From: Candidatus Omnitrophota bacterium
GTDB taxonomy: Bacteria; Omnitrophota; Gorgyraeia; Gygaellales; Profunditerraquicolaceae
Direction: 5' to 3'
NCBI GenBank assembly: GCA_030650425.1
Contig: JAUSED010000012.1
Location: 64,905 to 128,904, forward strand
DNA: 64,000 bases
In this document: piece by piece, positions 1-64,000 of the stretch
Layout: the number at the start of each line of letters is the position of its first letter
Position numbering within the stretch: position 1 is the stretch's first letter
Notes under the pieces: generated by a model
Told to the model about the DNA's origin: nothing
The model's database searches: none
What the model saw: the letters and a program-made list of their open reading frames with translations, nothing else
Position numbers and translations under genes: made by a program

Positions 1-276
1 TGAGGCACGCATAGCTATAAGTTCGTTATTATGGTTAAGTTTGCTGAAAGTATAGATAGTGCTTAAAAGGCAGGCGAAGGGAGCGACCTGAATGAACATA
101 ACCGGAAGGTTGGCTAGATAAAACTGGATTAGCAGTGTAAAATGAACGTGCAGTTTTAAGATATCCTCAAGCCGCGAAAGCACGTCGATGATTATGTACA
201 TAAAAAGGAAAACAAAAATACAGGAAACAAAAATAGAGACTACTGACTTTAGAACATATCTGTCTAAGATGCGCAT
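1..276 (-). CDS. LptF/LptG-family LPS export permease, partial (N-terminal 92 codons; C-terminus lies beyond the window start)
   Basis: Reverse-strand translation from the ATG at 276 gives MRILDRYVLKSVVSIFVSCIFVFLF..., a typical YjgP/YjgQ permease N-terminus. The start overlaps the stop of the upstream paralog. Confidence 0.7.
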   Translation of the reverse strand, partial: MRILDRYVLKSVVSIFVSCIFVFLFMYIIIDVLSRLEDILKLHVHFTLLIQFYLANLPVMFIQVAPFACLLSTIYTFSKLNHNNELIAMRAS

Positions 277-1370
277 AATCTAAAAGTTAGGATTGTCCCC
301 AGCGTTCCGAAGATGATGTTAGGGGTCCACATGGCTAGTGCCGGGTTGATAAATCCCTCTATCCCCAAGGACTCGCAGCCGATAAGCAGTGGATAATACG
401 CGATAATAATCAGGATGGCTAGGCCAATATTAATAGATTTTTCCCTGCGCCGGGTAATTATAGCAAGTGGAATTCCCATGAGCACAAAGACGAGGCAGGA
501 GAAAGCGAGGGTTAATTTTTCATGGATTTCCACAATCAACGGAGCCGGATTTATATTCAAGCTCTTTAATCTTTTAATCTCATTCCTTAATTCCTGAATC
601 GTCATTTCTTTTTCTTTTTTCGCTATATTTCCGGATTTCTGGGCGTCAGCCAGGTTTAAGTTCATAAAATAAGTTCTAAAATTAAGCTTATAGAAATTAG
701 TGGGATTATTCGGGTCAGGTTCATCGCTTGTCCCATCCATAAGTTTTAATTTAACCGAATTTTTCTCCGGGATGGTGATAAATTCACCGCTTTTGGCGAC
801 GATGGTGCGCGTGGGCTTATCATCTCCTTGAGGTTCGTAGATGCGCACGTTAAGCAGCCGGTTACGCTTTTGGTCGACCTTATAAATAAATAAGACATAT
901 TTTTGAAAGGAATTGATGAAAACACCTTCTTCAAAAGCAGCGGTGGGATTTTTTACGCCTATTTGAATCAGGGTCTTGCGGTATTCATAGTGCGCGTAGG
1001 AGGCAGCCCGGTCATTGAATAAAACCAGCCCTAAACTTAAAATTAACCCTAAGGTGATTAGGGGAAGGATGAGTTGGAAAATATTTATTCCGCTTGCCCT
1101 TATGGCGATAATTTCGTTGTCGCTGGATAATCTGCCCAGGGACATAAGCACGGCGACCAAAATAGAGATAGGCAGGGCATAGGTGACGATGTAAGGGGTC
1201 ATTAACAGGAATAGTTTAATCACGCTTAAGATATCCACACCCTTGTTAATGACTAGGTCAGCGATCTTTTTGAGGTTACCCGCGATAATCATCACAAAGC
1301 TTAAGACACCGAGGGTCAGAAAGAATGGGCCGATAAATTCTTTTAACAAATAGTTACGCAGGATTTTCAT
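264..1370 (-). CDS. LptF/LptG-family LPS export permease (YjgP/YjgQ)
   Basis: 368-aa ORF with six predicted TM segments. The N-terminus MKILRNYLLKEFIGPFFLTLGVLSF and overall architecture match the family. Confidence 0.85.
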   Translation of the reverse strand: MKILRNYLLKEFIGPFFLTLGVLSFVMIIAGNLKKIADLVINKGVDILSVIKLFLLMTPYIVTYALPISILVAVLMSLGRLSSDNEIIAIRASGINIFQLILPLITLGLILSLGLVLFNDRAASYAHYEYRKTLIQIGVKNPTAAFEEGVFINSFQKYVLFIYKVDQKRNRLLNVRIYEPQGDDKPTRTIVAKSGEFITIPEKNSVKLKLMDGTSDEPDPNNPTNFYKLNFRTYFMNLNLADAQKSGNIAKKEKEMTIQELRNEIKRLKSLNINPAPLIVEIHEKLTLAFSCLVFVLMGIPLAIITRRREKSINIGLAILIIIAYYPLLIGCESLGIEGFINPALAMWTPNIIFGTLGTILTFRLCAS

Positions 1371-1373
1371 GGG

Positions 1374-2105
1374 TTAGTTGGCTAAAGTTAACACAAATAC
1401 AATATTCGCCCCGGCATCTTTCAGAGAAAGCGCCGCCTCGGAAGAAGTCGCGCCTGTAGTCAGGACATCATCAACGATCAGGATGTTTTTATTCTTTAAG
1501 TCACTGTCTTGAGAAACGAAAAAACTTTCTTTGACATTAGCGAAACGTTTATCCGTCGCTAGCCCGGTTTGGGTCTTGGTTAGGCGATGGCGGTAAAGCG
1601 CGTCAGTGATTAAGTCTTTCTTAAATTCGAGAGCGATCTGCCGACTTAAAATTTCAGCCTGATTAAACTCTCTTTCGCGCAGGCGCGCTTTATGCAGCGG
1701 GATAGGGATGATAAAATCAAGGTAATCAACAGGCAGTTCGTATTCTTTGATGAATTCGATCATTATCTTGCTTAAAGGCTTCCCCAGATGGTCTTTACTT
1801 TTATATTTGAATTCATGGATTAATTCTTTGGTTACCCCTTCATATAAACAGGGGCTGAAGGCGCGGTCAAAATGCAGCCTTTTTTTTAAACAAGCCGGGC
1901 AGATATTCTTGTTTAGGCTTTTTTTCTCAAGGTGCCTACCGCAGCTTGCGCAGAAAGGAGGCAGGTTTCTCTTGATCTTGAGCCGGCAGCCGTTGCAAAT
2001 GTATCCGTCGGTGTTGAACGCGTCAAGTTTGCGTTTGCAGGCCAGGCAAACTTTAGGATACGCGATATCCGTTAATCTCCGGATAAAACGAAACAACATG
2101 CACAT
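1374..2105 (-). CDS. comF: ComF-family protein (double zinc ribbon + phosphoribosyltransferase domain)
   Basis: N-terminal CxxC pairs CLACKRKL...CNGCRLKI and a C-terminal PRTase motif ILIVDDVLTTGAT. Confidence 0.8.
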   Translation of the reverse strand: MCMLFRFIRRLTDIAYPKVCLACKRKLDAFNTDGYICNGCRLKIKRNLPPFCASCGRHLEKKSLNKNICPACLKKRLHFDRAFSPCLYEGVTKELIHEFKYKSKDHLGKPLSKIMIEFIKEYELPVDYLDFIIPIPLHKARLREREFNQAEILSRQIALEFKKDLITDALYRHRLTKTQTGLATDKRFANVKESFFVSQDSDLKNKNILIVDDVLTTGATSSEAALSLKDAGANIVFVLTLAN

Positions 2106-2166
2106 ATGATAACAGCTAATTTATTGTTTGTCAATTACACCGATGATGTTATAATAAACTCCAATT

Positions 2167-2901
2167 ATGCAAAGAAAATCAAAGATAATTATTTCTTTAA
2201 GCGTGTTGCTGTTGGTTGTTTTGGCCGCGGCAGCTTTCTGTATATTTTTTGACGAAGCAGTCATCGTCAGGAAAAACACGATTTACCGCGTGAGAGCCGC
2301 GGATAAATTAGTGGCTTTGACTTTTGATGACGGCCCTTCTCCGGTATGGACGCCTAAAATACTCGATGAGCTGAATAAAGAAGGGGTTAAAGCCACCTTT
2401 TTTATGCTGGGCGCGCACGTGGAAAAATACCCCGCCGTGGCCGAGCGCGTGGCAAAAGAAGGCCATGAAATAGGTAACCACACCTATGATCACCATGTCT
2501 TGATTTATTATAAACCGGAAGAGCTTAAGGATGAGATAAATCATGCCGAACGCGTCATAAAAAACGTTACGGGTGTTACTCCTAAATATTTCCGGCCTCC
2601 CAAGGCCTGGCTTACGCAAAAAGAAAAAGTGATCATAGGCCGGATGGGGTATAAAGTTATCCTTTGGTCGCTTAATTCCAAAGATTGGGTAACTTTCCAT
2701 GATAAGCAGATTACCTCTTACATTTTAAGGCGTATCCGGCCGGGGGATATTATCTTATTCCACGATAGCGGAGGCGCTTTTACTACTGAAGGCGGTGATC
2801 GGGCTCAAACGGTTAAAACTATTTCAAGATTAGTGAGAAAACTGCGGGAAAGAGGATATAAGTTTGTAACCATATCCGAACTTTTAGAAGGGGCTAAATG
2901 A
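2167..2901 (+). CDS. Polysaccharide deacetylase (NodB homology domain) with N-terminal TM anchor
   Basis: Carries the LTFDDGP motif and the FFMLGAHVEKYP and HEIGNHTYDH His motifs. Confidence 0.85.
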   Translation: MQRKSKIIISLSVLLLVVLAAAAFCIFFDEAVIVRKNTIYRVRAADKLVALTFDDGPSPVWTPKILDELNKEGVKATFFMLGAHVEKYPAVAERVAKEGHEIGNHTYDHHVLIYYKPEELKDEINHAERVIKNVTGVTPKYFRPPKAWLTQKEKVIIGRMGYKVILWSLNSKDWVTFHDKQITSYILRRIRPGDIILFHDSGGAFTTEGGDRAQTVKTISRLVRKLRERGYKFVTISELLEGAK

Positions 2902-4541
2902 AAAAAAACAATTTAATTCATTTGTTAATCTTGATGGGTTTGGCCTACATATACTTGATGTTTGGAAACGGTACGCTGAGCTTAACCAATCCCGACGAAG
3001 TTTTTTACGCTCAGACAGCCAAAGAGATGATTCAGCATAAATCTTGGATGACCCCGTATTTATTCGGCCAGCCCCAATTTGAAAAGCCGATTCTTTTATA
3101 TTGGTTGATGCGTATCAGTATCGGGATTTTCGGAAATACCAGCTTTGCCGCCCGGTTTGCTCCCGCGTTTTTCGGTATCTTGGGAGTGATCGCGGTATAC
3201 TTCATAACTTTAATCGGTTTTAAGAACGAGAAAAAAGCGTTTATTTCAAGCCTGATTTTACTTTCCAGCGGATTTTATATCGGCTTATCCCGGAGTGTCT
3301 TTACCGACCTGATTTTCTCAGTGTTGATTCTGTTTGCGCTTTTATTTTTTTACTGGGGTTATGCCTATCCGCGCAGGAAGGGATGGGGTATTATATTATT
3401 TTTTGCCGCGATGGCTCTGGCGGTTTTAGCTAAAGGGCCGCTTGGCTGCCTGATTCCGCTCTCGACCGTCGTCGTATTCCTATTTATAAAGAAGGATTTG
3501 AAATTCTTATTTTCCAAATATTCTCTGTGGGGTTTGTTGGCTTTTAGCGTTATCGCGCTCCCTTGGTATATCTTAATGGAGATAAGGTATGGGGCAAGTT
3601 TTAACCGGGAGTTTTTTTATAATGACCACTTTGTCCGGCTGATTAAGGCGGAGCATCCCGATAACGATAAATGGTACTTTTATCCGTTCACAATGATCGG
3701 CACTGTTTTCCCGTGGTGCCTGTATACATTAATCGGGCTTGTTTATTTGCTTAAGAATATCAAACGCCATCTAGAAAGCTTTAATATTTTTCTGATCGTT
3801 TGGATAACGATGGTTCTGCTTATCTTTCAGTTCGCGCATTCTAAGCTGACCAGTTATATATTCCCGCTCTATCCGGCGCTGATCATTATCGCGGGAGATT
3901 TTATTTATAACAGTATATCCGGAAAAAATAAAGGCCGGTTATTTTATTTTTCATCTTTGATTATGGCGGTATTTATTTTAATCGTGTCAATAGGGTTAAT
4001 TGCCGCTCTTGGGGCTTTTGCCCCTTATTTGAGTTCCAAGGCGCCGGTTTACGCGTTGAGCGCCGCCTTGTTTATCTTGGGTATCTTGGCTTTGGTTTTG
4101 GTATCGCGCAAAAAGTTTTTAGGCTTTACTTTGGTATTGGCCTCATCGCTGTTAGTAATTTTATTCGGCTCGGCTTCTATCCATGAAGATATTGAGCCGT
4201 TTGTCTCTTCTAAGGCCGCCAGCGAATATCTTATTAAAAATTATACTTTCAGCGGCCCGATCATCTGCTCGAAGTTTTATGCGCGCGGGGTGAAGTTCTA
4301 TACCGATAAAGAGGTTGTCGTTGTGGATATCCCCGGGACGCCTTTCTTCAGTCCGCATCCTCTGCCTTTCTTGAATTCTCATCTTAAGGTGAGGGATTTC
4401 TTAGCTCAACGGCCGGTTAACTACGGCATTATCAAGAGGACGAATGTGAAAGACTTTGAATACCTGAGCGCCGGCTATTATAAATTTGAAGTGTTGAAAC
4501 AGATCGGCAATGAATATATCATCAGGGTAACGCCGCTATGA
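2898..4541 (+). CDS. GT39/ArnT-like membrane glycosyltransferase (PMT/ArnT family)
   Basis: 547-aa polytopic membrane protein. The N-terminal loop with PDEVFYAQTAKEM is characteristic of the ArnT/PMT family. Confidence 0.7.
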   Translation: MKKNNLIHLLILMGLAYIYLMFGNGTLSLTNPDEVFYAQTAKEMIQHKSWMTPYLFGQPQFEKPILLYWLMRISIGIFGNTSFAARFAPAFFGILGVIAVYFITLIGFKNEKKAFISSLILLSSGFYIGLSRSVFTDLIFSVLILFALLFFYWGYAYPRRKGWGIILFFAAMALAVLAKGPLGCLIPLSTVVVFLFIKKDLKFLFSKYSLWGLLAFSVIALPWYILMEIRYGASFNREFFYNDHFVRLIKAEHPDNDKWYFYPFTMIGTVFPWCLYTLIGLVYLLKNIKRHLESFNIFLIVWITMVLLIFQFAHSKLTSYIFPLYPALIIIAGDFIYNSISGKNKGRLFYFSSLIMAVFILIVSIGLIAALGAFAPYLSSKAPVYALSAALFILGILALVLVSRKKFLGFTLVLASSLLVILFGSASIHEDIEPFVSSKAASEYLIKNYTFSGPIICSKFYARGVKFYTDKEVVVVDIPGTPFFSPHPLPFLNSHLKVRDFLAQRPVNYGIIKRTNVKDFEYLSAGYYKFEVLKQIGNEYIIRVTPL

Positions 4542-4585
4542 TAGGGATTGACTGAGGCTGTTAAAAATAGTAAAATAAATCCGCT

Positions 4586-5143
4586 ATGGAAGATAATTTC
4601 AAAGAATTAAAAACAAAATTATTTGCCTTGTTGGAAAAAGAAGCCTTAAAGAGAGGTGACTTTTTGCTCTCGAGCGGCAAAAAAAGCAGCTATTATCTTG
4701 ACGGACGGGTGATTACCCTGACTCCTGAAGGCGCGTATTTAACGGCGAGTATTATTTTAGCATTGATCAAGGATAAGCAGATAGACGCGTTGGGAGGCCC
4801 GACATTAGGAGCAGACCCGATTGTGGGAGCGGTTAGCGTTTTAAGCCACATAAAAAATATTCCTCTAAAAACGTTTATCGTAAGGCCGGCGGCTAAAATT
4901 CATGGGACTAACCGTCAAGTGGAAGGCCCTGAGCTAGCCAAAGGGAGTAAGGTTATGTTGGTCGATGATGTAGCTACCACTGGCAAAGCGCTTATTGAAG
5001 CCAAGCAGGCCTTGGATAAACTGGGCATCATTACCAAGTCAGCCTTGGTGATCGTCGATAGATGCGAAGGCGCTAAAGAGAATTTGAGCAAAGAAGGCTT
5101 GAGCCTGGAATCTATATTTACCATAAAAGACTTCGGACTGTAG
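4586..5143 (+). CDS. pyrE: Orotate phosphoribosyltransferase
   Basis: 185 aa, PRPP-binding motif MLVDDVATTGKA, PyrE-like length and N-terminus. Confidence 0.9.
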   Translation: MEDNFKELKTKLFALLEKEALKRGDFLLSSGKKSSYYLDGRVITLTPEGAYLTASIILALIKDKQIDALGGPTLGADPIVGAVSVLSHIKNIPLKTFIVRPAAKIHGTNRQVEGPELAKGSKVMLVDDVATTGKALIEAKQALDKLGIITKSALVIVDRCEGAKENLSKEGLSLESIFTIKDFGL

Positions 5144-5146
5144 AAA

Positions 5147-5183
5147 ACAAGGGACCGTTTCCCTAAAGGGAAACGGTCCCTAA
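5147..5183. terminator. Perfect 13-bp stem hairpin (GGGACCGTTTCCC-taaa-GGGAAACGGTCCC) between pyrE and the next gene
   Basis: Seen directly in the sequence. No strong T-tract follows, so it could be a bidirectional or factor-assisted terminator. Confidence 0.45.
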
Positions 5184-5192
5184 TCGATTATA

Positions 5193-6437
5193 GTGCAAAA
5201 TAGAAAAATAGCGGTTGTCGGCGCGGGCCCTGCCGGGATGATCGCGGCAATTAAGGCCGCGCAACTTTCCCAAGAAGTAACTCTTATCGATAAAAACCCT
5301 TCCTTAGGCAAAAAACTCCTGCTTAGCGGCAAAGGCCGCTGTAATCTAACCAATACCTGCGATTTAGATTCATTCTTAAAAAGGTTTTCCAGAAACGGAG
5401 AATTTTTAAGGGATGCCTTTAAGAAATTTTTTAATCAGGATTTGATAAATTTTTTTGAGACAAGAGGCCTCTCGCTTAAAACGGAGAGGCAGTTACGGGT
5501 ATTTCCGGTTACGGACAGCTCGAGTAGTATAGTAAGCGTACTTGAGCAGGAATTGATTAAGCAAAACGTAAAGATTATGCGTAAAACCAAAGTAAAAGAT
5601 ATCTTGATCAAAGAAAATCAGCTAAAAGGATTATATCTGGAAGCCGGCGAATTCCTCCCTTTTGATAAAATAATTCTAGCTACTGGAGGGGCTTCCTACA
5701 GTTTTACCGGTTCAACCGGCGAAGGCTTAAGTTTGGCCAAGAGAGCCGGGCATAAGGTTATTCCATTAAGGCCGGGGCTGGTTCCTTTAGTGACCGAAGA
5801 AAAATATGCTCAAGATCTGGAAGGCCTTACCCTGAAGAATATCCGGCTTAAGTTTTACGCGGGTAAAAATGAAATTATTTCAGAAGTCGGGGAGCTCTTA
5901 TTTACGGGTTTTGGGATTTCCGGGCCGTTAGTGCTTAGCTTAAGCGGTAAAATTGTGGATTGGTTGAATAATAAGAAAGAGGTTTATCTTGAAATAGATT
6001 TAAAGCCGGGCCTGACTAGGGAACAATTAGATTCCCGTTTCTTAAGGGAGTTTAAGGCCAACGCGAAAAAAGGGATTAAACATATTTTGAAAAACATACT
6101 CCCTTTGAGATTAATTAATTTATTTATTGAGCTGGCTAAGATCCAACCCCACAAAAAAGCCAATCAGATTACCTTGAATGAGCGCCAGGCGTTAGTTTCT
6201 CTGCTTAAGGGTTGGCGTTTAAATATCGCTGGTTCCCTTCCGCTGGAAGAAGGGATGATTACCCGGGGTGGAATTTCCTTAAAAGAGATTAACCCTCGCA
6301 CAATGGAATCGCGGCTAGTTAAGGGGCTATATTTTTGCGGGGAGATGATTGATGTGGATGCGGATACCGGAGGATTTAATCTTCAGGCGGCATTCTCGAC
6401 CGGTTATCTTGCCGGAGAAAGCGCTGCGGTAAATTAA
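5193..6437 (+). CDS. HI0933/BaiN-family FAD-dependent oxidoreductase
   Basis: N-terminal Rossmann motif IAVVGAGPAGMIAA; length and C-terminus typical of the YhiN/HI0933 family. Confidence 0.85.
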   Translation: MQNRKIAVVGAGPAGMIAAIKAAQLSQEVTLIDKNPSLGKKLLLSGKGRCNLTNTCDLDSFLKRFSRNGEFLRDAFKKFFNQDLINFFETRGLSLKTERQLRVFPVTDSSSSIVSVLEQELIKQNVKIMRKTKVKDILIKENQLKGLYLEAGEFLPFDKIILATGGASYSFTGSTGEGLSLAKRAGHKVIPLRPGLVPLVTEEKYAQDLEGLTLKNIRLKFYAGKNEIISEVGELLFTGFGISGPLVLSLSGKIVDWLNNKKEVYLEIDLKPGLTREQLDSRFLREFKANAKKGIKHILKNILPLRLINLFIELAKIQPHKKANQITLNERQALVSLLKGWRLNIAGSLPLEEGMITRGGISLKEINPRTMESRLVKGLYFCGEMIDVDADTGGFNLQAAFSTGYLAGESAAVN

Positions 6438-6551
6438 CGGGTCCTGCTCGGGCCTCGGGGTCCTGCCACCGAAGTTTCCCCATTCCTGCGGGCAAGTTTG
6501 TCCTCGGAATAGGGATGCCCCTCTCGGTGTCACCCCTCGGCAACATTTTAT

Positions 6552-7907
6552 ATGACACGAATTTACTTAGCGTCTAAATCTAAAGCACGGAAAGAATTAT
6601 TAGAATCTTTGGGCCTGAAGTTCAAAGTCCTGCCGAGTGCGGTTGAGGAAATAGGGAGCGTAAAGGGGATATCCTATATTAAACTTGTTAAATTAAACGC
6701 ACTGAAGAAAGCCGAAGATGTCGCCGCAAAAGTAAAAGATGGCGTAGTTATCGCCGCGGATACGATTATGGTTCAGCATAATAAGATATTCGGTAAGCCT
6801 AAAGATTTAAAAGACGCGATAGCTACGCTGAAGGCGATGTCCGGAAAAACTCAAACTGTTTATACCGGCCTGGCAGTGATTGAAAAGAAGAGCGGCAGAG
6901 TAATCGTTGATTATGAAAAGACCAGGGTTTATATGGATAAATTAAGCGATAAAGAGATCCGCGCTTATTTTGAAAAAGTTTCTCCGTTGGATAAAGCCGG
7001 AAGTTTTGATATACAGGGCAAGGGCGCATTCTTTATCCGCCGGATTGAAGGTTGTTTTTACAACGTGGTTGGTCTTCCTCTAAGAAAATTATACCGGATC
7101 TTTAAGCAGTTCGGTATAACAAACAATATTTTCTGTTTTCTGTTCTCTGTCTTCTGTTTTCTATCTTTATCCGGTTGTTCTACCGAATATAACATCGTTA
7201 CCGGAGAGCAGGAACTTTATTATTACAATACGGATAAAGAAGTACAGATGGGTAAAGCTATCGCTAAGCAGGTAGAGAAGGAAATGAAGCCCGTGGAGGA
7301 TCCTCTGGTTCAAAAACGCGTGGAGGATATCGGTAAAAAAATCGCCGCGGTTTGCGACAGGAAAGAAATAAATTATTATTTTTACGTACTTAATGAAGAT
7401 GATGTGAACGCCTTTTCGCTTCCCGGAGGATATGTTTTTATTTATAAAGGCCTGGTGGATAAAGTCTCTAATGACGATGAGCTGGCCGGAGTGATCGGCC
7501 ATGAAGTCAGCCATATTGTCGCCCGGCATAGTATCAAGAGGCTTCAGGGACAGCAGTTATATTCTGTGTTAAGAGTCCTCACGGCCGCAGCCCCTAGCAT
7601 GGGAGATGTCGGAGCAGCCGCGGATGTCGCGATTACGCAGCTAATCTTAGGTTACAGCCGGGAAGATGAGCTGCTTGCCGACCAGTTGGGTACCAGATAT
7701 GCCCGGTTGGCTGGTTATGATCCGAACGCGATGATAACTTTTCTTAAGAAATTGCAGGAGGTTCAGAAAAGGCGGCCCTTGGCCCCTATTTCTTACTTTA
7801 AAACACACCCTTATGTCCCGGATAGAATCCGCATCGTCAAGGAAGAGCTAGGTAAAGGAATGAATTTTAATGATTACATTAATATCCAAGATCAGCCGCA
7901 CAAATAA
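6552..7907 (+). CDS. maf: Maf-like nucleoside triphosphate pyrophosphatase (first ~190 aa) continuing in frame into an M48-family metallopeptidase preceded by a lipoprotein signal
   Basis: Maf N-terminus MTRIYLASKSKARKELLESLGL and ending ...NVVGLPLRKLY. A lipobox-type signal FCFLFSVFCFLSLSGCS follows at nt ~7130–7180, then an HEVSH zinc motif (HExxH) typical of M48. No stop separates the two parts. Confidence 0.7.
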   Translation: MTRIYLASKSKARKELLESLGLKFKVLPSAVEEIGSVKGISYIKLVKLNALKKAEDVAAKVKDGVVIAADTIMVQHNKIFGKPKDLKDAIATLKAMSGKTQTVYTGLAVIEKKSGRVIVDYEKTRVYMDKLSDKEIRAYFEKVSPLDKAGSFDIQGKGAFFIRRIEGCFYNVVGLPLRKLYRIFKQFGITNNIFCFLFSVFCFLSLSGCSTEYNIVTGEQELYYYNTDKEVQMGKAIAKQVEKEMKPVEDPLVQKRVEDIGKKIAAVCDRKEINYYFYVLNEDDVNAFSLPGGYVFIYKGLVDKVSNDDELAGVIGHEVSHIVARHSIKRLQGQQLYSVLRVLTAAAPSMGDVGAAADVAITQLILGYSREDELLADQLGTRYARLAGYDPNAMITFLKKLQEVQKRRPLAPISYFKTHPYVPDRIRIVKEELGKGMNFNDYINIQDQPHK

Positions 7908-8973
7908 GCTATATTTTGTTTTATTTTTTTTATTCTTGATTCTATCCGTTAATCCTTTAGCCGGAGCGGAAAATGAGGAGGCAGATTTGAATACGAATAG
8001 CCCTTTTGGGGTTTTAGAGTTTCTGCATTGGAATCATTCTTGGAACAGCTATAAATATGCCTGTGTCGCGGACTGGGATAGAGTGATTAAGTTAATGAAA
8101 GAGGCCGGCGTCGGTTGGGTAAGAATGGATTTTCTCTGGCAGGATATCGAGCCTGAAGAAGGCAAATTTAACTTTGAGAAATACGATAAAGTCGTTGGCC
8201 TGCTTTATCAAAACAATATTCATCTCCTCGGTATCCTTGATTACAGCGTGGATTGGGCTGCTACCTGCGGAGGCTGGAACTGTCCCCCCAAAGATAATCG
8301 GTTATTTGTTAAGTTCGCGATAATGGTCATTAAACGCTATAAAGATAAAATAAAATATTGGGAGGTTTGGAACGAGCCGGATTCATGCACCTATTGGTCA
8401 GAACAGGATGGCCTGAAGAGCTATTGCAGCCTGTTGAAAGATGTCTATCGGGCCGCAAAACTTGCTGATCCGGATTGTAAGATCCTCAATGGCGGACTCG
8501 CCTTAGGCCTGTCCAGCATCAACCGGCTTTATGACAATGGTGCCAAAAATTATTTTGACATATTAAACCTTCACTTTTTCGAAAACCCGGAGCACGGAGA
8601 AGGTGTGATTAAAGGAGTGATCAATTATCCCAAGCTGGCGTATAAGATCATGAAACGTAACGGCGACGGGAATAAGAAAATCTGGATTACCGAGATCGGC
8701 TCTCCCGGGGTAAAACGCGGGGTGCAGACTGATAATTGGTGGCTGGGGAAGAATCCCAGTGAAAAAGAGCAGGGAGAGTGGCTAAAAAAGGTTTATACGG
8801 AATTACTAAAAGATAAAAATGTGGAGAAGGTGTTTTGGGCGTTCTTCCGCGATTGTTCAGGCCATTGGGGGAATGGCGTAGATTATTTCGGGCTGATCCG
8901 CTGGGACTATTCCCGTAAACCCAGCTTTAAGGCCTATAAAGAATGTGTTGATAATTGGAAAAACAGTAAGTAG
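7870..8973 (+). CDS. Secreted clan GH-A glycoside hydrolase (GH5/GH39/GH42-like TIM barrel)
   Basis: Signal peptide present. Acid/base motif WEVWNEPD and nucleophile motif KIWITEIG. Confidence 0.65.
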   Translation: MITLISKISRTNKLYFVLFFLFLILSVNPLAGAENEEADLNTNSPFGVLEFLHWNHSWNSYKYACVADWDRVIKLMKEAGVGWVRMDFLWQDIEPEEGKFNFEKYDKVVGLLYQNNIHLLGILDYSVDWAATCGGWNCPPKDNRLFVKFAIMVIKRYKDKIKYWEVWNEPDSCTYWSEQDGLKSYCSLLKDVYRAAKLADPDCKILNGGLALGLSSINRLYDNGAKNYFDILNLHFFENPEHGEGVIKGVINYPKLAYKIMKRNGDGNKKIWITEIGSPGVKRGVQTDNWWLGKNPSEKEQGEWLKKVYTELLKDKNVEKVFWAFFRDCSGHWGNGVDYFGLIRWDYSRKPSFKAYKECVDNWKNSK

Positions 8974-8982
8974 ATAAAAGAT

Positions 8983-9066
8983 TGGTGCGGAAGGAGGGAG
9001 TTGAACCCTCAAGGGTTTCCCCACTAGCTTCTGAGACTAGCGCGTATGCCATTCCGCCACTTCCGC
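8983..9066 (-). tRNA. tRNA-Leu (anticodon CAG), type II with long variable arm
   Basis: Reverse complement folds as acceptor GCGGAAG/CTTCCGC, anticodon stem CTAGT/GCTAG with loop CUCAGAA, long variable arm, T-arm GAGGG-TTCAACT-CCCTC, and an encoded CCA. It is very similar to E. coli tRNA-Leu(CAG). Confidence 0.9.
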
Positions 9067-9172
9067 ATGACGAGTTAGTATATCCTAGCTCTTACCTCCT
9101 GTCAAATATAAAAGCATTGCCTGCCCATAGTTTTATTGTTATAATAATAATCTTAAATTAAGAGGATAAATT

Positions 9173-10129
9173 ATGCCTTTAGAGCACTTTAAGATAACCG
9201 GTATCGCTGTTTTCCAAATTTTTATTCTGGCGGTAATAGGGTATTTGCTGGTGAAGAGGAAATTTTTAGGAGGAACAGGCCTGGACGCCATCAGCAATCT
9301 GGTGATGGAGGTTACTTTACCCGTCCTTATCTTCTGCCAGCTAATTAAGGATTTCTCTTTCCAAGCTTATCCAAACTGGTGGATTTTTCCTCTTTTAAGT
9401 ATACTTATTACGGCCATAGGTTTGGCGCTAGGATTTCTCTTTTCGTTTTTGGTCAAGGGCGAGCTGCATAAATTGCAGTTTATCAGCTTGGTGGGTTTTC
9501 AGAATTCAGGATACCTCCCTTTGGCTTTGGCAGCGGCTTTACTCTCAGGAGAGCAGCTTAGCGCGATGTTTATCTATTTGTTTTTGTTTCTTACCGGTTT
9601 TAACTTAGTGATGTTTTCCGTCGGTACGCACATCCTGAATTTTCACAAAGAAAGGAAATTTGACTGGTCGAACCTTTTGAGCGCGCCGGTTGTGGTTACC
9701 TTAGTTAGTTTAATCATCATCCTTTTGGGTTGGAATAAATTTGTGCCGGATACAATGATCAAGCCGTTACGGATGTTAGGGGATAGCACGCTTCCTTTAG
9801 CTATGTTGGTAGTCGGTGGGAATCTGGCTGAAATAAGCCTGAAGGCCATTGACAAGAAGGCGATATCGCTTTTAATTTTAGCCAAGATGATTATTCTTCC
9901 CGCGCTAGGCGTGCTGTTAATTATTCCTTTGGGAATCCCGAAATTAATCGGTTTACTCATGCTTATCCAATTGGCCGCGCCTTCGGCAGTGACCTCATCG
10001 GTAATCCTGAGGAATTACAAAAAAGAGGATCTTTTGGTTAGTCAGGGGATACTGCTTACGCATATTGCCAGCATTATTACGATTCCCCTATTTTTAATTA
10101 TATATTTTAGCCAAACTATGCTAAAATGA
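9173..10129 (+). CDS. AEC (auxin efflux carrier) family membrane transporter
   Basis: 318 aa, ~10 TM segments with two-half topology. Confidence 0.6.
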   Translation: MPLEHFKITGIAVFQIFILAVIGYLLVKRKFLGGTGLDAISNLVMEVTLPVLIFCQLIKDFSFQAYPNWWIFPLLSILITAIGLALGFLFSFLVKGELHKLQFISLVGFQNSGYLPLALAAALLSGEQLSAMFIYLFLFLTGFNLVMFSVGTHILNFHKERKFDWSNLLSAPVVVTLVSLIIILLGWNKFVPDTMIKPLRMLGDSTLPLAMLVVGGNLAEISLKAIDKKAISLLILAKMIILPALGVLLIIPLGIPKLIGLLMLIQLAAPSAVTSSVILRNYKKEDLLVSQGILLTHIASIITIPLFLIIYFSQTMLK

Positions 10130-10581
10130 GTAAAATTGTCGCCTCTAACCATAAAGGATACCGGGATTATAGCGTTATCGAGAGTTTTGAGTGCGGCATT
10201 GAACTAAAAGGAAGCGAAGTAAAGTCCATCAGGCAGGCTAAAGTTACTTTGAATGACAGCTTTGCCCGCATTGAAGAAGGCGAGCTGTTTTTATATAACA
10301 CGCATATAAGTCCTTATGCTGAAGCTAGTTATATGAATGTCGAGCCAACGCGAAAACGCAGGCTCCTTTTGCATAAGAATCAGATTGAGAAGTTAGAGGG
10401 TAAGTTGACCCAAAAAAGCCTTACCCTCATTCCCCTAAAAGTGTATTTTAATGACCGGGGATTCGTAAAGGTTGAATTGGCTCTTTGTAAAGGAAAGAAG
10501 CTCTACGATAAAAGAGATGATATTAAGCGGCGCGAAACGGATTTACAGATGCGCCGGATGATGAAGAACATAAGAAAATAG
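10126..10581 (+). CDS. smpB: SsrA-binding protein
   Basis: 151 aa; conserved SmpB motifs (…NRKARHDYxI-like start, KRRLLLHKNQI, and a basic C-tail). Confidence 0.9.
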   Translation: MSKIVASNHKGYRDYSVIESFECGIELKGSEVKSIRQAKVTLNDSFARIEEGELFLYNTHISPYAEASYMNVEPTRKRRLLLHKNQIEKLEGKLTQKSLTLIPLKVYFNDRGFVKVELALCKGKKLYDKRDDIKRRETDLQMRRMMKNIRK

Positions 10582-11004
10582 GGGGTGAATTGGGCTCGAC
10601 TTAGGCCGTCGGGTAAGAGCAGCATGTCGCGGACGCATGGTTAGCCGCGTTAAAAACCCGTGCACAATACAAACGCAAACACAAAAAACCGTTTGTTAAA
10701 TAACGTTCAGCCAGTAATGGCAACTCCAGTAATGGGGATGCCGTTATTTGCTGGCGTTATGCCAGTCTTCGGTAACTAAATTACCGAAGCCTCTATCCAT
10801 CCAGCCTACGGGATGAAATAGAGACTTAGTAGGATAGTCCCGCGTAATTTGCCTTTGTAGGCGGGATGAAGCTTTTAAAGGCTGCGGTTTGCAAATCCTG
10901 CCTTGCGGGAGTTGCAAGCGTAAGCGTAAAACACAGGGCTAAACATGTAGCGGCTTTTATTCGGTTGTTTAAGGACGCCGGTTCGATTCCGGCCACCTCC
11001 ACCA
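10581..11004 (+). ncRNA. ssrA: tmRNA (transfer-messenger RNA), one-piece
   Basis: 5' end GGGGGUGAAUUGGGCUCGAC pairs with the 3' CACCUCC-ACCA, including the G3:U wobble alanine identity element. The T-arm is GCCGGUUCGAUUCCGGC. A long P2 helix pairs ~10605–10620 with ~10953–10968. PK1 stems: CGCGG (10628–32) with CCGCG (10645–49), and GCAUGG (10635–40) with CCGUGC (10658–63). It lies immediately 3' of smpB. Confidence 0.9.
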
Positions 11005-11101
11005 AAATTTTCCGACAAGGAAAATTTTGGTGGATACTCAAGCGAGCGTTAAAAACCGCGTCAAGCGGTTTAGCGAGCGGAGTATCTTTAAATCAAAATC
11101 T

Positions 11102-12220
11102 ATGAAAATCAAAAACCAGATAATTTTTGTATTAATTGCTTGCGTAATTATTATTTCATTATCGGGCTGCGCCACCGTACCGTTAAAACAAGCCTTTCCC
11201 ACTTATAGCCTCAACGGCGTAACTTATTATCCGCTCATTCCGCTTTGCGAGACAAAAGGAATAAATTGGCAGTATGATACGTTTACCAAGATCGCCGTTT
11301 TAAATAAAGGGGGGCATAGGATAAATTTAAAGGTTGGTGATGATTTGGTTTTGGTTGACCAGAGGGCGATTCTGCTTAATCACCCCGTAGATCTTTACGA
11401 GGGAGCGCCGGTTGTGCCGGCTAAATTCAAAGAGCAGGTTATCGATACCTTGTTCCGGGAAGAAAAAATATCCCCCAAAAAAGCAATCGTCTTTTCTATC
11501 TCCAGAAAGATTAAAAAGGTAGTGGTTGATGCCGGGCATGGGGGTAATGACCCCGGCGCGATAGGCAGGACAGGCCTGAGGGAAAAGGATGTTAATTTAG
11601 ATATTGCTAAAAGATTGGCCGCGCTTTTGAAGTCGGAAGGGGTGAATGTAGTAATGACGCGGAGCGTCGACAAGTTTATTCCTTTGGGTACGCGGGTACA
11701 GATTACCAATAGCTCAAAAGCGGATCTTTTCATGAGCATACATTCCAACGCTAATCACGCCAAGAGTGTAAATGGGTTTGAAGTTTATTATGTTGCCTCG
11801 AGTTTAAATGATGCCAAGCGCGCGCTTTTTGCCGCCCGCAACGCCAGCCTTAATCTGGATGACGCTTCGTTTGCCAGTAATTCCGTTAATTTGAAAGCTA
11901 TGCTTTGGGATATGATTTATACTTATGATCGCGCGGAGTCAATACAGTTGGCCAAAAATATCTGTAAATCCGTAGGGAGTAATATGGATGTCAGGGTAAT
12001 CGGGGTAAAAGACGCCCGCTACGCAGTCTTGCGCGGCTCAAGGATTCCGGCAGTATTGATCGAAACCGGGTTTGTTTCTAATTACAACGAAGAACGGATG
12101 CTGAAAAACGGTTTTTACCGTCAGAAAATCGCGGAGAGCATAATGGAAGGGATAAGCGATTATGCTCAGGAATTGATCTTAGCGGAGGTTGCTCAAAATG
12201 AGGCCCATAGGAGTTTTTGA
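11102..12220 (+). CDS. N-acetylmuramoyl-L-alanine amidase (Amidase_3, AmiC-like) lipoprotein
   Basis: Lipobox LSGCAT after the ATG at 11102 (the longer ORF from 11027 is probably an artefact). Amidase_3 motifs VVVDAGHGGNDPGA and FMSIHSNA. Confidence 0.85.
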   Translation: MKIKNQIIFVLIACVIIISLSGCATVPLKQAFPTYSLNGVTYYPLIPLCETKGINWQYDTFTKIAVLNKGGHRINLKVGDDLVLVDQRAILLNHPVDLYEGAPVVPAKFKEQVIDTLFREEKISPKKAIVFSISRKIKKVVVDAGHGGNDPGAIGRTGLREKDVNLDIAKRLAALLKSEGVNVVMTRSVDKFIPLGTRVQITNSSKADLFMSIHSNANHAKSVNGFEVYYVASSLNDAKRALFAARNASLNLDDASFASNSVNLKAMLWDMIYTYDRAESIQLAKNICKSVGSNMDVRVIGVKDARYAVLRGSRIPAVLIETGFVSNYNEERMLKNGFYRQKIAESIMEGISDYAQELILAEVAQNEAHRSF

Positions 12221-12989
12221 TTCCGGAGTAGGAGGATTGACTGTGGTCAAAGAATTAATCCGCCAGCTCCCTAATGAGAATATAGTTTATTTCGGCGATA
12301 CTGCCCGCGTTCCTTACGGGATTAAGTCTAAAGAAACGGTAATTCGTTTCTCCATTGAAAATATTCTTTTTCTGCTTAAGCATGATGTTAAATTTATTTG
12401 TGTCGCCTGTAATACTGTATCCAGCTTCGCGTTGCCGGAGATTAAGCATCATTTTCGGGTTCCTATCGTGGGCGTGATTACGCCCGGCGCAAGAGAAGCG
12501 GTCTATGCCACGCGGAATAAGCGGGTCGGCGTTATCGGTACCAAAGGAACGATTAAGAGCCGCGCTTATGAGAATGAAATTCGGCAGTTTGACCCCGCAG
12601 TAAAAGTTACGGCGATTGCCTGTCCTTTGTTTGTTCCTTTTGTCGAGGAGGGTTGGTTAGGCGGCGAGGTAGTCACAAGCGTGGTCAGGTATTATTTAAA
12701 GCCGCTGAAAGAGGCGGGAGTGGATACGCTTATTTTAGGGTGCACGCATTATCCATTGCTTAAATCCGTAATCCAAGAAGTGATGGGGAAGAAGGTTACT
12801 TTGATTGATTCAGCCAAACAAGTCGCCGTTGAAGTACAGGAGATCCTTTCCAACGAAGGGCTTTTGAATAAAAAAGGGAAGGCTAGGCATGAGTTTTTCG
12901 TCAGCGATAATCCTGAATGGTTTAGTAATCTGGCGCGGAGGTTTTTAGGCCGGCCATTAAGGAATGTAAAGAAGGTGACTAATGTATAA
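12189..12989 (+). CDS. murI: Glutamate racemase
   Basis: N-terminus IGVFDSGVGGLTV; catalytic Cys motifs CNTVS and GCTHYP. Confidence 0.9.
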   Translation: MLKMRPIGVFDSGVGGLTVVKELIRQLPNENIVYFGDTARVPYGIKSKETVIRFSIENILFLLKHDVKFICVACNTVSSFALPEIKHHFRVPIVGVITPGAREAVYATRNKRVGVIGTKGTIKSRAYENEIRQFDPAVKVTAIACPLFVPFVEEGWLGGEVVTSVVRYYLKPLKEAGVDTLILGCTHYPLLKSVIQEVMGKKVTLIDSAKQVAVEVQEILSNEGLLNKKGKARHEFFVSDNPEWFSNLARRFLGRPLRNVKKVTNV

Positions 12990-13341
12990 AATAAAAATAG
13001 AGGGAGATTTCAGTTCGGCGCATAACCTAAGGGGATATAAGGGTAAATGCGAAGAGTTGCACGGCCATAACTGGAAGGTGGAGCTTGCGGTAACTAGCCC
13101 CAAGCTGGATAAGATCGGCATGGTGATGGATTTCAAATTTTTAAAAGAAAAACTATACAACCTTTTAGATAAATTAGACCATAAATATTTAAACGAGATC
13201 GATTATTTTAAGAAGATAAATCCAACTTCCGAAAATATCGCCAAATATCTATACGATAATCTCAAATTAAAAGTTCCCGGCCTTTATTCCGTGACGGTTT
13301 GGGAATCGGATAAAGCCAGCGCCACTTATTATGTTAAATAA
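12982..13341 (+). CDS. queD: 6-carboxy-5,6,7,8-tetrahydropterin synthase
   Basis: 119 aa; zinc-binding CEELHGHNW motif. Confidence 0.9.
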   Translation: MYKIKIEGDFSSAHNLRGYKGKCEELHGHNWKVELAVTSPKLDKIGMVMDFKFLKEKLYNLLDKLDHKYLNEIDYFKKINPTSENIAKYLYDNLKLKVPGLYSVTVWESDKASATYYVK

Positions 13342-13990
13342 GAAGGCAGTTGTTCTTTTATCCGGCGGGCTTGATTCAGCCGTAACTTTATATTTTGCCA
13401 GGAGTAAAGGATTTGATTGTCATTGTCTTGCCTTTGATTACGGCCAGCGCCACCATCGGGAATTACAGGCCGCGCAAAAGATTTCCCGATTAACAGATTC
13501 TCCGTTAAAAATCATTAAAATTGTTCTACCATGGGGAGGTTCTGCTCTTTTAGATGATAAAATAAAATTACCAAGTTCTAAACACCCATCGTCCAGGGTC
13601 ATTCCTTCAACTTATGTGCCGGGCCGCAACATTATTTTTTTAAGCTTTGCTCTTTCTTTTGCTGAGGCAATCGGCGCCAGGGGGATATTCATCGGGGCTC
13701 ACGCTCAGGACTATTCAGGATATCCTGATTGCCGGCCGGAGTTCTACCGCGCGTTTAAAAAAGTAATTTCAACCGGAACAAAGGCAGGAGTGCAACATAA
13801 AGGAATTGAAATTACAACGCCGCTAATTAATAAGACAAAGGCTGAAATTATCAGGTTGGGAAATAAGTTGGGAGTACCATTTGAGTTGACTTGGTCTTGC
13901 TATCAAGGCGGAAAGAAACCTTGCGGCAGATGCGACAGCTGCTATTTTAGGAATAAGGGATTTAGGGAGGCGGGAATAGCACAAAAATGA
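13331..13990 (+). CDS. queC: 7-cyano-7-deazaguanine synthase
   Basis: PP-loop LLSGGLDS and C-terminal Zn cysteines CGRCDSC. Confidence 0.9.
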   Translation: MLNKKAVVLLSGGLDSAVTLYFARSKGFDCHCLAFDYGQRHHRELQAAQKISRLTDSPLKIIKIVLPWGGSALLDDKIKLPSSKHPSSRVIPSTYVPGRNIIFLSFALSFAEAIGARGIFIGAHAQDYSGYPDCRPEFYRAFKKVISTGTKAGVQHKGIEITTPLINKTKAEIIRLGNKLGVPFELTWSCYQGGKKPCGRCDSCYFRNKGFREAGIAQK

Positions 13991-14658
13991 GGGGAAGAAT
14001 AGCGGAAGTTTTCGATAGCATTCAGGGTGAGGGTCTTTATCTGGGGGAGAAACAGATCTTCGTGCGTTTCTACGGCTGTAACCTCGAGTGTAAATTTTGC
14101 GATACCAAACTAAAAAGTTTTATGGAATACGAGCCCGATGAATTATTCCAAGAGCTTAAATTATATCAGGACAGTTATCATTCAGTTTCATTTACCGGAG
14201 GAGAGCCGCTTTCGCAGAAAGATTTCCTAAAAGAGATGCTCAAGCTCACCCGTAAAGATAATTTTAGGAATTATCTCGAGACCAACGGAGTACTCCACGA
14301 AGAATTAAAAGAAGTCATAGATTACGTGGATATAGTGGCGATGGACCTGAAATTACCCAGTTCAACCGGCTTAGGTGATTTTTGGGAGGAGCATCGCCTA
14401 TTTTTAAAGATTGCTTCCAAGCGCGAGGTTTTTTTAAAGGTGGTAATCTGCAGCCAGAGCAAGGAAGAAGATTTAAAAAAAGCCTTAAGGCTGGTCCGTG
14501 AAACCGCGCCGGAAGCGGTTTTAGTCTTACAGCCGGATAGCAGTGTGGATAAGGTATATCTGCACGACAAATTACATACTTTTAAGGAGCTCTGTAAAAA
14601 AGAAAGAGTCACTGCTTGTTTGGTAGAGCAAATCCATAAAGTGATAGGAGTTAGATGA
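13987..14658 (+). CDS. queE: 7-carboxy-7-deazaguanine synthase (radical SAM)
   Basis: CNLECKFCDT cluster motif near the N-terminus; 223 aa. Confidence 0.9.
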   Translation: MRGRIAEVFDSIQGEGLYLGEKQIFVRFYGCNLECKFCDTKLKSFMEYEPDELFQELKLYQDSYHSVSFTGGEPLSQKDFLKEMLKLTRKDNFRNYLETNGVLHEELKEVIDYVDIVAMDLKLPSSTGLGDFWEEHRLFLKIASKREVFLKVVICSQSKEEDLKKALRLVRETAPEAVLVLQPDSSVDKVYLHDKLHTFKELCKKERVTACLVEQIHKVIGVR

Positions 14659-15086
14659 GAAGACAGAAGACTGAAGACAGAAGACAGAGATTTTCAACGT
14701 ATGAGGGGCTGCAAAAAAATATCAGGAATCTCAAGACTCCTGAAATTGAAGTCTGGAAGAATCAGTATCCGGATAAGGACTATACGATTGTTTTGGATAT
14801 TCCGGAATTTACTTGTATCTGCCCGAAGACAGGATTACCGGATTTCGCCACCATAAAAATAGAATATTTACCGGCGGCGTATTGCGTAGAACTTAAGTCT
14901 TTTAAGTTGTACACCATATTTTATCGGAAGATCGGCATATTTCATGAGCATCTGACGAATAAAATCTTGGATGATTTTGTGAAGGCCTCTGGGCCGCGTT
15001 GGGCCAAGATTACCAGCCAGTTTAATCCCCGCGGTGGAATTATAACTACAGTGATCAGGGAATATAAAGATGATCAAGACAATTAA
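14655..15086 (+). CDS. queF: NADPH-dependent 7-cyano-7-deazaguanine reductase
   Basis: Catalytic Cys motif CPKTGLPDFATIKIEYLP. The true start may lie downstream of the annotated M. Confidence 0.85.
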   Translation: MRRQKTEDRRQRFSTYEGLQKNIRNLKTPEIEVWKNQYPDKDYTIVLDIPEFTCICPKTGLPDFATIKIEYLPAAYCVELKSFKLYTIFYRKIGIFHEHLTNKILDDFVKASGPRWAKITSQFNPRGGIITTVIREYKDDQDN

Positions 15087-15924
15087 AGCTGATAAGATTA
15101 CTCAGGTTGTGGCAGATTTATGCGTGAAGGCGAATTGCGTTCTAAGGAGCGATGTCTTGCGTAAGCTTAAAGCCGCGTACAAGCAGGAAAAAAATATCCG
15201 GGCCAAAAAAGCGCTGGAAGCAATTATCAAGAATGCCGGGATAGCCCAAAAAGAAAAATTAGCGATTTGTCAGGACACCGGCTTGCCGATTGTCTTCATT
15301 GAATTGGGGCAGGATGTGCGGATTATCGGCGATCTTAAAAAAGCAGTGATGAGAGGGATTGAGTTAGGCTATAAAAAAGGAAATTTTAGAGAATCGATTA
15401 TCCGCGATCCTCTTAAAAGAGGTAAGCCCTTGTATAAAGGAACGATTATCCACGCAGATATAGTCAGGGGGAGTAAATTAAAGATAACCGTTTTACCAAA
15501 GGGATTCGGCTGTGAAAATAAATCCCAGCTTAAAATGTTTAATCCTACTGCCAGCCTCGATGAAATAAAAAAGTTTGTGGTTGATGTTGTTAGGTCCAGC
15601 GGTCCGGATGCCTGTCCGCCATATGTAGTTGGCGTGGGAATAGGAGGGGCAGCGGATTACGCCGGATTTTTAGCTAAGAGAGCACTGCTTAAGGGAATAA
15701 ACAGTGGACATCAGAAGGGACTGTCCCCGAAGGGGACTGTCCCTGAACTTGAACGAGAATTATTATTTGAAATAAATAAGCTCCATATTGGCCCCATGGG
15801 TTTAGGTGGAAAAACAACAGCATTAGCCGTAAATATTGAAAACTATCCTACGCATATTGCGGGTCTGCCTGTCGCGGTGAATATAAACTGCCATGCCTTG
15901 CGCAGCGCGAGTGTCAGATTATGA
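15070..15924 (+). CDS. Fe-S hydro-lyase alpha subunit (class I fumarate hydratase / tartrate dehydratase family)
   Basis: ICQDTGLP cluster-binding motif; 284 aa; followed directly by a beta subunit. Confidence 0.8.
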   Translation: MIKTIKADKITQVVADLCVKANCVLRSDVLRKLKAAYKQEKNIRAKKALEAIIKNAGIAQKEKLAICQDTGLPIVFIELGQDVRIIGDLKKAVMRGIELGYKKGNFRESIIRDPLKRGKPLYKGTIIHADIVRGSKLKITVLPKGFGCENKSQLKMFNPTASLDEIKKFVVDVVRSSGPDACPPYVVGVGIGGAADYAGFLAKRALLKGINSGHQKGLSPKGTVPELERELLFEINKLHIGPMGLGGKTTALAVNIENYPTHIAGLPVAVNINCHALRSASVRL

Positions 15925-16442
15925 AAAAAATAACTACTCCTTTAAAAGAAGCAGATATTTTAAGCTTACGAATGGGCGATGAGGTTTTATTGAGCGGTGA
16001 AATCTATACTGCGCGCGATCAAGCGCACAAAAGGCTGGTTGAGGCAGTAAAAGGAAGAAAAAGGTTGCCCATAGATTTACGCAGCGCGATTATCTATTAC
16101 TGCGGCCCGGCCAAAACTCCTAAGGGAAAAATTATTGGTTCCTGCGGTCCGACCACAAGCCGGCGGATGGACATATTCACGCCTTTATTGCTCAAAAAAG
16201 GTTTAAAAGGAATGATTGGTAAGGGAACCCGTTCTAAAGAAGTAAGGCAGGCAATCAGAAAGTACAAAGCAGTATATTTTTTAGCTCCGGCTGGATGCGG
16301 AGCGCTTATTTCAAAATATGTCAAAGCCTTAAAAGTAATCGCCTATCAAGATTTAGGCCCGGAGAGTATAACGCGACTTAAAGTAAAAGATTTTCCGCTT
16401 ATCGTAGGGATAGACGCTAAAGGAGGTAGTATTTATGGTTAG
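15921..16442 (+). CDS. Fe-S hydro-lyase beta subunit (class I fumarate hydratase family)
   Basis: 173 aa, overlapping (translationally coupled) with the alpha subunit. Confidence 0.8.
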
Positions 16443-17148
16443 ATTAGACGGACGAGGCAATGATAAAATCAGAAAAGTAAACATTACCCGTAATTATTTA
16501 AAATATCCGGAAGGTTCCTGTCTTATCGAGCTGGGGAATACCAAGCTTATCTGTACCGCGTCGGTGGAAGAGAGCGTTCCTCCGTTTTTAAAAGGAAGCG
16601 GGAGCGGATGGGTTACCGCTGAATATGGGATGCTTCCGCGCTCCTGCGACAGGCGCATACCGCGGGGGAAAGATTCCGGCCGGACCTATGAAATACAGCG
16701 GTTGGTGGGCAGGTCGCTGCGCACAGTTACGGATATGAAGTCTATGGGCGAACGCTCTATCTGGATTGATTGCGATGTGATTCAGGGAGACGGCGGCACG
16801 CGCACTGCCGCGATTACCGGGAGTTTTGTTGCTTTGGTTGATGCCTTAAGTAAATTGAAGAAATCCGGATTGATTAAAAACGTTCCGATTAGCGATTATG
16901 TTGCTGCTACTAGTATTGGAATCGTGAACGGTGAGATGCTTTTGGATTTATGTTACGAAGAGGATTCCAAAGCCGAAGTGGATATGAATATTGTGATGAC
17001 TGCCGCCGGCGAATTTATTGAGATTCAGGGGACAGCCGAGCGCAAGCCGTTTGCCAAAGAGAAAATGGATAAGATGCTGGTTCTGGCGCAAAAGGGGATC
17101 GAAGATTTATTCAGCGTTCAACGTAAGCTAGTTGGCGATATCTTATGA
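16435..17148 (+). CDS. rph: Ribonuclease PH
   Basis: [15 protein letters not shown]...[20 protein letters not shown]. Confidence 0.9.
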
Positions 17149-17747
17149 CAGAGTTGGTCGTTGCTACTAAAAATAAGAAGAAACTAAAAGAGATCAAAAT
17201 AATTCTTAAAGGTTTAAAGTTAAAAATAAGTTCTTTGTCAGATTATAATGATATTCCGCGTATCATTGAAAATGGAAAAACCTTTCGGGAGAATGCCGTA
17301 AAGAAAGCAGTTAAGGTTGCCCGGGCTAGCGGAAAGCTGGCCCTCGGAGAAGACTCCGGGCTTTGCGTTGAGGCGTTGAATGGCGCTCCCGGGATTTACT
17401 CGGCACGTTTTTCAGGGAAAGATAAGAGTGACGTTAAAAATAATTTAAAATTACTCAGGCTGCTCAAAGGCTTACCCTTAAGCGAAAGAAAAGCGCATTA
17501 TGTTTGCGCGGTTGCTTTGGCGGATAAAGATGGTTTGGTTGGAGTAGTTGAGGGCAAGTGTAATGGTATAATCGGGTTGGAATTAAAAGGCCGGCACGGC
17601 TTTGGTTATGATCCGTTGTTTGTTATCCCTAAATTCAAAAAAACCTTTGGCCAGTTAGATGAGCGCCTAAAGCACAAGATGAGCCATCGTTACCATGCTT
17701 TAGCAAAAACCAGAAACATTCTCAATAAATATATTGAGAAAGATTAA
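17145..17747 (+). CDS. rdgB: Non-canonical purine NTP pyrophosphatase (HAM1/RdgB)
   Basis: [14 protein letters not shown] start and the FGYDPLF motif. Confidence 0.9.
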
Positions 17748-17770
17748 GCTATTGATATAATAAAATTTCA

Positions 17771-17845
17771 CGGGGGATGGCTCAGTTTGGCTAGAGCGCT
17801 TGCTTTGGGAGCAAGAGGTCGAGAGTTCAAATCTCTCTCCCCCGA
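17771..17845 (+). tRNA. tRNA-Pro (anticodon TGG)
   Basis: Cloverleaf parsed by hand: acceptor CGGGGGA/TCCCCCG, D-stem GCTC/GAGC, anticodon loop UUUGGGA, T-arm GAGAG-TTCAAAT-CTCTC. CCA is not encoded. Confidence 0.85.
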
Positions 17846-17850
17846 ATTAT

Positions 17851-17927
17851 GCGCCTGTAGCTCAAATGGATAGAGCACCTGCCTTCTAAGCAGGCGGTTG
17901 GCCGTTCGATTCGGCCCAGGCGCACCA
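17851..17927 (+). tRNA. tRNA-Arg (anticodon TCT)
   Basis: Acceptor GCGCCTG/CAGGCGC, anticodon stem CCTGC/GCAGG with loop CUUCUAA, T-arm GGCCG-TTCGATT-CGGCC, encoded CCA. Confidence 0.85.
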
Positions 17928-17935
17928 GTAAAATT

Positions 17936-19138
17936 ATGAATAAAGCGGAAAAAACCATAGGGTTAGTGATTATAGGTTTTGCCATCGCCTTTGGCTTAGT
18001 CTATATACTCTTAAGCCTGACCGGCGAGTCTATTATCACTAGCCAGATCGAGCAGCTGACCCACAAGAAAACAACGATTGGGCATTTTAACCTTAGCCCC
18101 GCGCTTAATCTGGAGATAAAAGACCTTAAGGTTGAAGGTTTGGCCAAGATAAAATCGATTTCTATCACGACAAACCTTCCTAGTTTATTCACCGGTAGAA
18201 CGGTCTTTAACAGCCTGAAGATTGTCTCTCCGGAATTTACCTTCGTTAAAGCGCCAGCCCCTGCTTCTATTGTAGGCGAGGTAAAGGCAAGTACAGATGT
18301 TATTTCTCCTGCTCCTGCCGGGCAAGTAGTTGTAGCTGTAAAGCCCAGAGCAATAAGGTTGATGCCGCTAGGTTTTCGCCGAATACGAATAGAAAATGGG
18401 GTGGTTAATTTTCTTGACCAGAGCATCAGCGCAGACGGAATAAAAATAGTCTTAAAAGACATAAGCTGTAAGATTTCCAACCTTTATTTTTACCCGCGCC
18501 CTATCGCTACCAGTTTTGAGCTGAAAGGCAAGATTCCGTGGAGAGAAGGGCAGGATGTCGGCCAGCTGAATATCGACGGATGGGTGAATTTATTTAAAAA
18601 GGATATGCAGGCGACTTTAAAGATCAAAGATATCGACGCGGTTTATTTGCATCCCTATTATTCTAACTGGGTGAATTTGGAGAAGGCGCGCATTGAAAAA
18701 GCCAAGCTTAATTTTACCACTGATATCATCGGGTTGAATAATAATGTCAGCGCCGAATGCCACTTGGAGTTGACCGATATGGTGCGTAAGCCGCTTGAGC
18801 CCGGGCAGGGTGAAGAGAAGGCATCTAAGATTACGGATAAAGTGCTGGATATGTTTAAAACCGTTGATCAGGGAAAGGTCGAACTTAATTTTACCCTGAA
18901 GACCAAGATGGATAGCCCGCAGTTTGGCTTTGGTGCCTTCAAGATGGCTTTTGAAGAGAAAATCTCAAAAGGCTTGGGCCTCTTAAGCCCTAAGCCGGAG
19001 AATATTCTGGCCTTACCGTTTAAGATTATGGAAAACGGGGTGAAGAGTTTTGCGGATTTAACCCGGGCAATGATTGACGGCGTCTTTGCCATCGGTAGAG
19101 AAATCGGCCACGCAGGTAAAGGCTCAACTCAAAAATAA
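17936..19138 (+). CDS. Hypothetical membrane-anchored protein (possibly AsmA/DUF748-like)
   Basis: N-terminal TM helix followed by a long periplasmic region. No diagnostic motif recognised. Confidence 0.4.
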   Translation: MNKAEKTIGLVIIGFAIAFGLVYILLSLTGESIITSQIEQLTHKKTTIGHFNLSPALNLEIKDLKVEGLAKIKSISITTNLPSLFTGRTVFNSLKIVSPEFTFVKAPAPASIVGEVKASTDVISPAPAGQVVVAVKPRAIRLMPLGFRRIRIENGVVNFLDQSISADGIKIVLKDISCKISNLYFYPRPIATSFELKGKIPWREGQDVGQLNIDGWVNLFKKDMQATLKIKDIDAVYLHPYYSNWVNLEKARIEKAKLNFTTDIIGLNNNVSAECHLELTDMVRKPLEPGQGEEKASKITDKVLDMFKTVDQGKVELNFTLKTKMDSPQFGFGAFKMAFEEKISKGLGLLSPKPENILALPFKIMENGVKSFADLTRAMIDGVFAIGREIGHAGKGSTQK

Positions 19139-19194
19139 TTAATAGCCATGGTTTTGGTTGGTTATGGCGTCAGATTGTGAACTGTTGCATTGTC

Positions 19195-19223
19195 TTGACA
19201 GGTAAAGAGTTCTTTGATATAAT
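19195..19223 (+). promoter_or_regulatory. Consensus sigma-70 promoter (TTGACA-17 nt-TATAAT) 6 nt upstream of the HNH gene ATG, implying a leaderless or near-leaderless transcript
   Basis: TTGACA 19195–19200, 17-nt spacer, TATAAT 19218–19223, ATG at 19230, no Shine-Dalgarno sequence. Confidence 0.5.
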
Positions 19224-19229
19224 TATTTT

Positions 19230-19688
19230 ATGATAAAAAGAAAATGTAAAGTTTGCGGGAAAGTATTCTTTATAAAAAAATTTCATGCGGAAAAGGGGTG
19301 GGGAAAGTATTGTTCAGTTAAATGTCACGCAAAAGGGCAGAGAAATGGAAAATGGGTTGAATGCGTTTATTGCGGGAAAAAGATTTACAGGACACCCCGT
19401 GATTATAGAAAATCAAAAAGTAAGAGATTCTTTTGTTCAGTAAGATGCCATTGCTCATGGGAGAATAAAAATGTCAGGTGTGGAGTTAATTCTCCCAATT
19501 GGGTTGCAGGTGAAAGTGCTTATCGTGATTTAATGCATAGATATAATATTCCGTATGAATGCTCTAAATGCGGAATCTCTGATAAAAGGGTATTAATCGT
19601 GCACCATAAAGATGGCGATAGAAAAAATAATAGTATTAAGAATTTAGAACGCCTTTGTTGTAATTGTCACGCAATTTTGCATAACTAG
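19230..19688 (+). CDS. HNH endonuclease with N-terminal zinc-ribbon repeats
   Basis: Three CxxC...C(H) ribbons, then an HNH motif VHHKDGDRKNN...LCCNCHAILH. Confidence 0.8.
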   Translation: MIKRKCKVCGKVFFIKKFHAEKGWGKYCSVKCHAKGQRNGKWVECVYCGKKIYRTPRDYRKSKSKRFFCSVRCHCSWENKNVRCGVNSPNWVAGESAYRDLMHRYNIPYECSKCGISDKRVLIVHHKDGDRKNNSIKNLERLCCNCHAILHN

Positions 19689-19694
19689 TTTTAT

Positions 19695-19770
19695 GGTGGC
19701 TATAGCTCAATTGGTTAGAGCGTCTGACTGTGGCTCAGAAGGTTTGCGGGTTCGATCCCCGTTAGCCACC
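19695..19770 (+). tRNA. tRNA-His (anticodon GTG) with G-1
   Basis: Extra 5' G pairs with discriminator C. Acceptor GTGGCTA/TAGCCAC, anticodon stem TCTGA/TCAGA with loop CUGUGGC, T-loop TTCGATC. Resembles E. coli tRNA-His. Confidence 0.85.
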
Positions 19771-21199
19771 CTAATTCTAAATGGCGGTTTTCCGCCATAA
19801 ATTTGAAGTCGGAACTATAAGAAACAATTAGGGTTTTGTTATACAGCTTAAGGTTCGATACAATTTTTTGCAAAAAATCACGCTGGGCGTCGGGATTTGC
19901 CTCCGCTGCGATGTAACTGGCTTGGTGAGCAAGAGTTAGAAAGTTTTTGAAGTGTTCGAGCCAGTCCCCGTTACTGTCACCCTTTTCTGAAATATCGAAC
20001 TTCCTGCTAAACAATTCGGCTTTCTTCTGCTTATACTCTTCGTCGGTAATGATACCCTTTAGCGACATGTCCAAGAGCCGCTTTAGCTGGTCGTCAACCT
20101 CTTGCGTTTTCATTTCGCCGCTAATCCGGTTATGAACTTTTTCCGCTGCAAGGAACGCCCGCTCTCGCTCTAACTCTTTTATCATCCAGGCATAGGCATT
20201 GTCATCAAGCGCAACTTTCTCGATGGCCTCTTTGACTTGTTGGGCGAGATTTTCTTCTCTAAGAAAAACAGAAGACTGCTGGCAGGGATCGCGTTTTTTC
20301 GAGCAATGATAGTAGTGATGTCCTTTTTGAACCTCGGCTGTTATTTGGCAGCCACATTCAGCGCACCTTATAAACCCACGGAAGACAAAATAATGTTTCC
20401 TCTCGTAAGAAGGTTTGCTCCTGAATCTTAAAATCTCCTGCACCTTATCAAATAATTCTTTGTTTATAATAGGCGGGTGGCTGCCCTGGAAAATCTCGCC
20501 CTTATACACAAAGAGGCCAAGATAGAATTGATTCGTTAATATCCGGTGGACGTTACTGTACGAAAGCGGGCGCTTGGCTCTCTTGCTCACCAAGCCAGAC
20601 GCAGTCGCCAATTTTCTCAACTCATCAACCGTATATCTTCCTTCAGCGCACAAGGCATACAATCTCTGTACAAGGGGAGAGGCGAGGGGATCAACAGTTA
20701 TTTTACCTCTATCGTTTAAATACCCGATAGGCGCGAATGCGGGATATTCGCCAAGCCTTACCTTTTCGCGCAAGCCACGCTTAGTGTTTTCGCTTAGATT
20801 ATCAACGTAGTATTTACTCTGACCGAAAATAATATTGAGCATAAACTTGCCTTGTGCGCTGTTATCGAAGCGGTAAGTAGGGAAGCGAAGATCAAGGATA
20901 TCCCCGGTATCTACGAGATAGATAATTTTTCCGCCATCTATCGAGTTGCGCGCAAGTCTATCCGGATGCCAGGCGATGATGCCGGACGCCTCACCTTTCT
21001 CAATTCGTTTAATCATTTCGTCAAATATCGGGCGTCCGGGTGACTTAGCTGTCTTGGCTTCTTGAAATTCCTGAACTATTAAGAGGTTTTCTTTCTTGCC
21101 GTATTCGCGAACTTCGTTTAATTGCGACTGAATAGAGAGGACTTGCTTATCTTCTGTGTCGGTAGACTTGCGCGCATACAAGAAATATTTCATCTCCAC
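19715..21199 (-). CDS. Large serine recombinase (resolvase catalytic domain + recombinase domain + zinc ribbon + coiled coil)
   Basis: Catalytic motif YARKSTDTEDKQ near the N-terminus; zinc ribbon CAECGC...HCSKKRDPC; 494 aa. The last ~62 codons run through IR-L and antisense into the 3' half of tRNA-His. Confidence 0.9.
   Translation of the reverse strand: MEMKYFLYARKSTDTEDKQVLSIQSQLNEVREYGKKENLLIVQEFQEAKTAKSPGRPIFDEMIKRIEKGEASGIIAWHPDRLARNSIDGGKIIYLVDTGDILDLRFPTYRFDNSAQGKFMLNIIFGQSKYYVDNLSENTKRGLREKVRLGEYPAFAPIGYLNDRGKITVDPLASPLVQRLYALCAEGRYTVDELRKLATASGLVSKRAKRPLSYSNVHRILTNQFYLGLFVYKGEIFQGSHPPIINKELFDKVQEILRFRSKPSYERKHYFVFRGFIRCAECGCQITAEVQKGHHYYHCSKKRDPCQQSSVFLREENLAQQVKEAIEKVALDDNAYAWMIKELERERAFLAAEKVHNRISGEMKTQEVDDQLKRLLDMSLKGIITDEEYKQKKAELFSRKFDISEKGDSNGDWLEHFKNFLTLAHQASYIAAEANPDAQRDFLQKIVSNLKLYNKTLIVSYSSDFKFMAENRHLELGWLTGIEPANLLSHSQTL
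19773..19901. repeat. Left copy of a perfect 129-bp inverted repeat (IR-L)
   Basis: Reverse complement is identical over 129 bp to 21324–21452. Starts 3 nt after tRNA-His. Encodes 43 C-terminal residues of the recombinase. Confidence 0.9.
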
Positions 21200-21323
21200 A
21201 CCTCCTTAGAAAATTGGCGACTGCGTCCGTCAAGCATTTACGGAACTTATATCGCAGCGGGTCTGCTCAAAGAGCAGACAGTTATAAAATTTTGAGTCCT
21301 CAACAACTCAAAATTATTTAACA

Positions 21324-21452
21324 GGCAAATCCCGACGCCCAGCGTGATTTTTTGCAAAAAATTGTATCGAACCTTAAGCTGTATAACAAAACCCTAATTG
21401 TTTCTTATAGTTCCGACTTCAAATTTATGGCGGAAAACCGCCATTTAGAATT
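21324..21452. repeat. Right copy of the perfect 129-bp inverted repeat (IR-R)
   Basis: Identical to the reverse complement of 19773–19901. Lies 125 bp upstream of the recombinase start codon. Confidence 0.9.
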
Positions 21453-22080
21453 GGGGTCCTTGCTTTCTGGTAATCGAAAGATTTTTAGCTCCAAATATAC
21501 TTAATTTTTTCTCGTCTCTCTGAAACCCCTCTACTCCCCGGGGTAAAGCCCTAAGGAAACAGCTTAAAATGCACCGCGCCCACAAACAAATTCTTTCCCG
21601 GAAAGAACCTCTACTACTATATTATCGCCGCTCTGCCCCGCCCTTTAAGGTTACTGTATCTAATACCGGGGTAAAGCTGGTCTCTAAGGAAACAGCTTAA
21701 ATGCACCGCGCCCTGGGGGGCGCTCCCACATTGAGCGTGCATTGGCGCTCGCTGGGCCGCTCGCTTCGAGCTAATTTTAGTGCGTGTGCGGCGCAGCTGT
21801 GGCTTGCGCCGGGCGGGGGCGGCGCAAGCCACAGCGTCCTCACCCGACATGCTGTTACAAGCTAAAAACAAAATTTTTTAGAGAGGTTCGTCCGCTATGC
21901 CGCTATTACTCCCCAAATACAGCTTTGGACGCGGCATTGCTGCGCCTCTCCCGATCAACACTTTAAAGCTCAAACATTGGGGCGGGCGTGGTGCTGCCTG
22001 TCCTCCGCAGGAGGAGGCACGTCCGCCCCACATCTACCCTTGGCTCCGGCAAAATTTGGTGCGGGCAAATTTTGCCTAAC
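21453..22080. other. GC-rich (about 65–70%) structured non-coding segment with two ~45-bp direct repeats and several perfect hairpins
   Basis: Direct repeats 21538–21581 and 21666–21713. Perfect 16-bp hairpin 21796–21835. 10-bp hairpin GGCAAAATTT/AAATTTTGCC near 22040–22075. No ORF with coding character. Confidence 0.4.
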
Positions 22081-22201
22081 CCTTAAAACCATTAGCTCAA
22101 AGAAAGAACGAAAAAGAGATATTTTAAAAAGCACTTTTGGTGTATAATATTGCTTAATAATGATGGATTAAATATACTTTCCTGATAATGCTATCATAAT
22201 A

Positions 22202-22423
22202 ATGCAACATAGTCAAGGGGGATTCATGTTAGGTCAAAACATAAAAAAATTTAGAAAAAAGAAAAAATTGACGCAGGATACACTTGCTCGAATTGCAAAT
22301 ATCCCCTATACAAGCATAACGAAGATTGAAACTGGCGTAATAAAGAAGCCTTCTGTTCAGGCAGTTGCTAAAATAGCAAAGGCTTTAGGTATTTCAATAG
22401 ATGCATTAATGGAGGGAGTTTAA
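22202..22423 (+). CDS. XRE-family HTH regulator (candidate R-M controller, C-protein)
   Basis: HTH motif LTQDTLARIANIPYTSITKIETG; small gene immediately upstream of mod. Confidence 0.7.
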   Translation: MQHSQGGFMLGQNIKKFRKKKKLTQDTLARIANIPYTSITKIETGVIKKPSVQAVAKIAKALGISIDALMEGV

Positions 22424-22454
22424 AAATAGGCATATTATACGAGGAGATAAAATT

Positions 22455-24392
22455 ATGCAAAATTTAATCGATGACTTGCTGAAGTTATTAAAAAAAGACG
22501 AGCGTCTTGTTTCGCAAGATGGCGTACTTTTAAAAAATCAAACACAGGAATTGGCGCGCAAAAATGATCCCCAGCTCATAAAACTTTTGCTTTCTGATAA
22601 AGCCATAAAACAGCACTTCTTTTTTGAAGTCGAAAAGGCTCTGATTTTTGATAAAGAAAAATTCGTCCGCTTTGTATCCAATAAACAGTTTTTACCGGAT
22701 TCATATACCACATTTTCTCAAAATATTGGACTATTGCACGAAGATGGAAGGATGTTCAGAGAAATTAATGCTGAAAAAGAAGTTGTTTTGGTTTGGCCTT
22801 ACAAGGATTGTATTTTGGAAGGCGGGATGACCAAAGAAGACCTAAAGCGCGATGAGATTTTTTATAACGAAACCTTGGCGCCGGATGACATTAACCGCTT
22901 GATGGATGCCAAAGTTTTCACCGATTTCAAACGGATAGACAAAAAGGGCGAGCATAAACTGGACGGCTTCAAGCGTGATGAAAGAGGTACAATTAAAGAC
23001 AATTTGATTATTAAAGGAAATAACCTTCTTGCACTTGCTTCGCTTAAAAAAGAATTCGCAGGGAAAGTGAAATTGATTTACATTGATCCGCCATATAATA
23101 CCGGAGGTGCCGTTGATACCTTTACATACAACAATGACTTTGATCACTCCACGTGGTTAGTTTTTATGAAAAATAGGCTTGAAATAGCCAAATCATTTCT
23201 GAGAGAGGATGGATTTATTGCAATTACTATCGATCACGAGGAATTATATTATTTAGGCGCATTAGCCGATGAAGTATTTCGTAGAGAAAATCGGGTTGGT
23301 TTAGTCACAATCTATATAAATCCAAAAGGAAGACAGCATGAGAAGTTCTTTTCTGCTGCGACTGAATACATGCTTATATATGCGAAAAATAAAGTTAGTG
23401 CGAAATTTAATAAAATTACGCTAGATGATGAGATAGCCGAAACTTTTGATTTTTCTGATGATGATGGGGATTATCGCTTGGAAAAATTTATTAGAGCAAG
23501 AACTAGTACGTCGAGAAAAAATAAGCCGGATTTTTATTATCCGATTTATGTAAGTAACGATCTGAAGGATATTACGCTCATTAAGAAACCTGGCTATAAG
23601 GCGGTATTTCCTATCCAAAATGGTGTTGAATACTCTTGGAAAACTATTTCCAAGACATTTGATGAGCGAAATATAAACGGCTTTTTTGTTGCCAAAAAGG
23701 AACAAGGCGAAATTGTTATTTATCATAAATACTACGAACAGCAGGTTTTAAAGAACCTATGGACTGATAAAAAGTATTTTCCTGAATTTCAGGGAACAAA
23801 CTTGTTAAAAAAACTTTTGGGGGCGAACCTGTTTAGTTATCCTAAATCTTTGTATGCGGTGGTAGACACATTAAAGATTATGACCAGCGGAAATGATATT
23901 GTTATGGATTTTTTTGCAGGCTCAGGCACCACTGGGCACGCAACCCTAGCGTTAAACGAGGAAGATGAACAACAGAGGCAATTCATTTTGGTTGAACAAT
24001 TAGATAGACATATTGATGTTTGTATAAAAAGAATAAAAAAAGTCTTGGAACAAAGCACAAAACAGAACAACTTCATATATATGGGGCTCGCAAAATGGAA
24101 CGAGGATTGGATAGAAAAAATAGAAAAAGCTAAGACCGGAAAAGAGCTTGCCAAACTTTGGGACGAGATGAAAGAAATCGCCTTTTTGAGCTACAAAGTT
24201 GATCCAAAAACAGTTGATGCAAATTCCAAAGAATTCGCAGATTTGGGGATTACCGACCAAAAGAAGTTTTTGGTTGAATGCTTGGATAAAAATCAGCTTT
24301 ATATCAATTTGAGCGAGATTGAGGATAAAGAATACGGGGTGAGCAAAGATGATAAAGATCTGAATAAGAGCTTTTATAATGGGAAACAATGA
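22455..24392 (+). CDS. mod: Type III R-M Mod subunit (beta-class N6-adenine DNA methyltransferase)
   Basis: Motif IV DPPYNTGG precedes motif I FFAGSGTTGHA (beta-class order); 645 aa; overlaps the start of res. Confidence 0.85.
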   Translation: MQNLIDDLLKLLKKDERLVSQDGVLLKNQTQELARKNDPQLIKLLLSDKAIKQHFFFEVEKALIFDKEKFVRFVSNKQFLPDSYTTFSQNIGLLHEDGRMFREINAEKEVVLVWPYKDCILEGGMTKEDLKRDEIFYNETLAPDDINRLMDAKVFTDFKRIDKKGEHKLDGFKRDERGTIKDNLIIKGNNLLALASLKKEFAGKVKLIYIDPPYNTGGAVDTFTYNNDFDHSTWLVFMKNRLEIAKSFLREDGFIAITIDHEELYYLGALADEVFRRENRVGLVTIYINPKGRQHEKFFSAATEYMLIYAKNKVSAKFNKITLDDEIAETFDFSDDDGDYRLEKFIRARTSTSRKNKPDFYYPIYVSNDLKDITLIKKPGYKAVFPIQNGVEYSWKTISKTFDERNINGFFVAKKEQGEIVIYHKYYEQQVLKNLWTDKKYFPEFQGTNLLKKLLGANLFSYPKSLYAVVDTLKIMTSGNDIVMDFFAGSGTTGHATLALNEEDEQQRQFILVEQLDRHIDVCIKRIKKVLEQSTKQNNFIYMGLAKWNEDWIEKIEKAKTGKELAKLWDEMKEIAFLSYKVDPKTVDANSKEFADLGITDQKKFLVECLDKNQLYINLSEIEDKEYGVSKDDKDLNKSFYNGKQ

Positions 24393-27300
24393 TGTTATAT
24401 GACGAATTTAATACATATAAAAATTTTGCCGGTGCCGATGTTTTCAAAAATAAGGCGTTAGCAAAATCGGAGATTTTGAAAAGTATCAATCCGGCTTTTC
24501 CTGCGCGTGAATACCAGAAGGAAACGCTGGGACGGTTTTATTATTATTGTGAAGAATATCACCAAAAACAAAAGCCGATCCATTTGATGTTTAATATGGC
24601 GACCGGTTCGGGCAAGACGCTCATCATGGCGGCCAATATTCTATATTTATATCAAAAAGGCTATCGTAATTTCATTTTTTTCACCCGCCTTGGCAATATC
24701 ATCCAAAAGACGAAAGCCAATTTTCTCGATCCGACTTCTAAGAAATATCTCTTTGCCGACAAAATAGTATTTGGCGGGAAAGAAGTAAAAATCAATGAAG
24801 TAGATAATTTTGAGGGCGTCAGTGATGAGGACATAAGCGTTATTTTTTCTACCACATCGCTTTTACACTCTCGTTTTAATTACGCCCGCGAAAATGTTTT
24901 AACTTACGAAGATTTTGAGGATAAGAAAATTGTGTTGATTGCCGATGAAGCGCATAACTTGTCAGCGGAAACAAACGGTAAGATTAGCAAAACTGATGAA
25001 GAAGACCGCCGAAATTGGGAAAACACAGTAATGCGGATTTTGAACGCCAACAGCCAAAAAGACAATGTGCTTTTGGAATTTACGGCTACTGCCCGGCTTG
25101 AACAGGAATACCCGGAAATCATTGAAAAATATAAAGACAAGGCAATTTATCGGTACGATCTTAAAGAATATCGCTTGGACGGATTTTCAAAAGATGTGCG
25201 AACGTTACAGATTGATGCGCCGATTATGGAGCGAGTGCTTTCGGCGGTGATTATTTCACAGTACCGTTTAAAAATAGCGGGAAAGCACAAAATCGCATTA
25301 AAGCCGGTAGTTATGTTTAAGGCCAATAGGGTAAGTATTCCCAAGGAAGGAATATCTAAAGCGTATAATCCGCAAATTGTCGTTTCAAGTATTTTTAAGG
25401 ATTCTTTTCACAAGCTTATTGCCGGGCTCAATGAAAAAGCAATTCAACAGCAAGCCAAAATCAAAGATGACACATTACAAAAGGTTTTTCGATTCTTCAA
25501 AGAGCAAAAAATCTCACTATCTAATTTGGCGGAAGAAATCAAAAATGATTTTGCGCCTGAAAAATGTATAACAGTTGATGATGATAAAGATTTGGAGCAA
25601 AAACAACTTCTGTTGAATTCACTGGAGGATCGAAATAATGAAATTCGAGCGGTTTTTGCTACTGAAAAATTAAACGAAGGTTGGGATGTTCTCAACCTTT
25701 TTGATATTGTCCGTCTTTACAATAGCCGTGACGCTAAAGGCAATAAGCCGGGGAAAACGACGGTTCAGGAAGCACAGCTGATTGGGCGAGGAGCAAGATA
25801 CTATCCATTTACGATTGCGGATTTTACTGATCCATATCGCCGAAAATATGATGCTGATACACAAAATGAGCTTCGGATTTTAGAACAGCTTTATTATCAT
25901 AGCGTTACCAATACCAGATATATTCAAGAGCTAGAAACTGTCCTAGTCCGTGAAGGCATTATTCCTTCTCGAACAGTGCAAAAAGAAATAAGAATAAAAG
26001 CCGATTTTAAACTTAGCGATTTTTGGAAGGAAGGATACATTTTCTTAAATTCACGCAAGCAAAATTTGGGTAAGGATATTTTTGCGCTTTCGGACGCCAA
26101 AGCGGTATTTGATTACAATGCCGAAAGCAATATTTTTCAATTACCGACAAGAGAAGCAATTGAAAAAGATTTATTCGTTGCTGGCGCTGGTGTTGGAGAA
26201 AAAGCTAAGATAGAAATCAAGGAATTTAGACTCATTGACTTAGGAAGGCATGTCATTCGCACTGCTTTGATGAAGATACCTTCTGGGCAATTTAACGAGT
26301 TAAGCAAGATATTCGGCAATATAGAATCTGCGAAAGATTTTATTTCAAACGAAAAATACCTTGGTGGAGTCAAAATAAAAGTCAAGGGCACAAGTGAGCA
26401 GGTAGCGAATCTTCTGCAGGTTGAAAAATTAAGCATTGCCGGATTTGTGGTTGATAAAGTGCTAATAATTGCAACTAAAGAGAAAAAAGAATACTACGGG
26501 ACAAATGAATTTAAGGCTCATTTGGTCCAGAAGATATTTGAAAACGATAAAGTGCTCCAGTTGGACAGTGAAAGCCCGAGAGCGCAAAATATGCGGGATT
26601 TCGATTTTGATAATAAGGAATGGTTTGCGCAAAACGAAATCTGGGGGACTAGCGAGGAAGAGGCATTTTTGCGATTTATTGATGAGGCAATAGCCAAACT
26701 ACAGAAGAAATATCAAGATATTGCCTTGCTCCGCAATGAGCAGTTTTTCAAAATTTACAGCTTTGAAAATGGCGAGCCATTTTATCCGGATTTTGTTTTG
26801 TTTTTGACCGAGAAGAAGACGAAGCAAGAAGTTATGTATCAAATATTTATTGAGCCCAAAGGCGACCAATTCTTGGATGCGCAGAACACCTTTGAACAAT
26901 CTAAAGAAAGCTGGAAGCAAAAATTGCTTCTTGAAATAGAAAATAATCATACTGTTGATTTAAAAATAGAAAACAAGGATTTTCGTTTAATAGGCTTGCC
27001 TTTTTATAATAAGCAATTGCAGGAGAAGTTTAGCGAGGCTTTTGAGCGATTTGTTGATTCGCCCAGACAGGAGAAATCGGATTTATTCTTTAGCGATGTT
27101 ATTCCGGAATCAACTTACTCAGAAGGCTATCTCCCAATTTGCGATCTTCAGGCAGTAGCAACTTCTTTCCGAGAGCAAAAGACTCCTACGATTAAAGGCT
27201 GGAAGCCCGCGAAGAAGAAGTATACAGAGGGTTATTTTATCGCTCAGGTCATAGGCAAATCTATGGAATCGACCATACCTGACGGAAGCTGGTGTTTGTT

Positions 27301-27562
27301 CCGGCCAGACCAAGGCGGTTCGCGTAATGGCAAAATTGTGTTAGCTGAATCACGCAGGGTAACTGATCCCGAAACCCAGCAAAGTTTTACCATCAAGAGG
27401 TATAGAAGCGAAAAGAGGCAGTTTAAGGATGAAACGTGGATCCACACCAAAATAACTCTTTCCCCGGACAATAAAGAATTCAAAGATATCGTCCTAAAAA
27501 ATGTTCGTGAAGATGAATTCCACATAGCGGCGGAGTTTGTGGAGGTCTTGTCAAAAGAATAG
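24389..27562 (+). CDS. res: Type III R-M Res subunit (SF2 helicase + endonuclease) with C-terminal LexA/S24-like autopeptidase domain
   Basis: Walker A MATGSGKT; DEAH box LIADEAHN. The C-terminal ~120 aa align to the LexA C-domain: GKSMESTIPDGSW (Ser motif), NGKIVLAE, and FTIKRY (Lys). Confidence 0.8.
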   Translation: MMLYDEFNTYKNFAGADVFKNKALAKSEILKSINPAFPAREYQKETLGRFYYYCEEYHQKQKPIHLMFNMATGSGKTLIMAANILYLYQKGYRNFIFFTRLGNIIQKTKANFLDPTSKKYLFADKIVFGGKEVKINEVDNFEGVSDEDISVIFSTTSLLHSRFNYARENVLTYEDFEDKKIVLIADEAHNLSAETNGKISKTDEEDRRNWENTVMRILNANSQKDNVLLEFTATARLEQEYPEIIEKYKDKAIYRYDLKEYRLDGFSKDVRTLQIDAPIMERVLSAVIISQYRLKIAGKHKIALKPVVMFKANRVSIPKEGISKAYNPQIVVSSIFKDSFHKLIAGLNEKAIQQQAKIKDDTLQKVFRFFKEQKISLSNLAEEIKNDFAPEKCITVDDDKDLEQKQLLLNSLEDRNNEIRAVFATEKLNEGWDVLNLFDIVRLYNSRDAKGNKPGKTTVQEAQLIGRGARYYPFTIADFTDPYRRKYDADTQNELRILEQLYYHSVTNTRYIQELETVLVREGIIPSRTVQKEIRIKADFKLSDFWKEGYIFLNSRKQNLGKDIFALSDAKAVFDYNAESNIFQLPTREAIEKDLFVAGAGVGEKAKIEIKEFRLIDLGRHVIRTALMKIPSGQFNELSKIFGNIESAKDFISNEKYLGGVKIKVKGTSEQVANLLQVEKLSIAGFVVDKVLIIATKEKKEYYGTNEFKAHLVQKIFENDKVLQLDSESPRAQNMRDFDFDNKEWFAQNEIWGTSEEEAFLRFIDEAIAKLQKKYQDIALLRNEQFFKIYSFENGEPFYPDFVLFLTEKKTKQEVMYQIFIEPKGDQFLDAQNTFEQSKESWKQKLLLEIENNHTVDLKIENKDFRLIGLPFYNKQLQEKFSEAFERFVDSPRQEKSDLFFSDVIPESTYSEGYLPICDLQAVATSFREQKTPTIKGWKPAKKKYTEGYFIAQVIGKSMESTIPDGSWCLFRPDQGGSRNGKIVLAESRRVTDPETQQSFTIKRYRSEKRQFKDETWIHTKITLSPDNKEFKDIVLKNVREDEFHIAAEFVEVLSKE

Positions 27563-27639
27563 ATCAATTTTTTAACGTCAAGTGAAGAGCGTAATAGTGG
27601 GTCACGGGTATTGTATTTTGCATAATTGAGTCGGTTCAA

Positions 27640-28482
27640 ATGGAAATAATTCTAAACATAGTATCGGGTGGTCTTTCAGGCGCATTGTTAGTGTGGCTTT
27701 TGCGCCACTGGATTTCTGAGCGCATAAAAGAAAGCATAAAACACGAGTATGCGCAAAGACTTGAAGCATATAAGGCTGAACTTAATGCCAATATCCAGTC
27801 AGTGTTACATGAACAGCAACTATATCAACTTCGAACGTCTCTTTTTTTTGAACACCAGCGGCTGGCGTTCGCTTCTATCCTTAGCCAGATTGCTGAAACT
27901 AAGCAAAAATGGTTTGAAACTGGATATGATTCAGAGTTGGGGTGGCAAGAGCAGGTTCCAGTACCTACTGGGGAATACGATAAACTGAAAAAGGCATATT
28001 ATGATCATCAGCTTTTTTTAGATCAGGATTGTATTTTTGCGCTTGATTTAGTTCTTGAAGCAATGAGCGATTCATTCCCAGTTCAAGAGGGGGATGGTAC
28101 ATTGCATCATAGAGACTGCGAAGAGCCTTATGAGCGCTTGGTGTTCTTGCAAGAACGAGTTGCTCTGCTTTTTCAGGAAAAAATAGGGCTCAGAGTGTCG
28201 CAAGAAATAAAGACGGAGCTTGCTCTTTTAGGGGCAATCAGATTGCTCAATCGTTATCATTTTAAGGATATAGATCTGCCGGTTAAAGGGCCTTTGAAAT
28301 TGACTGCCGAAGATAAAGCTTTTGATGCTGTGATTAAGGCAGAAAAAAATAAAGCGGAATTGGTTTCAAAGTTAACTGAATTTAGAAATCATCTGGAGAA
28401 GGAAGGTTTCTTTCATGATGCATGGGAAATGGCAACCCGATGCCTTAATCTCCTTTCTGCCACAAAGAAAATTCCTACATAA
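27640..28482 (+). CDS. Hypothetical protein with N-terminal TM helix
   Basis: ORF with coding-like composition only; no motif recognised. Confidence 0.35.
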   Translation: MEIILNIVSGGLSGALLVWLLRHWISERIKESIKHEYAQRLEAYKAELNANIQSVLHEQQLYQLRTSLFFEHQRLAFASILSQIAETKQKWFETGYDSELGWQEQVPVPTGEYDKLKKAYYDHQLFLDQDCIFALDLVLEAMSDSFPVQEGDGTLHHRDCEEPYERLVFLQERVALLFQEKIGLRVSQEIKTELALLGAIRLLNRYHFKDIDLPVKGPLKLTAEDKAFDAVIKAEKNKAELVSKLTEFRNHLEKEGFFHDAWEMATRCLNLLSATKKIPT

Positions 28483-28565
28483 CAAAAACATTGACAAAGC
28501 AGGACAAATAATGTATATTTTAAGTAGAGAATATTATAAATGTCCCAAATCGAGGACAAATTAAA

Positions 28566-29705
28566 ATGGATAGATTGATTATTATAGGCGAGCGCCTCAA
28601 ACGCGCTCGCGAATCGTTGGGATTAACTCAAGAAGATGTGGCCGCCAAGCTTGAGATTGGCAGGCCTCGTTATTCTGATATTGAAAACGGTAAAAGGGAC
28701 GTTCCGTTAAAAGATCTCTACCGGTTTGCTGAATTTTACGGACGTCCGATCGATTATTTCGTTAAAGAAACCTTATTGACTGATAGCGGGTTCAAAGTTC
28801 TTTTCAGGAAGACCGAAGGCGACGAAGAAGTTGCTCGAGTTGTTACTGAATTTGAAAATCTATGTGAGAAAATGTGCGAGCTTGAGAATATATCAGGCGT
28901 TACAGTCCGGCCGCCAGTCAGTCAGGATTATCAATTTGAACGGAATAGAGAATGGTATTGGGGCAAGCATTACGCGGATATTGAAAGAAAACAACTTGAT
29001 CTCGGCCAAGCCCCACTGCGAAATTTAAGCCAGCTTCTCGAAGAGAAACGCGGCCTTAAGATTTTTTATCTGCCTATCCCGCCTGAACGCGGCGTTTACG
29101 GAATGTTTACTTATGATCAGAAGATGGGCGGATGCGTTCTTATTAATTCAAATCCGAATTTTGGCAATCAGCTTTTTTCGCTCGCGCATGAATACGCTCA
29201 TTTTGTGTTCCATAAAGAGAAGTTGGGTATTATTTCGACGGAGCAAGAGAGAAACTCAACAGATGAGAAAGTCGCGAATAGTTTCGCAAGCAATTTCCTA
29301 ATACCGGAAGATACCTTGCGCGATCTTTTTAGTATGAGAATCAAGGAAGATGATGATGTTAAGTCGGAAGATGTTATTTATCTTGCGGATTATTTCGGAG
29401 TTAGCTTTACCGCAATGGTATATCGCCTTAATAATTTAAAACTTATTACAGATAAGATTAAAGATGAACTTATAAATTATACTTGGGTAACCTCCGTTCG
29501 TGAATCGATGGGGATATCTGAGCCGGAGCGTAGCAGATCGAAATTTCCTACCCTTTACCTGCATCTCGCCATTAAGGCCTTTCAACAGGGGAAATTAACT
29601 ACTGCCAAACTCGCCGACTTCCTGGAAATTCCTCTTTATCAAGCGATGGATCTGGGGAGAAAATTAAGAGGGAGTATTCAGGATGGGCCCGGCGACTCTG
29701 TTTAA
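28566..29705 (+). CDS. HTH-XRE / ImmA-IrrE (M78 metallopeptidase, COG2856) fusion protein
   Basis: N-terminal HTH LTQEDVAAKLEIGRPRYSDIENG; C-terminal zinc motif SLAHEYAHFVFH. Confidence 0.8.
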   Translation: MDRLIIIGERLKRARESLGLTQEDVAAKLEIGRPRYSDIENGKRDVPLKDLYRFAEFYGRPIDYFVKETLLTDSGFKVLFRKTEGDEEVARVVTEFENLCEKMCELENISGVTVRPPVSQDYQFERNREWYWGKHYADIERKQLDLGQAPLRNLSQLLEEKRGLKIFYLPIPPERGVYGMFTYDQKMGGCVLINSNPNFGNQLFSLAHEYAHFVFHKEKLGIISTEQERNSTDEKVANSFASNFLIPEDTLRDLFSMRIKEDDDVKSEDVIYLADYFGVSFTAMVYRLNNLKLITDKIKDELINYTWVTSVRESMGISEPERSRSKFPTLYLHLAIKAFQQGKLTTAKLADFLEIPLYQAMDLGRKLRGSIQDGPGDSV

Positions 29706-30177
29706 CGGGAATAAAGTTGTTTTTGATGCCATGGTTATTATTAATTTCCATGGCCTTATTATGCTCGATAAGCTTATCGGTTGGGCTCCAAAAGAAATTG
29801 TTATTGAGAAAAGTATAAGAAAAGAAGCGAGCCATTCAATGAACGGCCCGATAGACCTTGAACCGTATATATCCAGCGGTTCTGTAATAGAAGAAGAAAT
29901 TCACGGCAAGGATCAAGAAGACCTTTTTTATGAGTATCGCAATAAAAGAATAGGTGATGCGGTTATCCATGCGGGTGAAGCCGCTTGCCTTGCGCTGGCA
30001 ATCTCAAAAGGCTACGGCCTTGCCAGCGATGAACTCGTTGTAAGGAATGAATTTAAATCTCGTTGTTCTGGCAAGACGTGCGTTCACTCGTGGGATATCG
30101 TGACAATTTCGCAGAAGCTCGGGTTTATTAATCAAGCCGAAGCGAACGCCTTGAAGAAAGGCTTATATTACGTATAG
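29683..30177 (+). CDS. Hypothetical protein, possible PIN-like nuclease fold (DUF4411-like partner of ImmA fusions)
   Basis: Overlaps the upstream gene by 23 nt. An early acidic residue in VVFDAMVIINF is consistent with PIN strand 1. Weak. Confidence 0.3.
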   Translation: MGPATLFNGNKVVFDAMVIINFHGLIMLDKLIGWAPKEIVIEKSIRKEASHSMNGPIDLEPYISSGSVIEEEIHGKDQEDLFYEYRNKRIGDAVIHAGEAACLALAISKGYGLASDELVVRNEFKSRCSGKTCVHSWDIVTISQKLGFINQAEANALKKGLYYV

Positions 30178-30179
30178 CT

Positions 30180-30518
30180 ATGCGAGGAAAATTTACACTT
30201 AATACCGCGAATATCGATGCCACAGTACCGGCTACCTCCGGCGCTTATGTGCTGGTTAACAGTAGCAATAACGCCGTTTATGTTGGAATGTCAGATACTG
30301 ATTTAAATGGCCGGTTAAAAAATCACCTGCCTGAGCGTGAAGAAAATTCGTGGATAAAGCGAAGCTTTCCGACAGACTTTTACTTTGAGTCGACAGCTAA
30401 TTCGCAAGAAGCTTATAGATTGGAATGCGAATGGTTCCATCAATATCGTCCGAGCTGTAATACCGCGCATCCTGCAAAATTATCTTATAGCTGGGCCTGC
30501 CCAATCTGCGGGTTATAA
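30180..30518 (+). CDS. GIY-YIG domain protein
   Basis: GAYVL...YVG...R...E spacing typical of the GIY-YIG core; 112 aa. Confidence 0.55.
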   Translation: MRGKFTLNTANIDATVPATSGAYVLVNSSNNAVYVGMSDTDLNGRLKNHLPEREENSWIKRSFPTDFYFESTANSQEAYRLECEWFHQYRPSCNTAHPAKLSYSWACPICGL

Positions 30519-30660
30519 ATCCCTGCATTTTCTGAAATCGCTGATAATATTTTGAAACCATCGTTCAGATAATTGCCCCGCTATTCGAAAATTTAGAATA
30601 GTTCGCTTATATAGATTTTGATTGCTCGGGCGTATGGGTATATAAGGGAGTATTATTAAA

Positions 30661-33600
30661 GTGATTCCAATTTTTTTCTGCCATATATGCGGGACAAATG
30701 GTAATTGTAATTTAGTAATTAAGCTAGCCGAGAAATTAACAGGCGATATTGAAGGGATAGACCCTTTTGTTGCTTGTCAAAATGAACGATGGAATTCTGC
30801 CAAAGACTTAAATGCGTCATTAAGCCAATCATATATCTTCATCCCAATTGTCAGTCCAGGATTTAAAGATAGAAACAATTGCACTTCAGAATTAGCGCAA
30901 ACCCGGAATCGAAAACAATTCGGGAAATTTCCTCTTATTATTCCTATTAAATTTAATTGTGGCGATGCTCTTATGAATAATCTTGGTTTTACCATAGATC
31001 AAGAAACGGAACAGGGCGATAAGTGGATAGACTTCTCTAATGAAGTCGAATTTGATTCGAAATATGAAGAATTATATCGGCGGATTCACTACTGGTCAAT
31101 AGACAATGATCTGGTAACAAATAAAGATTTCCACAAAGACCGTAAGGTATTAGATGTTATATTGGGCGAGAATGATCCAACATCCAGCCAGATAAAAATA
31201 GCTATAGATTATTGTCGTAAAGGACAAGAATACAGCCTGTATTTTTTGAAAAATCTTTCCAATCCTAAATGGCTGAGTCATTTGTATGCATCAGGGTTTT
31301 TTGCTTTTAATCCAGTTCCAGTAGAATCAGAAAAAAATGAAGGATTTTACAGTATTCCATTATGGGCAGCTGTTATATTTTTAGAAAAAATTGCTGTGGG
31401 CTTGGGTAAAAAAGATAAAGAAAGAATGCTTGATATTATTCGCAAGGTATCTAAGCCAGCTCCTCCTGCAGTAAAGCAAGATAATTGGAGAACATGGCAA
31501 TCGTTTGTAAAAATTCTCTCAAAGTTACAGATTGATGACATTTTAAGCGATGACATTGAGATGATCGCAGAATGGCTATATAGTAAATTTGATACATCAA
31601 TGGTGGTTATTGAGATTGGAAAAACTCTTTTGCCGAAGGTACTAACAGAAGTAAAAACAGCTGAGGATGCTAACAAGGTTGTTCGGATTATCCAAATTGT
31701 ATTAGATTCTGTCAGAGTTGAAAGAAGACATGGCATGATGTCTCACGGTCTTCAAAAAATGTTTAAAAATAATTCTGATTTACTCGGAGAAAAATGTGGG
31801 TTAGCACTTTTGGAAATTATACGAAACAAACTTGAAAGCGTTGTAGAAGAAAAGGATGATGCATATTGTTATATTTGGCGTCCTGCTATTGAAGATAGCG
31901 AACAAAATGTCGCTTCAGATGAGTATAGGCATATTCTTATTGCAGGTTTTAGGGATATTTATCTTAAATTCGCCTCTTTTCATAATGCAGAAACCTTTTT
32001 GCAATCATGTTACGAGTCGCCCAGAGATATCATCCAACGTATAGCATTTTATGTTATCGGTAAGCTATTTGATAAATATAAGAAATTAGCAGAGGAGATC
32101 CTGCTAAAAGACGCCAATAAAACATTTCTCAAAAGTAATTATCACCACGAGTTATATTTTTTGATCACAAAACATTTCACATTGTTATCAACGGATGTCC
32201 AATCTTCAGTGATTGATATTATTTCTGGCCTGACTGGTGATTGGAAAGATGATTCGGACAAGGATAGATTAAACTGTATGCTTCGTAGACGATGGTTATA
32301 TGCGGTTAAACAATCTGGATACAATATTTCAAATGAGTTAGAAGACAAATATTTTAAAGATATTGAATATAAACCTGAACATCCAGAATTTTTGAGTTAT
32401 ATCGGTCCTGTGTCATGGGGTGATGAATCAATGTTTTCATCGGCAGAGTTATTGTCTAAAGGTGGCATTGAAGAAATGGTTACCTTTTTAAATAATTTTG
32501 AAGGCAAAAATAGATTTGGAGAGACAGCTATACGAGAAGCAGGCCAGTCTTTTAAAGAAGCGATTAAAAATAAGCAGGAAGTATTTGATAATCATTTGCT
32601 TGAGTTTAAAAAGCTTAAATATGAGTATTGGTATTATGCAGTGCAGGCTTTTGAAGAACTCGTGCAAGATAAAAAGACGATTGGATGGGAGAAGGTTTTA
32701 GAGTTTTGCAATGAGATTATTTTAAGTGAAATATTATGGGATGGCAAAGGCAAAAAGAGCGATTACCCGCTTGAGCCAAAAAAAGATTGGATCCCGGCCG
32801 TTATATCAGATTTACTGAGAAAGGGGCTTCAAGAAGATTCAATCATTTTTACAGAATCGCAATATGGGTTAATTGATAAGGTTGTTAGGGTACTGCTTGA
32901 TAAACAACCCAGTACAGCGAGTGGAGATGATAAGGATGCGTTGACAGAAGCGATTAATACTACAAAAGGGCACGTGTTGGAATGTCTCAAGAGTTATGTC
33001 CTAAGAAGATATAGAGATTTTGAAAGATTGCCCGATAAAGGAATCAGGGAGAAAGAATCTTTTTGGAAAGAGGTAGAGCCATTATTTGTTCGGGAGATTG
33101 AAGGAACAAAGGAAGGAAGCTTCGAATTTTCAAGTCTATCCGGTGCTTATTTGCCTAATCTGTATTATTTGAATAAAGATTGGGTTACTTCGAATATTAA
33201 CAATATCTTTCCTACTGAAGAAAAACATTGGCGATGCGCTATGCAAGGATATTCTTACGTGAATACCGTTTATGCGGTTATCTACAATATATTAAGAGAT
33301 AACGGTCATCTCAAACGTGCACTTGATACAAAATTTTCGAACGATCAGACAAGAAGCCGAATTATAGAAAACATAGCGGTATCATATTTAAGGGGACAAG
33401 AGACTATAGATGGTCAAAACAGCTTATTTAAATATATTTTAGAGAAATGGAACCACGATGATATTGAAGAAATAATAAGTCTGTTTTGGTCTCACAGGGA
33501 TGTTGAATTAGACTGCGAACAAAAGGCAAGAATATTTAATTTTTGGCGGCATTGTTTTAATCAGATAAAAGGGAAAGAGGACGCACATAAGGATATTCTT

Positions 33601-33945
33601 TCCGATTTGAATCTGCTAGCGGTGTTCTTTGATCCGTTAACGGCAGAACAGGTGGATTGGTTAAGACAGTCAGTTAAATACGTGGAGGAGCGTTACCATA
33701 GTTCATTCCTGCTGGAATATTTTGATAAATTAGCAGAGAACAATCCCAAAGATGTGGGAAACGTATTTTTAATAATGTTAGAGAAAACCATCCCATGGTA
33801 TAAACAGGAAAATATTCAATCTGTCGTTGAAAAGTTTTATAAAGCAGATTTGAAAAATGAAATTGCTAATCCAATTTGTGATAAATATGCAAGGGCGGGC
33901 TTCGAGTTTTTGATAGAAGTTTATCAAAAATATAACAAGAAATAA
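30661..33945 (+). CDS. Large (1094 aa) protein with N-terminal TIR-like domain and a long alpha-helical/Trp-rich C-terminal region
   Basis: GTG start with AAGGGAG RBS. TIR-like blocks PIFFCHICG (betaA), SYIFIPIVSPGFKDRNNCTSELAQ (betaC-alphaC with the Glu), FPLIIPIKF (betaD). Confidence 0.5.
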   Translation: MIPIFFCHICGTNGNCNLVIKLAEKLTGDIEGIDPFVACQNERWNSAKDLNASLSQSYIFIPIVSPGFKDRNNCTSELAQTRNRKQFGKFPLIIPIKFNCGDALMNNLGFTIDQETEQGDKWIDFSNEVEFDSKYEELYRRIHYWSIDNDLVTNKDFHKDRKVLDVILGENDPTSSQIKIAIDYCRKGQEYSLYFLKNLSNPKWLSHLYASGFFAFNPVPVESEKNEGFYSIPLWAAVIFLEKIAVGLGKKDKERMLDIIRKVSKPAPPAVKQDNWRTWQSFVKILSKLQIDDILSDDIEMIAEWLYSKFDTSMVVIEIGKTLLPKVLTEVKTAEDANKVVRIIQIVLDSVRVERRHGMMSHGLQKMFKNNSDLLGEKCGLALLEIIRNKLESVVEEKDDAYCYIWRPAIEDSEQNVASDEYRHILIAGFRDIYLKFASFHNAETFLQSCYESPRDIIQRIAFYVIGKLFDKYKKLAEEILLKDANKTFLKSNYHHELYFLITKHFTLLSTDVQSSVIDIISGLTGDWKDDSDKDRLNCMLRRRWLYAVKQSGYNISNELEDKYFKDIEYKPEHPEFLSYIGPVSWGDESMFSSAELLSKGGIEEMVTFLNNFEGKNRFGETAIREAGQSFKEAIKNKQEVFDNHLLEFKKLKYEYWYYAVQAFEELVQDKKTIGWEKVLEFCNEIILSEILWDGKGKKSDYPLEPKKDWIPAVISDLLRKGLQEDSIIFTESQYGLIDKVVRVLLDKQPSTASGDDKDALTEAINTTKGHVLECLKSYVLRRYRDFERLPDKGIREKESFWKEVEPLFVREIEGTKEGSFEFSSLSGAYLPNLYYLNKDWVTSNINNIFPTEEKHWRCAMQGYSYVNTVYAVIYNILRDNGHLKRALDTKFSNDQTRSRIIENIAVSYLRGQETIDGQNSLFKYILEKWNHDDIEEIISLFWSHRDVELDCEQKARIFNFWRHCFNQIKGKEDAHKDILSDLNLLAVFFDPLTAEQVDWLRQSVKYVEERYHSSFLLEYFDKLAENNPKDVGNVFLIMLEKTIPWYKQENIQSVVEKFYKADLKNEIANPICDKYARAGFEFLIEVYQKYNKK

Positions 33946-33973
33946 TAATTTAAAGCCCTCTTTAGGGGAATCA

Positions 33974-35755
33974 ATGAATTTAAATCAAGTCGGAGTTTAT
34001 GTACCGGTATCAGAAGTGTTCCCGGATATACAAAGCAATCTTGAAACTTTCAAAGATATATTGCAACAATTAAGTCGTACTGACACATTATTTTGGTGCG
34101 CAAGAATAAATTTAATTATCACAAATCCTATTGAAAACGGCCATATTTCAAGGCAGCAGGTTGCAATCGACAAATTTTTGACGAAGAGCGAGATTGAGGC
34201 AGTAAATCAATTTGCCATGGCTCATGGCGGGGCTAATAGAGTTACGGTCTTTTTCCGAGGCCAACTCCTTGAATTAATGCGATGGGCATTGCTGTATTGT
34301 CACAATCATCCTAACGATGGAAAGACTTTTGAAGATCCAAATACAAGAAGGATGTTTGTACAGGCTGCACTTATTGCAAGTGATCTTTGGTCAAAGTGGG
34401 TGTATGGAAATAGGTTCTCTTTAGAGGGAGGGATAAAGATTGCAAGGGAAAGATCCTTAGGAGCTATTCGAAAAGCCATTGAGGGCACATCGCTATGTGC
34501 AGAATTGACGAGATCATTTGGAAGGGGATGGACTATTTTTATGGATTATTTTCGTAAGCAATATGGTTTGCTTGCTAGCGAATTTCAGTCCAAAGCAGGT
34601 TTATCAATTGAGGACTATTTTAAATGCCTATTGATTATCACAGTTCATTTTGCCAATCCTAGAAGCAATAATACCGGCATTTTTAATGCAACAACTTTTG
34701 CTGATTCTACACCGTTGAAAGACGTGTTTCAGAAATATATCACATTTGAGTCACAGTCAATAGATGAGTTTAAAAACGCATTATGGGGCAGTGGTATAAA
34801 TAAATTAGAAATGCAATATGAAATGGAATATGATTATTTATCTATGAGAGAAAAACCAATTTTACGTGCTGAGGATAATCGAGCAATTATTTTAGATCCA
34901 ATATTTTATAGCGAAAAAGCAAGTATTGGGCCGTTGTTTGTATTGACAAAGAATAAAGCACGTGGGAAAGCAAACGAGGTTTTTAGTGCCTTCGGCAAAG
35001 CGTTTGAAAATTATTCCTGTGACATTCTGAATAAGATGTTTCCAGATATTAATGCTATCAAACAATTGTTTTGTAATCTGAAAAAAAAGGATTTAAACGA
35101 AAGAGAATCAGAAATAGACGCTTGTATTAATAAAGGCTCTGAGTCGGCCATATTTGAAATAAAAGCAGTTTGGATTCGCGAAGATAAAATATTAAATGAA
35201 AATTATGAGACATATCTACAGCATTTAAGAGAAAAATATGGTGTTGTTGGGCAGCAGGACAATCCAAAAGCGCAAACAATTAAAGGAGTTGGGCAGCTCG
35301 CACGAATATTAAATAATATATTTCGTGAGGAATTTCAGGCAAATAACAGAGAATTTAGTGAAATTGTAACAATTTATCCCATACTATTAGTTTATGATAG
35401 TTTTTTAACCGCGCCAGTTTATGGCAATTTTCTTGCTTCAGAATTTGAAAAATTACTTAAACCGGATCACAAAAGGGGCTCTGGCGAACTCATTAAAGGC
35501 AGATTCACGGTGCATCCCTTAATCATATTAACAATAGAAGATCTAGAAAATTTGGAACTTTCGGTCGAACATTTTAGTTTTTTCGAACTATTATCTGATT
35601 ATTCAACGAGCTGCCCAGACCGTTTGATATCTCTAAAAAACTACATTGCTGACTCGAAATATAATAAACAGATATATCGCAATAAAAATCTTGCCAATAA
35701 GTGTCTAGAGCTATTTAAAGAAGCCAAGCTAGCAATAGCGACAAAAGAGCAGTAG
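33974..35755 (+). CDS. Hypothetical protein (593 aa), unknown function, co-operonic with the TIR-like gene
   Basis: 28-bp gap to the upstream gene; no recognisable motif. Confidence 0.35.
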   Translation: MNLNQVGVYVPVSEVFPDIQSNLETFKDILQQLSRTDTLFWCARINLIITNPIENGHISRQQVAIDKFLTKSEIEAVNQFAMAHGGANRVTVFFRGQLLELMRWALLYCHNHPNDGKTFEDPNTRRMFVQAALIASDLWSKWVYGNRFSLEGGIKIARERSLGAIRKAIEGTSLCAELTRSFGRGWTIFMDYFRKQYGLLASEFQSKAGLSIEDYFKCLLIITVHFANPRSNNTGIFNATTFADSTPLKDVFQKYITFESQSIDEFKNALWGSGINKLEMQYEMEYDYLSMREKPILRAEDNRAIILDPIFYSEKASIGPLFVLTKNKARGKANEVFSAFGKAFENYSCDILNKMFPDINAIKQLFCNLKKKDLNERESEIDACINKGSESAIFEIKAVWIREDKILNENYETYLQHLREKYGVVGQQDNPKAQTIKGVGQLARILNNIFREEFQANNREFSEIVTIYPILLVYDSFLTAPVYGNFLASEFEKLLKPDHKRGSGELIKGRFTVHPLIILTIEDLENLELSVEHFSFFELLSDYSTSCPDRLISLKNYIADSKYNKQIYRNKNLANKCLELFKEAKLAIATKEQ

Positions 35756-35893
35756 TCACTTTGCGTGGCTGTATATAAGATCGCACTAAAAATAAACATG
35801 ATGACCGTATTTGTTTTATGGCTGCAAATAGTTGGAAATAAAACGATAACCAAAATTAATGTGATATCATAGAGATAAACTAGAAGTTTAAAT

Positions 35894-37069
35894 ATGTTAT
35901 CTTTCGAGAAAGAATTTCAAGAAATTGGACATTGTGGTGGGCAGTATACTGTAGATGTAAAAACTGCCGCTGATGGACGTAGAAGCTATCAGTTGGGTAT
36001 GCGGCATTCGCGTCCAACCCCGGCGTCATTTTTTGCTGTTTATTTTCTTCCACAAGGTATTCCTGTTGGCATGATTCAGCTTGGAGGCATTGGGCAAGCG
36101 TGGAATCCTGCGCCAGTTCCCGGTAGTCTATCAATCTTTATTGCTTCAGATACTCAAAGCATGTTTGGTCATCAATGTCAAAGGTGCGGTGGCTACTGGA
36201 GATCAAGATCGTCTCCTGTGCGCTGGCAAATGACATGTCCTTATTGTGGGTTACGAGCTGAAAGCCATGCCTTTTTGACGGAAGGTCAGCTTAAGTATGC
36301 TAAGGCTTGTTGCGAGCTAATAGAACAAGCCCTATCCTCTGATAAAGACGGTGAATCTGTTGTGGATATGGACAAAGTGGCAGATGCAGTAGGAAAAGAC
36401 AGCGAAAAACCAAAGTTTTATTATGCAGAACAAAGCCAGCAGAATAAATACACATGTCCGGTTTGTAAAGAACTTAATGACATACTCGGGCGATATGGCT
36501 ATTGCTCCAGCTGTGGTACATATAATGGTGTTTATGAGCTCGAAAGTGATCTAAAGGATATTCGCGATAAGATTGCAAAAGGCAACCAGTATGAAGATTG
36601 CGCGAGAGATGCAGTAGCCGCTTTTGACAGTTTCGCTCGTCAAATAGTAAAACAGCTGGCAAAACGTATCCCTATGACACCTGCACGACAAAAAGAATGG
36701 ACTGGAAAGCTGTTCCATAATATAAAGCCATGCGCCGATGCCTTAAAAACCGTTTTTGACATTGATGCATTTAAGAGCTTTAAACAGGACGATATTAGTT
36801 TTGCTGTTTTTATGTTTCATCGAAGGCACATTTATGAGCATAACGGGGGCGAGGTTGATGAAAAGTACATTAAAGATAGCGGGGACACCTCTGTGCGTGT
36901 TAAGCAAGTTATACGCGAAAGCTCCCAAACAGCAAATAGAATTGTTGGTCTTGTTTCCAAGATGGCGCAAAATATTTCTGATGGATTTCATGAGATTTTT
37001 CCGGCTGAAGATATGCCGATTAAGCTCCAGCAGAATTCAAGGAAGAGCAAGGTCGCGACTGGCGTTTAA
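35894..37069 (+). CDS. Hypothetical protein (391 aa) with two zinc-ribbon motifs; GC-richer than its neighbours
   Basis: CQRCGG...CPYCG and CPVCK...CSSCG; codon usage is more GC-rich than flanking genes. Confidence 0.35.
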   Translation: MLSFEKEFQEIGHCGGQYTVDVKTAADGRRSYQLGMRHSRPTPASFFAVYFLPQGIPVGMIQLGGIGQAWNPAPVPGSLSIFIASDTQSMFGHQCQRCGGYWRSRSSPVRWQMTCPYCGLRAESHAFLTEGQLKYAKACCELIEQALSSDKDGESVVDMDKVADAVGKDSEKPKFYYAEQSQQNKYTCPVCKELNDILGRYGYCSSCGTYNGVYELESDLKDIRDKIAKGNQYEDCARDAVAAFDSFARQIVKQLAKRIPMTPARQKEWTGKLFHNIKPCADALKTVFDIDAFKSFKQDDISFAVFMFHRRHIYEHNGGEVDEKYIKDSGDTSVRVKQVIRESSQTANRIVGLVSKMAQNISDGFHEIFPAEDMPIKLQQNSRKSKVATGV

Positions 37070-37159
37070 TGGCTGGTTTGATAATACATCGGATTAAACG
37101 GCGTCGGTTGGCTGATCATAAGTGTTCGGACAGCGCGAAGCCATCGACCCCAAATGTTA

Positions 37160-37217
37160 CCCTCATACGAACACAGGCTCAAGCGAGCCACAGATTCGTA
37201 TGAGGGTTTTTCTTTTT
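37160..37217 (+). terminator. Rho-independent terminator (12-bp perfect stem CCCTCATACGAA…TTCGTATGAGGG followed by TTTTTCTTTTT)
   Basis: Seen directly in the sequence; closes the 30.6–37.1 kb block. Confidence 0.75.
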
Positions 37218-37251
37218 ATGAGGCAGAAAGAAGCGTAAAGCCCTCAGAAAT

Positions 37252-37295
37252 ACGTTAAGCACGTTAAGCACACGTTAAGAGTTAAGCATTAAGCA
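37252..37295. repeat. Tandem array of 5 copies of the 8/9-mer (A/C)CGTTAAGC(A)
   Basis: acgttaagc-acgttaagc-acacgttaag-agttaagc-attaagc. Confidence 0.6.
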
Positions 37296-37507
37296 GACAC
37301 TTTCCAAACTAATCGGGAAAGTGTACCTGACCCAAGATGGACAATGTCCCTTTCCGGAACATCCCTAAAAGGCTGCCTTAAATTTATATTCTACCTGTAT
37401 ACAGAGAATTCTTTCTGCCGCGCCGTATTTCTGGGCGTCCTGAGTGGAAATATTCCAACCAGTTATATCCTTGGGCATTCTTTTAAAATACACTGAAATA
37501 AAATCTT

Positions 37508-37550
37508 TGACAAAAATAGTTACATATGCTAACATTCGAATATATTAAGA
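37508..37550 (+). promoter_or_regulatory. Putative arsR promoter (TTGACA-17-TAACAT) with an overlapping imperfect palindrome AACATTCGAATATATT as a candidate ArsR operator
   Basis: -35 at 37508–37513, -10 at 37531–37536; the palindrome centre TTCGAA overlaps the -10; RBS AAGGAG precedes the ATG at 37563. Confidence 0.4.
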
Positions 37551-37562
37551 TGAAAGGAGACT

Positions 37563-37886
37563 ATGGGAAATAAACTTTATGAACTTCATGCCCAGATGTG
37601 CAAGGTCTTTACCTCGCCAAAGCGCTTAGAAATATTAAATCTTTTAAGGAATAATGAACTATCGGTAAACCAAGTAGCAAAAAAAGCCAATATTCGGCAA
37701 GCAAATATCTCACAGCACTTGAGTATTTTGCGAGAAAAAGGAATTGTCAAGACGCGCAGAGCCGGTAAGACAATCTATTATTCCTTGGTTAGTCCTAAAA
37801 TTATTAAGGCCTTCGATATTATAAGAGAAATGCTTTTAGAACGGCTTGCTGAGAACGATAAATTGATCAAAGGCATTCGTAAATAG
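37563..37886 (+). CDS. arsR: ArsR/SmtB-family transcriptional repressor
   Basis: wHTH segment ELSVNQVAKKANIRQANISQHLSILREKGIV. Confidence 0.85.
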   Translation: MGNKLYELHAQMCKVFTSPKRLEILNLLRNNELSVNQVAKKANIRQANISQHLSILREKGIVKTRRAGKTIYYSLVSPKIIKAFDIIREMLLERLAENDKLIKGIRK

Positions 37887-37995
37887 AAGAAAGACGAATT
37901 AGTTGAAGGCGCGGAAATTTGTTGTTTAACCGACGTTACCAATGCCATAAAAACGAGTAAGCAAACGCTGGTATTCTAAAAAAAGGGGGCATTAG

Positions 37996-38736
37996 ATGCT
38001 TAATATAAATCCGGATGAAATTAAGAAGTTGGTGAAAGATAAATATAGCGAAGTGTCAAGAGATCCTTGCGGAGTATTTAATTTTCCGGTAGGTAAAATA
38101 TTTGCCTTAAAAGTAGGTTATCCTAAAGAGGTATTGGATAATTTGCCTTCTTCTCTGACCGAATCCTTTACCGGTGCGAATAACCCTCAACCCTTTGTGG
38201 AATTGAAAGAGAAAGAGGTAGTTTTAGATCTGGGTTGTGGGGCAGGACTGGATCTTTATTTTTATGCGAAGAGCGTTGGAGAAAAAGGCAAAGTTTATGG
38301 TTTAGACATCTCAGAAGACATGGCCAACAAGGCAAAGCAGAATATGCGGCTAGTAGGAATAAAGAACGCGGAGATTTCTGTAGGCGAATCCGACAATCTC
38401 TCATTTAACGATAATTTCTTTGACGTCGTTGCCAGTAATGGCATATATAATCTTTCTCCCGATAAACAGGCGGTGATGAAAGAGGTTTATCGTGTATTAA
38501 AGCCGGGTGGCCGGACTGTATTCTGCGAGATTGTTTTAAAAGAACCGTTATCAGAAGATGAACGAAAGAGTCACAGCGATTGGTTTAGGTGTATCGGCGG
38601 AGCCTTGGTGGAAAACGATTTTATTGATTTAATGACAAAAGTAGGATTTAAGAACATAGAAGTCATCTCTAAATGCCGCAATGCCCGCACAGGACATCCG
38701 TCTGCGATATGCGCCAACATCAGGGCTTATAAATAA
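37996..38736 (+). CDS. arsM: Arsenite S-adenosylmethionine methyltransferase-like (class I SAM MTase)
   Basis: SAM motif VLDLGCGAGLD; length, Cys positions and arsR context match ArsM. Confidence 0.7.
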   Translation: MLNINPDEIKKLVKDKYSEVSRDPCGVFNFPVGKIFALKVGYPKEVLDNLPSSLTESFTGANNPQPFVELKEKEVVLDLGCGAGLDLYFYAKSVGEKGKVYGLDISEDMANKAKQNMRLVGIKNAEISVGESDNLSFNDNFFDVVASNGIYNLSPDKQAVMKEVYRVLKPGGRTVFCEIVLKEPLSEDERKSHSDWFRCIGGALVENDFIDLMTKVGFKNIEVISKCRNARTGHPSAICANIRAYK

Positions 38737-38748
38737 GTTTGGAGTGAA

Positions 38749-39555
38749 ATGAATAAAGAAAAAGATAATCGTACGATACCAATACTTGCAAATAAATATT
38801 ACCGGAAACCGTCAGTTTTTTGTCCGGCAAATTTGCTGAAGCAGGCTCGGCGTCAGAAGTCGCTGCCATCCGGCAGTGTGCCGGAGATATGCGTACTCGA
38901 TCCCGATGGCGACCTATCTTCATATCTTCGGGATTCTTCTATAGGGAAGCGCAACCCTTACTGGGCCTGTTATCACACAGACCTTTACAATATAGAACTT
39001 GAAAGTCTATCCGTAGGCGTAATTGGGCGGGCTGTAGGCGCTTCCTTTGCCGTACTTGTAGCGGAAGAGTTATTCGCATCGGGATGCCGGTTGCTAATTA
39101 GTATTACTTCGGCTGGGCAAATTAAACCTGTCCATAAACCACCGTACTTTATTTTAATCGATCGCGCCTTAAGAGACGAAGGGACTAGTTATCACTATAT
39201 ACAGGAATCGACTTACGCTAGCATTCGTCCAGACATCCTTGCCATGTTAAATGGAATTATTAAGAAGAAACCCTTAGTTATCCAAGGCGCGGTCTGGACA
39301 ACCGATGCGCCATTTCGTGAGACAAAAGAGGCTATTTCCTTTGCGCGCTCGGAAAATTTACTTGCCGTCGAAATGGAGGCCGCTGCACTCTATGCTTTTG
39401 CGCAGGCACGCAAAAAGAAAGTTGTATGCTTCGCTCATGTTACAAATCAAATGGGCTTGATTGATAAAGATTTCGAAAAAGGTAAAGATAATGGGAATGC
39501 TGTTTTACTTCAGCTTATTTCAAATGTAATTCACGAATGGAAAAAAGCTGCCTAA
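38749..39555 (+). CDS. PNP/UDP phosphorylase-family protein (MTA/SAH nucleosidase-like)
   Basis: Family motif AVEMEAAALYA. Confidence 0.65.
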   Translation: MNKEKDNRTIPILANKYYRKPSVFCPANLLKQARRQKSLPSGSVPEICVLDPDGDLSSYLRDSSIGKRNPYWACYHTDLYNIELESLSVGVIGRAVGASFAVLVAEELFASGCRLLISITSAGQIKPVHKPPYFILIDRALRDEGTSYHYIQESTYASIRPDILAMLNGIIKKKPLVIQGAVWTTDAPFRETKEAISFARSENLLAVEMEAAALYAFAQARKKKVVCFAHVTNQMGLIDKDFEKGKDNGNAVLLQLISNVIHEWKKAA

Positions 39556-39579
39556 TGTTTTTATTTAAGGAGAATAACC

Positions 39580-40155
39580 ATGAAAATTAGAGAAAGCGGG
39601 ATGCCTGAGCGCGATATGTGGGAAAAGTTCTTTAACCCCGCAAAAATTCTGGCTACGCTTGGCTTAAATAGTCAAACAGGTGATGTAGCGGAGTTCGGTT
39701 GCGGCTACGGTACATTTACGATTCCAGCCGCAAAAGTTATTAAAGGGAAAGTTTATGCGCTGGATATCGAGCCGGAGATGATCCGCATTACTGATGAAGA
39801 AGTTAAAAAGCACGGTTTGAGTAATGTGCAAACTGTGGAACGTGATTTTATAACGGAAGGTTCTGGCCTGCCCGATAGAAGTGTGGACTATGTAATGCTT
39901 TTTAATATCCTTCATCTTGAAAAGCCTATGATGCTGATTAACGAGGCAAGACGAATCCTGAAGGATGGAGGCAGGCTGGGAATCATCCATTGGAATTACG
40001 ATCCTAAGACACCTCGCGGCCCTTCAATGGATATCCGGCCAAAGCCGGAGCAATGTATTAAGTGGGCCGAGAGCGCAGGATTTAGCAATGCGATTCAATA
40101 TGATTTGAAGCCGTATCATTACGGGATTCTTCTTAAACTCTCCAGAGATAGTTGA
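39580..40155 (+). CDS. Class I SAM-dependent methyltransferase
   Basis: Motif I VAEFGCGYGTF. Confidence 0.7.
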   Translation: MKIRESGMPERDMWEKFFNPAKILATLGLNSQTGDVAEFGCGYGTFTIPAAKVIKGKVYALDIEPEMIRITDEEVKKHGLSNVQTVERDFITEGSGLPDRSVDYVMLFNILHLEKPMMLINEARRILKDGGRLGIIHWNYDPKTPRGPSMDIRPKPEQCIKWAESAGFSNAIQYDLKPYHYGILLKLSRDS

Positions 40156-40232
40156 AAAAATCTCCCCCCAAATAAGGGGAAGGGGAAGAACTAATTGACA
40201 ATTGTTCATTTTTTCTTTAAAATAATCCTATT

Positions 40233-40460
40233 ATGAACAAAGCGAAATTATTAAAAGTCGTAAATCCCATTTTATTTGTTGTGTTTGTCATTCAAGCGGC
40301 AATGGGCCTAGTGATGTTTTTTAACCTAAATTTTATCAGTCTCCGCCTTGCCTTCCTAATCCACAAATATAATGGCGTGCCTTTGATTATATTGTGGTTA
40401 ACCCATATTACCCTTAATTGGAGTTGGGTAAAAACGTCCTATTTCAGTAAAAAATCTTAG
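40233..40460 (+). CDS. Small two-TM membrane protein (hypothetical)
   Basis: 75 aa, two hydrophobic helices. Confidence 0.35.
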   Translation: MNKAKLLKVVNPILFVVFVIQAAMGLVMFFNLNFISLRLAFLIHKYNGVPLIILWLTHITLNWSWVKTSYFSKKS

Positions 40461-40520
40461 AGGTCTATCTCTCTGCCGGGGAAGCAGGGATATAGCCGCT
40501 GGTCACATTTTCATTAAATT

Positions 40521-40898
40521 ATGAGCGTTGCGAAGGCGAAAGCATATTATACGGATAGAAGCGGCCCTAAAAAACTGAATTGCGCCCAGTCGGTAATCGC
40601 GGCGTTTAGGGAAGAGTTTGGCTTAGATGAGAATACCGTTTGTCTCTTCGCATCTTTTGGCAGCGGCAGGGCTCCGGAAGGAGAGTGCGGGGCTTTCTAC
40701 GCCGCAAAATTTATTTTGCAGGTGAATCATCAGGATAAATTAGATGAATGCCAAAATATATTCATCTCTAAGGCAGGGTCTCTTAAGTGTAAAGAAATCA
40801 GGAAGATTAATAAACTTCCGTGCCTTGGTTGCGTGGAAACGATAGCGGGATTTCTCGATAGGGTTAAGATTAAGTTACCTTATAGTCGAGTACTATAA
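40521..40898 (+). CDS. C_GCAxxG_C_C family protein
   Basis: CAQSV...GECGAF...C pattern. Confidence 0.65.
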   Translation: MSVAKAKAYYTDRSGPKKLNCAQSVIAAFREEFGLDENTVCLFASFGSGRAPEGECGAFYAAKFILQVNHQDKLDECQNIFISKAGSLKCKEIRKINKLPCLGCVETIAGFLDRVKIKLPYSRVL

Positions 40899-40961
40899 CA
40901 GGCCGTAAAATCATCTCATCCCTTCCGGATACAAAAAATCAAGGGTTATAGAAAACTAAGA

Positions 40962-41984
40962 ATGAAGACAAAAATAATCTGTACGATAGGGCCGGCGAGC
41001 AGTAATTATTCTACTTTAAGGAGAATGATGCTTGCGGGCATGGATGTTGTCCGGCTTAATTTTTCTCACGGGAATTATGCCAGGCATGAGGAAATTATTC
41101 ACTTAGTCAGGTCCTTGAATAAAAAATATTCAAGGCACCTAATGATATTAAGTGACTTAGAAGGCTATAGGATAAGAATAGGAAAACTTAAACAGGAAAT
41201 CCCTCTGGAAAAAAGGCAAATACTTATTTTGAGTAATGAGGCAGCTATCTGTGATAAAAACTCGATACCTTTTGATTACTCAGGGCCTCTAAGTGATCTA
41301 AAAAATAGTTCGTTTATCTACATTGATGACGGAAATATCGCGCTTAAAGTTAAATCAAGGGATAAACACCGACTTCAGACGGAAGTTATTGTTCCGGGGC
41401 TCTTAAAGGAACATAAGGGAATCAATATCCCCGGTATTAAGCTTAGGTTTAGCGGTTTGACAGAGAAGGATAAAAAAGATATAGAGTTCAGCGTAAAAAA
41501 TAGAGTGGATTATCTCGCCCAGTCATTTGTAAGGAGTAAAAAAGATATCTTGGCCTTTAGGGATTCCGTTAAAAGCAGGCACCCTGATTGTAAGATAATT
41601 GCTAAAATTGAAAATAGGGAAGGCATCAGGAATATCGATGAAATCATAGCGATTTCTGACGGGATTATGGTAGCGCGCGGGGATATGGGAGTTTCCTTGC
41701 CTATTTATGAAATAGCCGTGATTCAGAAGATGCTTATTAAGAAATGCAACCGCGTGAAGAAAACCGTGATTACCGCGACTCAAATGCTTGAGAGTATGAC
41801 TGAGAATTTAAGGCCGACGCGCGCAGAAGTGACTGACGTCGCCAACGCCCTTCTTGATGGATCTAATTACCTTATGCTTTCCGCAGAAACTGCAGTAGGA
41901 AAATACCCTGTTGAATCGGTGAAGATGATGAATCAGATCATTAAATTCACTGAAACCCATCTTAAAGATATAGAGGAGGCGTAA
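40962..41984 (+). CDS. Pyruvate kinase-family protein, short form (barrel domain only, 340 aa)
   Basis: Motifs [29 protein letters not shown]; lacks the C-terminal regulatory domain. Confidence 0.7.
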
Positions 41985-42617
41985 ATGGGATTAATCTCGC
42001 TTTTATTCAGCAATCCGGTACTTTTTATTATTCTAGCCGTTGTGCTTCTTTACTCTATTATTTTGCATGAGGTTGCCCACGGCTGGGTAGCGCATCTTTT
42101 TGGCGATGATACAGCCCTGCATTACGGGAGATTGACGCTTAACCCCGCGCCGCATCTTGACCCGATAGGCGCGCTGATGCTCTTTCTGGTAGGATTTGGC
42201 TGGGCAAGGCCGGTTCCGGTAAATTACTCCAGCTTTAGCAATACCCGTTTCGGATTATTTTGTGTTGCCTTGGCAGGATGCCTGACGAATATAGTTATAG
42301 CAGTAACGGCGTTAATCTTACTGCAGTTTAGTCTTTTTAATAGTAACTCAGTGCTTTCCGCCACACTGCCTATTGTCATAAAAATCAATATCATTCTGGG
42401 CGCTTTTAATCTAATTCCCATTCCTCCGCTTGACGGCTCAAAAATCCTGATGAGTTTTCTTCCTTACAGAGCGCAAGAGGGCTTGTCAAGATTAGAACCT
42501 TATGGATTCTTTATATTAGTTCTTTTGCTATTTACCGGATTATTAAACCCCGCGATAACTTTTATGGAAAATCTCATCTATGGGGGAATAGGTTTTTTGT
42601 TTAGTTTTTTCAGATGA
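41985..42617 (+). CDS. M50 (site-2 protease) family zinc metalloprotease
   Basis: HEVAHGWVAH plus the NLIPIPPLDGSKIL motif; polytopic membrane protein. Confidence 0.8.
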   Translation: MGLISLLFSNPVLFIILAVVLLYSIILHEVAHGWVAHLFGDDTALHYGRLTLNPAPHLDPIGALMLFLVGFGWARPVPVNYSSFSNTRFGLFCVALAGCLTNIVIAVTALILLQFSLFNSNSVLSATLPIVIKINIILGAFNLIPIPPLDGSKILMSFLPYRAQEGLSRLEPYGFFILVLLLFTGLLNPAITFMENLIYGGIGFLFSFFR

Positions 42618-42640
42618 ACAATAAATTAAGGAGGGATTAA

Positions 42641-43594
42641 ATGCGGAAAAAAATCAGGATTATTATTCTGGCAGTTATTTTTCTCCTCGGATTTTGTTTA
42701 GCGAGAGATTTTTTGATCAAGTCGTTAATCGGCACCGTAGCAACCAGCGTTACCGGCGCGCCCACCAGCGTAGGCGGCCTTTCGCTGAGTATAATGAGGC
42801 AATCGGTAAGGATATCCAACTTTAAGATCTATAACCCTAAGGGGTTTCCCAAAGATATTCTTGTTAATATTCCTCGGATGCGTGTTGCCTGTGATTTGGG
42901 AGCGCTGATCACCGGTAAAATCCATCTTAAGCAGTTAGACTTAGAAATTAAAGAGATAGGTATGGTCAAGAATAAAGAGGGTAAGTTCAACGTTGATTCT
43001 TTAAAAATAGCGGCGGAAAAATCCGGAGGCAAAGAGAAGAAGCCTGCTAAAAAGCTAGCTATGCAAATAGATGCTCTAAGTTTAGGGATGGGCAGGGTAG
43101 TAGAGAGGGATTACAGCGGCCAAGGCCAGCCTGTTGTTAAAGTCTATGATATAAATTTGAAGAAGAGCTATAAGAATATCACTAGCGCGCAGCAACTCGC
43201 TGCTTTAATTATATCTGAGCCATTGAAGGCGGCGGGGATCCAGGGGTTGAAAGTGTATGGGGTTTCTATGCTTGCCGGTGTAGCGGCTTTACCGGTTACG
43301 GCTGCCTTTACCTTTACCGGTAAAGATTACGCTCAGGAAACCTTCAATGTTACAGAGGAAAGAGTTTATGAAGCCGGTTTACAGGCGATCAAACTGGCAG
43401 GCAGAGTTATGCTGGAAAATAAAGGGAACGGGTTTATTAGAGCGGAGGTTAACGGAGCGCGGGTAAACTTTAAACTAAGAAAGCTTTCTGCAAAGTCTAT
43501 TCAGGTTACTATCTCCGCGCGCAAATTCGGCCTTCCTCAACCCGAGATAGCCTCTGGAATTATGTATCGCTTGAGCGAACAGCTAAAACATTAA
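42641..43594 (+). CDS. Hypothetical exported or membrane-anchored protein
   Basis: N-terminal hydrophobic segment; no motif recognised. Confidence 0.35.
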   Translation: MRKKIRIIILAVIFLLGFCLARDFLIKSLIGTVATSVTGAPTSVGGLSLSIMRQSVRISNFKIYNPKGFPKDILVNIPRMRVACDLGALITGKIHLKQLDLEIKEIGMVKNKEGKFNVDSLKIAAEKSGGKEKKPAKKLAMQIDALSLGMGRVVERDYSGQGQPVVKVYDINLKKSYKNITSAQQLAALIISEPLKAAGIQGLKVYGVSMLAGVAALPVTAAFTFTGKDYAQETFNVTEERVYEAGLQAIKLAGRVMLENKGNGFIRAEVNGARVNFKLRKLSAKSIQVTISARKFGLPQPEIASGIMYRLSEQLKH

Positions 43595-43651
43595 AACGAT
43601 TAAGACTTAAAGAGATCTTTTGGGGCGAGGAAGCATTAAGTAACCAAATTT

Positions 43652-45586
43652 ATGCTAAAAATCATCTGCTTCATTGCTGCGTTACTATTTAGTTCTCTAG
43701 CCACCACAGTTGTTTATCATAAAACTCAACAATCCGATATCTATTATTTTCAGGGTCACAGGTTTTTCAATGCCGGAAACTTTGATCAAGCCATAATTTT
43801 CTCTAAAAAAAGCCTGGCCATCAGGCCCCGTCGTTTGGACGCCTTAAAAGACGCGGCCTATTCCTGCCAGTGGACAGGAAGGCATAAGGAAGCGATAGAA
43901 TATTTCCGTACAATCCTTTCCATCAATCCAAAAGATATCCAAGTAAAAGAATCACTCGCCCTTACGCTTGCCTGGGAAAAACAATACGTCGAAGCTATAA
44001 ATATCTACCGGGACATAATCAAAACAACGGGGAATTATGGATTAAGAACGCGCCTTGCGGAGGTATTAATCTGGAATAAAGAGTTTGACAAGGCAGAGGT
44101 TTTATTGCGGGATATCCTTTGGAATAAGCCTCGCGACCTAGAGAGTATGATTAACCTCGCGGATATATTAAGCTGGCAGGGTAAATACGCCCAGGCAATA
44201 AAAAAATATACAAGGGCGCTGGTACTTTGTTCGGATAACCCGGATACCCAGATTTATTTGGAGGTAAAAAGGAAATTGGCTGATGTTTTATCGTGGGATA
44301 AGCAATATAAAAGAGCAATAGCTATCTACGATGAATTGATCAGAACAAAAGAAGATAAACAAGCGTGGCTGCAGAAAGCCCGTGTTCTGGGTTGGCAAAG
44401 GAGATATGTTGAGGCGGCTAACGCATATCAGGAGCTACTCGAGAAAACGGGCGATCCCCTGGTTGCGCTGGAGATGAAAGCAAAACAAGCGTATTGGGAT
44501 AGCCGAGTCAAGGGGGCGATAGATGATTACGCGAAACTGATTTCCTTGGATCCTAAAAATGAAGAAGCGATGTTTGATTTATCCCAAATTTATTCCTATC
44601 AATCGAAGTGGAAAGAGGCGATTGGAGAATATGGTAGGATACTTAATTTGACCCCGACCCATTTTAGGGCAAAAGAAGGCCTTAAAAAGGCCGGGCTTAT
44701 TTCTTCTCATCAATCACTTAAATCAGGATATGAATTCTATGAAGCGGATAGCTCTGCGAGAATGGACGATCTTAAAAGGCATTCATTCTTTAATAAATTT
44801 GTTTATCCGCTAGATCACCATCTTACATTTAATTTAGATTATAGATTAACTAACCGCCTGTTTAGCGATTTCGCCGATGTCTTGGAAAACGAAGGAAGGC
44901 TTAAGCTGGTGTATCTAAATAATCCCGATTGGCGGGCCGACGCATTTTACGATCTTGTTCTTTATAATAAGGATATCGATGCGATGCATACTTTTGGGAC
45001 AAGTTATAGTTTCAGATTTTTTGACAGGAATACCGCTAACTTTTCTTATGAGAGGAAGCGTCTTGAGAATAATAGCACGGTGATCAGAGAGCATTTTTAC
45101 GGCGATAACTTTAAGGGGCGTTTTGATATCGACATAAATAAAAGAATGAAATTGGGGGCGGATTATTTATTTACAAATTACTCCGACGGCAACAATAATC
45201 AAGAACCCGGGATAGACCTGCTTTATCATATCTTCCTTGAGCCTAAATCTCTGGCTTTAAGATACAGATATTTCTATCAGAATTTTTTGCATAAGGTAAG
45301 CGAATATTTTTCGCCCAAAGGTTTTTCCACAAATGCCTTAAAAATTGCCTGGCGCCATTTCCTGAATAAAGAAGAGATATTCTTTGGCGGCAATGACTTA
45401 TATTACGATTTAGCATATGAAGTTAGCGCCGATTCCACAGGCTTAGTCTTTCATAATTTTAGCGCCGAATTCAACTGGGATATTAATAAGAGGCTGAATC
45501 TGAATATTAAAGGTTCGGATACTCAATCAAGCGCAAACGTTTATAGAGACAGAAATATTATGGCTTCATTGAATTATTATTTTTAA
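43652..45586 (+). CDS. TPR-repeat protein with C-terminal beta-barrel (PgaA/BcsC-like EPS export component)
   Basis: Several N-terminal TPR units; C-terminal alternating-hydrophobic strands ending in the aromatic residue ...NYYF. Confidence 0.55.
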   Translation: MLKIICFIAALLFSSLATTVVYHKTQQSDIYYFQGHRFFNAGNFDQAIIFSKKSLAIRPRRLDALKDAAYSCQWTGRHKEAIEYFRTILSINPKDIQVKESLALTLAWEKQYVEAINIYRDIIKTTGNYGLRTRLAEVLIWNKEFDKAEVLLRDILWNKPRDLESMINLADILSWQGKYAQAIKKYTRALVLCSDNPDTQIYLEVKRKLADVLSWDKQYKRAIAIYDELIRTKEDKQAWLQKARVLGWQRRYVEAANAYQELLEKTGDPLVALEMKAKQAYWDSRVKGAIDDYAKLISLDPKNEEAMFDLSQIYSYQSKWKEAIGEYGRILNLTPTHFRAKEGLKKAGLISSHQSLKSGYEFYEADSSARMDDLKRHSFFNKFVYPLDHHLTFNLDYRLTNRLFSDFADVLENEGRLKLVYLNNPDWRADAFYDLVLYNKDIDAMHTFGTSYSFRFFDRNTANFSYERKRLENNSTVIREHFYGDNFKGRFDIDINKRMKLGADYLFTNYSDGNNNQEPGIDLLYHIFLEPKSLALRYRYFYQNFLHKVSEYFSPKGFSTNALKIAWRHFLNKEEIFFGGNDLYYDLAYEVSADSTGLVFHNFSAEFNWDINKRLNLNIKGSDTQSSANVYRDRNIMASLNYYF

Positions 45587-45589
45587 AAG

Positions 45590-47104
45590 ATGAGCTTAAG
45601 AAAAATAGCTAAATATGAAACCCTGGCGTTGTTTGCGATAGTCTCTATTATTGTTTATATCATTGTTAGGGGGACACTGCTCTTTTTTGCCGAATACAAC
45701 TCAATAGAAAAAGTCATGGCGATTATCTTGATCTGCGGTGAGCTTTTTGTAATAATCCATGGGCTGGGTTATACTTTAAATATTTTAAGAATATTAAAAA
45801 ATCCATCAAACCCGGAAACGCAAACGAGTCTCCTGAAAGAGGAGCCAACTGTGGCTGTACTGGTTGCCGCGAGGAATGAGCCAAGAGAGGTTTTAGAAGA
45901 GACGTTTATTACGCTGAATAATTTGAATTATAGGAATAAAATCATCTATTTCCTGGATGATAGTTCGGATGAAAAGTTTAGGCAAGAGGCGGATAGGCTA
46001 AGCAGGGAGTACAATCTTACTATTTTTAGGCGAAGCCAAAGGCGCGGGGCAAAGGCGGGTATTATCAATGATTGCCTGAAGACCTTGACTCAGGAATATG
46101 TGGCTGTTTTTGATGCTGACCAAAACCCGATCCCGGAGTTTTTAAATGCGGTTATGCCTCTCTTAGAAAATAATAAAAATCTGGGTTTTGTGCAGACCCC
46201 GCAATTCTATACAAATATAGAGAAGGGCAGGGTGGCCAGAGCGGCCGCGCTTCAGCAGGCGGTGTTTTATGAATATATATGCGAAGGCAAGAGCGAAGGC
46301 GGATCAATGTTTTGTTGCGGGACCAATGTCATCTTCCGGCGCAAGGCGCTTTTGGATGTTGGCGGTTTGGATGAATCTACCGTTACCGAAGACTTCGCGA
46401 CTTCCGTTAAGCTGCATGCAAAAGGCTGGAAATCGCTTTATTTTAATCACGTGTACGCCTTTGGTATGGGGCCGGAGGACCTCGCAAGCTATTTTAAACA
46501 ACAGTTCAGATGGGCGGTAGGGACGATTTCGGTTTTTAAGCAGGTGATTTGGAAATTTCTGACCAAGCCAAATTCATTGAAGCCTTTACAATGGTGGGAG
46601 TATTTCTTATCCAGTTCTTATTATCTAGTAGGTATTGCCTACTTGATTATGATTATCTGCCCGGTGATTTATTTATTATTCAGGATACCCTCTTTTTTTG
46701 CCAGTCCTGAAATATATTTTCTGGCCTTTCTGCCCTACATAATCTTTTCGACGGGTGTTTTTTATGTTGTGCTTAGAGGTAGGCAATATAAAATGAAAGA
46801 TTTATTTCTCGGCCAGTTATTAGGCGAGATTACCATTCCGGTTTATATACAGGCAGCGATTTCGGCTATACTGGGCAGCAAAATTACCTTCGGGGTCACC
46901 GGAAAAAACAATGCCAAAGCGATATCTTGCCTAAGGCTATGGCCGCAATTTACCCTGGTCTTTTTGTGTTTTATCGCGGTTATCTGGGGATTAAACAGGT
47001 TTATTTATGAAAGAGAGGCCGCAATCTTGGTAAATAGCTTCTGGACAATGTATCATTGTATTATCCTCTCTAGCGTATTTTATTTTAATCAGGAGGCCGG
47101 ATGA
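45590..47104 (+). CDS. Processive family-2 glycosyltransferase (cellulose/PNAG/hyaluronan-synthase-like EPS synthase)
   Basis: Motifs DDSSDE, FDADQNP, QTPQFY, and QQFRWAVG (QxxRW); N- and C-terminal TM helices. Confidence 0.8.
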   Translation: MSLRKIAKYETLALFAIVSIIVYIIVRGTLLFFAEYNSIEKVMAIILICGELFVIIHGLGYTLNILRILKNPSNPETQTSLLKEEPTVAVLVAARNEPREVLEETFITLNNLNYRNKIIYFLDDSSDEKFRQEADRLSREYNLTIFRRSQRRGAKAGIINDCLKTLTQEYVAVFDADQNPIPEFLNAVMPLLENNKNLGFVQTPQFYTNIEKGRVARAAALQQAVFYEYICEGKSEGGSMFCCGTNVIFRRKALLDVGGLDESTVTEDFATSVKLHAKGWKSLYFNHVYAFGMGPEDLASYFKQQFRWAVGTISVFKQVIWKFLTKPNSLKPLQWWEYFLSSSYYLVGIAYLIMIICPVIYLLFRIPSFFASPEIYFLAFLPYIIFSTGVFYVVLRGRQYKMKDLFLGQLLGEITIPVYIQAAISAILGSKITFGVTGKNNAKAISCLRLWPQFTLVFLCFIAVIWGLNRFIYEREAAILVNSFWTMYHCIILSSVFYFNQEAG

Positions 47105-48051
47105 AATATTGTTTACGCATAGCCGTATTTATTTTATTTCTAATAACAATATTTCCCTATCATGCGCGCGCCGAAGTAAATAAATCCTCTTGTTTTACCG
47201 GAGCTTTTTTAAGCGATAATCCCTCCAGTGAAGATATTCGTTATTTTAAGCATAGTTATGGGAAGAATCCATTTCTGGTGATGATCTTTATTGATTGGAA
47301 TAAGCCATTGCTTGCTAAAATAGTTCAGGACGTCTATGGAGAAAACTGCGTTTTGTTCATCACTTGGGAGCCGTGGGATGCCCTTAAGCAGACGGGTATC
47401 GATTATAACGCTTTAATTAACGGTAAATACGATAAATATATTACTGATTTCGCTTTGAGCCTAAAGAAAATTGATGAAGTTGTTTTTTTAAGATTTGCCC
47501 ATGAGGCAAACGGAGACTGGTATCCTTGGTCCGCAAAGAAGATAGGCAAAGAGAGCTACATTCAACTTTATAGGCATGTAAAGGATATTTTTGATCAGCA
47601 TAATCTAAATAAGGTGAAATGGATTTTTTCGGTAAATTGGGAGGATGTGCCTAAAGAGCAGAATGATTTTATGCTGTATTATCCCGGAGATAAATATGTG
47701 GATTATGCGGCTATTGATGGCTATAATTGGGGTAGAACTAAGCCGTGGAGTAAATGGATGAGTTTCCGGGAAATCTTCGTAAATAGATACAATGAAATTA
47801 CCAAGCATACGAATAAACCCGTGTTGATTTCAGAGTTCAGCTCAACAGCCAGCGGAGGGGATAAGGCTGTCTGGATAAGAGAGGCAATGCAAACGATTAA
47901 GGAGATGCCGGCGTTACGTGGATTTATCATTTTTAATCTGGAAAAGGAAAGAGATTGGAGTTTCCCTCCGGAAAGCAGTTACGGGAAAGAACTTAAGACA
48001 CAATTACGGGATGCATATTTTGTAGATAAGAAGGCGGGCTTATATGATTAA
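47101..48051 (+). CDS. Secreted GH26-like glycoside hydrolase
   Basis: RFAHEANGDWYPW (GH26 acid/base region); ISEFSS (nucleophile region); signal peptide. Confidence 0.6.
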   Translation: MKYCLRIAVFILFLITIFPYHARAEVNKSSCFTGAFLSDNPSSEDIRYFKHSYGKNPFLVMIFIDWNKPLLAKIVQDVYGENCVLFITWEPWDALKQTGIDYNALINGKYDKYITDFALSLKKIDEVVFLRFAHEANGDWYPWSAKKIGKESYIQLYRHVKDIFDQHNLNKVKWIFSVNWEDVPKEQNDFMLYYPGDKYVDYAAIDGYNWGRTKPWSKWMSFREIFVNRYNEITKHTNKPVLISEFSSTASGGDKAVWIREAMQTIKEMPALRGFIIFNLEKERDWSFPPESSYGKELKTQLRDAYFVDKKAGLYD

Positions 48052-48283
48052 GAAAGATGAATTGATTACTCTTTTAAGAAAAGGCTTGGATATGGAAGAG
48101 AAGGGTATTCCTATCTATGCGAGGCATATAGATAAGATTATCTTTCTTTCGGGGTTAAGCCAAGAAGATCAGGAAAAGATTAAAAGCACTTTGATGACTT
48201 TAAAGCAAGATTCAGAGGGCCATAAGATTATATTCCAAGAGTTGATTAATAAGATAACGGAGTCAACCCGCAATGTTTTCTAA
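48044..48283 (+). CDS. Small hypothetical protein
   Basis: 79-aa ORF, translationally coupled to its neighbours. Confidence 0.3.
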   Translation: MIKKDELITLLRKGLDMEEKGIPIYARHIDKIIFLSGLSQEDQEKIKSTLMTLKQDSEGHKIIFQELINKITESTRNVF

Positions 48284-48764
48284 AGATGATTATAAGGAAT
48301 ATTTTCAACAAATTGCCGGAGTAGAAAGGTTGATGATCTATAATGTGCAGGACCTGCTTATTTTGCTGGATGATCAAGAGTTAAAATATACATTGAGAAA
48401 TGTCGCTAGCGATGAATCAAGGCACTACGGTTATATCAAGGAGATTTTTGACTCCATTTTATTCCAGGATGAAGCTGAAAAGCGTAGATTTATCCGGATT
48501 CATTCTTTAGGGAGAGTGAAAATAAAAATAAAGGGTAAAGACGGTTTCATTGAGGCATATTGCGTGAATATCTCTCCGGGGGGAATTTGTATCGAGTCTA
48601 ACCAGAAAATTAATCCCCAAGATACCCTTGAATTATGGGTTGACTTTTTTAATGGCCGGGAGCCGGGGCACCATTTTGGCACCCTTCTTTGGCGGGCCGA
48701 GATAGGCGCTGATTTACAAATAGAGAGCATTCGTTATCAAGCAGGGGTACGTTTTAACGCGTAA
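48273..48764 (+). CDS. PilZ-domain c-di-GMP-binding protein
   Basis: RRFIR (RxxxR) and NISPGG (D/NxSxGG) motifs in the C-terminal half. Confidence 0.65.
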   Translation: MFSKDDYKEYFQQIAGVERLMIYNVQDLLILLDDQELKYTLRNVASDESRHYGYIKEIFDSILFQDEAEKRRFIRIHSLGRVKIKIKGKDGFIEAYCVNISPGGICIESNQKINPQDTLELWVDFFNGREPGHHFGTLLWRAEIGADLQIESIRYQAGVRFNA

Positions 48765-48818
48765 TAACTATTTAGATTAATTCCTTCCTATATTTTTCAA
48801 CGCAAGCCTCATTTTTTT

Positions 48819-48857
48819 CTTGTAATTGTCAACCAAATAGATTAAGATAATTGACAA
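48819..48857 (+). promoter_or_regulatory. Putative bioB promoter (TTGTAA-17-TAAGAT) overlapped by the inverted repeat AATTGTCAA-N16-TTGACAA(AT), a candidate BirA-type operator
   Basis: Arms at 48824–48832 and 48851–48857; resembles the BirA half-site TGT(T/C)AAC. Confidence 0.35.
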
Positions 48858-49772
48858 ATGGAAAAGGATATACTTCGATTACTGGAATTACCGTTTCCCG
48901 AGTTGATTTCTTTGGCGAACAGCACAAGAAATGAACATGCTGGTAAGCATATCGATCTCTGCAGCATTATGAATGCTAAATCCGGGATGTGCGCTCAAGA
49001 CTGTAAATTCTGCGCGCAATCCGCCAGGCACTCTACGGGAATAAACACCTATTCTCTTAAGAAAAGAGAAGAGATGCTTGAGCTTGCCCAAAAAGCTAAA
49101 GCTATAGGCGCGGACAGGTTTGATATTGTTACCAGCGGGAATAGCTTGTCTGCGGATGAGTTTGCGCTAATATGTGAAGCGATTCGAGAAATTAAGCATA
49201 AAATTGGCATCAAGCTATGCGCCTCCTTGGGTAAGCTTAGCGAAAAACAACTGAGCCAATTAAAAGAGTCTGGTTTAACCCGTTATCACCATAATTTAGA
49301 AACCTCACGGCGTTATTTCCCGCAGATCGTCAGTACACATTCTTTTGATGATCGCGTTGAAACCATTAAAGCGGTAAAAAAAGTTGGGTTGGAGGCTTGT
49401 TCCGGAGGGATTATTGGAATGGGTGAAAGTATGGAAGACAGAATTTCATTGGCGCTTACTTTAGAGGAATTGGGCGTTGACTCCGTGCCGATTAATATTT
49501 TAGTACCTATCAAGGGGACTCCTCTAGGGGAGAGGCCGCTTCTTTCTTGTACGGAGGCTATTCGTACCGTCGCTATCTTCAGGATTATTTTAAAGGAGAA
49601 GACGATTAAGGTTGCCGCAGGGAGAGAGTCAGTGCTTAAGGATTTTCAGGCGATGGCTTTTATGGCCGGGGCCAATGGTATGCTCATCGGCGGGTATCTT
49701 ACGATCAAAGGCCGGAGCGTGGATGAGGATTGGAAATTGGTTGAGGAGGTAAAAAAGCTGTGGCAGGATTAG
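48858..49772 (+). CDS. bioB: Biotin synthase
   Basis: Radical SAM motif CAQDCKFC; 304 aa. Confidence 0.9.
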   Translation: MEKDILRLLELPFPELISLANSTRNEHAGKHIDLCSIMNAKSGMCAQDCKFCAQSARHSTGINTYSLKKREEMLELAQKAKAIGADRFDIVTSGNSLSADEFALICEAIREIKHKIGIKLCASLGKLSEKQLSQLKESGLTRYHHNLETSRRYFPQIVSTHSFDDRVETIKAVKKVGLEACSGGIIGMGESMEDRISLALTLEELGVDSVPINILVPIKGTPLGERPLLSCTEAIRTVAIFRIILKEKTIKVAAGRESVLKDFQAMAFMAGANGMLIGGYLTIKGRSVDEDWKLVEEVKKLWQD

Positions 49773-50923
49773 ATCTGCAAATAGCAGAATTCTTAAAAGA
49801 GAAAGAGGATGCGGGCGAACTTAGAATCTTGAAGCCTATATCTGGAAGGCATAACGGGAGAATTTGTTTTAAGGAGCAGGAATATATTGATTTTTCTTCC
49901 AATGATTATCTGGGTTTATCCAGTCATCCAAAACTTATCGAAGAGAGTAAAAAGGCGATTGATAAGTTTGGTACGGCAAGCTCTGCTTCCCGCCTGTTGA
50001 GTGGGAGCCTCAACTTGCATCATTTGCTTGAGGAGAGGCTCGCTTGTTTTAAAGATAAAGAATCAGCCCTGGTTTTTAATTCCGGTTATCACGCCAATAT
50101 CGGCGTGATTAGCAGTATTTACGCGGATAAGGATGTTGTTTTCTCTGATCGCCTAAATCACGCCAGCATTATCGACGGAATACGTTTGTCTCAGGCGCAT
50201 TTTTTTCGCTTTCAGCATAATGATCTGGAACATCTGGATTCGCTGCTTAAGAAAGAGAGAAGTAAATTTAGGCATGCCTTGATCGTCACGGAATCACTAT
50301 TTAGTATGGATGGGGACAGGCCTCCGCTAAAGGAGCTGGTTTACTTAAAAGAAAAATATGATTGTCAGTTGATGGTTGATGAAGCGCATGCTACAGGCAT
50401 CTTTGGCCGGAATGGGAGCGGAGTGGTAGAAGAAGAAGGGTTGGTTAACAGAGTAGATTTATTGATGGGGACATTCAGTAAGGCGTTGGGAGGCTATGGC
50501 GGGTATTTGGCTGCCTCTAAAAGAATAACCGGCTACTTAGTAAATACAGCCAGAAGTTTTATCTATTCTACAGCTTTACCGCCTTCGGCTATCGCTGCTA
50601 ACTTGGCAGCTATTGAGATAATCAAGAATGAACCTTGGCGCAGGAAAGATCTTTTGGAAAATGTACGATATTTTCGGCAAGCCTTAAGTGAAAAAGGTTT
50701 AAGCCCTAAAGGCGAGGCCCAGATTGTTCCCTTAATTACCAAAGATAGTCTTAGGACAGTAGAACTATCCGAAAAACTTCAGGCTAAGGGATACTGGGTG
50801 CTTCCTATACGGCCTCCCACTGTCCCGCGGAATCAGGCGCGCCTGCGCTTTAGCTTGACTACGCATCATCATCAAAAAATCCTGCGAAAATTAATCGATG
50901 ATCTTACAGAGATCGGAATTTAA
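49760..50923 (+). CDS. bioF: 8-amino-7-oxononanoate synthase
   Basis: PLP-dependent fold-type I; the FSKALGGYGGY Lys region. Confidence 0.85.
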   Translation: MAGLDLQIAEFLKEKEDAGELRILKPISGRHNGRICFKEQEYIDFSSNDYLGLSSHPKLIEESKKAIDKFGTASSASRLLSGSLNLHHLLEERLACFKDKESALVFNSGYHANIGVISSIYADKDVVFSDRLNHASIIDGIRLSQAHFFRFQHNDLEHLDSLLKKERSKFRHALIVTESLFSMDGDRPPLKELVYLKEKYDCQLMVDEAHATGIFGRNGSGVVEEEGLVNRVDLLMGTFSKALGGYGGYLAASKRITGYLVNTARSFIYSTALPPSAIAANLAAIEIIKNEPWRRKDLLENVRYFRQALSEKGLSPKGEAQIVPLITKDSLRTVELSEKLQAKGYWVLPIRPPTVPRNQARLRFSLTTHHHQKILRKLIDDLTEIGI

Positions 50924-51593
50924 ATTCTTGGATCGGGGTTTCGAAGAAACCCTGGTTTGCCTTCCTGGCTGGGCTGCTGATTATAGGCTCTTTTCTTGGC
51001 TAGATCTAAAATATAATTATTTATTTGCCATGCGCTTGTCTCCTTTTGAATTTAGTAAACATCTTGCCGATTACCTGCATAAAATATCCGAGGATAAAAT
51101 ATCGCTCTTAGGTTACTCGCTGGGTGGATTTTTAGCAGCAGATTTTGCTAAAAATTATTCTGAGATGGTCGGGGAGCTTATCCTGTTGAGTATACGTAAG
51201 GGATATGATGGCAAAGTTATAAAGGAGATTAAAGAGAAGCTGATAAAAAATCAGAGGGGGTACCTTTATAGGTTTTATCTGGATTGTTTTTCCAAGGACG
51301 ATGCGCAAGGATTAGGCTGGTTTAAGCAGCATCTTTTAAAAGATTACTTAAAGGAGATGAGGTTAGAGGATTTGATGGCGGGTTTGGATTATCTGGAAAT
51401 AGCCAGAATCAATCCGCAATCCCTGCGCCCGATAAATAAAATAAGTATCTTTCACGGGGAAGACGATCGCATCGCTCCGCTGGAAGAGGCGAGGTCCATA
51501 AAATCGGAATTAGCGCGGGCCAAATTTATTGCTCTGCCTAAGCTGGGCCACCTTTGTTTTTTAAACCGCAGGCTCGAGGAAAATATCGTTTAA
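50898..51593 (+). CDS. Alpha/beta hydrolase, probable pimeloyl-ACP methyl ester esterase (BioH/BioG-like)
   Basis: Nucleophile elbow GYSLGG; Asp in FHGEDD; His in GHLCF; sits between bioF and bioC. Confidence 0.6.
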   Translation: MILQRSEFKFLDRGFEETLVCLPGWAADYRLFSWLDLKYNYLFAMRLSPFEFSKHLADYLHKISEDKISLLGYSLGGFLAADFAKNYSEMVGELILLSIRKGYDGKVIKEIKEKLIKNQRGYLYRFYLDCFSKDDAQGLGWFKQHLLKDYLKEMRLEDLMAGLDYLEIARINPQSLRPINKISIFHGEDDRIAPLEEARSIKSELARAKFIALPKLGHLCFLNRRLEENIV

Positions 51594-52354
51594 TGGAGAA
51601 AAATACATTAGTTAGGAATTTTTCCCGCTATGCGCATTTGTATGACAGTCACGCGCAGGTACAAAACTACACCGCTTCCTTGCTTCTCCAAGAGATAAAA
51701 GATTTTGAAGTAAACAAGATTCTTGAAATAGGGTGTGGCACGGGTAATTTTACTCTCTTGCTGAAAAATAGATTTGAGCATGCGCAGATTAAAGCTATAG
51801 ATATATCCGCGGAGATGGTTAAAATTGCCAAAGAGAAATTATTAGGCCGGAAAATAGAATTTGTTGTTACTGATGCGCGATATTTAGAATTGAGCGAATC
51901 ATTTAACCTGATTACTTCGAATGCCTGCTTGCATTGGTTTAGTAACCCGCAGGAGGTATTGTCAGGCTATAAGAAGCTGCTTAGGCGGAGAGGAGCGGTT
52001 TCTTTTTCTCTATTTGGACCGCGTACTTTCTGGGAATTAAAAGAGTCCTTAAACCGTATTTCCAAGGCCAGCATTTTAAGTTCCGGCGGTTTCTTGGATA
52101 AAGAAGGGATTAGCCAAATTATGCGCAATAATTTTTCTGAAGTTAAAATAAAAGAAACGGTATTTACCCAGACGCACGTTAGCCTTAAGGAATTATTCTA
52201 TAAAATAAAATACACCGGAGTAAGGGGGAATGGCCTTAACGGAAAAATAACTTTTACGCCCGGGTTTATCGAGAGATTAGAAAAATGTTATTTGGATAAA
52301 TTTAAAGAAATTAAAGCTACCTACCAGGTTTTTATTTGTCAGGGAAAGTCATGA
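51593..52354 (+). CDS. bioC: Malonyl-ACP O-methyltransferase
   Basis: ATG at 51593 overlaps the upstream stop (TAATG). FSRYAHLYD and ILEIGCGTGNFT motifs. Confidence 0.75.
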   Translation: MEKNTLVRNFSRYAHLYDSHAQVQNYTASLLLQEIKDFEVNKILEIGCGTGNFTLLLKNRFEHAQIKAIDISAEMVKIAKEKLLGRKIEFVVTDARYLELSESFNLITSNACLHWFSNPQEVLSGYKKLLRRRGAVSFSLFGPRTFWELKESLNRISKASILSSGGFLDKEGISQIMRNNFSEVKIKETVFTQTHVSLKELFYKIKYTGVRGNGLNGKITFTPGFIERLEKCYLDKFKEIKATYQVFICQGKS

Positions 52355-53046
52355 ATAAGGCTATATTTATTACCGGCACGGATACCGGTATAGGCAAGAG
52401 CGTAGTTACCGGCCTCTTGGCGAGATATCTTTTAGAGAGTGGCTGTAACGTTATCACGCAGAAATGGATCCAGACCGGTTCCCGGGGGTTTTCCGAGGAT
52501 ATCAAAACACATCTTAAGATGATGGGTAAAGACAAGGCGTATATAGGAGATTATCTGGAGAGTATTTGTCCATATTCATTCAAACTTGCTTGTTCGCCTC
52601 ATCTTGCCGCTCAAAGCGAAGGCAGGAAAATAAACCCGGGTAAGATTAAAAATGATTTTAGATTGTTAAGCGACTCTTTTGAGTTTGTACTCGTAGAGGG
52701 TGTAGGCGGGGCGCTGGTTCCCTTTAATCAAAAGCGTTTAGTGATCGATATCGCCAAAGACCTGCGCTTGCCGATTTTGATTGTCGTGGGAAATAAATTA
52801 GGGGCGATCAATCATAGTTTATTGACGATTGAGGCGCTAAGAGCAAGACGATTGAAAATTCTAGGGTTGGTCTTTAATAATTTCCCGCGCCAGAATCAAA
52901 GAGTGCTTGAGGATAATCAACGCATCATAGAATCAATGGCCAGAGAAGAAGTATTTGGTGCATTTAACCGGCAAACGGATTATAAAAAATTATATCAAGA
53001 TTTTAAGCGGATAGGGGAGAAGATATGCCTGCGCATCAATGGCTGA
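52336..53046 (+). CDS. bioD: Dethiobiotin synthetase
   Basis: P-loop ITGTDTGIGKS. Confidence 0.85.
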   Translation: MSGKVMNKAIFITGTDTGIGKSVVTGLLARYLLESGCNVITQKWIQTGSRGFSEDIKTHLKMMGKDKAYIGDYLESICPYSFKLACSPHLAAQSEGRKINPGKIKNDFRLLSDSFEFVLVEGVGGALVPFNQKRLVIDIAKDLRLPILIVVGNKLGAINHSLLTIEALRARRLKILGLVFNNFPRQNQRVLEDNQRIIESMAREEVFGAFNRQTDYKKLYQDFKRIGEKICLRING

Positions 53047-54377
53047 AAAAAGATCGGGAATACGTCTGGCATCCTTATACTCAGATGAAGGATTGCCGCA
53101 AGGTTCCCCCGCTTTTAATTAATTCGGCCAAAGGGGTAAAGCTTTATAGTGAAGAAGGTAATATGTATTATGATACTATCTCCAGCTGGTGGTGTAATGT
53201 GCACGGCCATAATCATCCCAAGATTAAAAAAGCGATATGCAAACAGTTGGATTTCTTAGATCACATTCTTTTTGCGGGACTTACCCATAAGCCGGCCATA
53301 GGCTTAGCGGAAAAATTAGTTTCTTTGACGCCGGCTAACTTAACCAAGGTTTTTTTCTCGGATAACGGCTCAACCGCGGTGGAAGTAGCCCTAAAAATGT
53401 CTTTTCAGTATTGGCAGAATGTTGGCGCCAGTAAAAAGAAGAGATTCGTCTCTCTGGATATGGGTTATCACGGTGATACGATCGGCGCGATGAGCGTGAG
53501 CGGGGTAGATCTTTTTAACAAAATATTTTCTCCGTTATTTTTACCCTCTTTTAAAGTGCCTAGCCCGTACTGTTATCGCTGCCCGCGGAAAAAGGAGAGA
53601 GATTCTTGTAATATTGATTGCATAAAGCCGCTAGAAGACTTGTGTAAGAAAAAATCCAAGGAGATAGCCGCTATTATTTTAGAGCCAATGGTGATGGCTG
53701 CCTCCGGAATGATCATTTATCCCAAAGAGTATTTAATCAAGGTGGCGGAATTAGCTAAGCGTTATAATATTCATTTAATTTTAGATGAAGTGGCTACCGG
53801 TTTTGGCCGCACAGGCAAGATGTTTGCTTTGGAACATGCTTCGGTAGAGCCTGATTTCCTTTGTCTTTCTAAAGGGATTACCTCTGGCTATCTGCCTTTA
53901 GCCGTAACTTTGACTACTGACAAAGTTTATCAGGCGTTCTATGGTGATTATGAGGAACGTAAAACCTTCTTTCACGGCCATACCTTTACCGCCAATCCGA
54001 TTAGTTGTTCCGCGGCATTGGCAAGTTTGAATATTTTTAAAGAAGAAGATACGCTGAAAAGAGTTAAAGAAATAATTCCTTTTTTCCACCTTCGGATGGA
54101 AGGGTTTAGAGATTTTCCCTTAGTGGGTGATGTACGCTATCTGGGTTTGATTGGTGCTATTGAGTTAGTAAAAGATAAAAAGACAAAAGAGGGATTTCCT
54201 TTTGAAAAGAGGATCGGTTTTAAGGCTTATCAATTAGGGCTTAAAAGACAGCTTATTTTAAGGCCGTTAGGAAATGTCATTTATTTGTTCCTCCCGCTTT
54301 GTATAACCAAGAGAGATTTGGAAGAGATATTAAATAGAGTTTATTTGGTAGTAAAGGCGTTGCAGACTCAAAAATAG
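53025..54377 (+). CDS. bioA: Adenosylmethionine-8-amino-7-oxononanoate aminotransferase
   Basis: Class III aminotransferase; 450 aa; LSKGITSGYLPL (Lys). Confidence 0.9.
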   Translation: MPAHQWLKKDREYVWHPYTQMKDCRKVPPLLINSAKGVKLYSEEGNMYYDTISSWWCNVHGHNHPKIKKAICKQLDFLDHILFAGLTHKPAIGLAEKLVSLTPANLTKVFFSDNGSTAVEVALKMSFQYWQNVGASKKKRFVSLDMGYHGDTIGAMSVSGVDLFNKIFSPLFLPSFKVPSPYCYRCPRKKERDSCNIDCIKPLEDLCKKKSKEIAAIILEPMVMAASGMIIYPKEYLIKVAELAKRYNIHLILDEVATGFGRTGKMFALEHASVEPDFLCLSKGITSGYLPLAVTLTTDKVYQAFYGDYEERKTFFHGHTFTANPISCSAALASLNIFKEEDTLKRVKEIIPFFHLRMEGFRDFPLVGDVRYLGLIGAIELVKDKKTKEGFPFEKRIGFKAYQLGLKRQLILRPLGNVIYLFLPLCITKRDLEEILNRVYLVVKALQTQK

Positions 54378-54406
54378 TAGGCTATAAATGTCCAATCTGA
54401 TTACAG

Positions 54407-54461
54407 CAGGGGACACTTTCCATCAGGGCTATCGCGAAGCCCTTTATAGGAAAGTGTCCCC
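54407..54461 (+). terminator. Nested hairpin (13-bp perfect outer stem GGGGACACTTTCC/GGAAAGTGTCCCC enclosing an AGGGC/GCCCT inner stem) downstream of bioA
   Basis: Seen directly in the sequence; the 3' flank is only moderately T-rich. Confidence 0.45.
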
Positions 54462-54806
54462 TACTGTTTGCTCTGAGCGAAAAAAATAGAAACGATCCCC
54501 TGTTTTGAAAGCGCTTCCAAAATATACCCCTGTTTTGACCTTGATAGCGTCGAGCTAAGTGTTATACTTTGAATGTAACTTAGGGGGAGGATGGAGGAAT
54601 GCAAACTCAAGGGGGGATTTTTTATGGCCAGAAAAACACGTACAAAAATCTGGTACTTTACCAAAAAGGAATATACTACATTTTAGTAAGACTAATAAGG
54701 ACGATACGATAATAGTCAGGTAGTGCATATTTAGCTGTTTCCGATGCGAACAAGAGAGTGGATCTGTGGAGTAAGGTATAGGTTATTTTCCTTTGCAAAG
54801 TGGTAA

Positions 54807-55163
54807 TTTAATAGTATAATTTCTACTAAAGAAGCCTTCATTACAGCCGAAGACTTATACCGCTCAAAACATTATGTCCAAGCTTTATTTTTTGGCCATC
54901 TTGCGATAGAAAAGCTTCTGAAGGCTAAAATTATTGAAACGACTAAACAGGAGCCCTTATATTCGCATGATTTGGTTATTTTATCAGGCTATGCAAAACT
55001 TAAACTGAATATAAAAGATCTAGACTTTTTAGCAAGAGTAAACGTATACAATATTCGAGCCAGATACCAAGATTATAAGAGGTCGCTCTATAAACAGGCA
55101 AATAAAAAGTTCACTGTAGCTGAATTAACAGCCATAAAAGAATTCTTTAAGAGGATAGAATGA
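54807..55163 (+). CDS. HEPN-domain protein (partner of the downstream MNT), with no canonical start codon upstream of the conserved region
   Basis: The open frame from 54807 encodes ...HYVQALFFGHLAIEKLLKAKII...YSHDLVILSGYAK. The first ATG is at 54972, inside the domain. Confidence 0.45.
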   Translation, partial: FNSIISTKEAFITAEDLYRSKHYVQALFFGHLAIEKLLKAKIIETTKQEPLYSHDLVILSGYAKLKLNIKDLDFLARVNVYNIRARYQDYKRSLYKQANKKFTVAELTAIKEFFKRIE

Positions 55164-55474
55164 CTTTAGAAAATGTAAAACAGCTGGCCTATAGATATAA
55201 AGCCGCGCTTATCAAAAACAATATACCTGTGGATTCAATATATCTCTTTGGTTCTTATGCCAAAGGTAAGCAGCGTTTGGGGAGTGATATTGATTTCTGT
55301 GTTGTCTCAAAGATATTCGGAAAGAATGACTTTAGGGAGATGGTTTTGATTAATCAGATTGCCAAACGTATCGCTTCACAAATAGAGGCATTTCCAGTTT
55401 CAGAAAAAGAACTAAAAGCCCGCAATAATCCTTTTATTACAGAGGCCCTCAAAACAGGCACCCGTATGGCTTGA
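55160..55474 (+). CDS. Minimal nucleotidyltransferase (MNT) domain protein
   Basis: LFGSYAKG...SDIDFCVV (the GSx9-13DxD motif). Confidence 0.75.
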   Translation: MTLENVKQLAYRYKAALIKNNIPVDSIYLFGSYAKGKQRLGSDIDFCVVSKIFGKNDFREMVLINQIAKRIASQIEAFPVSEKELKARNNPFITEALKTGTRMA

Positions 55475-55548
55475 TACTTTAGCTAAAACCAATCAAACCA
55501 ATCGAAATTTCTTGATTCTCCCGTCTATTCCGGCTATAATTAATAGCT

Positions 55549-56013
55549 ATGGAAAAACTCAAAGTTTTGTTTATTTGCAGGGATAATGCGATCCGTTCGC
55601 GGATGGCCGCGGGATTCCTAAATACTTATTTTGGAGAGCGTTATGAAGCGTATTCTTGCGGAATAAGCCCTTCAGCAATAAATCCCCGGGCACAAGAAGC
55701 GCTGAAAGAAATCGGTATCGATCCCCTGTCTGCTTCCCTGAAGAGTATCGAAGAACTTTCTGACGAAAAATTCGATTGCATCGTTACGCTTTGCGATTTC
55801 GCTAAAGCTAATTTACCGCTGCTTCCTGAACATAGAAAACAACTTCACCAGGGTTTCAAAGATTTTTGTTTACCCATGCTCTGTGAAAACGCGGGAAAAT
55901 CGAAAATGTGTTTTCCTCTCAAGGGCAAAAGAATTGAAAAAGACACTCTTACAGCATTTAGGTACCTGCGAGAAGAGATTTTCCATTGGATTGAAAACGG
56001 GATGGTATTTTGA
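55549..56013 (+). CDS. arsC: Arsenate reductase, LMW-PTP family
   Basis: P-loop CRDNAIRS (CX5R); 154 aa. Confidence 0.8.
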   Translation: MEKLKVLFICRDNAIRSRMAAGFLNTYFGERYEAYSCGISPSAINPRAQEALKEIGIDPLSASLKSIEELSDEKFDCIVTLCDFAKANLPLLPEHRKQLHQGFKDFCLPMLCENAGKSKMCFPLKGKRIEKDTLTAFRYLREEIFHWIENGMVF

Positions 56014-57446
56014 TCGGTAAAATTTTAGTAACCGGGGCCTCTGGTTATATCGGCGGAAGGCTTGTCCCGGAACTGCTGGACAGAGGATATCAAGTCCGGG
56101 TGATGGTCAGGGGAAGCCCGCTTGAATATAGCCGTCTTTGGCCTAAGGCCGAAATAGCGGTCGCGGACGCGCGCCAAATAGAAGGGTTAAGAATAGCCTT
56201 TAAAGGTATAGATACCGCTTATTATTTAATTCATTCCTTACAGCTGGGCTCTAAGGAATTTGCTGCCGCGGATTTACAGGCAGCTAGGAATTTTAGGCAG
56301 GCTGCGCAGGAAGCAGGAATCAAACGGATTATTTATCTTGGAGGGTTGGGCGATGTAAGGGGTGGTGTACTTTCAACGCATTTGCGCAGCCGGTTGGAGG
56401 TGGCTGAAGAACTAAAACGCGGGAAAGTTCCTGTTACCATTCTTCGCGCCGCAATCATCGTTGGTTCGGGAAGCGCTTCCTATGAAATTATTCAGCATTT
56501 GGTTAAGAGGCTGCGGATTATACCAATGCCTCGTTGGGCTAAGAATAGATGCCAGCCGATAGCTATCCGCGATGTAATTAAATATCTTGTAGGGGTGTTA
56601 GAGACACTAGAAACCAGCGGTAATTCTTTTGATATCGGGGGGAAAGATATCTTAACTTATGAAAAGATGCTTAAGGTTTTAGGAGAAGTTTTACGCAAAA
56701 AAATATTTTTCTTTCCTGTACCTTTTTCGAATATCCGTTTTTATGCCTATTTCGCCAGCCTCTTGACCCCGGTCCCCGCGTCAATAACCGAGTGCCTGAT
56801 GGAGGGCTTGAAGAATGAAGTTATCTGTCAGGATGAAAGGATTAAAGATATCCTGCCTTTTGAGGCCTTATCATATAAGGAAGCGATCATAAGAGCAATG
56901 ACCCGGGAGGAACAGGATAGGGTGCATACCCGATGGTCTGATGCTTATCCTCCTGCTCACGCGCTGGCTTTAAAACTCCATGAGCTTGAAAAAACGCCTG
57001 ATTATGTGGTGCATTATTCGCTGCTCACCGAAAAGAACGCCTCTTCGCTTTTTAGCTCCATCTGTAAAATCGGAGGAAAAGAGGGTTGGTTCCACAGTAA
57101 TTGGTTGTGGCGGTTAAGAGGAGGAATAGACCGTATCTTGCTGGGAGTGGGGACAGCCAGAGGAAGAAAAAGCCAGTCCAGCTTAAAAATAAATGACGTG
57201 GTGGATTTTTGGAGAATTGAAGATTTTCAGGAGAACCAAAGGCTGCTTTTACGCGCGGAAATGAAATTACCGGGTAAGGCTTGGCTGGAATTTAGCATTA
57301 CGGATGAGGGTGGTAAGAGAAAATTAAGTATCGCCGCCTACTACGATACGCAAAGCCTCTTTGGTAAAATCTATTGGTATTTATGCCTGCCTTTTCACCG
57401 CTTCATTTTTGTTAATTTGATTGAGGAGATCGAGAGGAGGAGTTGA
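56010..57446 (+). CDS. NAD(P)H-binding (SDR/epimerase-like) protein with C-terminal DUF2867-like region
   Basis: Motif ILVTGASGYIGGRL. Confidence 0.65.
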   Translation: MIGKILVTGASGYIGGRLVPELLDRGYQVRVMVRGSPLEYSRLWPKAEIAVADARQIEGLRIAFKGIDTAYYLIHSLQLGSKEFAAADLQAARNFRQAAQEAGIKRIIYLGGLGDVRGGVLSTHLRSRLEVAEELKRGKVPVTILRAAIIVGSGSASYEIIQHLVKRLRIIPMPRWAKNRCQPIAIRDVIKYLVGVLETLETSGNSFDIGGKDILTYEKMLKVLGEVLRKKIFFFPVPFSNIRFYAYFASLLTPVPASITECLMEGLKNEVICQDERIKDILPFEALSYKEAIIRAMTREEQDRVHTRWSDAYPPAHALALKLHELEKTPDYVVHYSLLTEKNASSLFSSICKIGGKEGWFHSNWLWRLRGGIDRILLGVGTARGRKSQSSLKINDVVDFWRIEDFQENQRLLLRAEMKLPGKAWLEFSITDEGGKRKLSIAAYYDTQSLFGKIYWYLCLPFHRFIFVNLIEEIERRS

Positions 57447-58411
57447 TAAGGGTGAGAATATTTAAAGTGTTCATCGGTGTTTTTCTTCTCTTCGGCCTGT
57501 CTTTTTTCTTCGGGTGTAATAATGAGCAGGGGGCTAAAAAGATAGATTTGGACAAAACAGAAGAGCTAAATGAAAATCTCCCGGAACCTAACCAATTAAG
57601 AATCGGGATTATTCCTGAACAGGATATTCGCAAGATGGCCGCCAGATATGAACCGCTGGCGGAATACCTTGGTAAAAAATTAAATTTAAAAGTAACTCTT
57701 GTTTATTTAGATAATTACGGCGAGGTTTGTGATAAGTTTATTAGTCAACAGCTTGACGCGGCCTTCTTCGGCAGTTTTAGCTACGCGCTTACGCATGCCA
57801 AAGCAGGAGTGGAGGCGCTCTCCCGGCCGGATTATCAAGGTGTCTCAACCTACAGGGGGCTGATCATTGTCAGGAAGGATGGCAATATAAAAGATCTCCC
57901 GGATATGAGAAACAAGCGGCTGGCATTGGTGCATCGGGCAACTTATGCCGGGTATCTTTACCCGTTATATTATTTTAAAGAACATAAAGTCGCGGATTTA
58001 GACTTATTCTTTTCTCAAGTTATATTTTCCGGCAGCCACGATAAGGCAATAATCGCGGTTTTAAACGGCCAGGCAGATATCGCTGTCCCTAAAGATCTTG
58101 TCTACGAGAGGATGCTAAAAGATAATCCTGATTTAGAGAATAAACTGCTTATCCTTTCTGCTTCTAAACCGGTTCCTTCAAATGCTTTTTGCGTAAGGAA
58201 AGGTTTGGGTTTGAGCTTGAAGGATAGGTTAAAAAATATTTTATTGAATTTAGAAAATGAACCGGAAGCCGGGCCTGTTTTAGTAGCTTTAGGCGCCAGC
58301 AGGTTTATTGAGACCAACGATAAAGATTATGCTAATCTCTATGAAATAATCAAAGCGTTGAAGATAGATTTAGACACTTATCCTTACTATGAGAGGCAGG
58401 ATATAGGATGA
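57443..58411 (+). CDS. PhnD/SsuA-like periplasmic substrate-binding protein (phosphonate/phosphite ABC-type)
   Basis: Lipoprotein-like signal, then a LRIGIIPEQD start typical of the PhnD family. Confidence 0.65.
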   Translation: MIRVRIFKVFIGVFLLFGLSFFFGCNNEQGAKKIDLDKTEELNENLPEPNQLRIGIIPEQDIRKMAARYEPLAEYLGKKLNLKVTLVYLDNYGEVCDKFISQQLDAAFFGSFSYALTHAKAGVEALSRPDYQGVSTYRGLIIVRKDGNIKDLPDMRNKRLALVHRATYAGYLYPLYYFKEHKVADLDLFFSQVIFSGSHDKAIIAVLNGQADIAVPKDLVYERMLKDNPDLENKLLILSASKPVPSNAFCVRKGLGLSLKDRLKNILLNLENEPEAGPVLVALGASRFIETNDKDYANLYEIIKALKIDLDTYPYYERQDIG

Positions 58412-59793
58412 AAAAATTCATAGGACTACGTAAAAAGATTCTCTTGAGCATGATTTTTCTTCTTTTGCTGCAGGGGTTAACTGCCGCATTCATTAATCAG
58501 GTCTTTTTGTTCAGGCTGTTGAAAACAGAATTTCAGAATAAAGGTTTAATCCACGCCAGAAGTATTGCCGCTTATAGCCTGGTGGATATTTTGACTCAGA
58601 ATAGCTCGCGGCTTAAGAAAATGTTAGATTATGAAAAAAGATTAGACGCGAATACGGCTTACATTTTTATCACCAATTCTTCCGGCCGAGTCCTCGCGCA
58701 TACCTTCCCAAAAGGGTTCCCGGTAGATTTAATTAAAGCAAACATGCTCCCTAAAAATAAAGATTTTAATATACAACTTCTGGATACTCAGCTGGGTTTT
58801 ATTTATGATATCAATATTCCTATTCTATTAGATAAGAGTTTGATTGGAAACGCGCGTTTAGGAATCCTCCAGAGCGGCATCCAGAGGACGATCATACTCA
58901 TTGATTCAGTTATCATTGTTGTTACGTTTCTTCTGATCATCATTGGGCTGATTTTAGCCTATAAGATATCTTCCTTAATTACCCAGCCGATTTCCAAATT
59001 GATAGAGGCTACGGAATCTATCCGCAAAGGCAATTTTTCAACTAAAATAGAGATCAGGACCAAGGATGAGATTGGCCTCTTGGCAGGCGCGTTTAATAAA
59101 ATGACTGCTTATTTAAGCCAACTGGTAGAAGAGGTAGGACGGCTTACTAGGCAGAGAGAGAGGGAGAGCATTGCTTTGGATTTACACGATACCTGCGCGC
59201 AGGATTTGGCTAATCTGATTAAAAGACTGGAGCTGTGCGAGAAGCTTTTTAAAATCGAACCTCTAAAGGCTTTCGAAGAATTGAATGCCCTAAAAGAAAA
59301 TATCCGCGGGCATCTTTTTAAGGCGCGCCAGGTCATCCACGGGCTTAAATCGCCGGAAGAAGAGGGCTTTCCCCTGTCGCAGAAGATAAATGAGTTTATC
59401 AGGAATTACCAGCAGCATGATAAGATTAATCTTAAATTCAATGTTTCCGGGCCAGTTAATAAAAATATTCCGGCGAATAAGGCAACGCACATTTTTTATA
59501 TCATCACCGAAGCGCTCACTAATATTAGAAAACATGCTCAGGCTAAAAATGTGGATTTATCCTTAGATTATAATGGAATAAATGAATTGATCATCAAGAT
59601 CAAAGATGATGGCATCGGTTTTGATCCTCAAAAGGCTGGATTATTAGCTTCGGCCAGCGGGAAATGGGGTTTAATGGGAATGCGCCAGAGAGCCGCTTCT
59701 TTGGGGGGTGCTCTAGTTATAAGCTCAATGCCTAAGCAGGGGACTGAAATCCTTGTCAGGATTCCATTTAGCGGTATAATATATAATATTTAA
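58408..59793 (+). CDS. Sensor histidine kinase (periplasmic domain + HAMP + HisKA_3 + HATPase), NarX-like
   Basis: Two TM segments, a HAMP region, the H-box LHDTCAQDL, and the G-box GIGFDP...GLMGMRQR. Confidence 0.8.
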   Translation: MKKFIGLRKKILLSMIFLLLLQGLTAAFINQVFLFRLLKTEFQNKGLIHARSIAAYSLVDILTQNSSRLKKMLDYEKRLDANTAYIFITNSSGRVLAHTFPKGFPVDLIKANMLPKNKDFNIQLLDTQLGFIYDINIPILLDKSLIGNARLGILQSGIQRTIILIDSVIIVVTFLLIIIGLILAYKISSLITQPISKLIEATESIRKGNFSTKIEIRTKDEIGLLAGAFNKMTAYLSQLVEEVGRLTRQRERESIALDLHDTCAQDLANLIKRLELCEKLFKIEPLKAFEELNALKENIRGHLFKARQVIHGLKSPEEEGFPLSQKINEFIRNYQQHDKINLKFNVSGPVNKNIPANKATHIFYIITEALTNIRKHAQAKNVDLSLDYNGINELIIKIKDDGIGFDPQKAGLLASASGKWGLMGMRQRAASLGGALVISSMPKQGTEILVRIPFSGIIYNI

Positions 59794-59810
59794 CAAAAAG
59801 GAAAGAAGCT

Positions 59811-60464
59811 ATGCAATCTAAAATAAGGCTATTGCTCTGTGATGATCACGCCATATTCCGCCAGGGTGTAAGGAAATTATTGGAATTAGAGCCTGATATT
59901 ATTGTGGTAGGAGATGCGGGTAATGGCCAGGAAATGCTGGATCTGCTTAAAAAAACAGGGCCGGATGTCATATTAATGGATATAGGAATGCCTAATATGG
60001 ACGGGGTTACTGCTACTTCTAAAGCTAAGAAAATATTGCCTCGCGCCAAAGTTGTTATTTTTACCGTCTTCGAAGATGAACCGCATATCTTTCAGGCAAT
60101 TAAGGCCGGAGCAATGGGGTATCTGTTAAAAGACGCGTCTTTTGATGAGTTAATCGCTGCTATCCGCAGTGTTTATAAAGGAGAGGCCCTGATCCAGCCG
60201 GTAGTAGCGACTAAGGTTTTAAAGGAATTTGCCATGCTCGATAAGCGAAAGCTGAAAGAGGGAGACAGATTTTACAGCGATTTAACCGAAAGAGAGAAAG
60301 AAATCTTGCGTTTGATTGCCTTGGGCGGCGCGAATAAGGAGATCGCTAAAAAGCTCGGCATTGCCGAAAAGACCGTAAAAAACCACATCAGCAGTATTTT
60401 CCAAACCCTGCATGTAAATAACCGCACGCAAGCCGCTATCTATGCTTTGGATAAGAAAATCTAA
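59811..60464 (+). CDS. NarL/FixJ-family response regulator (REC + LuxR-type HTH)
   Basis: LLCDDH...DVILMDIGMP receiver domain; C-terminal LTEREKEILRLIALGGANKEIAKKLGIAEKTVKNH. Confidence 0.85.
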   Translation: MQSKIRLLLCDDHAIFRQGVRKLLELEPDIIVVGDAGNGQEMLDLLKKTGPDVILMDIGMPNMDGVTATSKAKKILPRAKVVIFTVFEDEPHIFQAIKAGAMGYLLKDASFDELIAAIRSVYKGEALIQPVVATKVLKEFAMLDKRKLKEGDRFYSDLTEREKEILRLIALGGANKEIAKKLGIAEKTVKNHISSIFQTLHVNNRTQAAIYALDKKI

Positions 60465-60567
60465 GTAGGACTAAAGGCCCACGGAAACATAGGACTATTT
60501 ATTTTTACTCAAACAGGACTTTGGGCACTTGTATAGCTTTCTTAAATAATGTATAATTTACGGAATT

Positions 60568-61209
60568 ATGCTTAATTACTATCCGGTAAGTTTGAATCTG
60601 GAAAACAAGCAGTGTTTAGTAGTCGGCGCAGGGCCGGTAGCTGCCCGTAAAGTAGCCCGGCTGCTAGATTGCGGGGCGCTGGTTACAGTGATAGCCCCTG
60701 TGATTAACGCCGGCTTAAAGGCCTTGGCAAAAAAGAAAAAAATTACGCTTAAGCATAACCGGGTCAATTTAAGCGATCTAAACCGGGCTTTTCTGGTAAT
60801 CTCTGCAACCGGTGAGAGAAAAATAAATACCCTTATTTCTGCTTATTGCCGCAAGAAAGGCATTCTGGTTAATGTGGTGGATGCTCCCAGCGAATGTAAT
60901 TTTATTCTTCCTTCAATACTTAGGAGAGGAGATCTAACCATAGCCATTTCTACCAATGGGGTCAGTCCCGCCCTGTCAAAAAAGATCCGTCAGGAGCTGG
61001 AACAAAAATTTGGGGTTGAGTACCTGAAATTATTGCGTATATTGGAAGAAATCAGGCCCGAGGCTTTAAAGAAAATAAAAAGCCCGGAATCAAGAAAGAT
61101 TTTCTTTGAAAAAGCAGTTCAAACCAAGATGCTCAATCTTCTCAAAAAGAATAAAGAAGGCCGGGTGCGGGTAAAATTGAGAGCTATATTAAAAAATGCA
61201 GCCGTATAA
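60568..61209 (+). CDS. Precorrin-2 dehydrogenase / sirohydrochlorin ferrochelatase (SirC/CysG N-domain-like)
   Basis: Rossmann motif CLVVGAGPVAARK; 213 aa. Confidence 0.75.
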   Translation: MLNYYPVSLNLENKQCLVVGAGPVAARKVARLLDCGALVTVIAPVINAGLKALAKKKKITLKHNRVNLSDLNRAFLVISATGERKINTLISAYCRKKGILVNVVDAPSECNFILPSILRRGDLTIAISTNGVSPALSKKIRQELEQKFGVEYLKLLRILEEIRPEALKKIKSPESRKIFFEKAVQTKMLNLLKKNKEGRVRVKLRAILKNAAV

Positions 61210-61651
61210 TTATCTATCGGGATTTCAAGGGTTATATCTTAATTTACATATTATTACTATTACTTTAAGTTATTTTGTTTTTTTTATAGCTTCGCTCTGC
61301 GCGGTATTATACCTTATCCAGGATAACCTGCTTAAACATAAACAGATTGGGGTAATTTTTAACCGTCTGCCTGATCTTTTTTCTCTGGATAAGTTTCATT
61401 ACAGGGCGATAGGCCTGGGTTTTCCCATACTTACGCTTTCTATTCTTAGTGGTTTTATCTGGGTTAAGCATATCCGGGGCGCCTATTGGAATATTAATCC
61501 CAGGATGGTTTATTCTTTGAGCCTTTGGTTGGTGTACGCGCTGATCTTGCACGTCAGGTTGTCGGCTAAGTTGCGCGGTAGGAAGGTTGCCCAATTATCT
61601 CTCTTTGCTTTTTGCATTATTATTGCCGCCTTATTTAGCAGCTGTCGTTAA
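61196..61651 (+). CDS. CcsA/HemX-like cytochrome c assembly-family membrane protein
   Basis: 151 aa, 4 TM; positioned upstream of hemA as in hemAX clusters. Confidence 0.5.
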   Translation: MQPYNYLSGFQGLYLNLHIITITLSYFVFFIASLCAVLYLIQDNLLKHKQIGVIFNRLPDLFSLDKFHYRAIGLGFPILTLSILSGFIWVKHIRGAYWNINPRMVYSLSLWLVYALILHVRLSAKLRGRKVAQLSLFAFCIIIAALFSSCR

Positions 61652-61659
61652 TTTGGAGA

Positions 61660-62784
61660 ATGCGGATGGATTTAACGGTTGTCGGTATAAATCATAAAAC
61701 AGCTCCGGTAGAGATCAGGGAAAAGTTTTCTTTTCATCCTAAGCAGGTTGTCGGGGTAAACCGCCTGCTTAAAGAGACCGCTTTATTATCAGAAAACCTG
61801 ATTTTATCTACCTGCAACCGGGTAGAGCTGTATGCGGTATGCGCCAGGCATAAAGATTATATTACCAACATAGAAAACTTCCTCAGCCGATATCATAACC
61901 TGAATATCTCTGACTATAAGGATAGGTTTTACGTTTATAAAAACAAAGAGGCGGTGGAGCATTTATTTAAAGTTGCCTGTGGCCTTGATTCCATGGTTAT
62001 CGGGGAGATGGAGATATTGAACCAGATGAAAAAAGCGTTTCAGGACGCCAGAGAAAGTACTACTACCGGCAAGATTTTAAACAGGCTTTTTGAAAAAGCA
62101 TTTAACACCGCCAAGAGAGTTCGGACAGAAACCTTTATCAGCCGCGGGGCTGTTTCGGTTAGTTCAGTGGCCGTAAGATTGGCAGAAAAAATATTAGGCG
62201 GGTTAAGGGATAAAAAGGTCTTAATTATCGGCGCGGGCAAAGTAGGGGAGAAGTTAGTTTTAAATTTAAAGAAAGAGGGAATCGGCACGATGCTGGTAAC
62301 TAACCGGACTTTGGAGAAAGCTAAGGATTTAGCGTCCAGATTCTCCGCTGAAATTGTGCCATTTGAGGATTTTAAATCCAGTTTAGCGCGGGTGGATATA
62401 ATTATTACCTCTACCGGCTCTCCTCAGTATGTCATTGGTAAAGATGAGATTTCATCGCTTATGCCTTTAAGACAGCTTAGGCCGCTTTTTATTATTGACT
62501 TGGCTGTGCCGCGGGATGTTCAGTCAGAGGTAAATAAATTAGATAATGTTTATCTCTATAATATAGACGATTTACAAAAAACAGTGGATGAAACAATAGC
62601 ATTGAGGAGCAATGAATTGGATAGCTGTTTTAAAGTGATCGATCGCTCTTCAGAACACTTTCATCATTGGTTATTGAAAGAAGGTTTGCGGGTAGATAAG
62701 GAGGAAGCGCGGGGTGAAAAACAAGCCGTTGGTGTTGGGCTGCCGAAAGAGCAGGTTAGCGCTTGCGCAGGCAAAATTAGTTGA
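61660..62784 (+). CDS. hemA: Glutamyl-tRNA reductase
   Basis: LSTCNRVELY catalytic Cys motif; NADPH-binding IIGAGKVGE. Confidence 0.9.
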   Translation: MRMDLTVVGINHKTAPVEIREKFSFHPKQVVGVNRLLKETALLSENLILSTCNRVELYAVCARHKDYITNIENFLSRYHNLNISDYKDRFYVYKNKEAVEHLFKVACGLDSMVIGEMEILNQMKKAFQDARESTTTGKILNRLFEKAFNTAKRVRTETFISRGAVSVSSVAVRLAEKILGGLRDKKVLIIGAGKVGEKLVLNLKKEGIGTMLVTNRTLEKAKDLASRFSAEIVPFEDFKSSLARVDIIITSTGSPQYVIGKDEISSLMPLRQLRPLFIIDLAVPRDVQSEVNKLDNVYLYNIDDLQKTVDETIALRSNELDSCFKVIDRSSEHFHHWLLKEGLRVDKEEARGEKQAVGVGLPKEQVSACAGKIS

Positions 62785-63643
62785 AGATAGCTTAAGGCTG
62801 TTTTATCCCCGGCTTGAGTTTGAGCTAAAAACCTTAATCACTACCGGCGATAAGATTTTAGATAAAGCGTTAAATAAAATTGGCGATCAGGGTCTATTCA
62901 CCAAAGAGATCGAAGAAGCGCTATTAGGCGGTAAGATTGATCTTGCCATACATAGTTTAAAGGACTTGCCGGTTGAGCTCCCAAAAGGCCTTGAGATTGG
63001 AGCGGTTCCCAAAAGGGAAGACCCTCGCGATGTATTGGTTTCACTCAATGGTTTTAGCCTGGAGTCGCTGCCAAAAGGCGCTAATATCGGGACCAGCAGT
63101 CTCAGGCGTTCCGCCCAGCTTTTAAATATCAGGCCTGATTTGAATATACTGTCTTTACGCGGGAATTTAGATACACGGATTAAAAAATTAGAGCTGGGTT
63201 CATATGATGCGATTGTGCTTGCTTACGCGGGAATTAAACGCCTCGGCCTGGATTTAAAAATAACGCCTCTAGCCATAGAAAAAGTCTTGCCTCAGGCGGG
63301 ACAAGGGGCTTTAGGTATTGAAATTCGTTCAGGCGATTTAGCAACAGGTGATTTGGTTAGAGTTATAGATGACTATGACTCTCATCTGTGTGTTGACGCG
63401 GAAAGAGCCGTGCTTCTTGGATTAGGAGGCGGTTGCTCAACGCCGATTGGGGTATATGCCCGGGTAGACAATCAGCAGATTATTTTAAAAGCAGGCGTCT
63501 TTTCCTTGGATGGCAAGGTTGCGATAAGGGATGAGGCGGCTGGCCGGAAAGAAGACGCGCAAAGATTGGCTCAGGGATTAGCCGAAAGAATGCTAAAGAA
63601 GGGCACTCAGGAAATTATTGAGAACCTAAAAGAAAAGGGATAA
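62714..63643 (+). CDS. hemC: Hydroxymethylbilane synthase (porphobilinogen deaminase)
   Basis: LVLGCRKSRLALAQA N-terminus; cofactor-binding Cys GGGCSTPIG. Confidence 0.9.
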   Translation: MKNKPLVLGCRKSRLALAQAKLVEDSLRLFYPRLEFELKTLITTGDKILDKALNKIGDQGLFTKEIEEALLGGKIDLAIHSLKDLPVELPKGLEIGAVPKREDPRDVLVSLNGFSLESLPKGANIGTSSLRRSAQLLNIRPDLNILSLRGNLDTRIKKLELGSYDAIVLAYAGIKRLGLDLKITPLAIEKVLPQAGQGALGIEIRSGDLATGDLVRVIDDYDSHLCVDAERAVLLGLGGGCSTPIGVYARVDNQQIILKAGVFSLDGKVAIRDEAAGRKEDAQRLAQGLAERMLKKGTQEIIENLKEKG

Positions 63644-63644
63644 A

Positions 63645-64000
63645 TTGTCTAAGTCAAAAGTATATTTAGTGGGCGCAGGCCCGGGTGATTGCTCTTTAAT
63701 TACAGTAAGAGGGCTTGAATTGATTAAGACGGCGGATTGTATTATCTATGACTATTTAGCAAATCCCGGTTTGCTTAGATTTAGAAAAAATGATTGTGAG
63801 CTTGTTTATGCAGGTAAAAAAGCAGGCGCGCATACTTTACCCCAAAGTAAGATCAATCGACTTCTTGCAGACAAGGCGAAAATTCATCGCTCTATCGTGC
63901 GGCTTAAAGGAGGGGATCCTTTCATCTTTGGCCGGGGCGCGGAAGAGGCGCTTTACTTGCAAAAGAAAAGAATTAATTTTGAAATTGTCCCCGGGGTAAC
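63645..64000 (+). CDS. cobA: Uroporphyrinogen-III C-methyltransferase (CobA/CysG C-domain-like), partial; TTG start; continues beyond the window
   Basis: Translation from TTG at 63645: LSKSKVYLVGAGPGDCSLITVRGLEL...RLKGGDPFIFGRGAEE. Absent from the ORF track because it has no stop in the window. Confidence 0.7.
   Translation, partial: MSKSKVYLVGAGPGDCSLITVRGLELIKTADCIIYDYLANPGLLRFRKNDCELVYAGKKAGAHTLPQSKINRLLADKAKIHRSIVRLKGGDPFIFGRGAEEALYLQKKRINFEIVPGV

Follow-up and report, generated by a model that had tools for sequence, protein, structure and literature searches.

A long tmRNA tag without a C-terminal Ala-Ala, and a predicted hairpin within its reading frame, in Candidatus Omnitrophota

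Candidatus Omnitrophota bacterium carries a tmRNA gene whose tag runs to 34 codons and lacks the C-terminal Ala-Ala, and we hold with considerable confidence that it is a functional ssrA tmRNA with a long tag of the lineage's own type that is probably read without that end. The gene lies on contig JAUSED010000012.1 of assembly GCA_030650425.1, from which a stretch of 64,000 nt (positions 64,905-128,904, forward strand) was analyzed; this stretch is called the window, and all coordinates below are window positions. The identity of the gene is established, as are its resume codon, its frame and their conservation across the lineage.

The preliminary description of this DNA proposed a check with ARAGORN or a covariance model, and both call a tmRNA here with identical boundaries (Table 1). 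The match to the Rfam model RF00023 is full length (model positions 1-374) at 170.7 bits, for a gathering score of 47 and an E value of 1e-67. The features that define the family are present, namely a tRNA-like domain with the G3:U pair, PK1 followed by an A-rich stretch and a GCN resume codon, a stop codon in helix 5, and SmpB. The G3:U pair is G10583:U10998 in a 7-bp stem followed by ACCA, and the two PK1 stems read in the sequence comprise 5 bp (10628-32/10645-49) and 6 bp, one of them G-U (10635-40/10658-63). The PK1 block is nearly invariant among 29 aligned relatives. Helix 5 is a perfect 9-bp hairpin with a 5-nt loop (10776-80), which two further pairs extend to 10764-10792; the stop codon folds into this loop in 120/120 distinct sequences, and two of the pairs covary (G-C to C-G). 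The acceptor with G3:U, the T arm and the PK1 stems that had been described earlier were all found again on re-reading the sequence. The architecture had also been called canonical, which holds for the domains, matched by RF00023 over its full length, and is incomplete in that an extra long hairpin is predicted inside the tag frame.

The tmRNA is encoded directly after smpB, the last G of the smpB stop codon UAG (10579-10581) being nucleotide 1 of the tmRNA, and the two are probably co-transcribed. SmpB relatives with 65-89% identity come in the majority from MAGs labelled Omnitrophota; MAGs of the clade include JAPLLX01, JAPLLW01, CAYRUB01 and JAOAET01. In the remaining loci, from other phyla, ARAGORN found no further tmRNAs adjoining smpB.

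Table 1. Features of the tmRNA locus in the window
Feature	Position	Strand	Basis
smpB (tmRNA partner protein)	10126-10581	+	Pfam SmpB PF01668, 192.5 bits, profile 1-143/143
One-piece (standard) tmRNA gene, 424 nt	10581-11004	+	ARAGORN, Rfam RF00023
Acceptor stem 5' strand GGGGGUG, pairs with 10994-11000	10581-10587	+	Sequence, covariance-model outer helix
Pseudoknot PK1	10628-10663	+	Sequence; one stem matched by covariance model
Short hairpin over resume context, ACAAACG 10669-75 / CGUUUGU 10690-96	10669-10696	+	Predicted fold
Tag frame: GCA 10675-77, 34 sense codons, UAA 10777-79	10675-10779	+	Covariance model, translation, relatives
Long imperfect hairpin, wholly inside tag frame	10700-10760	+	Predicted fold, z -6.1 and -6.8
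Helix 5: core 9 bp (10767-75/10781-89), loop CUAAA with stop codon	10764-10792	+	Folding
PK2-PK4 domain and helix 2 3' strand	10793-10972	+	Whole-model covariance alignment only
T arm (stem 10977-81/10989-93, loop UUCGAUU)	10977-10993	+	Sequence, covariance-model alignment
3' acceptor strand 10994-11000, encoded ACCA 11001-04	10994-11004	+	Sequence, covariance-model alignment

Downstream of PK1 the sequence reads ACAAUACAAAC followed by GCA at 10675, this GCA being preceded by ACAAAC, and the consensus resume "GCa AAC" of RF00023 aligns to 10675-80 at maximal posterior probability. The heptamer AAACGCA (A91-A97) is invariant in the 29 aligned relatives, and the frame is open from the AAAC-GCA junction to the helix-5 stop in 34/34 tmRNAs, the window and its relatives taken together. 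The window frame translates as ANTKNRLLNNVQPVMATPVMGMPLFAGVMPVFGN and then the stop, with the C-terminal end ...PVFGN. The junction peptides predicted for this tag are AANTKNR and LLNNVQPVMATPVMGMPLFAGVMPVFGN, and tagged peptides would begin AANTKNRL.... Among 130 distinct relatives frame 0 is open in 130/130, the +1 frame in 11/130 and the +2 frame in 20/130, against 24% of shuffles, counts that are to be read as non-independent events since the sequences share phylogeny. All indels in the tag are in frame. The resume codon at 10675-10677 that the preliminary description proposed is therefore borne out by the covariance model and by the frame kept open in relatives, and the 34 codons down to a UAA in the 5-nt loop of a 9-bp hairpin stand as described. 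The alignment with related MAG tmRNAs that it recommended gave an invariant resume context and a long frame common to the relatives. A conventional tag in another frame was also considered and rejected: the covariance model places the resume codon at 10675, stops interrupt 119/130 (+1) and 110/130 (+2) of the relatives, and no long-tag relative ends in AA.

A long tag without Ala-Ala is normal for this lineage. Relatives were extracted with coordinates from ARAGORN and Rfam plus a less strict sequence motif, giving 150 complete related tags, of which 125 are unique long tags of 22-38 codons; the 130 distinct relatives served for the frame and fold tests. Ala-Ala stands at the end of 0/125. The last residue is Asn in 80/125 (64%), His in 22/125 (18%) and Pro in 9/125 (7%). 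The tags have a bipartite layout in which the two ends are conserved and the spacer between them varies in length. AN begins 102/125, and the residues that follow are basic or polar (NRL, SRL) instead of acidic. Overall, Pro, Ala, Val, Met and Phe are abundant in the tags and acidic residues almost absent. In the C-terminal half the proportions are P 16%, A 16%, V 12.5%, M 10.5%, F 10% and D+E 0.2%. The window tag itself has no acidic residues and a terminal Asn, and the earlier remark that it is about three times the usual length and has no C-terminal Ala-Ala is thus correct and extends to its relatives. Published tags measure 8-35 residues, a range that the window tag exceeds little or not at all (PMC8012679), with a modal length of 10 (PMC11915505), the tmRNA database comprising 97,179 tags and 434 tmRNAs from Omnitrophota; the longest tags of the lineage, at up to 38 codons, exceed the published 8-35 range. 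Literature searches on Omnitrophota tmRNA tags or Omnitrophota proteases returned nothing relevant.

E. coli SsrA (ANDENYALAA; RF00023) has in common with the window gene the tRNA-like domain with G3:U, PK1, the A-rich stretch before GCA-AAC, the helix-5 stop, PK2-PK4 and SmpB, whereas the window tag has 34 codons, ends in Asn and not Leu-Ala-Ala, and contains no acidic residues. The L/V-A-A-COOH of the ClpXP/SspB-type degron is absent from the window tag and from all 125 tags of the lineage, and, set beside the AANDENY-type SspB site, most lineage tags start with AN and then turn basic or polar instead of acidic. Among other PVC-group tmRNAs, six metagenomic relatives with A[NK]xEELALAA tags match the window's 31-nt degenerate PK1 pattern; these six loci are high in GC and Planctomycete-like, smpB is not adjacent, and unlike the long tags of Omnitrophota their tags keep Ala-Ala. 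Since these short-tag relatives are Planctomycete-like and retain it, the long, Ala-Ala-free tag is probably derived within Omnitrophota.

The tag would still be a degradation signal, but its reading would not depend on Ala-Ala-COOH; most likely Lon or FtsH would recognize an extended hydrophobic segment of it. Mycoplasma offers a precedent for a lineage moving its tag to another protease, with a 27-residue tag read by Lon in a genome without ClpXP (PMC8403727). Mycoplasma and Mesoplasma tags likewise exceed 20 residues and have a hydrophobic C-terminal part, and the window tag, at 34 codons, resembles the Lon-targeted type in being well above 10-14 residues and, to judge from the composition of the C-terminal half in the lineage, in exposing hydrophobic determinants. 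The composition differs, in that the tags of Mycoplasma have a ...YAFA terminus and include acidic stretches as well as Lys/Asn-rich ones, whereas in those of Omnitrophota the last residue is mostly Asn, His or Pro and Pro, Met and Val are abundant. Motifs of ClpX, ClpP, Lon, FtsH, ClpA/B and Ctp were found neither in the window nor in 912 kb of related loci, which excludes nearby encoding only. The preliminary description had suggested that proteolysis targeting differs in this lineage; this fits the 0/125 Ala-Ala ends and the selected composition, and the difference in targeting itself is what we infer from them.

Delivery of the tag to ClpXP, by way of an adaptor peculiar to the lineage or a modified ClpX pore that reads the AN..NRL start or the C-terminal Phe-x-Asn, would be in keeping with the bipartite layout, which resembles the SspB-site and ClpX-site arrangement of E. 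coli, and in Chlamydia, a PVC relative, ClpX does act on a tag that ends in VAA (PMC7468207). Chlamydia performs standard trans-translation with a tmRNA that, like that of the window, is unusually long overall, at 425 nt (PMC1168896), but its tag, unlike that of the window, retains the VAA end, and changing VAA to VDD blocks recognition (PMC7468207). As the Ala-Ala-COOH that ClpX needs is missing from every unique long tag and the NRL motif may be a by-product of RNA pairing, we consider delivery to ClpXP unlikely.

The strong folding of the tag frame is a point absent from the preliminary description. In energy predictions on isolated segments the long hairpin at 10700-10760 comprises 26 bp, four of them G-U, with an apical loop GUAA (10729-32), and it accounts for the approximately 60 extra nucleotides of frame that the RF00023 model handles as an insertion. 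The short hairpin over the resume context has an alternative predicted register (GCAAAC 10675-80 / GUUUGU 10691-96), and in 117/130 distinct relatives the predicted fold begins with a hairpin of 4 bp or more. The conserved NRL motif (CGUUUG) is partly explicable by pairing with the invariant CAAACG of the resume context and not by peptide function. From a MAFFT alignment of the frame region, in which the 5' ends were misaligned, RNAalifold retrieved helix 5 alone. Because the hairpin arms cannot be aligned by sequence, we relied on per-sequence folding with three kinds of control and on gap-free groups.

These tests place the predicted frame structure beyond chance. The relatives have a mean z of -3.3, with z below -2 in 110/130, compared with a mean of -0.08 for 100 random coding segments of the window. 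When the peptide was held fixed and synonymous codons were resampled, the mean z was -2.5 and z remained below 0 in 129/130. The long hairpin has a median of 19 bp and a maximum of 32 bp in relatives, and tag length correlates with hairpin span (r = 0.77), while the unpaired part of the frame stays at about 28 nt, near the 30 nt of a conventional 10-codon frame. Within gap-free groups pairing is preserved at 58 variable pairs, 15 of them through double changes, and a variant that does not pair occurs at 17, a covariation count that rests on consensus structures predicted from the same sequences; variation in these groups is 11% in paired and 24% in unpaired columns. Our expectation that third codon positions would pair with each other was wrong, as the dominant register pairs position 1 with 1 and 2 with 3; since the register is passed on together with the frame, it is not counted as independent evidence. 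On these predicted folds the long hairpin is a lineage-specific insertion that lengthens the tag, and since the extra length would be a hairpin inserted in the frame, the same nucleotides would be under both structural and coding constraint.

Energy-predicted hairpins in the mRNA-like domain have a counterpart in "helix m" (m1/m2) of E. coli, B. anthracis and Caulobacter (Burks et al., 2005, PMC1168896). Helix m hides the region of the resume codon and must melt before resumption, and the predicted 10669-10696 hairpin is its equivalent in the window. Unlike in those tmRNAs, a second, far larger hairpin follows in Omnitrophota and scales with tag length. No report of a folded tag frame in Mycoplasma was found in the literature.

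A structure stronger than the peptide requires, together with a hairpin length that the tag length tracks, raises the question of whether the RNA helix alone is selected, the peptide being an open and harmless by-product without a degron and ribosome release the sole function. Reviews regard ribosome release and not proteolysis as the essential role of trans-translation (PMC8012679), and the constraint on amino acids is moderate, not strong, the variable sites numbering 80, 70 and 112 at codon positions 1, 2 and 3. Against such a by-product, the composition is specific to frame 0, where D+E make up 1.3%, Pro 12.8% and hydrophobic residues 52%, while D+E reach 4.4-7.9% and Pro 1.7-8.2% in the other five frames. 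Codon position 2 is pyrimidine-rich (73%), and the most closely related pairs give pN/pS values of 0.09-0.28. At the C terminus the P-[AV]-F-[AG]-(L)-N pattern is retained irrespective of codon pairing, and the terminal Asn is kept both as a paired AAC and as a loop AAU. A hydrophobic unstructured tail is, moreover, a feature of Lon- and FtsH-type protease substrates. We therefore judge a peptide without function to be distinctly unlikely; selection appears to act on the composition of the peptide as well as on the structure of the RNA.

For the window ARAGORN reports a 19-residue tag, and this is a software artefact. Experiments in which codons were deleted or inserted place the tag ceiling of the program at 33 codons. 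Deleting one codon from the window gives the canonical call at position 95, relatives whose tags do not exceed 33 codons have their resume call at position 94-97, 34-codon relatives receive no call until one codon is removed, and codons added to 32-33-codon relatives break or shift the call. Nine complete tmRNAs in 33 related loci had no ARAGORN call and were located by Rfam or manual inspection; four of these nine have 34-codon tags, and a one-codon deletion restored detection in those four. The choice of 10720 by ARAGORN thus follows solely from its inability to report a tag of more than 33 codons. The preliminary description was right that GCA 10720 and GCU 10750 are Ala codons within the same frame, but its alternative that one of them is the true resume codon, giving a tag of 19 or 9 residues and agreeing with the ARAGORN output (ATPVMGMPLFAGVMPVFGN, from gene position 140), is highly improbable given this ceiling, the invariant AAAC-GCA context matched to the resume codon of the covariance model, a GCA 10720 that sits within a stem and is not conserved in the closest relatives, and codons 5' of it that evolve among relatives by in-frame indels and synonymous changes. 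Internal resumption is rejected on these grounds and the 34-codon tag stands. For annotation this means that tags above 33 codons are silently mis-reported or missed by ARAGORN, and automated annotations of Omnitrophota will carry wrong tag peptides.

The functional tmRNA with a long tag that we favor would work as follows. As in ordinary trans-translation, alanine-charged tmRNA and SmpB would enter the stalled ribosome, and translation would resume at GCA 10675. The ribosome would then unwind three hairpins in turn, the one over the resume context, the 26-bp hairpin at 10700-10760 and helix 5, adding Ala and 34 encoded residues before terminating at UAA 10777 in the helix-5 loop. The resulting tag would consist of a polar, basic N-terminal part (AN..NRL) and a segment rich in Pro, Ala, Val, Met and Phe. 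The long hairpin may keep the enlarged mRNA-like domain compact or nuclease-resistant. More tentatively, a clade-wide combination of a dual-coded hairpin and a new class of tag, with a protease/adaptor pair that does not use Ala-Ala and a hairpin that gates the resume codon or paces translation, is possible.

It is important that a whole lineage gave up the near-universal Ala-Ala end while its tag is still under selection. This loss with continued selection predicts a different pairing of degron and protease, a prediction open to recombinant proteins made from MAG sequences although the hosts are uncultured. Judging from the modeled folds, long tags appear to arise as a hairpin within the frame grows, and the unpaired part of about 28 nt bears on the single-stranded message needed at the template switch.

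ARAGORN and the Rfam covariance model RF00023 place the tmRNA at identical coordinates (10581-11004, + strand), as the preliminary description had proposed, and the whole model was matched without truncation (170.7 bits, E 1e-67, gathering score 47). The acceptor stem with its G3:U pair, the T arm and both PK1 stems were each found in the sequence as claimed. The 34-codon frame was recovered on translation, and a perfect hairpin does hold the UAA stop in its 5-nt loop. The gene is a standard tmRNA with SmpB, and SmpB relatives at 65-89% identity are mostly from MAGs labelled Candidatus Omnitrophota, with other submitter labels on a few.

Coordinates of the tmRNA gene, its predicted folds and a probable mobile or defence island within the window
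Feature	Position	Strand	Details	Basis
smpB, full length	10126-10581	+	Pfam SmpB 192.5 bits; tmRNA gene directly 3'	
Acceptor stem	10581-87/10994-11000	+	includes G10583:U10998; ACCA 3' of stem	sequence reading
PK1, two stems	10628-32/10645-49 and 10635-40/10658-63	+		sequence reading
7-bp hairpin over resume context	10669-75/10690-96	+	ACAAACG with CGUUUGU	predicted fold
Resume codon GCA	10675-77	+	preceded by ACAAAC	
Tag frame	10675 to stop 10777-79	+	34 codons, peptide ANTKNRLLNNVQPVMATPVMGMPLFAGVMPVFGN	
26-bp imperfect hairpin	10700-10760	+	apical loop GUAA	predicted fold
Helix 5, full span in fold	10764-10792	+		predicted fold
Helix 5, perfect 9-bp hairpin	10767-89	+	UAA 10777-79 in 5-nt loop	
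T arm	10977-93	+		sequence reading
tRNA-His	19696-19771			
Large serine recombinase	19715-21199	-	directly after tRNA-His	
Type III restriction-modification Mod	22455-24392			
Type III Res	24389-27562		unusual C-terminal Peptidase_S24 domain	

The consensus resume motif of RF00023 (GCa AAC) aligned to 10675-80 with maximal posterior probability, the following ~70 nt being handled by the model as an insertion. From the GCA that follows ..AAAC to the stop in the helix-5 loop, the frame is open in 34/34 tmRNAs (the window and relatives, Rfam coordinates being used for genes that ARAGORN missed), and AAACGCA shows no variation across 29 aligned sequences. On 23 related loci ARAGORN's own calls resume at gene position 94-97, with tags of 22-33 residues. 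For the window it returned a 19-residue tag from GCA 10720, an internal codon that had been offered as an alternative start and that is unconserved among the nearest relatives. With the window's tag shortened by one codon (34 to 33), the call moved to position 95, in agreement with the covariance model; the 34-codon tags of four related loci (L002, L003, L014 and L031) are invisible to ARAGORN until one codon is lost, and inserting codons into 32-33-codon relatives caused the call to be lost or moved to an internal alanine codon. The 19-residue tag was therefore rejected as an artefact, produced by ARAGORN's fixed ceiling of 33 codons, and the resume codon stands where the preliminary description placed it. 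Translation must restart at 10675 and terminate at 10777, adding Ala + 34 residues.

Metagenome contigs scanned with a pattern based on PK1 yielded at least 120 loci, and the metagenome matches listed together with the genome loci provide at least 150 complete tags. Among the matches listed, 125 of 129 unique tags are long (22-38 codons, mode 29-30); tags of 34, 35, 36, 37 and 38 codons number 9, 4, 3, 1 and 1, and the window's 34 codons fall in the upper tail. The missing C-terminal Ala-Ala pointed out from the window alone proved general, as 0/125 unique long tags among the matches listed have one. In this same listed set the last residue is Asn in 80, His in 22, Pro in 9, Arg in 5, Phe in 3, Gln and Tyr in 2 each, and Lys and Leu in 1 each; overall composition is A 16%, P 12%, V 11%, L 8%, N 8%, M 7% and F 7%, with D+E at 0.2% of the C-terminal half. 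The long tags look bipartite, with an N-terminal AN...(N/S)R(L/V/M) part (79/125 of those listed) and C-terminal P-x-(F/M) units (116/125), frequently ending P-(A/V)-F-(A/G)-(L)-N. The related locus L098 is nearly identical to L002, but its 37-codon tag reads ...ALKSHSLIK versus ...ALKAIP and reaches its stop further into the helix-5 region, as would follow from a frameshift or sequencing error near the frame end; it is uncertain as a natural 37-codon tag.

Six of the matches listed for the PK1 pattern have conventional tags, A(N/K)xEELALAA (L111, L121, L125, L164, L168 and L193). Their contigs carry Planctomycete-like genes and smpB is not adjacent; the G+C of the L193 contig, the one of the six with ORFs read, looks high. 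On L193 (5934-7548), a 396-aa ORF (6358-7548) lies shortly beyond the tmRNA 3' end and appears by eye to be a tyrosine-type integrase; if so, this would be the classic genomic-island arrangement. The tag of Chlamydia, likewise a PVC-group lineage, has a VAA end that ClpX recognises (PMC7468207). Because these six relatives and Chlamydia keep Ala-Ala, the long Ala-Ala-free tag is probably derived within Omnitrophota, in at least part of the phylum.

Several features point to selection on the peptide. Frame 0 is open in 130/130 distinct sequences, compared with 11 for frame +1, 20 for frame +2 and 24% of shuffles, and indels among relatives are all multiples of three, including one 15-nt insertion. 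Change between the closest relative pairs is mostly synonymous (L016-L018, 6 synonymous vs 2 non-synonymous differences, pN/pS 0.09; L010-L012, pN/pS 0.19), and variable sites at codon positions 1, 2 and 3 sum to 80, 70 and 112. Frame 0 encodes 1.3% D+E, 12.8% Pro and 52% hydrophobic residues, compared with 4.4-7.9% D+E and 1.7-8.2% Pro in the other five frames and 9.8% and 3.5% in the window's own proteins; 73% of second codon positions are pyrimidines. The terminal Asn is retained alike with AAC inside helix 5 and with AAU in the loop. The constraint is moderate and looks compositional more than positional. Part of the 'NRL' motif need not be a peptide signal, because its CGUUUG is the complement of the invariant CAAACG.

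The preliminary description, accurate in its structural claims, overlooked the folding of the reading frame. The predicted energy of 10664-10766 is -38.8 kcal/mol, where dinucleotide shuffles give -20.6 +/- 3.0 (z -6.1), and that of the whole mRNA-like domain (10660-10795) is -50.4 kcal/mol (z -6.8), with three consecutive predicted hairpins. The 7-bp hairpin is the counterpart of helix m, an energy-predicted hairpin in the tmRNAs of E. coli, Bacillus and Caulobacter (PMC1168896), and the predicted 26-bp hairpin is a lineage-specific insertion. Across the 130 distinct frames with helix-5 codons removed, mean z against dinucleotide shuffles was -3.3 (110/130 below -2), for sequences that share ancestry and hairpins predicted on isolated segments; 100 random coding segments of the window served as control (mean z -0.08, 2 below -2). 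Resampling synonymous codons with the peptide fixed gave a mean z of -2.5 (129/130 below 0), shuffling codon order gave -3.4 (108/130 below -2), and individual folds of five relatives ranged from z -2.0 to -4.0. A two-hairpin layout is predicted in 103/130 sequences (main hairpin median 19 bp, span 52 nt); hairpin span correlates with tag length (r = 0.77), and the unpaired part stays at ~28 nt, near a conventional 10-codon frame. In 17 gap-free groups of close relatives, whose consensus structures derive from those very sequences, 68/391 predicted pairs vary (15 double compensatory, 43 one-sided through G-U, 17 with a non-pairing variant), and column variability is 11% for paired vs 24% for unpaired positions. 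Sequence alignment with RNAalifold on the relatives recovered helix 5 and nothing else.

Tag length by itself has precedent. Published tags span 8-35 residues (PMC8012679; PMC2862035), and some relatives, at 36-38 codons, lie just above this range; the window's mRNA-like domain (~128 nt) and tmRNA (424 nt) compare with 2005 maxima of 126 and 425 nt (PMC1168896). The endings are unusual relative to a 2014 survey of 710 unique tags, in which a hydrophobic terminal residue was the rule and Carsonella the sole species with a charged one (PMC4131195). A 2025 curated database holds 416 standard and 18 intron-form Omnitrophota tmRNA sequences from 600 genomes; its paper gives a modal tag of 10 residues, highlights only the shortest tags and does not mention tag features, length, endings or a folded frame for Omnitrophota (PMC11915505). 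Therefore, as far as we found, these tmRNAs are already catalogued and their tag and fold features apparently undescribed.

The order tRNA-Leu(CAG) (minus strand), membrane transport protein, smpB, ssrA (window 8983-10581) is kept in most of the Omnitrophota loci L001-L034 and is a useful marker for tmRNAs where ARAGORN fails. The smpB-tmRNA spacer ranges from -8 to 320 nt in 136 related loci, with a 1-nt overlap in 4 including the window and <=10 nt in ~38. The first nucleotide of the tmRNA is also the G of the smpB stop UAG (10579-10581), so a co-transcript cut by RNase P would yield an smpB message lacking its complete stop, which could then become a target of its own rescue system; a comparable idea was raised for Carsonella (PMC4131195). 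A perfect 16-bp hairpin (10998-11034) pairs the tmRNA 3' end (10998-11013, UCCACCA plus an A/U run) with the trailer (11019-11034, ..UGGUGGA). It looks like a terminator or a processing hairpin sequestering the CCA end in the precursor, and similar 3'-end hairpins with other stem sequences occur in about half of 97 distinct relatives (e.g. L011, L018, L025).

Elsewhere, 19696-37069 probably represents an integrated island, either mobile or defence-related; a low-GC stretch (0.35-0.39, ~24-36 kb) contains ORFs of 1094, 593 and 391 aa with no Pfam match. In a 451-aa ORF (6552-7907), a Maf-like nucleotide pyrophosphatase domain (residues 3-187) continues without an intervening stop into a lipoprotein-like M48 metallopeptidase (residues 252-431, HEVSH motif); this may be a true fusion or read-through of two genes. 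Rfam reports a group I intron (52.7 bits, just over threshold) at 5860-6058 of L075, beside a tRNA-Pro in a complete Omnitrophota chromosome.

The long hairpin may compact the enlarged domain, protect it against nucleases or control access to the resume codon, a function already suggested for helix m. As to how the tag is read, no Clp, Lon or FtsH genes were found within the window or in related loci totalling 912 kb. In E. coli, proteins with an ssrA tag are substrates of Lon and FtsH as well (PMC8012679). Reading by an adaptor-assisted or altered ClpX is an unlikely alternative. That the peptide is a harmless by-product of the RNA hairpin is somewhat less probable still, being weakened by the frame-specific amino-acid composition. 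Given its compositional selection and the lack of Ala-Ala at the end of any long tag listed, the tag most likely remains a degradation signal, acting by a route independent of Ala-Ala-COOH. The documented precedent is Mycoplasma, whose genome lacks ClpXP and whose 27-residue tag is recognised by Lon (PMC8403727).

Follow-up and report, generated by a model that had tools for sequence, protein, structure and literature searches.

A predicted self-cleaving LexA/UmuD-type S24 module at the C-terminus of a Type III restriction subunit from Candidatus Omnitrophota

The window, the whole stretch of 64,000 nucleotides analysed here, carries a complete Type III restriction-modification (R-M) operon with genes for a C-protein, Mod and Res, located on an island linked to tRNA-His in the genome of a Candidatus Omnitrophota bacterium (Table 1). 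The phylum was assigned by means of a 100% identical TPR protein. The large serine recombinase gene abutting tRNA-His encodes Resolvase, Recombinase and Zn_ribbon_recom domains, and the GC content falls to 0.35-0.40 across 22-36 kb of the window. The tRNA-His/recombinase pair is likely the left edge of a low-GC defence island bearing the R-M system. The small XRE gene ahead of mod, described in the initial annotation as a C-protein-like regulator, is recognized as such by PADLOC (Control_protein, 9.8e-11; capH, 2.3e-10). This regulator is not specific to the fusion described below, because a homologous locus without S24 (L006) also has an HTH gene ahead of mod. Mod matches PADLOC MTase_III (5e-132) and shows DPPY and FAGSGTT motifs in its translation, and the mod stop overlaps the res start. 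The res gene is an uninterrupted ORF of 1057 aa (24389..27562, +), whose core matches PADLOC REase_III (2.3e-111) across residues 62-883 and whose translation shows GSGKT, DEAH and PDF...EPK motifs. The SF2 motor, the C-terminal PD-(D/E)xK nuclease and the adjacent Type III Mod identify it as a Type III Res. Mod, a 280-aa ORF, an HTH-M78 protein and a TIR-like protein are the neighbours of res, the HTH-M78 gene being CapP/RmrA-like and located 1 kb downstream. The 280-aa ORF (27640-28482) was considered as a conserved partner and rejected, as it does not resemble the genes that follow res-S24 in the P0001 loci; no conserved downstream partner gene of res-S24 loci was found, nor was a second S24 module elsewhere in the window.

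Table 1 Features of the Type III R-M locus and its left edge in the window (a slash marks the predicted scissile bond).
Feature	Position	Strand	Evidence and remarks
tRNA-His 19696-19771 (+) abutting large serine recombinase gene 19715-21199 (-)	19696..21199		ARAGORN, Rfam
Small XRE/C-protein-like HTH regulator	22202..22423	+	31 nt upstream of mod; HTH_3 5.3e-15
Type III Mod methyltransferase, 645 aa	22455..24392	+	TypeIII_RM_meth 6.8e-21, N6_N4_Mtase 8.1e-27
Res core, residues 1-892	24389..27064	+	SF2 helicase motor and PD-(D/E)xK endonuclease motif (YPDF...IEPKG); ResIII 3.7e-24
Arm motif KSDLFFSDV, residues 897-905	27077..27103	+	N-terminal edge of added module
Cleavage-site region LPICDLQAVA/TSF, residues 915-927	27131..27169	+	predicted scissile bond Ala924/Thr925 (27158-27163)
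S24 catalytic core, residues 929-1049	27173..27535	+	Ser958, Lys1003

Res proteins of 895 aa stop where the Res core stops and share ~85% identity with it. Res has gained an S24 module exactly at its natural C-terminus. The module spans 165 residues, in which the arm motif comes first, followed by the cleavage-site region and the catalytic core. The initial annotation, which had recognized a LexA/UmuD-like S24 domain here, set its start at nt 27190, which is too late; the conserved module starts at about residue 893-897 (nt 27065-27077), ~40 residues sooner. The LexA-like blocks named there are all present, namely GKSMESTIPDGSW (residues 956-968), NGKIVLAE (980-987) and FTIKRY (1000-1005), and its assignment to S24 is borne out by Pfam PF00717 (Peptidase_S24; gathering cut-off 23.3 bits), which matches residues 929-1049 with 37.6 bits (E 2e-9) when the whole protein is searched and with 41.7 bits (E 1.1e-10) when the last 153 aa are searched alone. 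The NCBIfam models for lexA (TIGR00498, 18-23 bits against a cut-off of 110.95, covering model positions 113-199 only) and umuD (NF007621, 13-18 bits against 110) match weakly and below threshold. The tail is therefore an S24 domain rather than a LexA or UmuD orthologue, and Res falls outside LexA proper, whose hallmarks are a winged-helix DNA-binding domain at the N-terminus and a profile score over the full length. Judged from its sequence, the cutting subunit ends in a genuine LexA/UmuD-type S24 module, for which self-cleavage is predicted.

Profile alignment to LexA places GkSM over GMSM and tvKR over TVKR, with Ser958 (GKSME; codon tct, 27260-27262) and Lys1003 (IKRY; codon aag, 27395-27397) aligned with LexA S119 and K156, as initially assigned. 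Both residues are conserved in orthologues and in the wider family (84/84 sequences for the pair; Ser in 224/225 and Lys in 225/226 across 227 family members). Because phmmer and profile searches of the PDB returned only insignificant LexA matches (E 0.04-2), a fold comparison was needed. The predicted model has the LexA C-terminal-domain fold with high confidence, and all of its top structural matches are LexA, cI or UmuD'. Residues 903-912 were modelled with a pLDDT of ~91. The cleavage-site stretch is less confident (block 31-40, pLDDT 61) and forms a short low-confidence helix in the AlphaFold model, not a strand docked in the active site. Several invariant residues of the family are missing from LexA, namely W938, C969, R979, Y1005, S1007, K1009 and H1019.

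The region around the predicted scissile bond (codons gca/act) is strongly conserved in the 227 sequences, with P916 in 212, L920 in 205 and F927 in 206. The P1 residue is Ala in 205 and Cys in 12, and P1' is Gly in 152, Thr in 48 and Ser in 16. A canonical site (AAA/G, VAA/G or AAC/G) is found in two thirds of members. An internal site at this position, N-terminal to the core, appears to match the anatomy of known self-cleaving S24 proteins, and its conservation strengthens the idea of proteolytic control, which the initial annotation had put forward as an inference. What that reading missed is that Res has Thr, not Gly, after the predicted scissile Ala, as do 47 others (48/218 sequences), including its own clade. 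Cleavage of Res is thus not assured, since LexA G85D and lambda cI G112E are non-cleavable.

Among the 120 nearest Res clusters, only 3 carry the tail. P0001, represented by 13 contigs of JGI and ENA samples, shares this Res-S24 architecture, as do P0002 and P0049, and the dN/dS of the tail (0.083) equals that of the Res core (0.082) almost exactly: the tail is intact and under the same purifying selection as Res. Beyond Res, the S24 module was found in at least 592 species genomes, always C-terminal, at the extreme end of many DNA-targeting defence enzymes, with full-length fusions in dozens of genomes. The locus scan, for which alignment A4 was used as A2 was too diverse, gave 80 loci, with Type I HsdR as the commonest partner (35), followed by Nhi/DUF2075 helicases (18), Type ISP enzymes (8) and Type III Res (3); a Type IIG enzyme, a DruE-like helicase and nSTAND NTPases are further partners. 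Some metagenome-assembled genomes have two module-bearing enzymes (L010 and L018; L050 and L051). The module keeps >40% identity and the arm motif across unrelated enzymes, the arm motif being kept in the close clade regardless of the N-terminal partner. It belongs to a large, distinct S24 clade, and the Res-S24 fusion is a single example of a restriction/defence-enzyme module that is very widespread and not peculiar to Res.

In locus L008, the module is a separate gene overlapping the end of the R-subunit gene, and this looks like the sole true case among the standalone candidates: the 'S24 family peptidase' P0124 turned out to be the end of a continuous 1199-aa HsdR ORF, and L086 looks frameshifted. 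A phage origin of the module was rejected, as a search of 2.9 million viral contigs turned up just 2 loci. Full-text literature searches retrieved no description of S24 fused to restriction or defence enzymes; a 2025 review of R-M biology contains no mention of S24 or LexA, and the DefensePredictor and Druantia papers do not mention an S24 fusion.

Compared with the C-terminal domain of LexA and lambda cI (Peptidase S24, MEROPS clan SF), the Res tail has an 892-residue helicase-nuclease as its N-terminal partner instead of a DNA-binding repressor domain. It also differs in the Thr at P1', in two insertions (DPETQQ and a SEK...H hairpin) and in the invariant residues of its own family, and its TIGR00498 score is 18 bits, far under the cut-off of 111. 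With UmuD it shares the absence of a DNA-binding domain and a short N-terminal arm before the site. The conserved Pro-to-P1 spacing of the module is 8 residues, as it is in UmuD; some members use Cys/Gly as UmuD does, and the split relative L008 resembles a free-standing UmuD-like protein. Unlike UmuD, Res-S24 has no adjacent Y-family polymerase gene (umuC) among its neighbours and does not form a UmuDC module; restriction enzymes are the partners to which its module is fused or coupled.

We favour a reading in which the S24 tail is a self-cleaving, RecA*-stimulated switch that would lower restriction upon DNA damage, and put its probability at roughly 0.5. The cleavage-site region would enter the Ser-Lys active site, as in LexA, lambda cI and UmuD, and the chain would be cut after Ala924, most likely stimulated by RecA-ssDNA filaments arising from chromosome damage or from attack by the cell's own restriction enzyme. 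The cut would free the 133-residue core and leave a Res ending in ...LQAVA-COOH. As the preferred outcome, restriction would go down, amounting to a built-in, damage-triggered restriction alleviation, either because a domain required for activity or assembly is lost or because an Ala-rich C-terminal degron is exposed, comparable to the LexA N-terminal fragment that is degraded by ClpXP. LexA cleavage is reported to uncover latent ClpX signals (Neher 2003, as cited in PMC10584840). Exposure of a degron on the R subunit cannot be a universal mechanism, because L008 encodes the module as a separate overlapping gene, and the parallel with a ClpX degron may break down in this host, because the predicted tmRNA tag of its genome lacks an Ala-Ala end. 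RecA dependence is a proposal that cannot be read from sequence, and the direction of the switch (off or on) is not constrained by the results, down-regulation being our preference.

DNA-damage-induced proteolytic restriction alleviation by ClpXP is established for Type I enzymes (PMC4231737, PMC11109961, PMC12707154). The proposed purpose of the tail resembles the ClpXP alleviation of EcoKI HsdR, namely proteolytic shut-down of the restriction subunit when damage or recombination puts the host's own DNA in danger. In EcoKI, however, the signal is a stalled translocating complex and the protease is a separate one, whereas here both sensor and protease are proposed to lie within the restriction subunit. 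The CapH/CapP and ImmR/ImmA systems (XRE repressor and M78 protease) likewise tie defence genes to DNA damage via proteolysis, as is proposed for the Res tail. Their control is transcriptional, with a metalloprotease cleaving the repressor, while the S24 tail would control the enzyme itself after translation.

The same anatomy would also serve an activation switch, in which the tail is an autoinhibitory or sensor domain whose removal, triggered by RecA* or by phage recombinase filaments formed in infection, unleashes the nuclease-translocase in an emergency or abortive response. The Nhi/AbiO-like DUF2075 helicases, the DruE-like helicase and the nSTAND NTPases, which have no methylation-based self/non-self discrimination, would gain from such a trigger. 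However, most partners are classical R-M enzymes (HsdR, ISP, Res, IIG), for which methylation already provides discrimination and whose attack on incoming DNA would precede the formation of any RecA filament. In addition, ~97% of the nearest Res homologues function with no such tail, indicating that the core enzyme needs no activation. Activation is considered unlikely. Less probable still is a role other than self-cleavage, such as dimerisation, binding of RecA or another protein, or cleavage in trans of, for example, a phage anti-restriction factor. The C-terminal domains of LexA, cI and UmuD' do dimerise, and the Thr at P1', the helical, low-confidence cleavage region of the model, the invariant residues missing from LexA and the separate polypeptide of the one split version would all fit such a role. 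A purely structural function, though, leaves unexplained why Ser, Lys and the P1 Ala/Cys, with canonical A/G or C/G sites, are conserved almost without exception, and the S24 proteins known to us cut either their own chain or another subunit of the same protein.

Two further explanations concern whether the tail senses anything, or exists at all. S24 proteins self-cleave slowly without RecA, and the tail might be removed constitutively after folding or assembly as a signal-independent maturation step. At least one LexA-like regulator, IrvR, is reported as RecA-independent in PMC7101444. Such maturation seems improbable, since a disposable pro-domain would hardly be kept on so many unrelated enzymes with >40% identity and the arm motif. 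The fusion could also be an artefact of chimeric assembly or of read-through into a separate downstream S24 gene, given that the source is a metagenome-assembled genome and some relatives look frameshifted (L086). This is scarcely credible in view of the uninterrupted ORF, the same junction in independent assemblies from several samples, the purifying selection on the tail and the full-length fusions in dozens of genomes.

The presence of the module on hundreds of DNA-cutting defence enzymes suggests an undescribed link between restriction and the DNA-damage signal. More tentatively, and with the odds somewhat against it, the module may be a portable damage switch through which unrelated DNA-cutting immune enzymes, including Type I, ISP, III and IIG restriction enzymes and Nhi-like and Druantia DruE-like helicases, sense RecA-ssDNA and shut off or change state.

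Restriction enzymes endanger their host whenever DNA damage, repair or the arrival of a new system gives rise to unmodified sites. To our knowledge, the sole well-understood safeguard is ClpXP degradation of EcoKI-type HsdR, and we know of no equivalent for Types III and ISP and many newer defence nucleases. If the damage-triggered shut-down proposed here is true, a LexA-like self-cleaving tail on the cutting subunit would be a simple, transferable safeguard, and the module could serve engineering as a compact damage-responsive protein switch. The module, which occurs on at least six enzyme classes and in at least 592 species genomes, would then couple innate immunity to the SOS signal at the post-translational level and provide enzyme-autonomous restriction alleviation and autoimmunity control with no dedicated regulator needed.

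The Type III restriction subunit (Res) of the window carries a predicted S24-type peptidase module at its C-terminus. Residues 1-892 constitute a standard Type III restriction subunit, with ResIII on residues 39-235 (Pfam, E 3.7e-24), REase_III across residues 62-883 (PADLOC, E 2.3e-111), and the GSGKT and DEAH helicase motifs and a PD-(D/E)xK motif (YPDF...IEPKG) in the translation. Peptidase_S24 was matched by Pfam on residues 929-1049, with 37.6 bits for the whole protein and 41.7 bits for the tail alone against a curated cut-off of 23.3 bits; this agrees with the initial annotation, which had aligned the C-terminus with LexA and whose three quoted blocks were all found where it had placed them. 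Because plain sequence searches of the tail against solved structures gave only insignificant matches, 84 tail relatives were aligned (alignment A2) and the structure of the tail was then predicted (mean pLDDT 88.1, pTM 0.83). In a Foldseek search of this model against the PDB, the top 35 matches were only LexA, lambda cI and UmuD' (probability 1.0), in line with the LexA/UmuD-like domain suggested earlier. In the profile-to-LexA alignment, GkSM falls on LexA GMSM (Ser119) and tvKR on TVKR (Lys156). The corresponding Ser958 (GKSME) and Lys1003 (IKRY), the pair originally assigned as catalytic, are invariant across A2, and in a wider set of 227 sequences (150 cluster representatives, ORFs from genome loci and the window) Ser is present in 224/225 and Lys in 225/226. 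By profile, predicted fold and putative dyad, the tail is thus a member of Peptidase S24. It was rejected as LexA proper, from which it differs in having no DNA-binding domain and a TIGR00498 score far below the cut-off, and as the UmuD of a umuDC operon, since a umuC neighbour is absent. Seven family-specific residues of Res (W938, C969, R979, Y1005, S1007, K1009 and H1019) are near-invariant with no LexA counterpart; they and the arm motif KSDLFFSDV may form a clade-peculiar binding surface.

Coordinates of the module, its operon and related features (window nucleotides unless stated otherwise)
Feature	Position	Strand	Remarks
Res ORF	24389..27562	+	3174 nt, 1057 aa; site of the S24 feature
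Type III Mod methyltransferase	22455..24392		TypeIII_RM_meth and N6_N4_Mtase (Pfam); overlaps res start
XRE/C-protein-like gene	22202..22423		73 aa; precedes the Mod gene; also matches PADLOC capH
Arm motif KSDLFFSDV	Res residues 897-905		conserved in the close clade irrespective of N-terminal partner
Cleavage-site-like region LPICDLQAVA|TSF	Res residues 915-927		
Family-specific residues	27200-27445		
tmRNA	10581-11004		
Inverted repeat arms	19768-19902 / 21323-21457		135 nt
GC-rich non-coding stretch	21500-22100		
HTH-M78 protein	28566-29705		
TIR-like and two following proteins	30661-37069		
Type I HsdR ORF	locus L001, 4935-8534		1199 aa, TTG start; GCA_030688425.1, Omnitrophota
Split module	locus L008, 3144-6492		
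S24-less Type III locus, extra gene	locus L006, 5291-6004		237 aa

Alignment of close Res homologues showed that homology of the window Res to the ordinary 895-aa form ends at the natural C-terminus of that form, and that ~165 residues are added from near residue 893 (nt 27065); the extent first reported for the domain, 27190-27562, was too short. The added piece has three parts, namely the arm motif, a cleavage-site-like region and the catalytic core. Among the 227 sequences, the residue equivalent to P1, which precedes the predicted scissile bond, is Ala in 205 and Cys in 12, and P1' is Gly in 152, Thr in 48 and Ser in 16. Among the individual sites, AAA|G, AVA|T, VAA|G (the LexA form) and AAC|G (the UmuD form) occur most often. 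A conserved Pro sits 8 residues before P1, which we take to be the UmuD spacing. Given this region, the P1/P1' pattern and the Pro spacing, the family has, as far as sequence can tell, every part expected of a self-cleaving S24 protein. The window Res belongs to a sub-clade (51/84 in A2) with Thr replacing Gly at P1', a caveat to a cleavage switch; LexA G85D and cI G112E are non-cleavable. This sub-clade retains Ser and Lys fully, which argues that catalysis is probably still in use there. AlphaFold modelled the cleavage-site stretch of the window tail as a helix with low confidence.

A rival explanation, that the fusion is an artefact, is hard to reconcile with its recurrence. Of the 120 Res clusters closest to the window protein (73-92% identity), only P0001, P0002 and the partial P0049 have PF00717; the remaining 117, mostly from Patescibacteria and Omnitrophota MAGs, lack it, and most of them measure 885-915 aa while a few are shorter partials. 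P0001, which has the Mod-Res arrangement of the window, was found in JGI and ENA samples (13 contigs), and dN/dS between the window and locus L002 comes to 0.082 (Res core), 0.083 (tail) and 0.051 (S24 core). These data indicate a real fusion that arose recently in its Res lineage and has been kept by selection. Downstream of res-S24, the window and the P0001 loci have different genes; no partner gene accompanies the tail. The homologous S24-less locus L006 has an extra gene between mod and res that is absent from the window, and adjoins phage tail genes and CD-NTase/Cap15 genes.

The module extends well beyond Type III enzymes. A tail-only search found relatives at 40-78% identity after HsdR C-terminal domains (PF11867), Type ISP C-terminal domains, TnsA-like nuclease domains, DUF2075 helicases and DUF3037. 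At the profile level, 643 clusters from 1.84 billion representative proteins scored E<=1e-30, and in these proteins, which reach 1969 aa in length, the module nearly always occupies the extreme C-terminus. A Pfam scan of 49 long members detected ResIII (15), SLFN-g3 helicase (11), Type_ISP_C (10), Eco57I (6), MZB (5), SWI2_SNF2 (4), nSTAND NTPases (4), MmeI (2), AlwI (1) and LlaJI (1). In species-representative genomes the module is encoded at at least 592 loci, and in the best 80 of these 0-13 residues separate its end from the stop codon. Partners in these 80, assigned by clustering, Pfam and PADLOC, include Type I HsdR (35), an Nhi/AbiO-like DUF2075 helicase of about 795 aa (18), Type ISP (8), Type III Res (3), a Type IIG/DrmMI-like enzyme (1) and a 1975-aa DruE-like helicase (1). 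The hosts are mainly Omnitrophota, but also Planctomycetota, Bacillota, Acidobacteriota, Nitrospirota, Proteobacteria and others; viral contigs hardly ever encode the module (2 loci). Protein P0124, a seemingly free "S24 family peptidase" of 177 aa, was rejected as such, being the end of the uninterrupted HsdR ORF in L001, an ORF apparently overlooked by the public gene call. In L008 a separate 169-aa gene, beginning with a TTG that overlaps the stop codon of the 948-aa ORF upstream (TTGAGTAA), encodes the module, possibly as a naturally split, UmuD-like version. Two MAGs, CAYIQK01 and CAYGIT01, each have two different module-bearing loci (L010 and L018, L050 and L051), compatible with a single cellular signal acting on several enzymes.

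One TPR protein of the window has a 100% identical counterpart in the annotation of a Candidatus Omnitrophota MAG. The R-M system occupies a low-GC stretch beside tRNA-His and a large serine recombinase, and the C-protein-like XRE gene noted earlier upstream in the operon was recovered by Pfam and PADLOC. The HTH-M78 and TIR-like neighbours of the R-M system mark the region as a defence island. The HTH and Peptidase_M78 (ImmA/IrrE) protein matches PADLOC RmrA, PDC-M69B and capP, and with the capH-matching XRE gene may form a second, transcription-level, DNA-damage-responsive layer of the island; this layer is absent from the P0001 loci. The 1094-aa TIR-like protein has a weak, sub-threshold TIR_2 match at its N-terminus (23.7 bits), and the next two proteins (593 and 391 aa) match nothing in Pfam; all are probably further defence genes. 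An inverted repeat, 99% complementary, flanks nearly the whole recombinase gene, its left arm beginning within the tRNA-His 3' end and spanning the sequence that encodes the recombinase C-terminus; this may be a segment capable of inversion or a feature of the assembly. The GC-rich non-coding stretch that separates the recombinase from the R-M operon has long GC hairpins and two copies of GGGGTAAAGC...CTAAGGAAACAGCTTAAA(A)TGCACCGCGCCC, and an Rfam search of it gave nothing above noise.

The S24 core thus has intact predicted catalytic residues, its own conserved substrate-like site and a strictly C-terminal position, and the module partners share the property of translocating on and cutting DNA. 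We infer that the tail is a self-cleaving switch, and the proteolytic control of restriction originally suggested is plausible. To our knowledge, self-cleavage of every well-studied S24 protein is accelerated by RecA-ssDNA filaments, and such filaments would most likely act on the tail as well. A cut after Ala924 would free a 133-residue core, leave a Res ending in ...LQAVA, and may turn restriction down. Down-regulation is favoured because classical R-M enzymes, for which self-damage once DNA has been injured is the known problem of regulation, make up most of the partners. The rival that the tail is an activation switch is less favoured since the tail is missing from about 97% of close Res homologues, which function nonetheless, so that the core would need no activating. 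Proteolytic alleviation of HsdR restriction by ClpXP is moreover an established precedent for down-regulation (PMC4231737, PMC11109961, PMC12707154). The predicted new C-termini (AAA, VAA, AVA) also resemble the LexA fragment end, which, according to Neher 2003 as cited in PMC10584840, becomes a ClpX signal after cleavage.

Other readings of the tail are constitutive maturation by cleavage, and a dimerisation or trans-cleaving role. The split form in L008 would rule out a universal degron-on-R mechanism. A further caveat to the favoured down-regulation is the tmRNA of the window genome (Rfam, 170.7 bits): its ARAGORN-predicted tag, ATPVMGMPLFAGVMPVFGN, is without the usual Ala-Ala end, and no canonical tag was found in the other reading frames.

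The initial annotation was aware of no described Res-S24 fusion, and our full-text literature search likewise turned up no account of an S24 domain on a restriction enzyme or any other defence enzyme; a comprehensive 2025 review of R-M biology uses neither the word S24 nor the word LexA. Precomputed Pfam annotations imply the architecture, which is thus "seen" by databases but appears not to have been interpreted. In summary, known parts occur here in a new, widespread combination, implying a new regulatory principle for restriction enzymes.

Follow-up and report, generated by a model that had tools for sequence, protein, structure and literature searches.

The three genes described here, carried in a defence island of Candidatus Omnitrophota, probably form a mobile, autoregulated toxin–antitoxin or abortive-infection module of the Xre–COG2856 + PIN (RosmerTA-like) class. 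A promoter with a candidate operator is followed on one strand by a repressor–protease fusion (ORF1), a PIN-domain nuclease (ORF2) and a mini GIY-YIG nuclease (ORF3) (Table 1). The first-pass annotation of the window, i.e., the whole 64,000-nucleotide stretch that was analysed, had the layout exact to the base, including the 23-nt overlap of the first two genes and the 2-nt gap before the third; all three are on the + strand. Its idea of a toxin or abortive-infection switch controlled by a protease-repressor is in keeping with the RmrA matches, strict synteny and defence-island location reported below.

Table 1. Features of the cassette, with positions in the window.
Feature	Position	Strand	Details
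Whole mobile cassette (promoter/operator and three genes)	28484..30520	+	Limits of nucleotide homology to related loci
Sigma-70-type promoter TTGACA-17-TATATT	28491..28519	+	Consensus match 11/12; top-scoring site in 27500-30800
Operator-like half-site GGACAAAT, within promoter spacer	28502..28509	+	Second copy at 28554-28561
Palindromic operator candidate TGTCCC-N6-AGGACA	28541..28558	+	Between -10 and start codon; overlaps ribosome-binding site
ORF1, Xre-HTH + M78 (ImmA/IrrE) zinc peptidase + C-terminal helical domain	28566..29705	+	379 aa
Xre/Cro-type HTH, aa 11-65	28596..28760	+	Pfam HTH_3 E=2e-16
Candidate self-cleavage site between F80 and R81 (inferred)	28803..28808	+	Low-confidence linker after HTH
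M78 metallopeptidase domain, aa 160-289	29043..29432	+	Pfam Peptidase_M78 E=1e-20, 74 bits vs cut-off 22
HEYAH motif, aa 208-212	29187-29201	+	Within M78 domain
Third zinc ligand E234	29265-29267	+	Within M78 domain
ORF1 C-terminal three-helix domain, aa 329-371	29550..29678	+	AF2 helices 329-340, 346-353, 357-371
ORF2, PIN-domain nuclease of COG2405/DUF3368 group, predicted toxin/effector	29683..30177	+	164 aa
ORF3, mini GIY-YIG nuclease + C-terminal Cys/His cluster, accessory second nuclease	30180..30518	+	112 aa
Weak terminator-like hairpin + U-run, straddling ORF3 stop (uncertain)	30507..30533	+	RNA folding: 6-bp stem then UUUUCU

Boundaries and genomic setting

Comparison with 70 loci by blastn placed the start of cassette homology at 28484-28491 and, in three-gene relatives, its end at 30518-30520; in locus L018, which has no ORF3, homology ends at 30179. 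The flanking genes differ in every context compared, and such sharp homology boundaries within unrelated neighbourhoods show that the cassette is mobile. Each of the three genes has many homologues of the same length, and pairwise dN/dS is 0.03-0.11 across all three; therefore, they are not chance ORFs.

The island that houses the cassette is low in GC and adjoins a tRNA-His gene and a serine recombinase gene; the recombinase gene is 7 kb upstream of the cassette. Close by are a TIR–Dsr1-like gene (143 nt downstream), a Type III R-M system, a GapS1-like gene and a PDC-M14A-like gene, which makes the surroundings a defence island. An island bounded in this way, together with the classic type II layout of an autorepressor gene followed by an overlapping toxin gene, would also suit a simple addiction module whose post-segregational killing keeps the integrative island stable, with neither phage defence nor signal-responsive proteolysis. 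We consider this rather unlikely: the metallopeptidase is invariant and apparently active in all 36 homologues, which would be superfluous for a passive antitoxin; related RmrA systems defend against phage (PMC10440598); and defence genes adjoin related cassettes as well (BrxL in L016, Cap5 in L058, R-M in L008).

The repressor–protease fusion

ORF1 is predicted to act as both autorepressor and antitoxin, in the manner of RmrA. The fusion of an Xre HTH with a COG2856/M78 peptidase carrying HEYAH, recognised at first reading, is confirmed by strong Pfam matches to both domains. By Foldseek, the HTH resembles those of ImmR (TM 0.89), C.BclI and C.AhdI (TM 0.8-0.9 overall), and H208, E209, Y210, H212 and E234 are invariant among the 36 homologues, leaving the catalytic residues intact. 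Sixteen PADLOC RmrA models match, the best at E=4.3e-28 spanning aa 9-358, alongside models for PDC-M69B (2e-28), capP (2.5e-18) and capH (6e-8). IrrE/PprI are the top Foldseek matches of the AF2 model (pLDDT 84), and the peptidase core superposes on them. The best PDB sequence match, in two stretches at E=7e-19, is 9vzy_A, a 393-aa chain named 'HTH cro/C1-type domain-containing protein'.

The segment after the HTH is modelled with low confidence (pLDDT 54-62 at residues 70-90) and leads into a helix at 87-110. Here all 36 of 36 homologues have R81, and the residue before it is hydrophobic (LFR/QFR/HLR). In cleavable repressors of the CapH/DdrO/ImmR type, the HTH is followed by a hydrophobic–Arg or similar bond that is cut where a dimerisation helix starts. 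The capH HMM aligns to aa 6-85 (E=6e-8), and CapP is known to cut CapH between F82 and R83 (bioRxiv 10.1101/2022.04.27.489752). By analogy with CapH, we propose that ORF1 would cleave itself between F80 and R81.

The C-terminal three-helix domain is possibly the toxin-binding part, either UPF0175-like or IrrE-HTH-like. UPF0175 matches below the Pfam threshold recur there in 15 of the 36 homologues (best E=1e-4), and a likeness to HTH-like helical bundles in general, the middle domain of IrrE among them, could account for these matches; a search of this domain against PDB sequences gave no informative match. In CapP/IrrE proteins, peptidase, HTH and GAF domains form an inter-domain ssDNA groove, and many CapPs add a cysteine switch. 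ORF1 departs from this ssDNA-activated architecture: the roughly 85 residues that follow the peptidase are all helical in the AF2 model, leaving no beta-rich, GAF-like domain, and the stretch from HEYAH to E234 is free of Cys, so the cysteine switch is absent. For these reasons, the known CapP/IrrE activation is not simply transferable to ORF1, and the same ssDNA sensing is not expected.

The PIN nuclease and its pairing with ORF1

ORF2, labelled 'hypothetical protein' in GenBank, has no direct HMM match in Pfam, NCBIfam, PHROGs or PADLOC, the last returning no match of any kind at E<=0.1. Searching the PDB with a sequence profile of the ORF2 family gave noise only (E ~0.5); therefore, fold comparison was needed. 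The AF2 model (pLDDT 94.3) finds PIN-domain proteins as its best Foldseek matches (probability 1.0), with 2mdt at rank 1 (E=2e-3; TM 0.50 query-normalised, 0.65 target-normalised) and VapC toxins next. On this predicted structure we are confident that the fold is PIN, as the first-pass annotation had suspected from the first strand. The COG2405/DUF3368 PIN family is characterised by an Asp that follows strand 1 and by two further acidic residues, one where the crossover helix begins and one after strand 4 (PMC5499597). The acidic residues of ORF2 occupy these canonical positions: D15 follows strand 12-14, E99 begins helix 97-109 and D116/E117 follow strand 112-114. Within the family, D15, E48 and E117 never vary, D116 is near-invariant, and an acidic residue occupies position 99.

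The structure 2mdt (SSO1118) is the reference for COG2405, some members of which are missing a full active site (PMC5499597); the ORF2 family keeps it. Precomputed PF11848/DUF3368 matches are found in 29 of 90 ORF2 homologues, mostly weak (P0086 at E<=1e-5). The ORF2 of the window has none itself, and the Pfam profile search is silent even for P0086. The assignment to DUF4411 proposed at first has to be dropped, with no PF14367 match either for ORF2 and four homologues at E<=10 or for 29 members at E<=0.01. ORF2 belongs with COG2405/DUF3368.

The ORF2 start codon lies inside ORF1 in the +1 frame, 8 nt downstream of an SD-like GAGGGAG, and no slippery motif for a +1 frameshift joining the two genes was seen in the sequence. 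An ORF1 homologue stands directly upstream of the ORF2 homologue in 44 of 44 loci readable for both (29 distinct sequences), with ORF2 identity ranging from 98% down to 30% and, in most loci, the same overlap. Given this strict pairing, the unrelated contexts and the shared promoter and operator, ORF1–ORF2 is the mobile two-gene core of the cassette.

The operator and what it may control

The -35/-10 arrangement of the promoter recurs in 17 of 29 distinct upstream regions of relatives, and half-site GGACAAAT is kept in the promoter spacer of relatives whose ORF1 is 54-99% identical. About 17 distinct promoter regions conserve the arms of the palindrome while its 6-nt spacer varies. The palindrome occurs once in the whole 64-kb window, against a chance expectation of 0.03 matches, and no second copy was found there, including near the recombinase gene. 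Looking for regulation of neighbours in the island, we counted 5 occurrences of the half-site against 2.6 expected, which is not significant.

These observations bear on the idea that ORF1 is mainly a CapH–CapP-like, damage-responsive regulator of neighbouring defence genes (e.g., the TIR–Dsr1-like gene), with the PIN gene as a side component. Both capP and capH HMMs match ORF1, and CapH–CapP fusions have been reported beside DISARM and CBASS, one of them adjoining a vapC-like gene (bioRxiv 10.1101/2022.04.27.489752). In L058, the ORF1–ORF2 pair lies 51 nt upstream of an HNH–SAVED CBASS effector. Terminator scan and RNA folding gave no convincing terminator between ORF3 and the TIR gene; the hairpin at the ORF3 stop was not detected by a simple terminator scan, and the folding z-score of the region, -0.7, is not significant. 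However, downstream neighbours vary in nearly every locus while ORF2 is constant, cassette homology stops at about 30520, and the operator palindrome is confined to the cassette's own promoter. Moreover, CapH and CapP are usually encoded divergently from the operon under their control, and CapP contains a GAF domain, neither of which is seen here. We regard such a role as improbable.

Least credible to us is a fused ImmR/ImmA-type switch that governs whether the mobile element around it is excised or transferred. The ImmR-like HTH, the membership of M78 in the ImmA family and the upstream recombinase would agree with it, but many of the contexts in which this cassette is found contain no recombinase, the PIN gene is invariably paired with ORF1, and the operator is absent near the recombinase gene. 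It is highly improbable that ORF1 serves this purpose.

The GIY-YIG gene as an accessory

The GIY-YIG domain first annotated in ORF3 stands clear of the Pfam cut-off (PF01541, E=1.6e-8, 35.2 bits vs 22.6). All 17 homologues compared share Y23, Y34, G36, E82, N94, C93, H97, C107 and C110, with R45 conserved at 90% or more; the Cys/His cluster is probably a zinc knuckle. ORF3 is missing from all deeper branches of the family and present in one crown clade. It was acquired once, in that clade, and is an accessory gene, lost or degraded there at least about 8 times: L018 shows a clean loss, L020/L037/L041 carry truncated or frameshifted copies, and L011/L021/L022/L023 have none. This frequent loss indicates that ORF3 is dispensable for the core function. 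The pairing of the fusion with two nucleases is not a property of the family: next to the fusion the PIN gene is conserved, the GIY-YIG gene only in part.

We also considered a rule by which some nuclease, GIY-YIG or HNH, always follows the PIN gene. It was discarded, as the HNH protein of L058 is the neighbouring Cap5-type HNH–SAVED CBASS effector, and elsewhere the PIN gene is followed by unrelated genes or by no gene. In L004/L025, a single deletion destroys both nucleases and leaves ORF1 intact, the pattern of decay expected of toxins.

ORF3 may instead be a promiscuous mini GIY-YIG gene of the stand-alone kind, either selfish or serving defence independently, that landed once behind a two-gene cassette and hitch-hikes on its transcript. 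Its absence from deeper branches and its repeated loss point this way, as does the wider family (881 clusters at E<=1e-3, mostly 105-125 aa), whose members are mostly stand-alone and, in the four contexts examined for distant relatives, have no PIN or M78 partner. On the other side, ORF3 identity follows ORF2 identity across loci, from 96% to about 48%; spacing to ORF2 is tight and conserved at 2-17 nt; no own promoter was found and no SD-like sequence is visible upstream; and dN/dS is 0.04-0.11 where the gene is intact. Relatives are lacking in phage records and limited to two weak matches (29-35% identity) in plasmid records, i.e., there is no sign of independent mobility. ORF3 thus co-diverges with the core under purifying selection, and we hold the passenger scenario to be possible but somewhat doubtful.

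At the opposite end, the crown-clade cassette might be a three-component defence system, in which a GAF-less, self-cleaving CapH–CapP-type fusion with a non-ssDNA trigger would release a coordinated pair of RNA and DNA nucleases, the COG2405 PIN and a zinc-knuckle mini GIY-YIG needing PIN or ORF1 for targeting. This is unlikely in our view; if true, it would constitute a RosmerTA subtype undetectable by current defence-finder models.

Relation to known systems

Novelty, which the first-pass annotation had allowed for, does not extend to the architecture. Three-component toxin–antitoxin systems of Xre–COG2856 with PIN were predicted in 2009 (Makarova, PMC2701414) and again in 2017 (Matelska, PMC5499597), with COG2405/DUF3368 named among the PIN partners (e.g., Geobacillus GYMC61_2169; PMC2701414; PMC5499597), and RosmerTA is an anti-phage system whose antitoxin, RmrA, is an HTH–Zn-peptidase (bioRxiv 10.1101/2022.05.11.491447; PMC10440598). 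The cassette is a variant of this described toxin–antitoxin/anti-phage class, not a new kind of system. With the Xre–COG2856 + PIN class, which is defined computationally only, it shares the fusion of an Xre HTH to a HEXXH Zn-peptidase, the same-strand PIN-like gene directly downstream in conserved synteny, and a patchy, mobile distribution. It differs in that its PIN is a distinct 164-aa subgroup missed by current HMM libraries, and our literature search found no GIY-YIG third gene in published descriptions of the class.

As for RosmerTA, an rmrA deletion was unobtainable (Millman 2022, bioRxiv 10.1101/2022.05.11.491447), and the ImmA node has been validated as an antitoxin that associates with PIN-like domains (Ernits 2023, PMC10440598). 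RmrA HMMs cover ORF1 almost from end to end (E to 4e-28), and in both cases an HTH + Zn-peptidase antitoxin stands beside a variable toxin, here within a defence island. Unlike RosmerTA, the cassette has three genes, and its predicted toxin is a nuclease, whereas the validated RmrT is a membrane-depolarising toxin and not a nuclease (PMC10440598). Since PADLOC RmrT models match neither ORF2 nor ORF3, the cassette falls outside RosmerTA as currently defined (PADLOC/DefenseFinder), although its RmrA component is recognised.

CapH/CapP, DdrO/IrrE and ImmR/ImmA likewise combine an M78 peptidase with an Xre-type repressor, cleavable in those pairs, and the ORF1 N-terminus aligns with CapH, with an invariant hydrophobic-Arg where CapH is cut. 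In contrast to these pairs, repressor and protease form one polypeptide in ORF1, and the output is a co-encoded predicted toxin and not a separate immune operon; unlike divergent CapH/CapP, ORF1 is the first gene of the operon that it is predicted to control. A further parallel is with UPF0175 (COG2886)–COG2405 pairs, UPF0175 being reported only beside COG2405 PINs (PMC5499597). The PIN subgroup is the same (top structural match 2mdt) and weak UPF0175 matches recur in the ORF1 C-terminal helices, but the putative neutralising domain is here fused to the protease-repressor.

Proposed mechanism

For the probable toxin–antitoxin module, we hypothesize that in the resting state ORF1 dimers would occupy the GGACA/TGTCC operator, which overlaps their own promoter and ribosome-binding site, and hold the three co-transcribed genes low. 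ORF1 would also neutralise the PIN nuclease by binding, probably through its C-terminal helical domain. Upon a trigger, for which phage infection or DNA damage are candidates, the M78 peptidase would become active and cleave ORF1, acting either in cis or on another subunit, with the invariant F80–R81 bond just past the HTH as the most plausible site, in parallel to the cutting of CapH by CapP. Loss of the DNA-binding head would derepress the operon, and the antitoxin would be inactivated or titrated. The freed PIN nuclease may then degrade RNA and arrest growth. In the clade of the window, ORF3 is on the same transcript, appears to be translationally coupled to ORF2 and would contribute DNA cleavage, serving as a second effector that the cassette can do without. 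Alternatively, control of the cassette could be purely transcriptional.

Implications

The cassette does not overturn current understanding, but it exposes a gap in detection: defence-finder models pick up the HTH–M78 antitoxin, whereas none of Pfam, NCBIfam, PHROGs and PADLOC sees the PIN nuclease next to it. The number of such cassettes in candidate phyla, Omnitrophota among them, is therefore underestimated. We found no account, in the literature on the class, of how fused RmrA-type protease-repressors are triggered; the conserved operator, the invariant candidate site at F80–R81 and the GAF-less protease provide handles on this question. Finally, the repeated loss of ORF3 after its gain raises the question of whether toxin–antitoxin cassettes collect extra effectors or mere passengers.

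Gene organization of the cassette

The three plus-strand ORFs lie exactly where the first-pass annotation had put them, and its description was accurate: an Xre-HTH/M78 (ImmA/IrrE) peptidase fusion (ORF1), a PIN-domain gene (ORF2) and a mini GIY-YIG gene (ORF3), together called the cassette. Identical proteins (MDO8663068-70) are found in GenBank on a 235-kb contig of a Candidatus Omnitrophota MAG, named ‘XRE family transcriptional regulator’, ‘hypothetical protein’ and ‘GIY-YIG nuclease family protein’, respectively. No promoter or terminator was found between the genes, and only a weak hairpin is located 3′ of ORF3. No ribosome-binding site is visible ahead of ORF3, which, together with its position just past the ORF2 stop, suggests that it is translationally coupled to ORF2. 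The ORF1/ORF2 overlap (29683-29705) keeps its length in most of the family. Toxin-antitoxin gene pairs typically overlap by 1, 4 or 8 nt, and 23 nt is unusual; no slippery motif was seen in the sequence at this overlap.

Features of the cassette and its surroundings (positions within the window)
Feature	Position	Strand	Remarks
tmRNA gene	10581-11004	+	predicted tag peptide ATPVMGMPLFAGVMPVFGN; tRNA-Leu, tRNA-Pro and tRNA-Arg genes nearby
tRNA-His	19696-19771		overlapped by serine recombinase gene
Large serine recombinase	19715-21199	-	overlaps tRNA-His
Small Xre HTH ORF	22227-22424		precedes Type III mod gene
Type III Res subunit	24389-27562	+	PADLOC REase_III, E=2e-111
280-aa ORF	27640-28482	+	between res and cassette; N-terminal hydrophobic helix; outside the 28484 homology boundary
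Sigma-70-like promoter, TTGACA-17-TATATT	28491-28519	+	best site of the region; 11/12 consensus positions
GGACAAAT	28502-28509	+	within promoter spacer; second copy adjoins start codon
Palindrome TGTCCC-N6-AGGACA	28541-28558	+	between the two GGACAAAT copies; unique in the 64-kb window
ORF1	28566-29705	+	379 aa
ORF2	29683-30177	+	164 aa; ATG 23 nt inside ORF1 end, +1 frame; Shine-Dalgarno-like GAGGGAG 8 nt upstream
ORF3	30180-30518	+	112 aa; begins 2 nt past ORF2 stop
Dsr1-like protein	30661-33945	+	1094 aa; PADLOC Dsr1, E=1e-146, aa 133-1093; GTG start uncertain
Two candidate defence genes	33974-37069	+	593 aa, weak GapS1 (NCBIfam E=1e-7, far below cut-off); 391 aa, Cys-rich, PDC-M14A E=5e-8

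A mobile two-gene core with an accessory nuclease

MAGs and metagenomes yielded 70 loci related to this one. Wherever both genes are readable (44/44 loci, 29 distinct sequences), an ORF1 homologue is directly upstream of an ORF2 homologue, an adjacency that spans ORF2 identities from 98% down to 30%, mostly with the identical 23-nt overlap. The flanks differ almost every time (radical-SAM and type IIG R-M genes, BrxL, hisG/accA, metal-resistance genes), and nucleotide homology to the window begins at 28484-28491 and ends at 30518-30520. By these comparisons, the genes form a discrete mobile cassette.

ORF3 is limited to one crown clade (ORF2 identity at least about 54%), in which its divergence parallels that of ORF2, from 96% to about 48%. 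Of the 29 distinct cassettes, 8 carry an intact ORF3 and 14 have none; 3 copies are truncated or frameshifted, a contig end cuts off 2 more, and its state could not be determined in 2. In one locus (L018) with a 90% identical ORF2, homology ends exactly at 30179. In two others (L004:5001-5447 and L025:4001-4444), a deletion of 388 nt (29860-30248) joins ORF2(1-59) in frame to ORF3(25-112), a 148-aa product labelled ‘GIY-YIG nuclease family protein’ by NCBI; both nucleases are destroyed while ORF1 is intact at 95% identity, the classic fate of a toxin beside an orphaned antitoxin. Our reading is that ORF3 was acquired once and then lost many times; the core system is ORF1 plus ORF2, with ORF3 as an accessory. 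Intact ORF3 copies have a dN/dS of 0.04-0.11; that ORF3 merely rides along and contributes nothing is an alternative that we hold to be somewhat improbable.

Other genes accompany some of these loci. In a distant clade (L058:868-3703, ORF2 about 38% identical), an HNH-SAVED protein, a Cap5-type CBASS effector, is encoded 51 nt downstream of the HTH-M78 and PIN pair; in L061 and L062, this gene is reduced to a short N-terminal remnant. A second, unrelated HTH and M78 fusion of 401 aa (L019:813-2018) lies 170 nt downstream of a cassette copy without GIY-YIG.

The two nucleases

ORF2 had no direct match in the curated HMM libraries (Pfam, NCBIfam, PHROGs, PADLOC). Nearly all of its 90 homologues are 163-166 aa long; 29 of them carry precomputed, mostly weak PF11848 (DUF3368) matches, and IMG labels several ‘predicted nucleic acid-binding protein’. 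The AlphaFold2 model, built with 29 sequences as input, is very confident (pLDDT 94.3, pTM 0.89). The top-ranked PDB match is 2mdt (SSO1118), and dozens of VapC and other PIN entries come after it at probability 1.0; 2mdt is the structure given for the COG2405/DUF3368 cluster by Matelska et al. (PMC5499597). Conserved acidic residues occupy the PIN active-site positions: D15 after strand 1, E48, E/D99 at the N-terminus of the crossover helix and D116/E117 after strand 4. The DUF4411 identity suggested as a possibility by the first-pass annotation is ruled out, as a PF14367 search gave no match at E<=10.

ORF3 matches Pfam GIY-YIG above threshold. Across 17 homologues, the catalytic residues Y23, Y34, G36, E82 and N94 never vary, with R45 nearly invariant; C93, H97, C107 and C110, likewise invariant, form a probable zinc knuckle. 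An HMM search of 1.8 billion representatives placed ORF3 within a broad family whose members are stand-alone proteins of 105-125 aa with the same layout (881 clusters at E<=1e-3, 104 at E<=1e-10), and no M78 or PIN genes were near its distant relatives in four inspectable contexts. This family (P0229-P0376; 881 clusters at 50% identity), apparently undescribed, conserves the Cys/His motif CNxxHP…WxCPxCG at the C-terminus; its contexts are heterogeneous, and a few of its proteins have fused N-terminal extensions or are duplicated (P0283).

The predicted protease-repressor and its candidate operator

ORF1 matches HTH_3 (aa 11-65, E=2e-16) and Peptidase_M78 (aa 160-289, E=1e-20). In an alignment of 36 homologues (27-94% identity), H208, E209, Y210 and H212 of the HEYAH zinc-peptidase motif do not vary, nor does E234, the third zinc ligand; on this basis we presume an active peptidase across the whole family. 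In PADLOC, 16 models of RmrA, the antitoxin of the anti-phage RosmerTA class, match ORF1 (best E=4e-28 over aa 9-358), as do PDC-M69B, capP (2.5e-18) and capH (6e-8, aa 6-85). Its AlphaFold2 model (pLDDT 84) has four parts: the N-terminal HTH, a low-confidence linker (residues 70-90, pLDDT 54-62), a long helix (87-110) together with the peptidase core, and an all-helical C-terminal part (296-371). Foldseek returned IrrE/PprI at the top, the ssDNA complex 8sln among them, and the HTH aligns structurally with ImmR and R-M controller proteins. In sequence comparisons, the top PDB match is 9vzy_A (E=7e-19, two stretches), a chain of 393 aa named ‘HTH cro/C1-type domain-containing protein’ for which we found no describing publication; CapP is next among M78-type entries. 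Unlike CapP and IrrE, ORF1 has no GAF domain past the peptidase, and its loop has no cysteine between HEYAH and E234; it therefore lacks the ssDNA groove and the cysteine switch through which those enzymes are activated.

R81 of ORF1, in the flexible linker between the HTH and helix 87-110, is present in 36/36 homologues, and the residue before it is always hydrophobic (mostly LFR; QFR/HLR in distant homologues). CapP cuts CapH at F82|R83, at the start of the CapH dimerization helix, and R83A prevents the cut (bioRxiv 10.1101/2022.04.27.489752). The capH HMM alignment on ORF1 reaches residue 85. From these points together we propose, by analogy, F80|R81 as a candidate self-cleavage site.

The -35/-10 elements, the half-site in the promoter spacer and the two arms of the palindrome are conserved among relatives that share 54-99% ORF1 identity, and the 6-nt palindrome spacer and all sequence 5′ of the -35 are variable. 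This is the pattern that an operator of a dimeric HTH autorepressor would show.

Relation to known systems

Makarova et al. (PMC2701414) linked COG2856-Xre fusions to PIN/RelE toxins as a predicted three-component toxin-antitoxin system, and Matelska et al. (PMC5499597) listed COG2405 among PIN families co-transcribed with HTH and DUF955, with a Geobacillus example. Zn-peptidase-antitoxin systems were named RosmerTA and shown to act in phage defence by Millman et al. (bioRxiv 10.1101/2022.05.11.491447), who could not obtain an rmrA deletion. Validation of the ImmA node as an antitoxin hub came from Ernits et al. (PMC10440598), who also noted its association with PIN-like domains, and Lau et al. 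(bioRxiv 10.1101/2022.04.27.489752) noted CapH-CapP fusions, one beside a vapC-like gene. The core architecture is therefore already known, and the novelty suggested at first was overstated. We did not find in that literature the PIN subgroup of ORF2, missed by every HMM library, a GAF-less fused protease-repressor with a conserved operator and F|R motif, or the GIY-YIG add-on.

Genomic island and proposed mechanism

The cassette lies inside a low-GC island (about 19.7-37.5 kb) that starts with tRNA-His and the large serine recombinase and continues with the small Xre gene, Type III mod and res, the 280-aa orphan, the cassette, the TIR-headed Dsr1-like gene and the weak GapS1-like and PDC-M14A-like genes; housekeeping genes lie beyond. 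The stretch 19696-22424 is probably the integration end of this roughly 18-kb defence island; past the recombinase lies about 1 kb of GC-rich, repeat-like DNA that is non-coding. The 280-aa ORF had no match in any library. The N-terminus of the Dsr1-like protein matches TIR_2 below cut-off (E=7e-5) and no SIR2 match was returned, and the gene may be a Dsr-like defence gene with TIR swapped for SIR2. The Res subunit ends in a LexA-like Peptidase_S24 (aa 929-1049, E=2e-9), an unusual fusion that might couple restriction to self-cleavage or SOS-type control.

The stress-triggered toxin or abortive-infection-like switch suggested by the first-pass annotation stands in outline. The class of our best model is probably right; its details are tentative and, taken as drawn, unlikely. 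ORF1 would repress its own operon and neutralize the PIN nuclease, either by binding ORF2 or solely through transcriptional control. A trigger would activate the peptidase and ORF1 would be cut at F80|R81, so that the operon would be derepressed and the antitoxin lost. The cell would then be arrested by the PIN nuclease, plus the GIY-YIG nuclease where present. Given the defence-type neighbours in the island, a defence role for the cassette is plausible.
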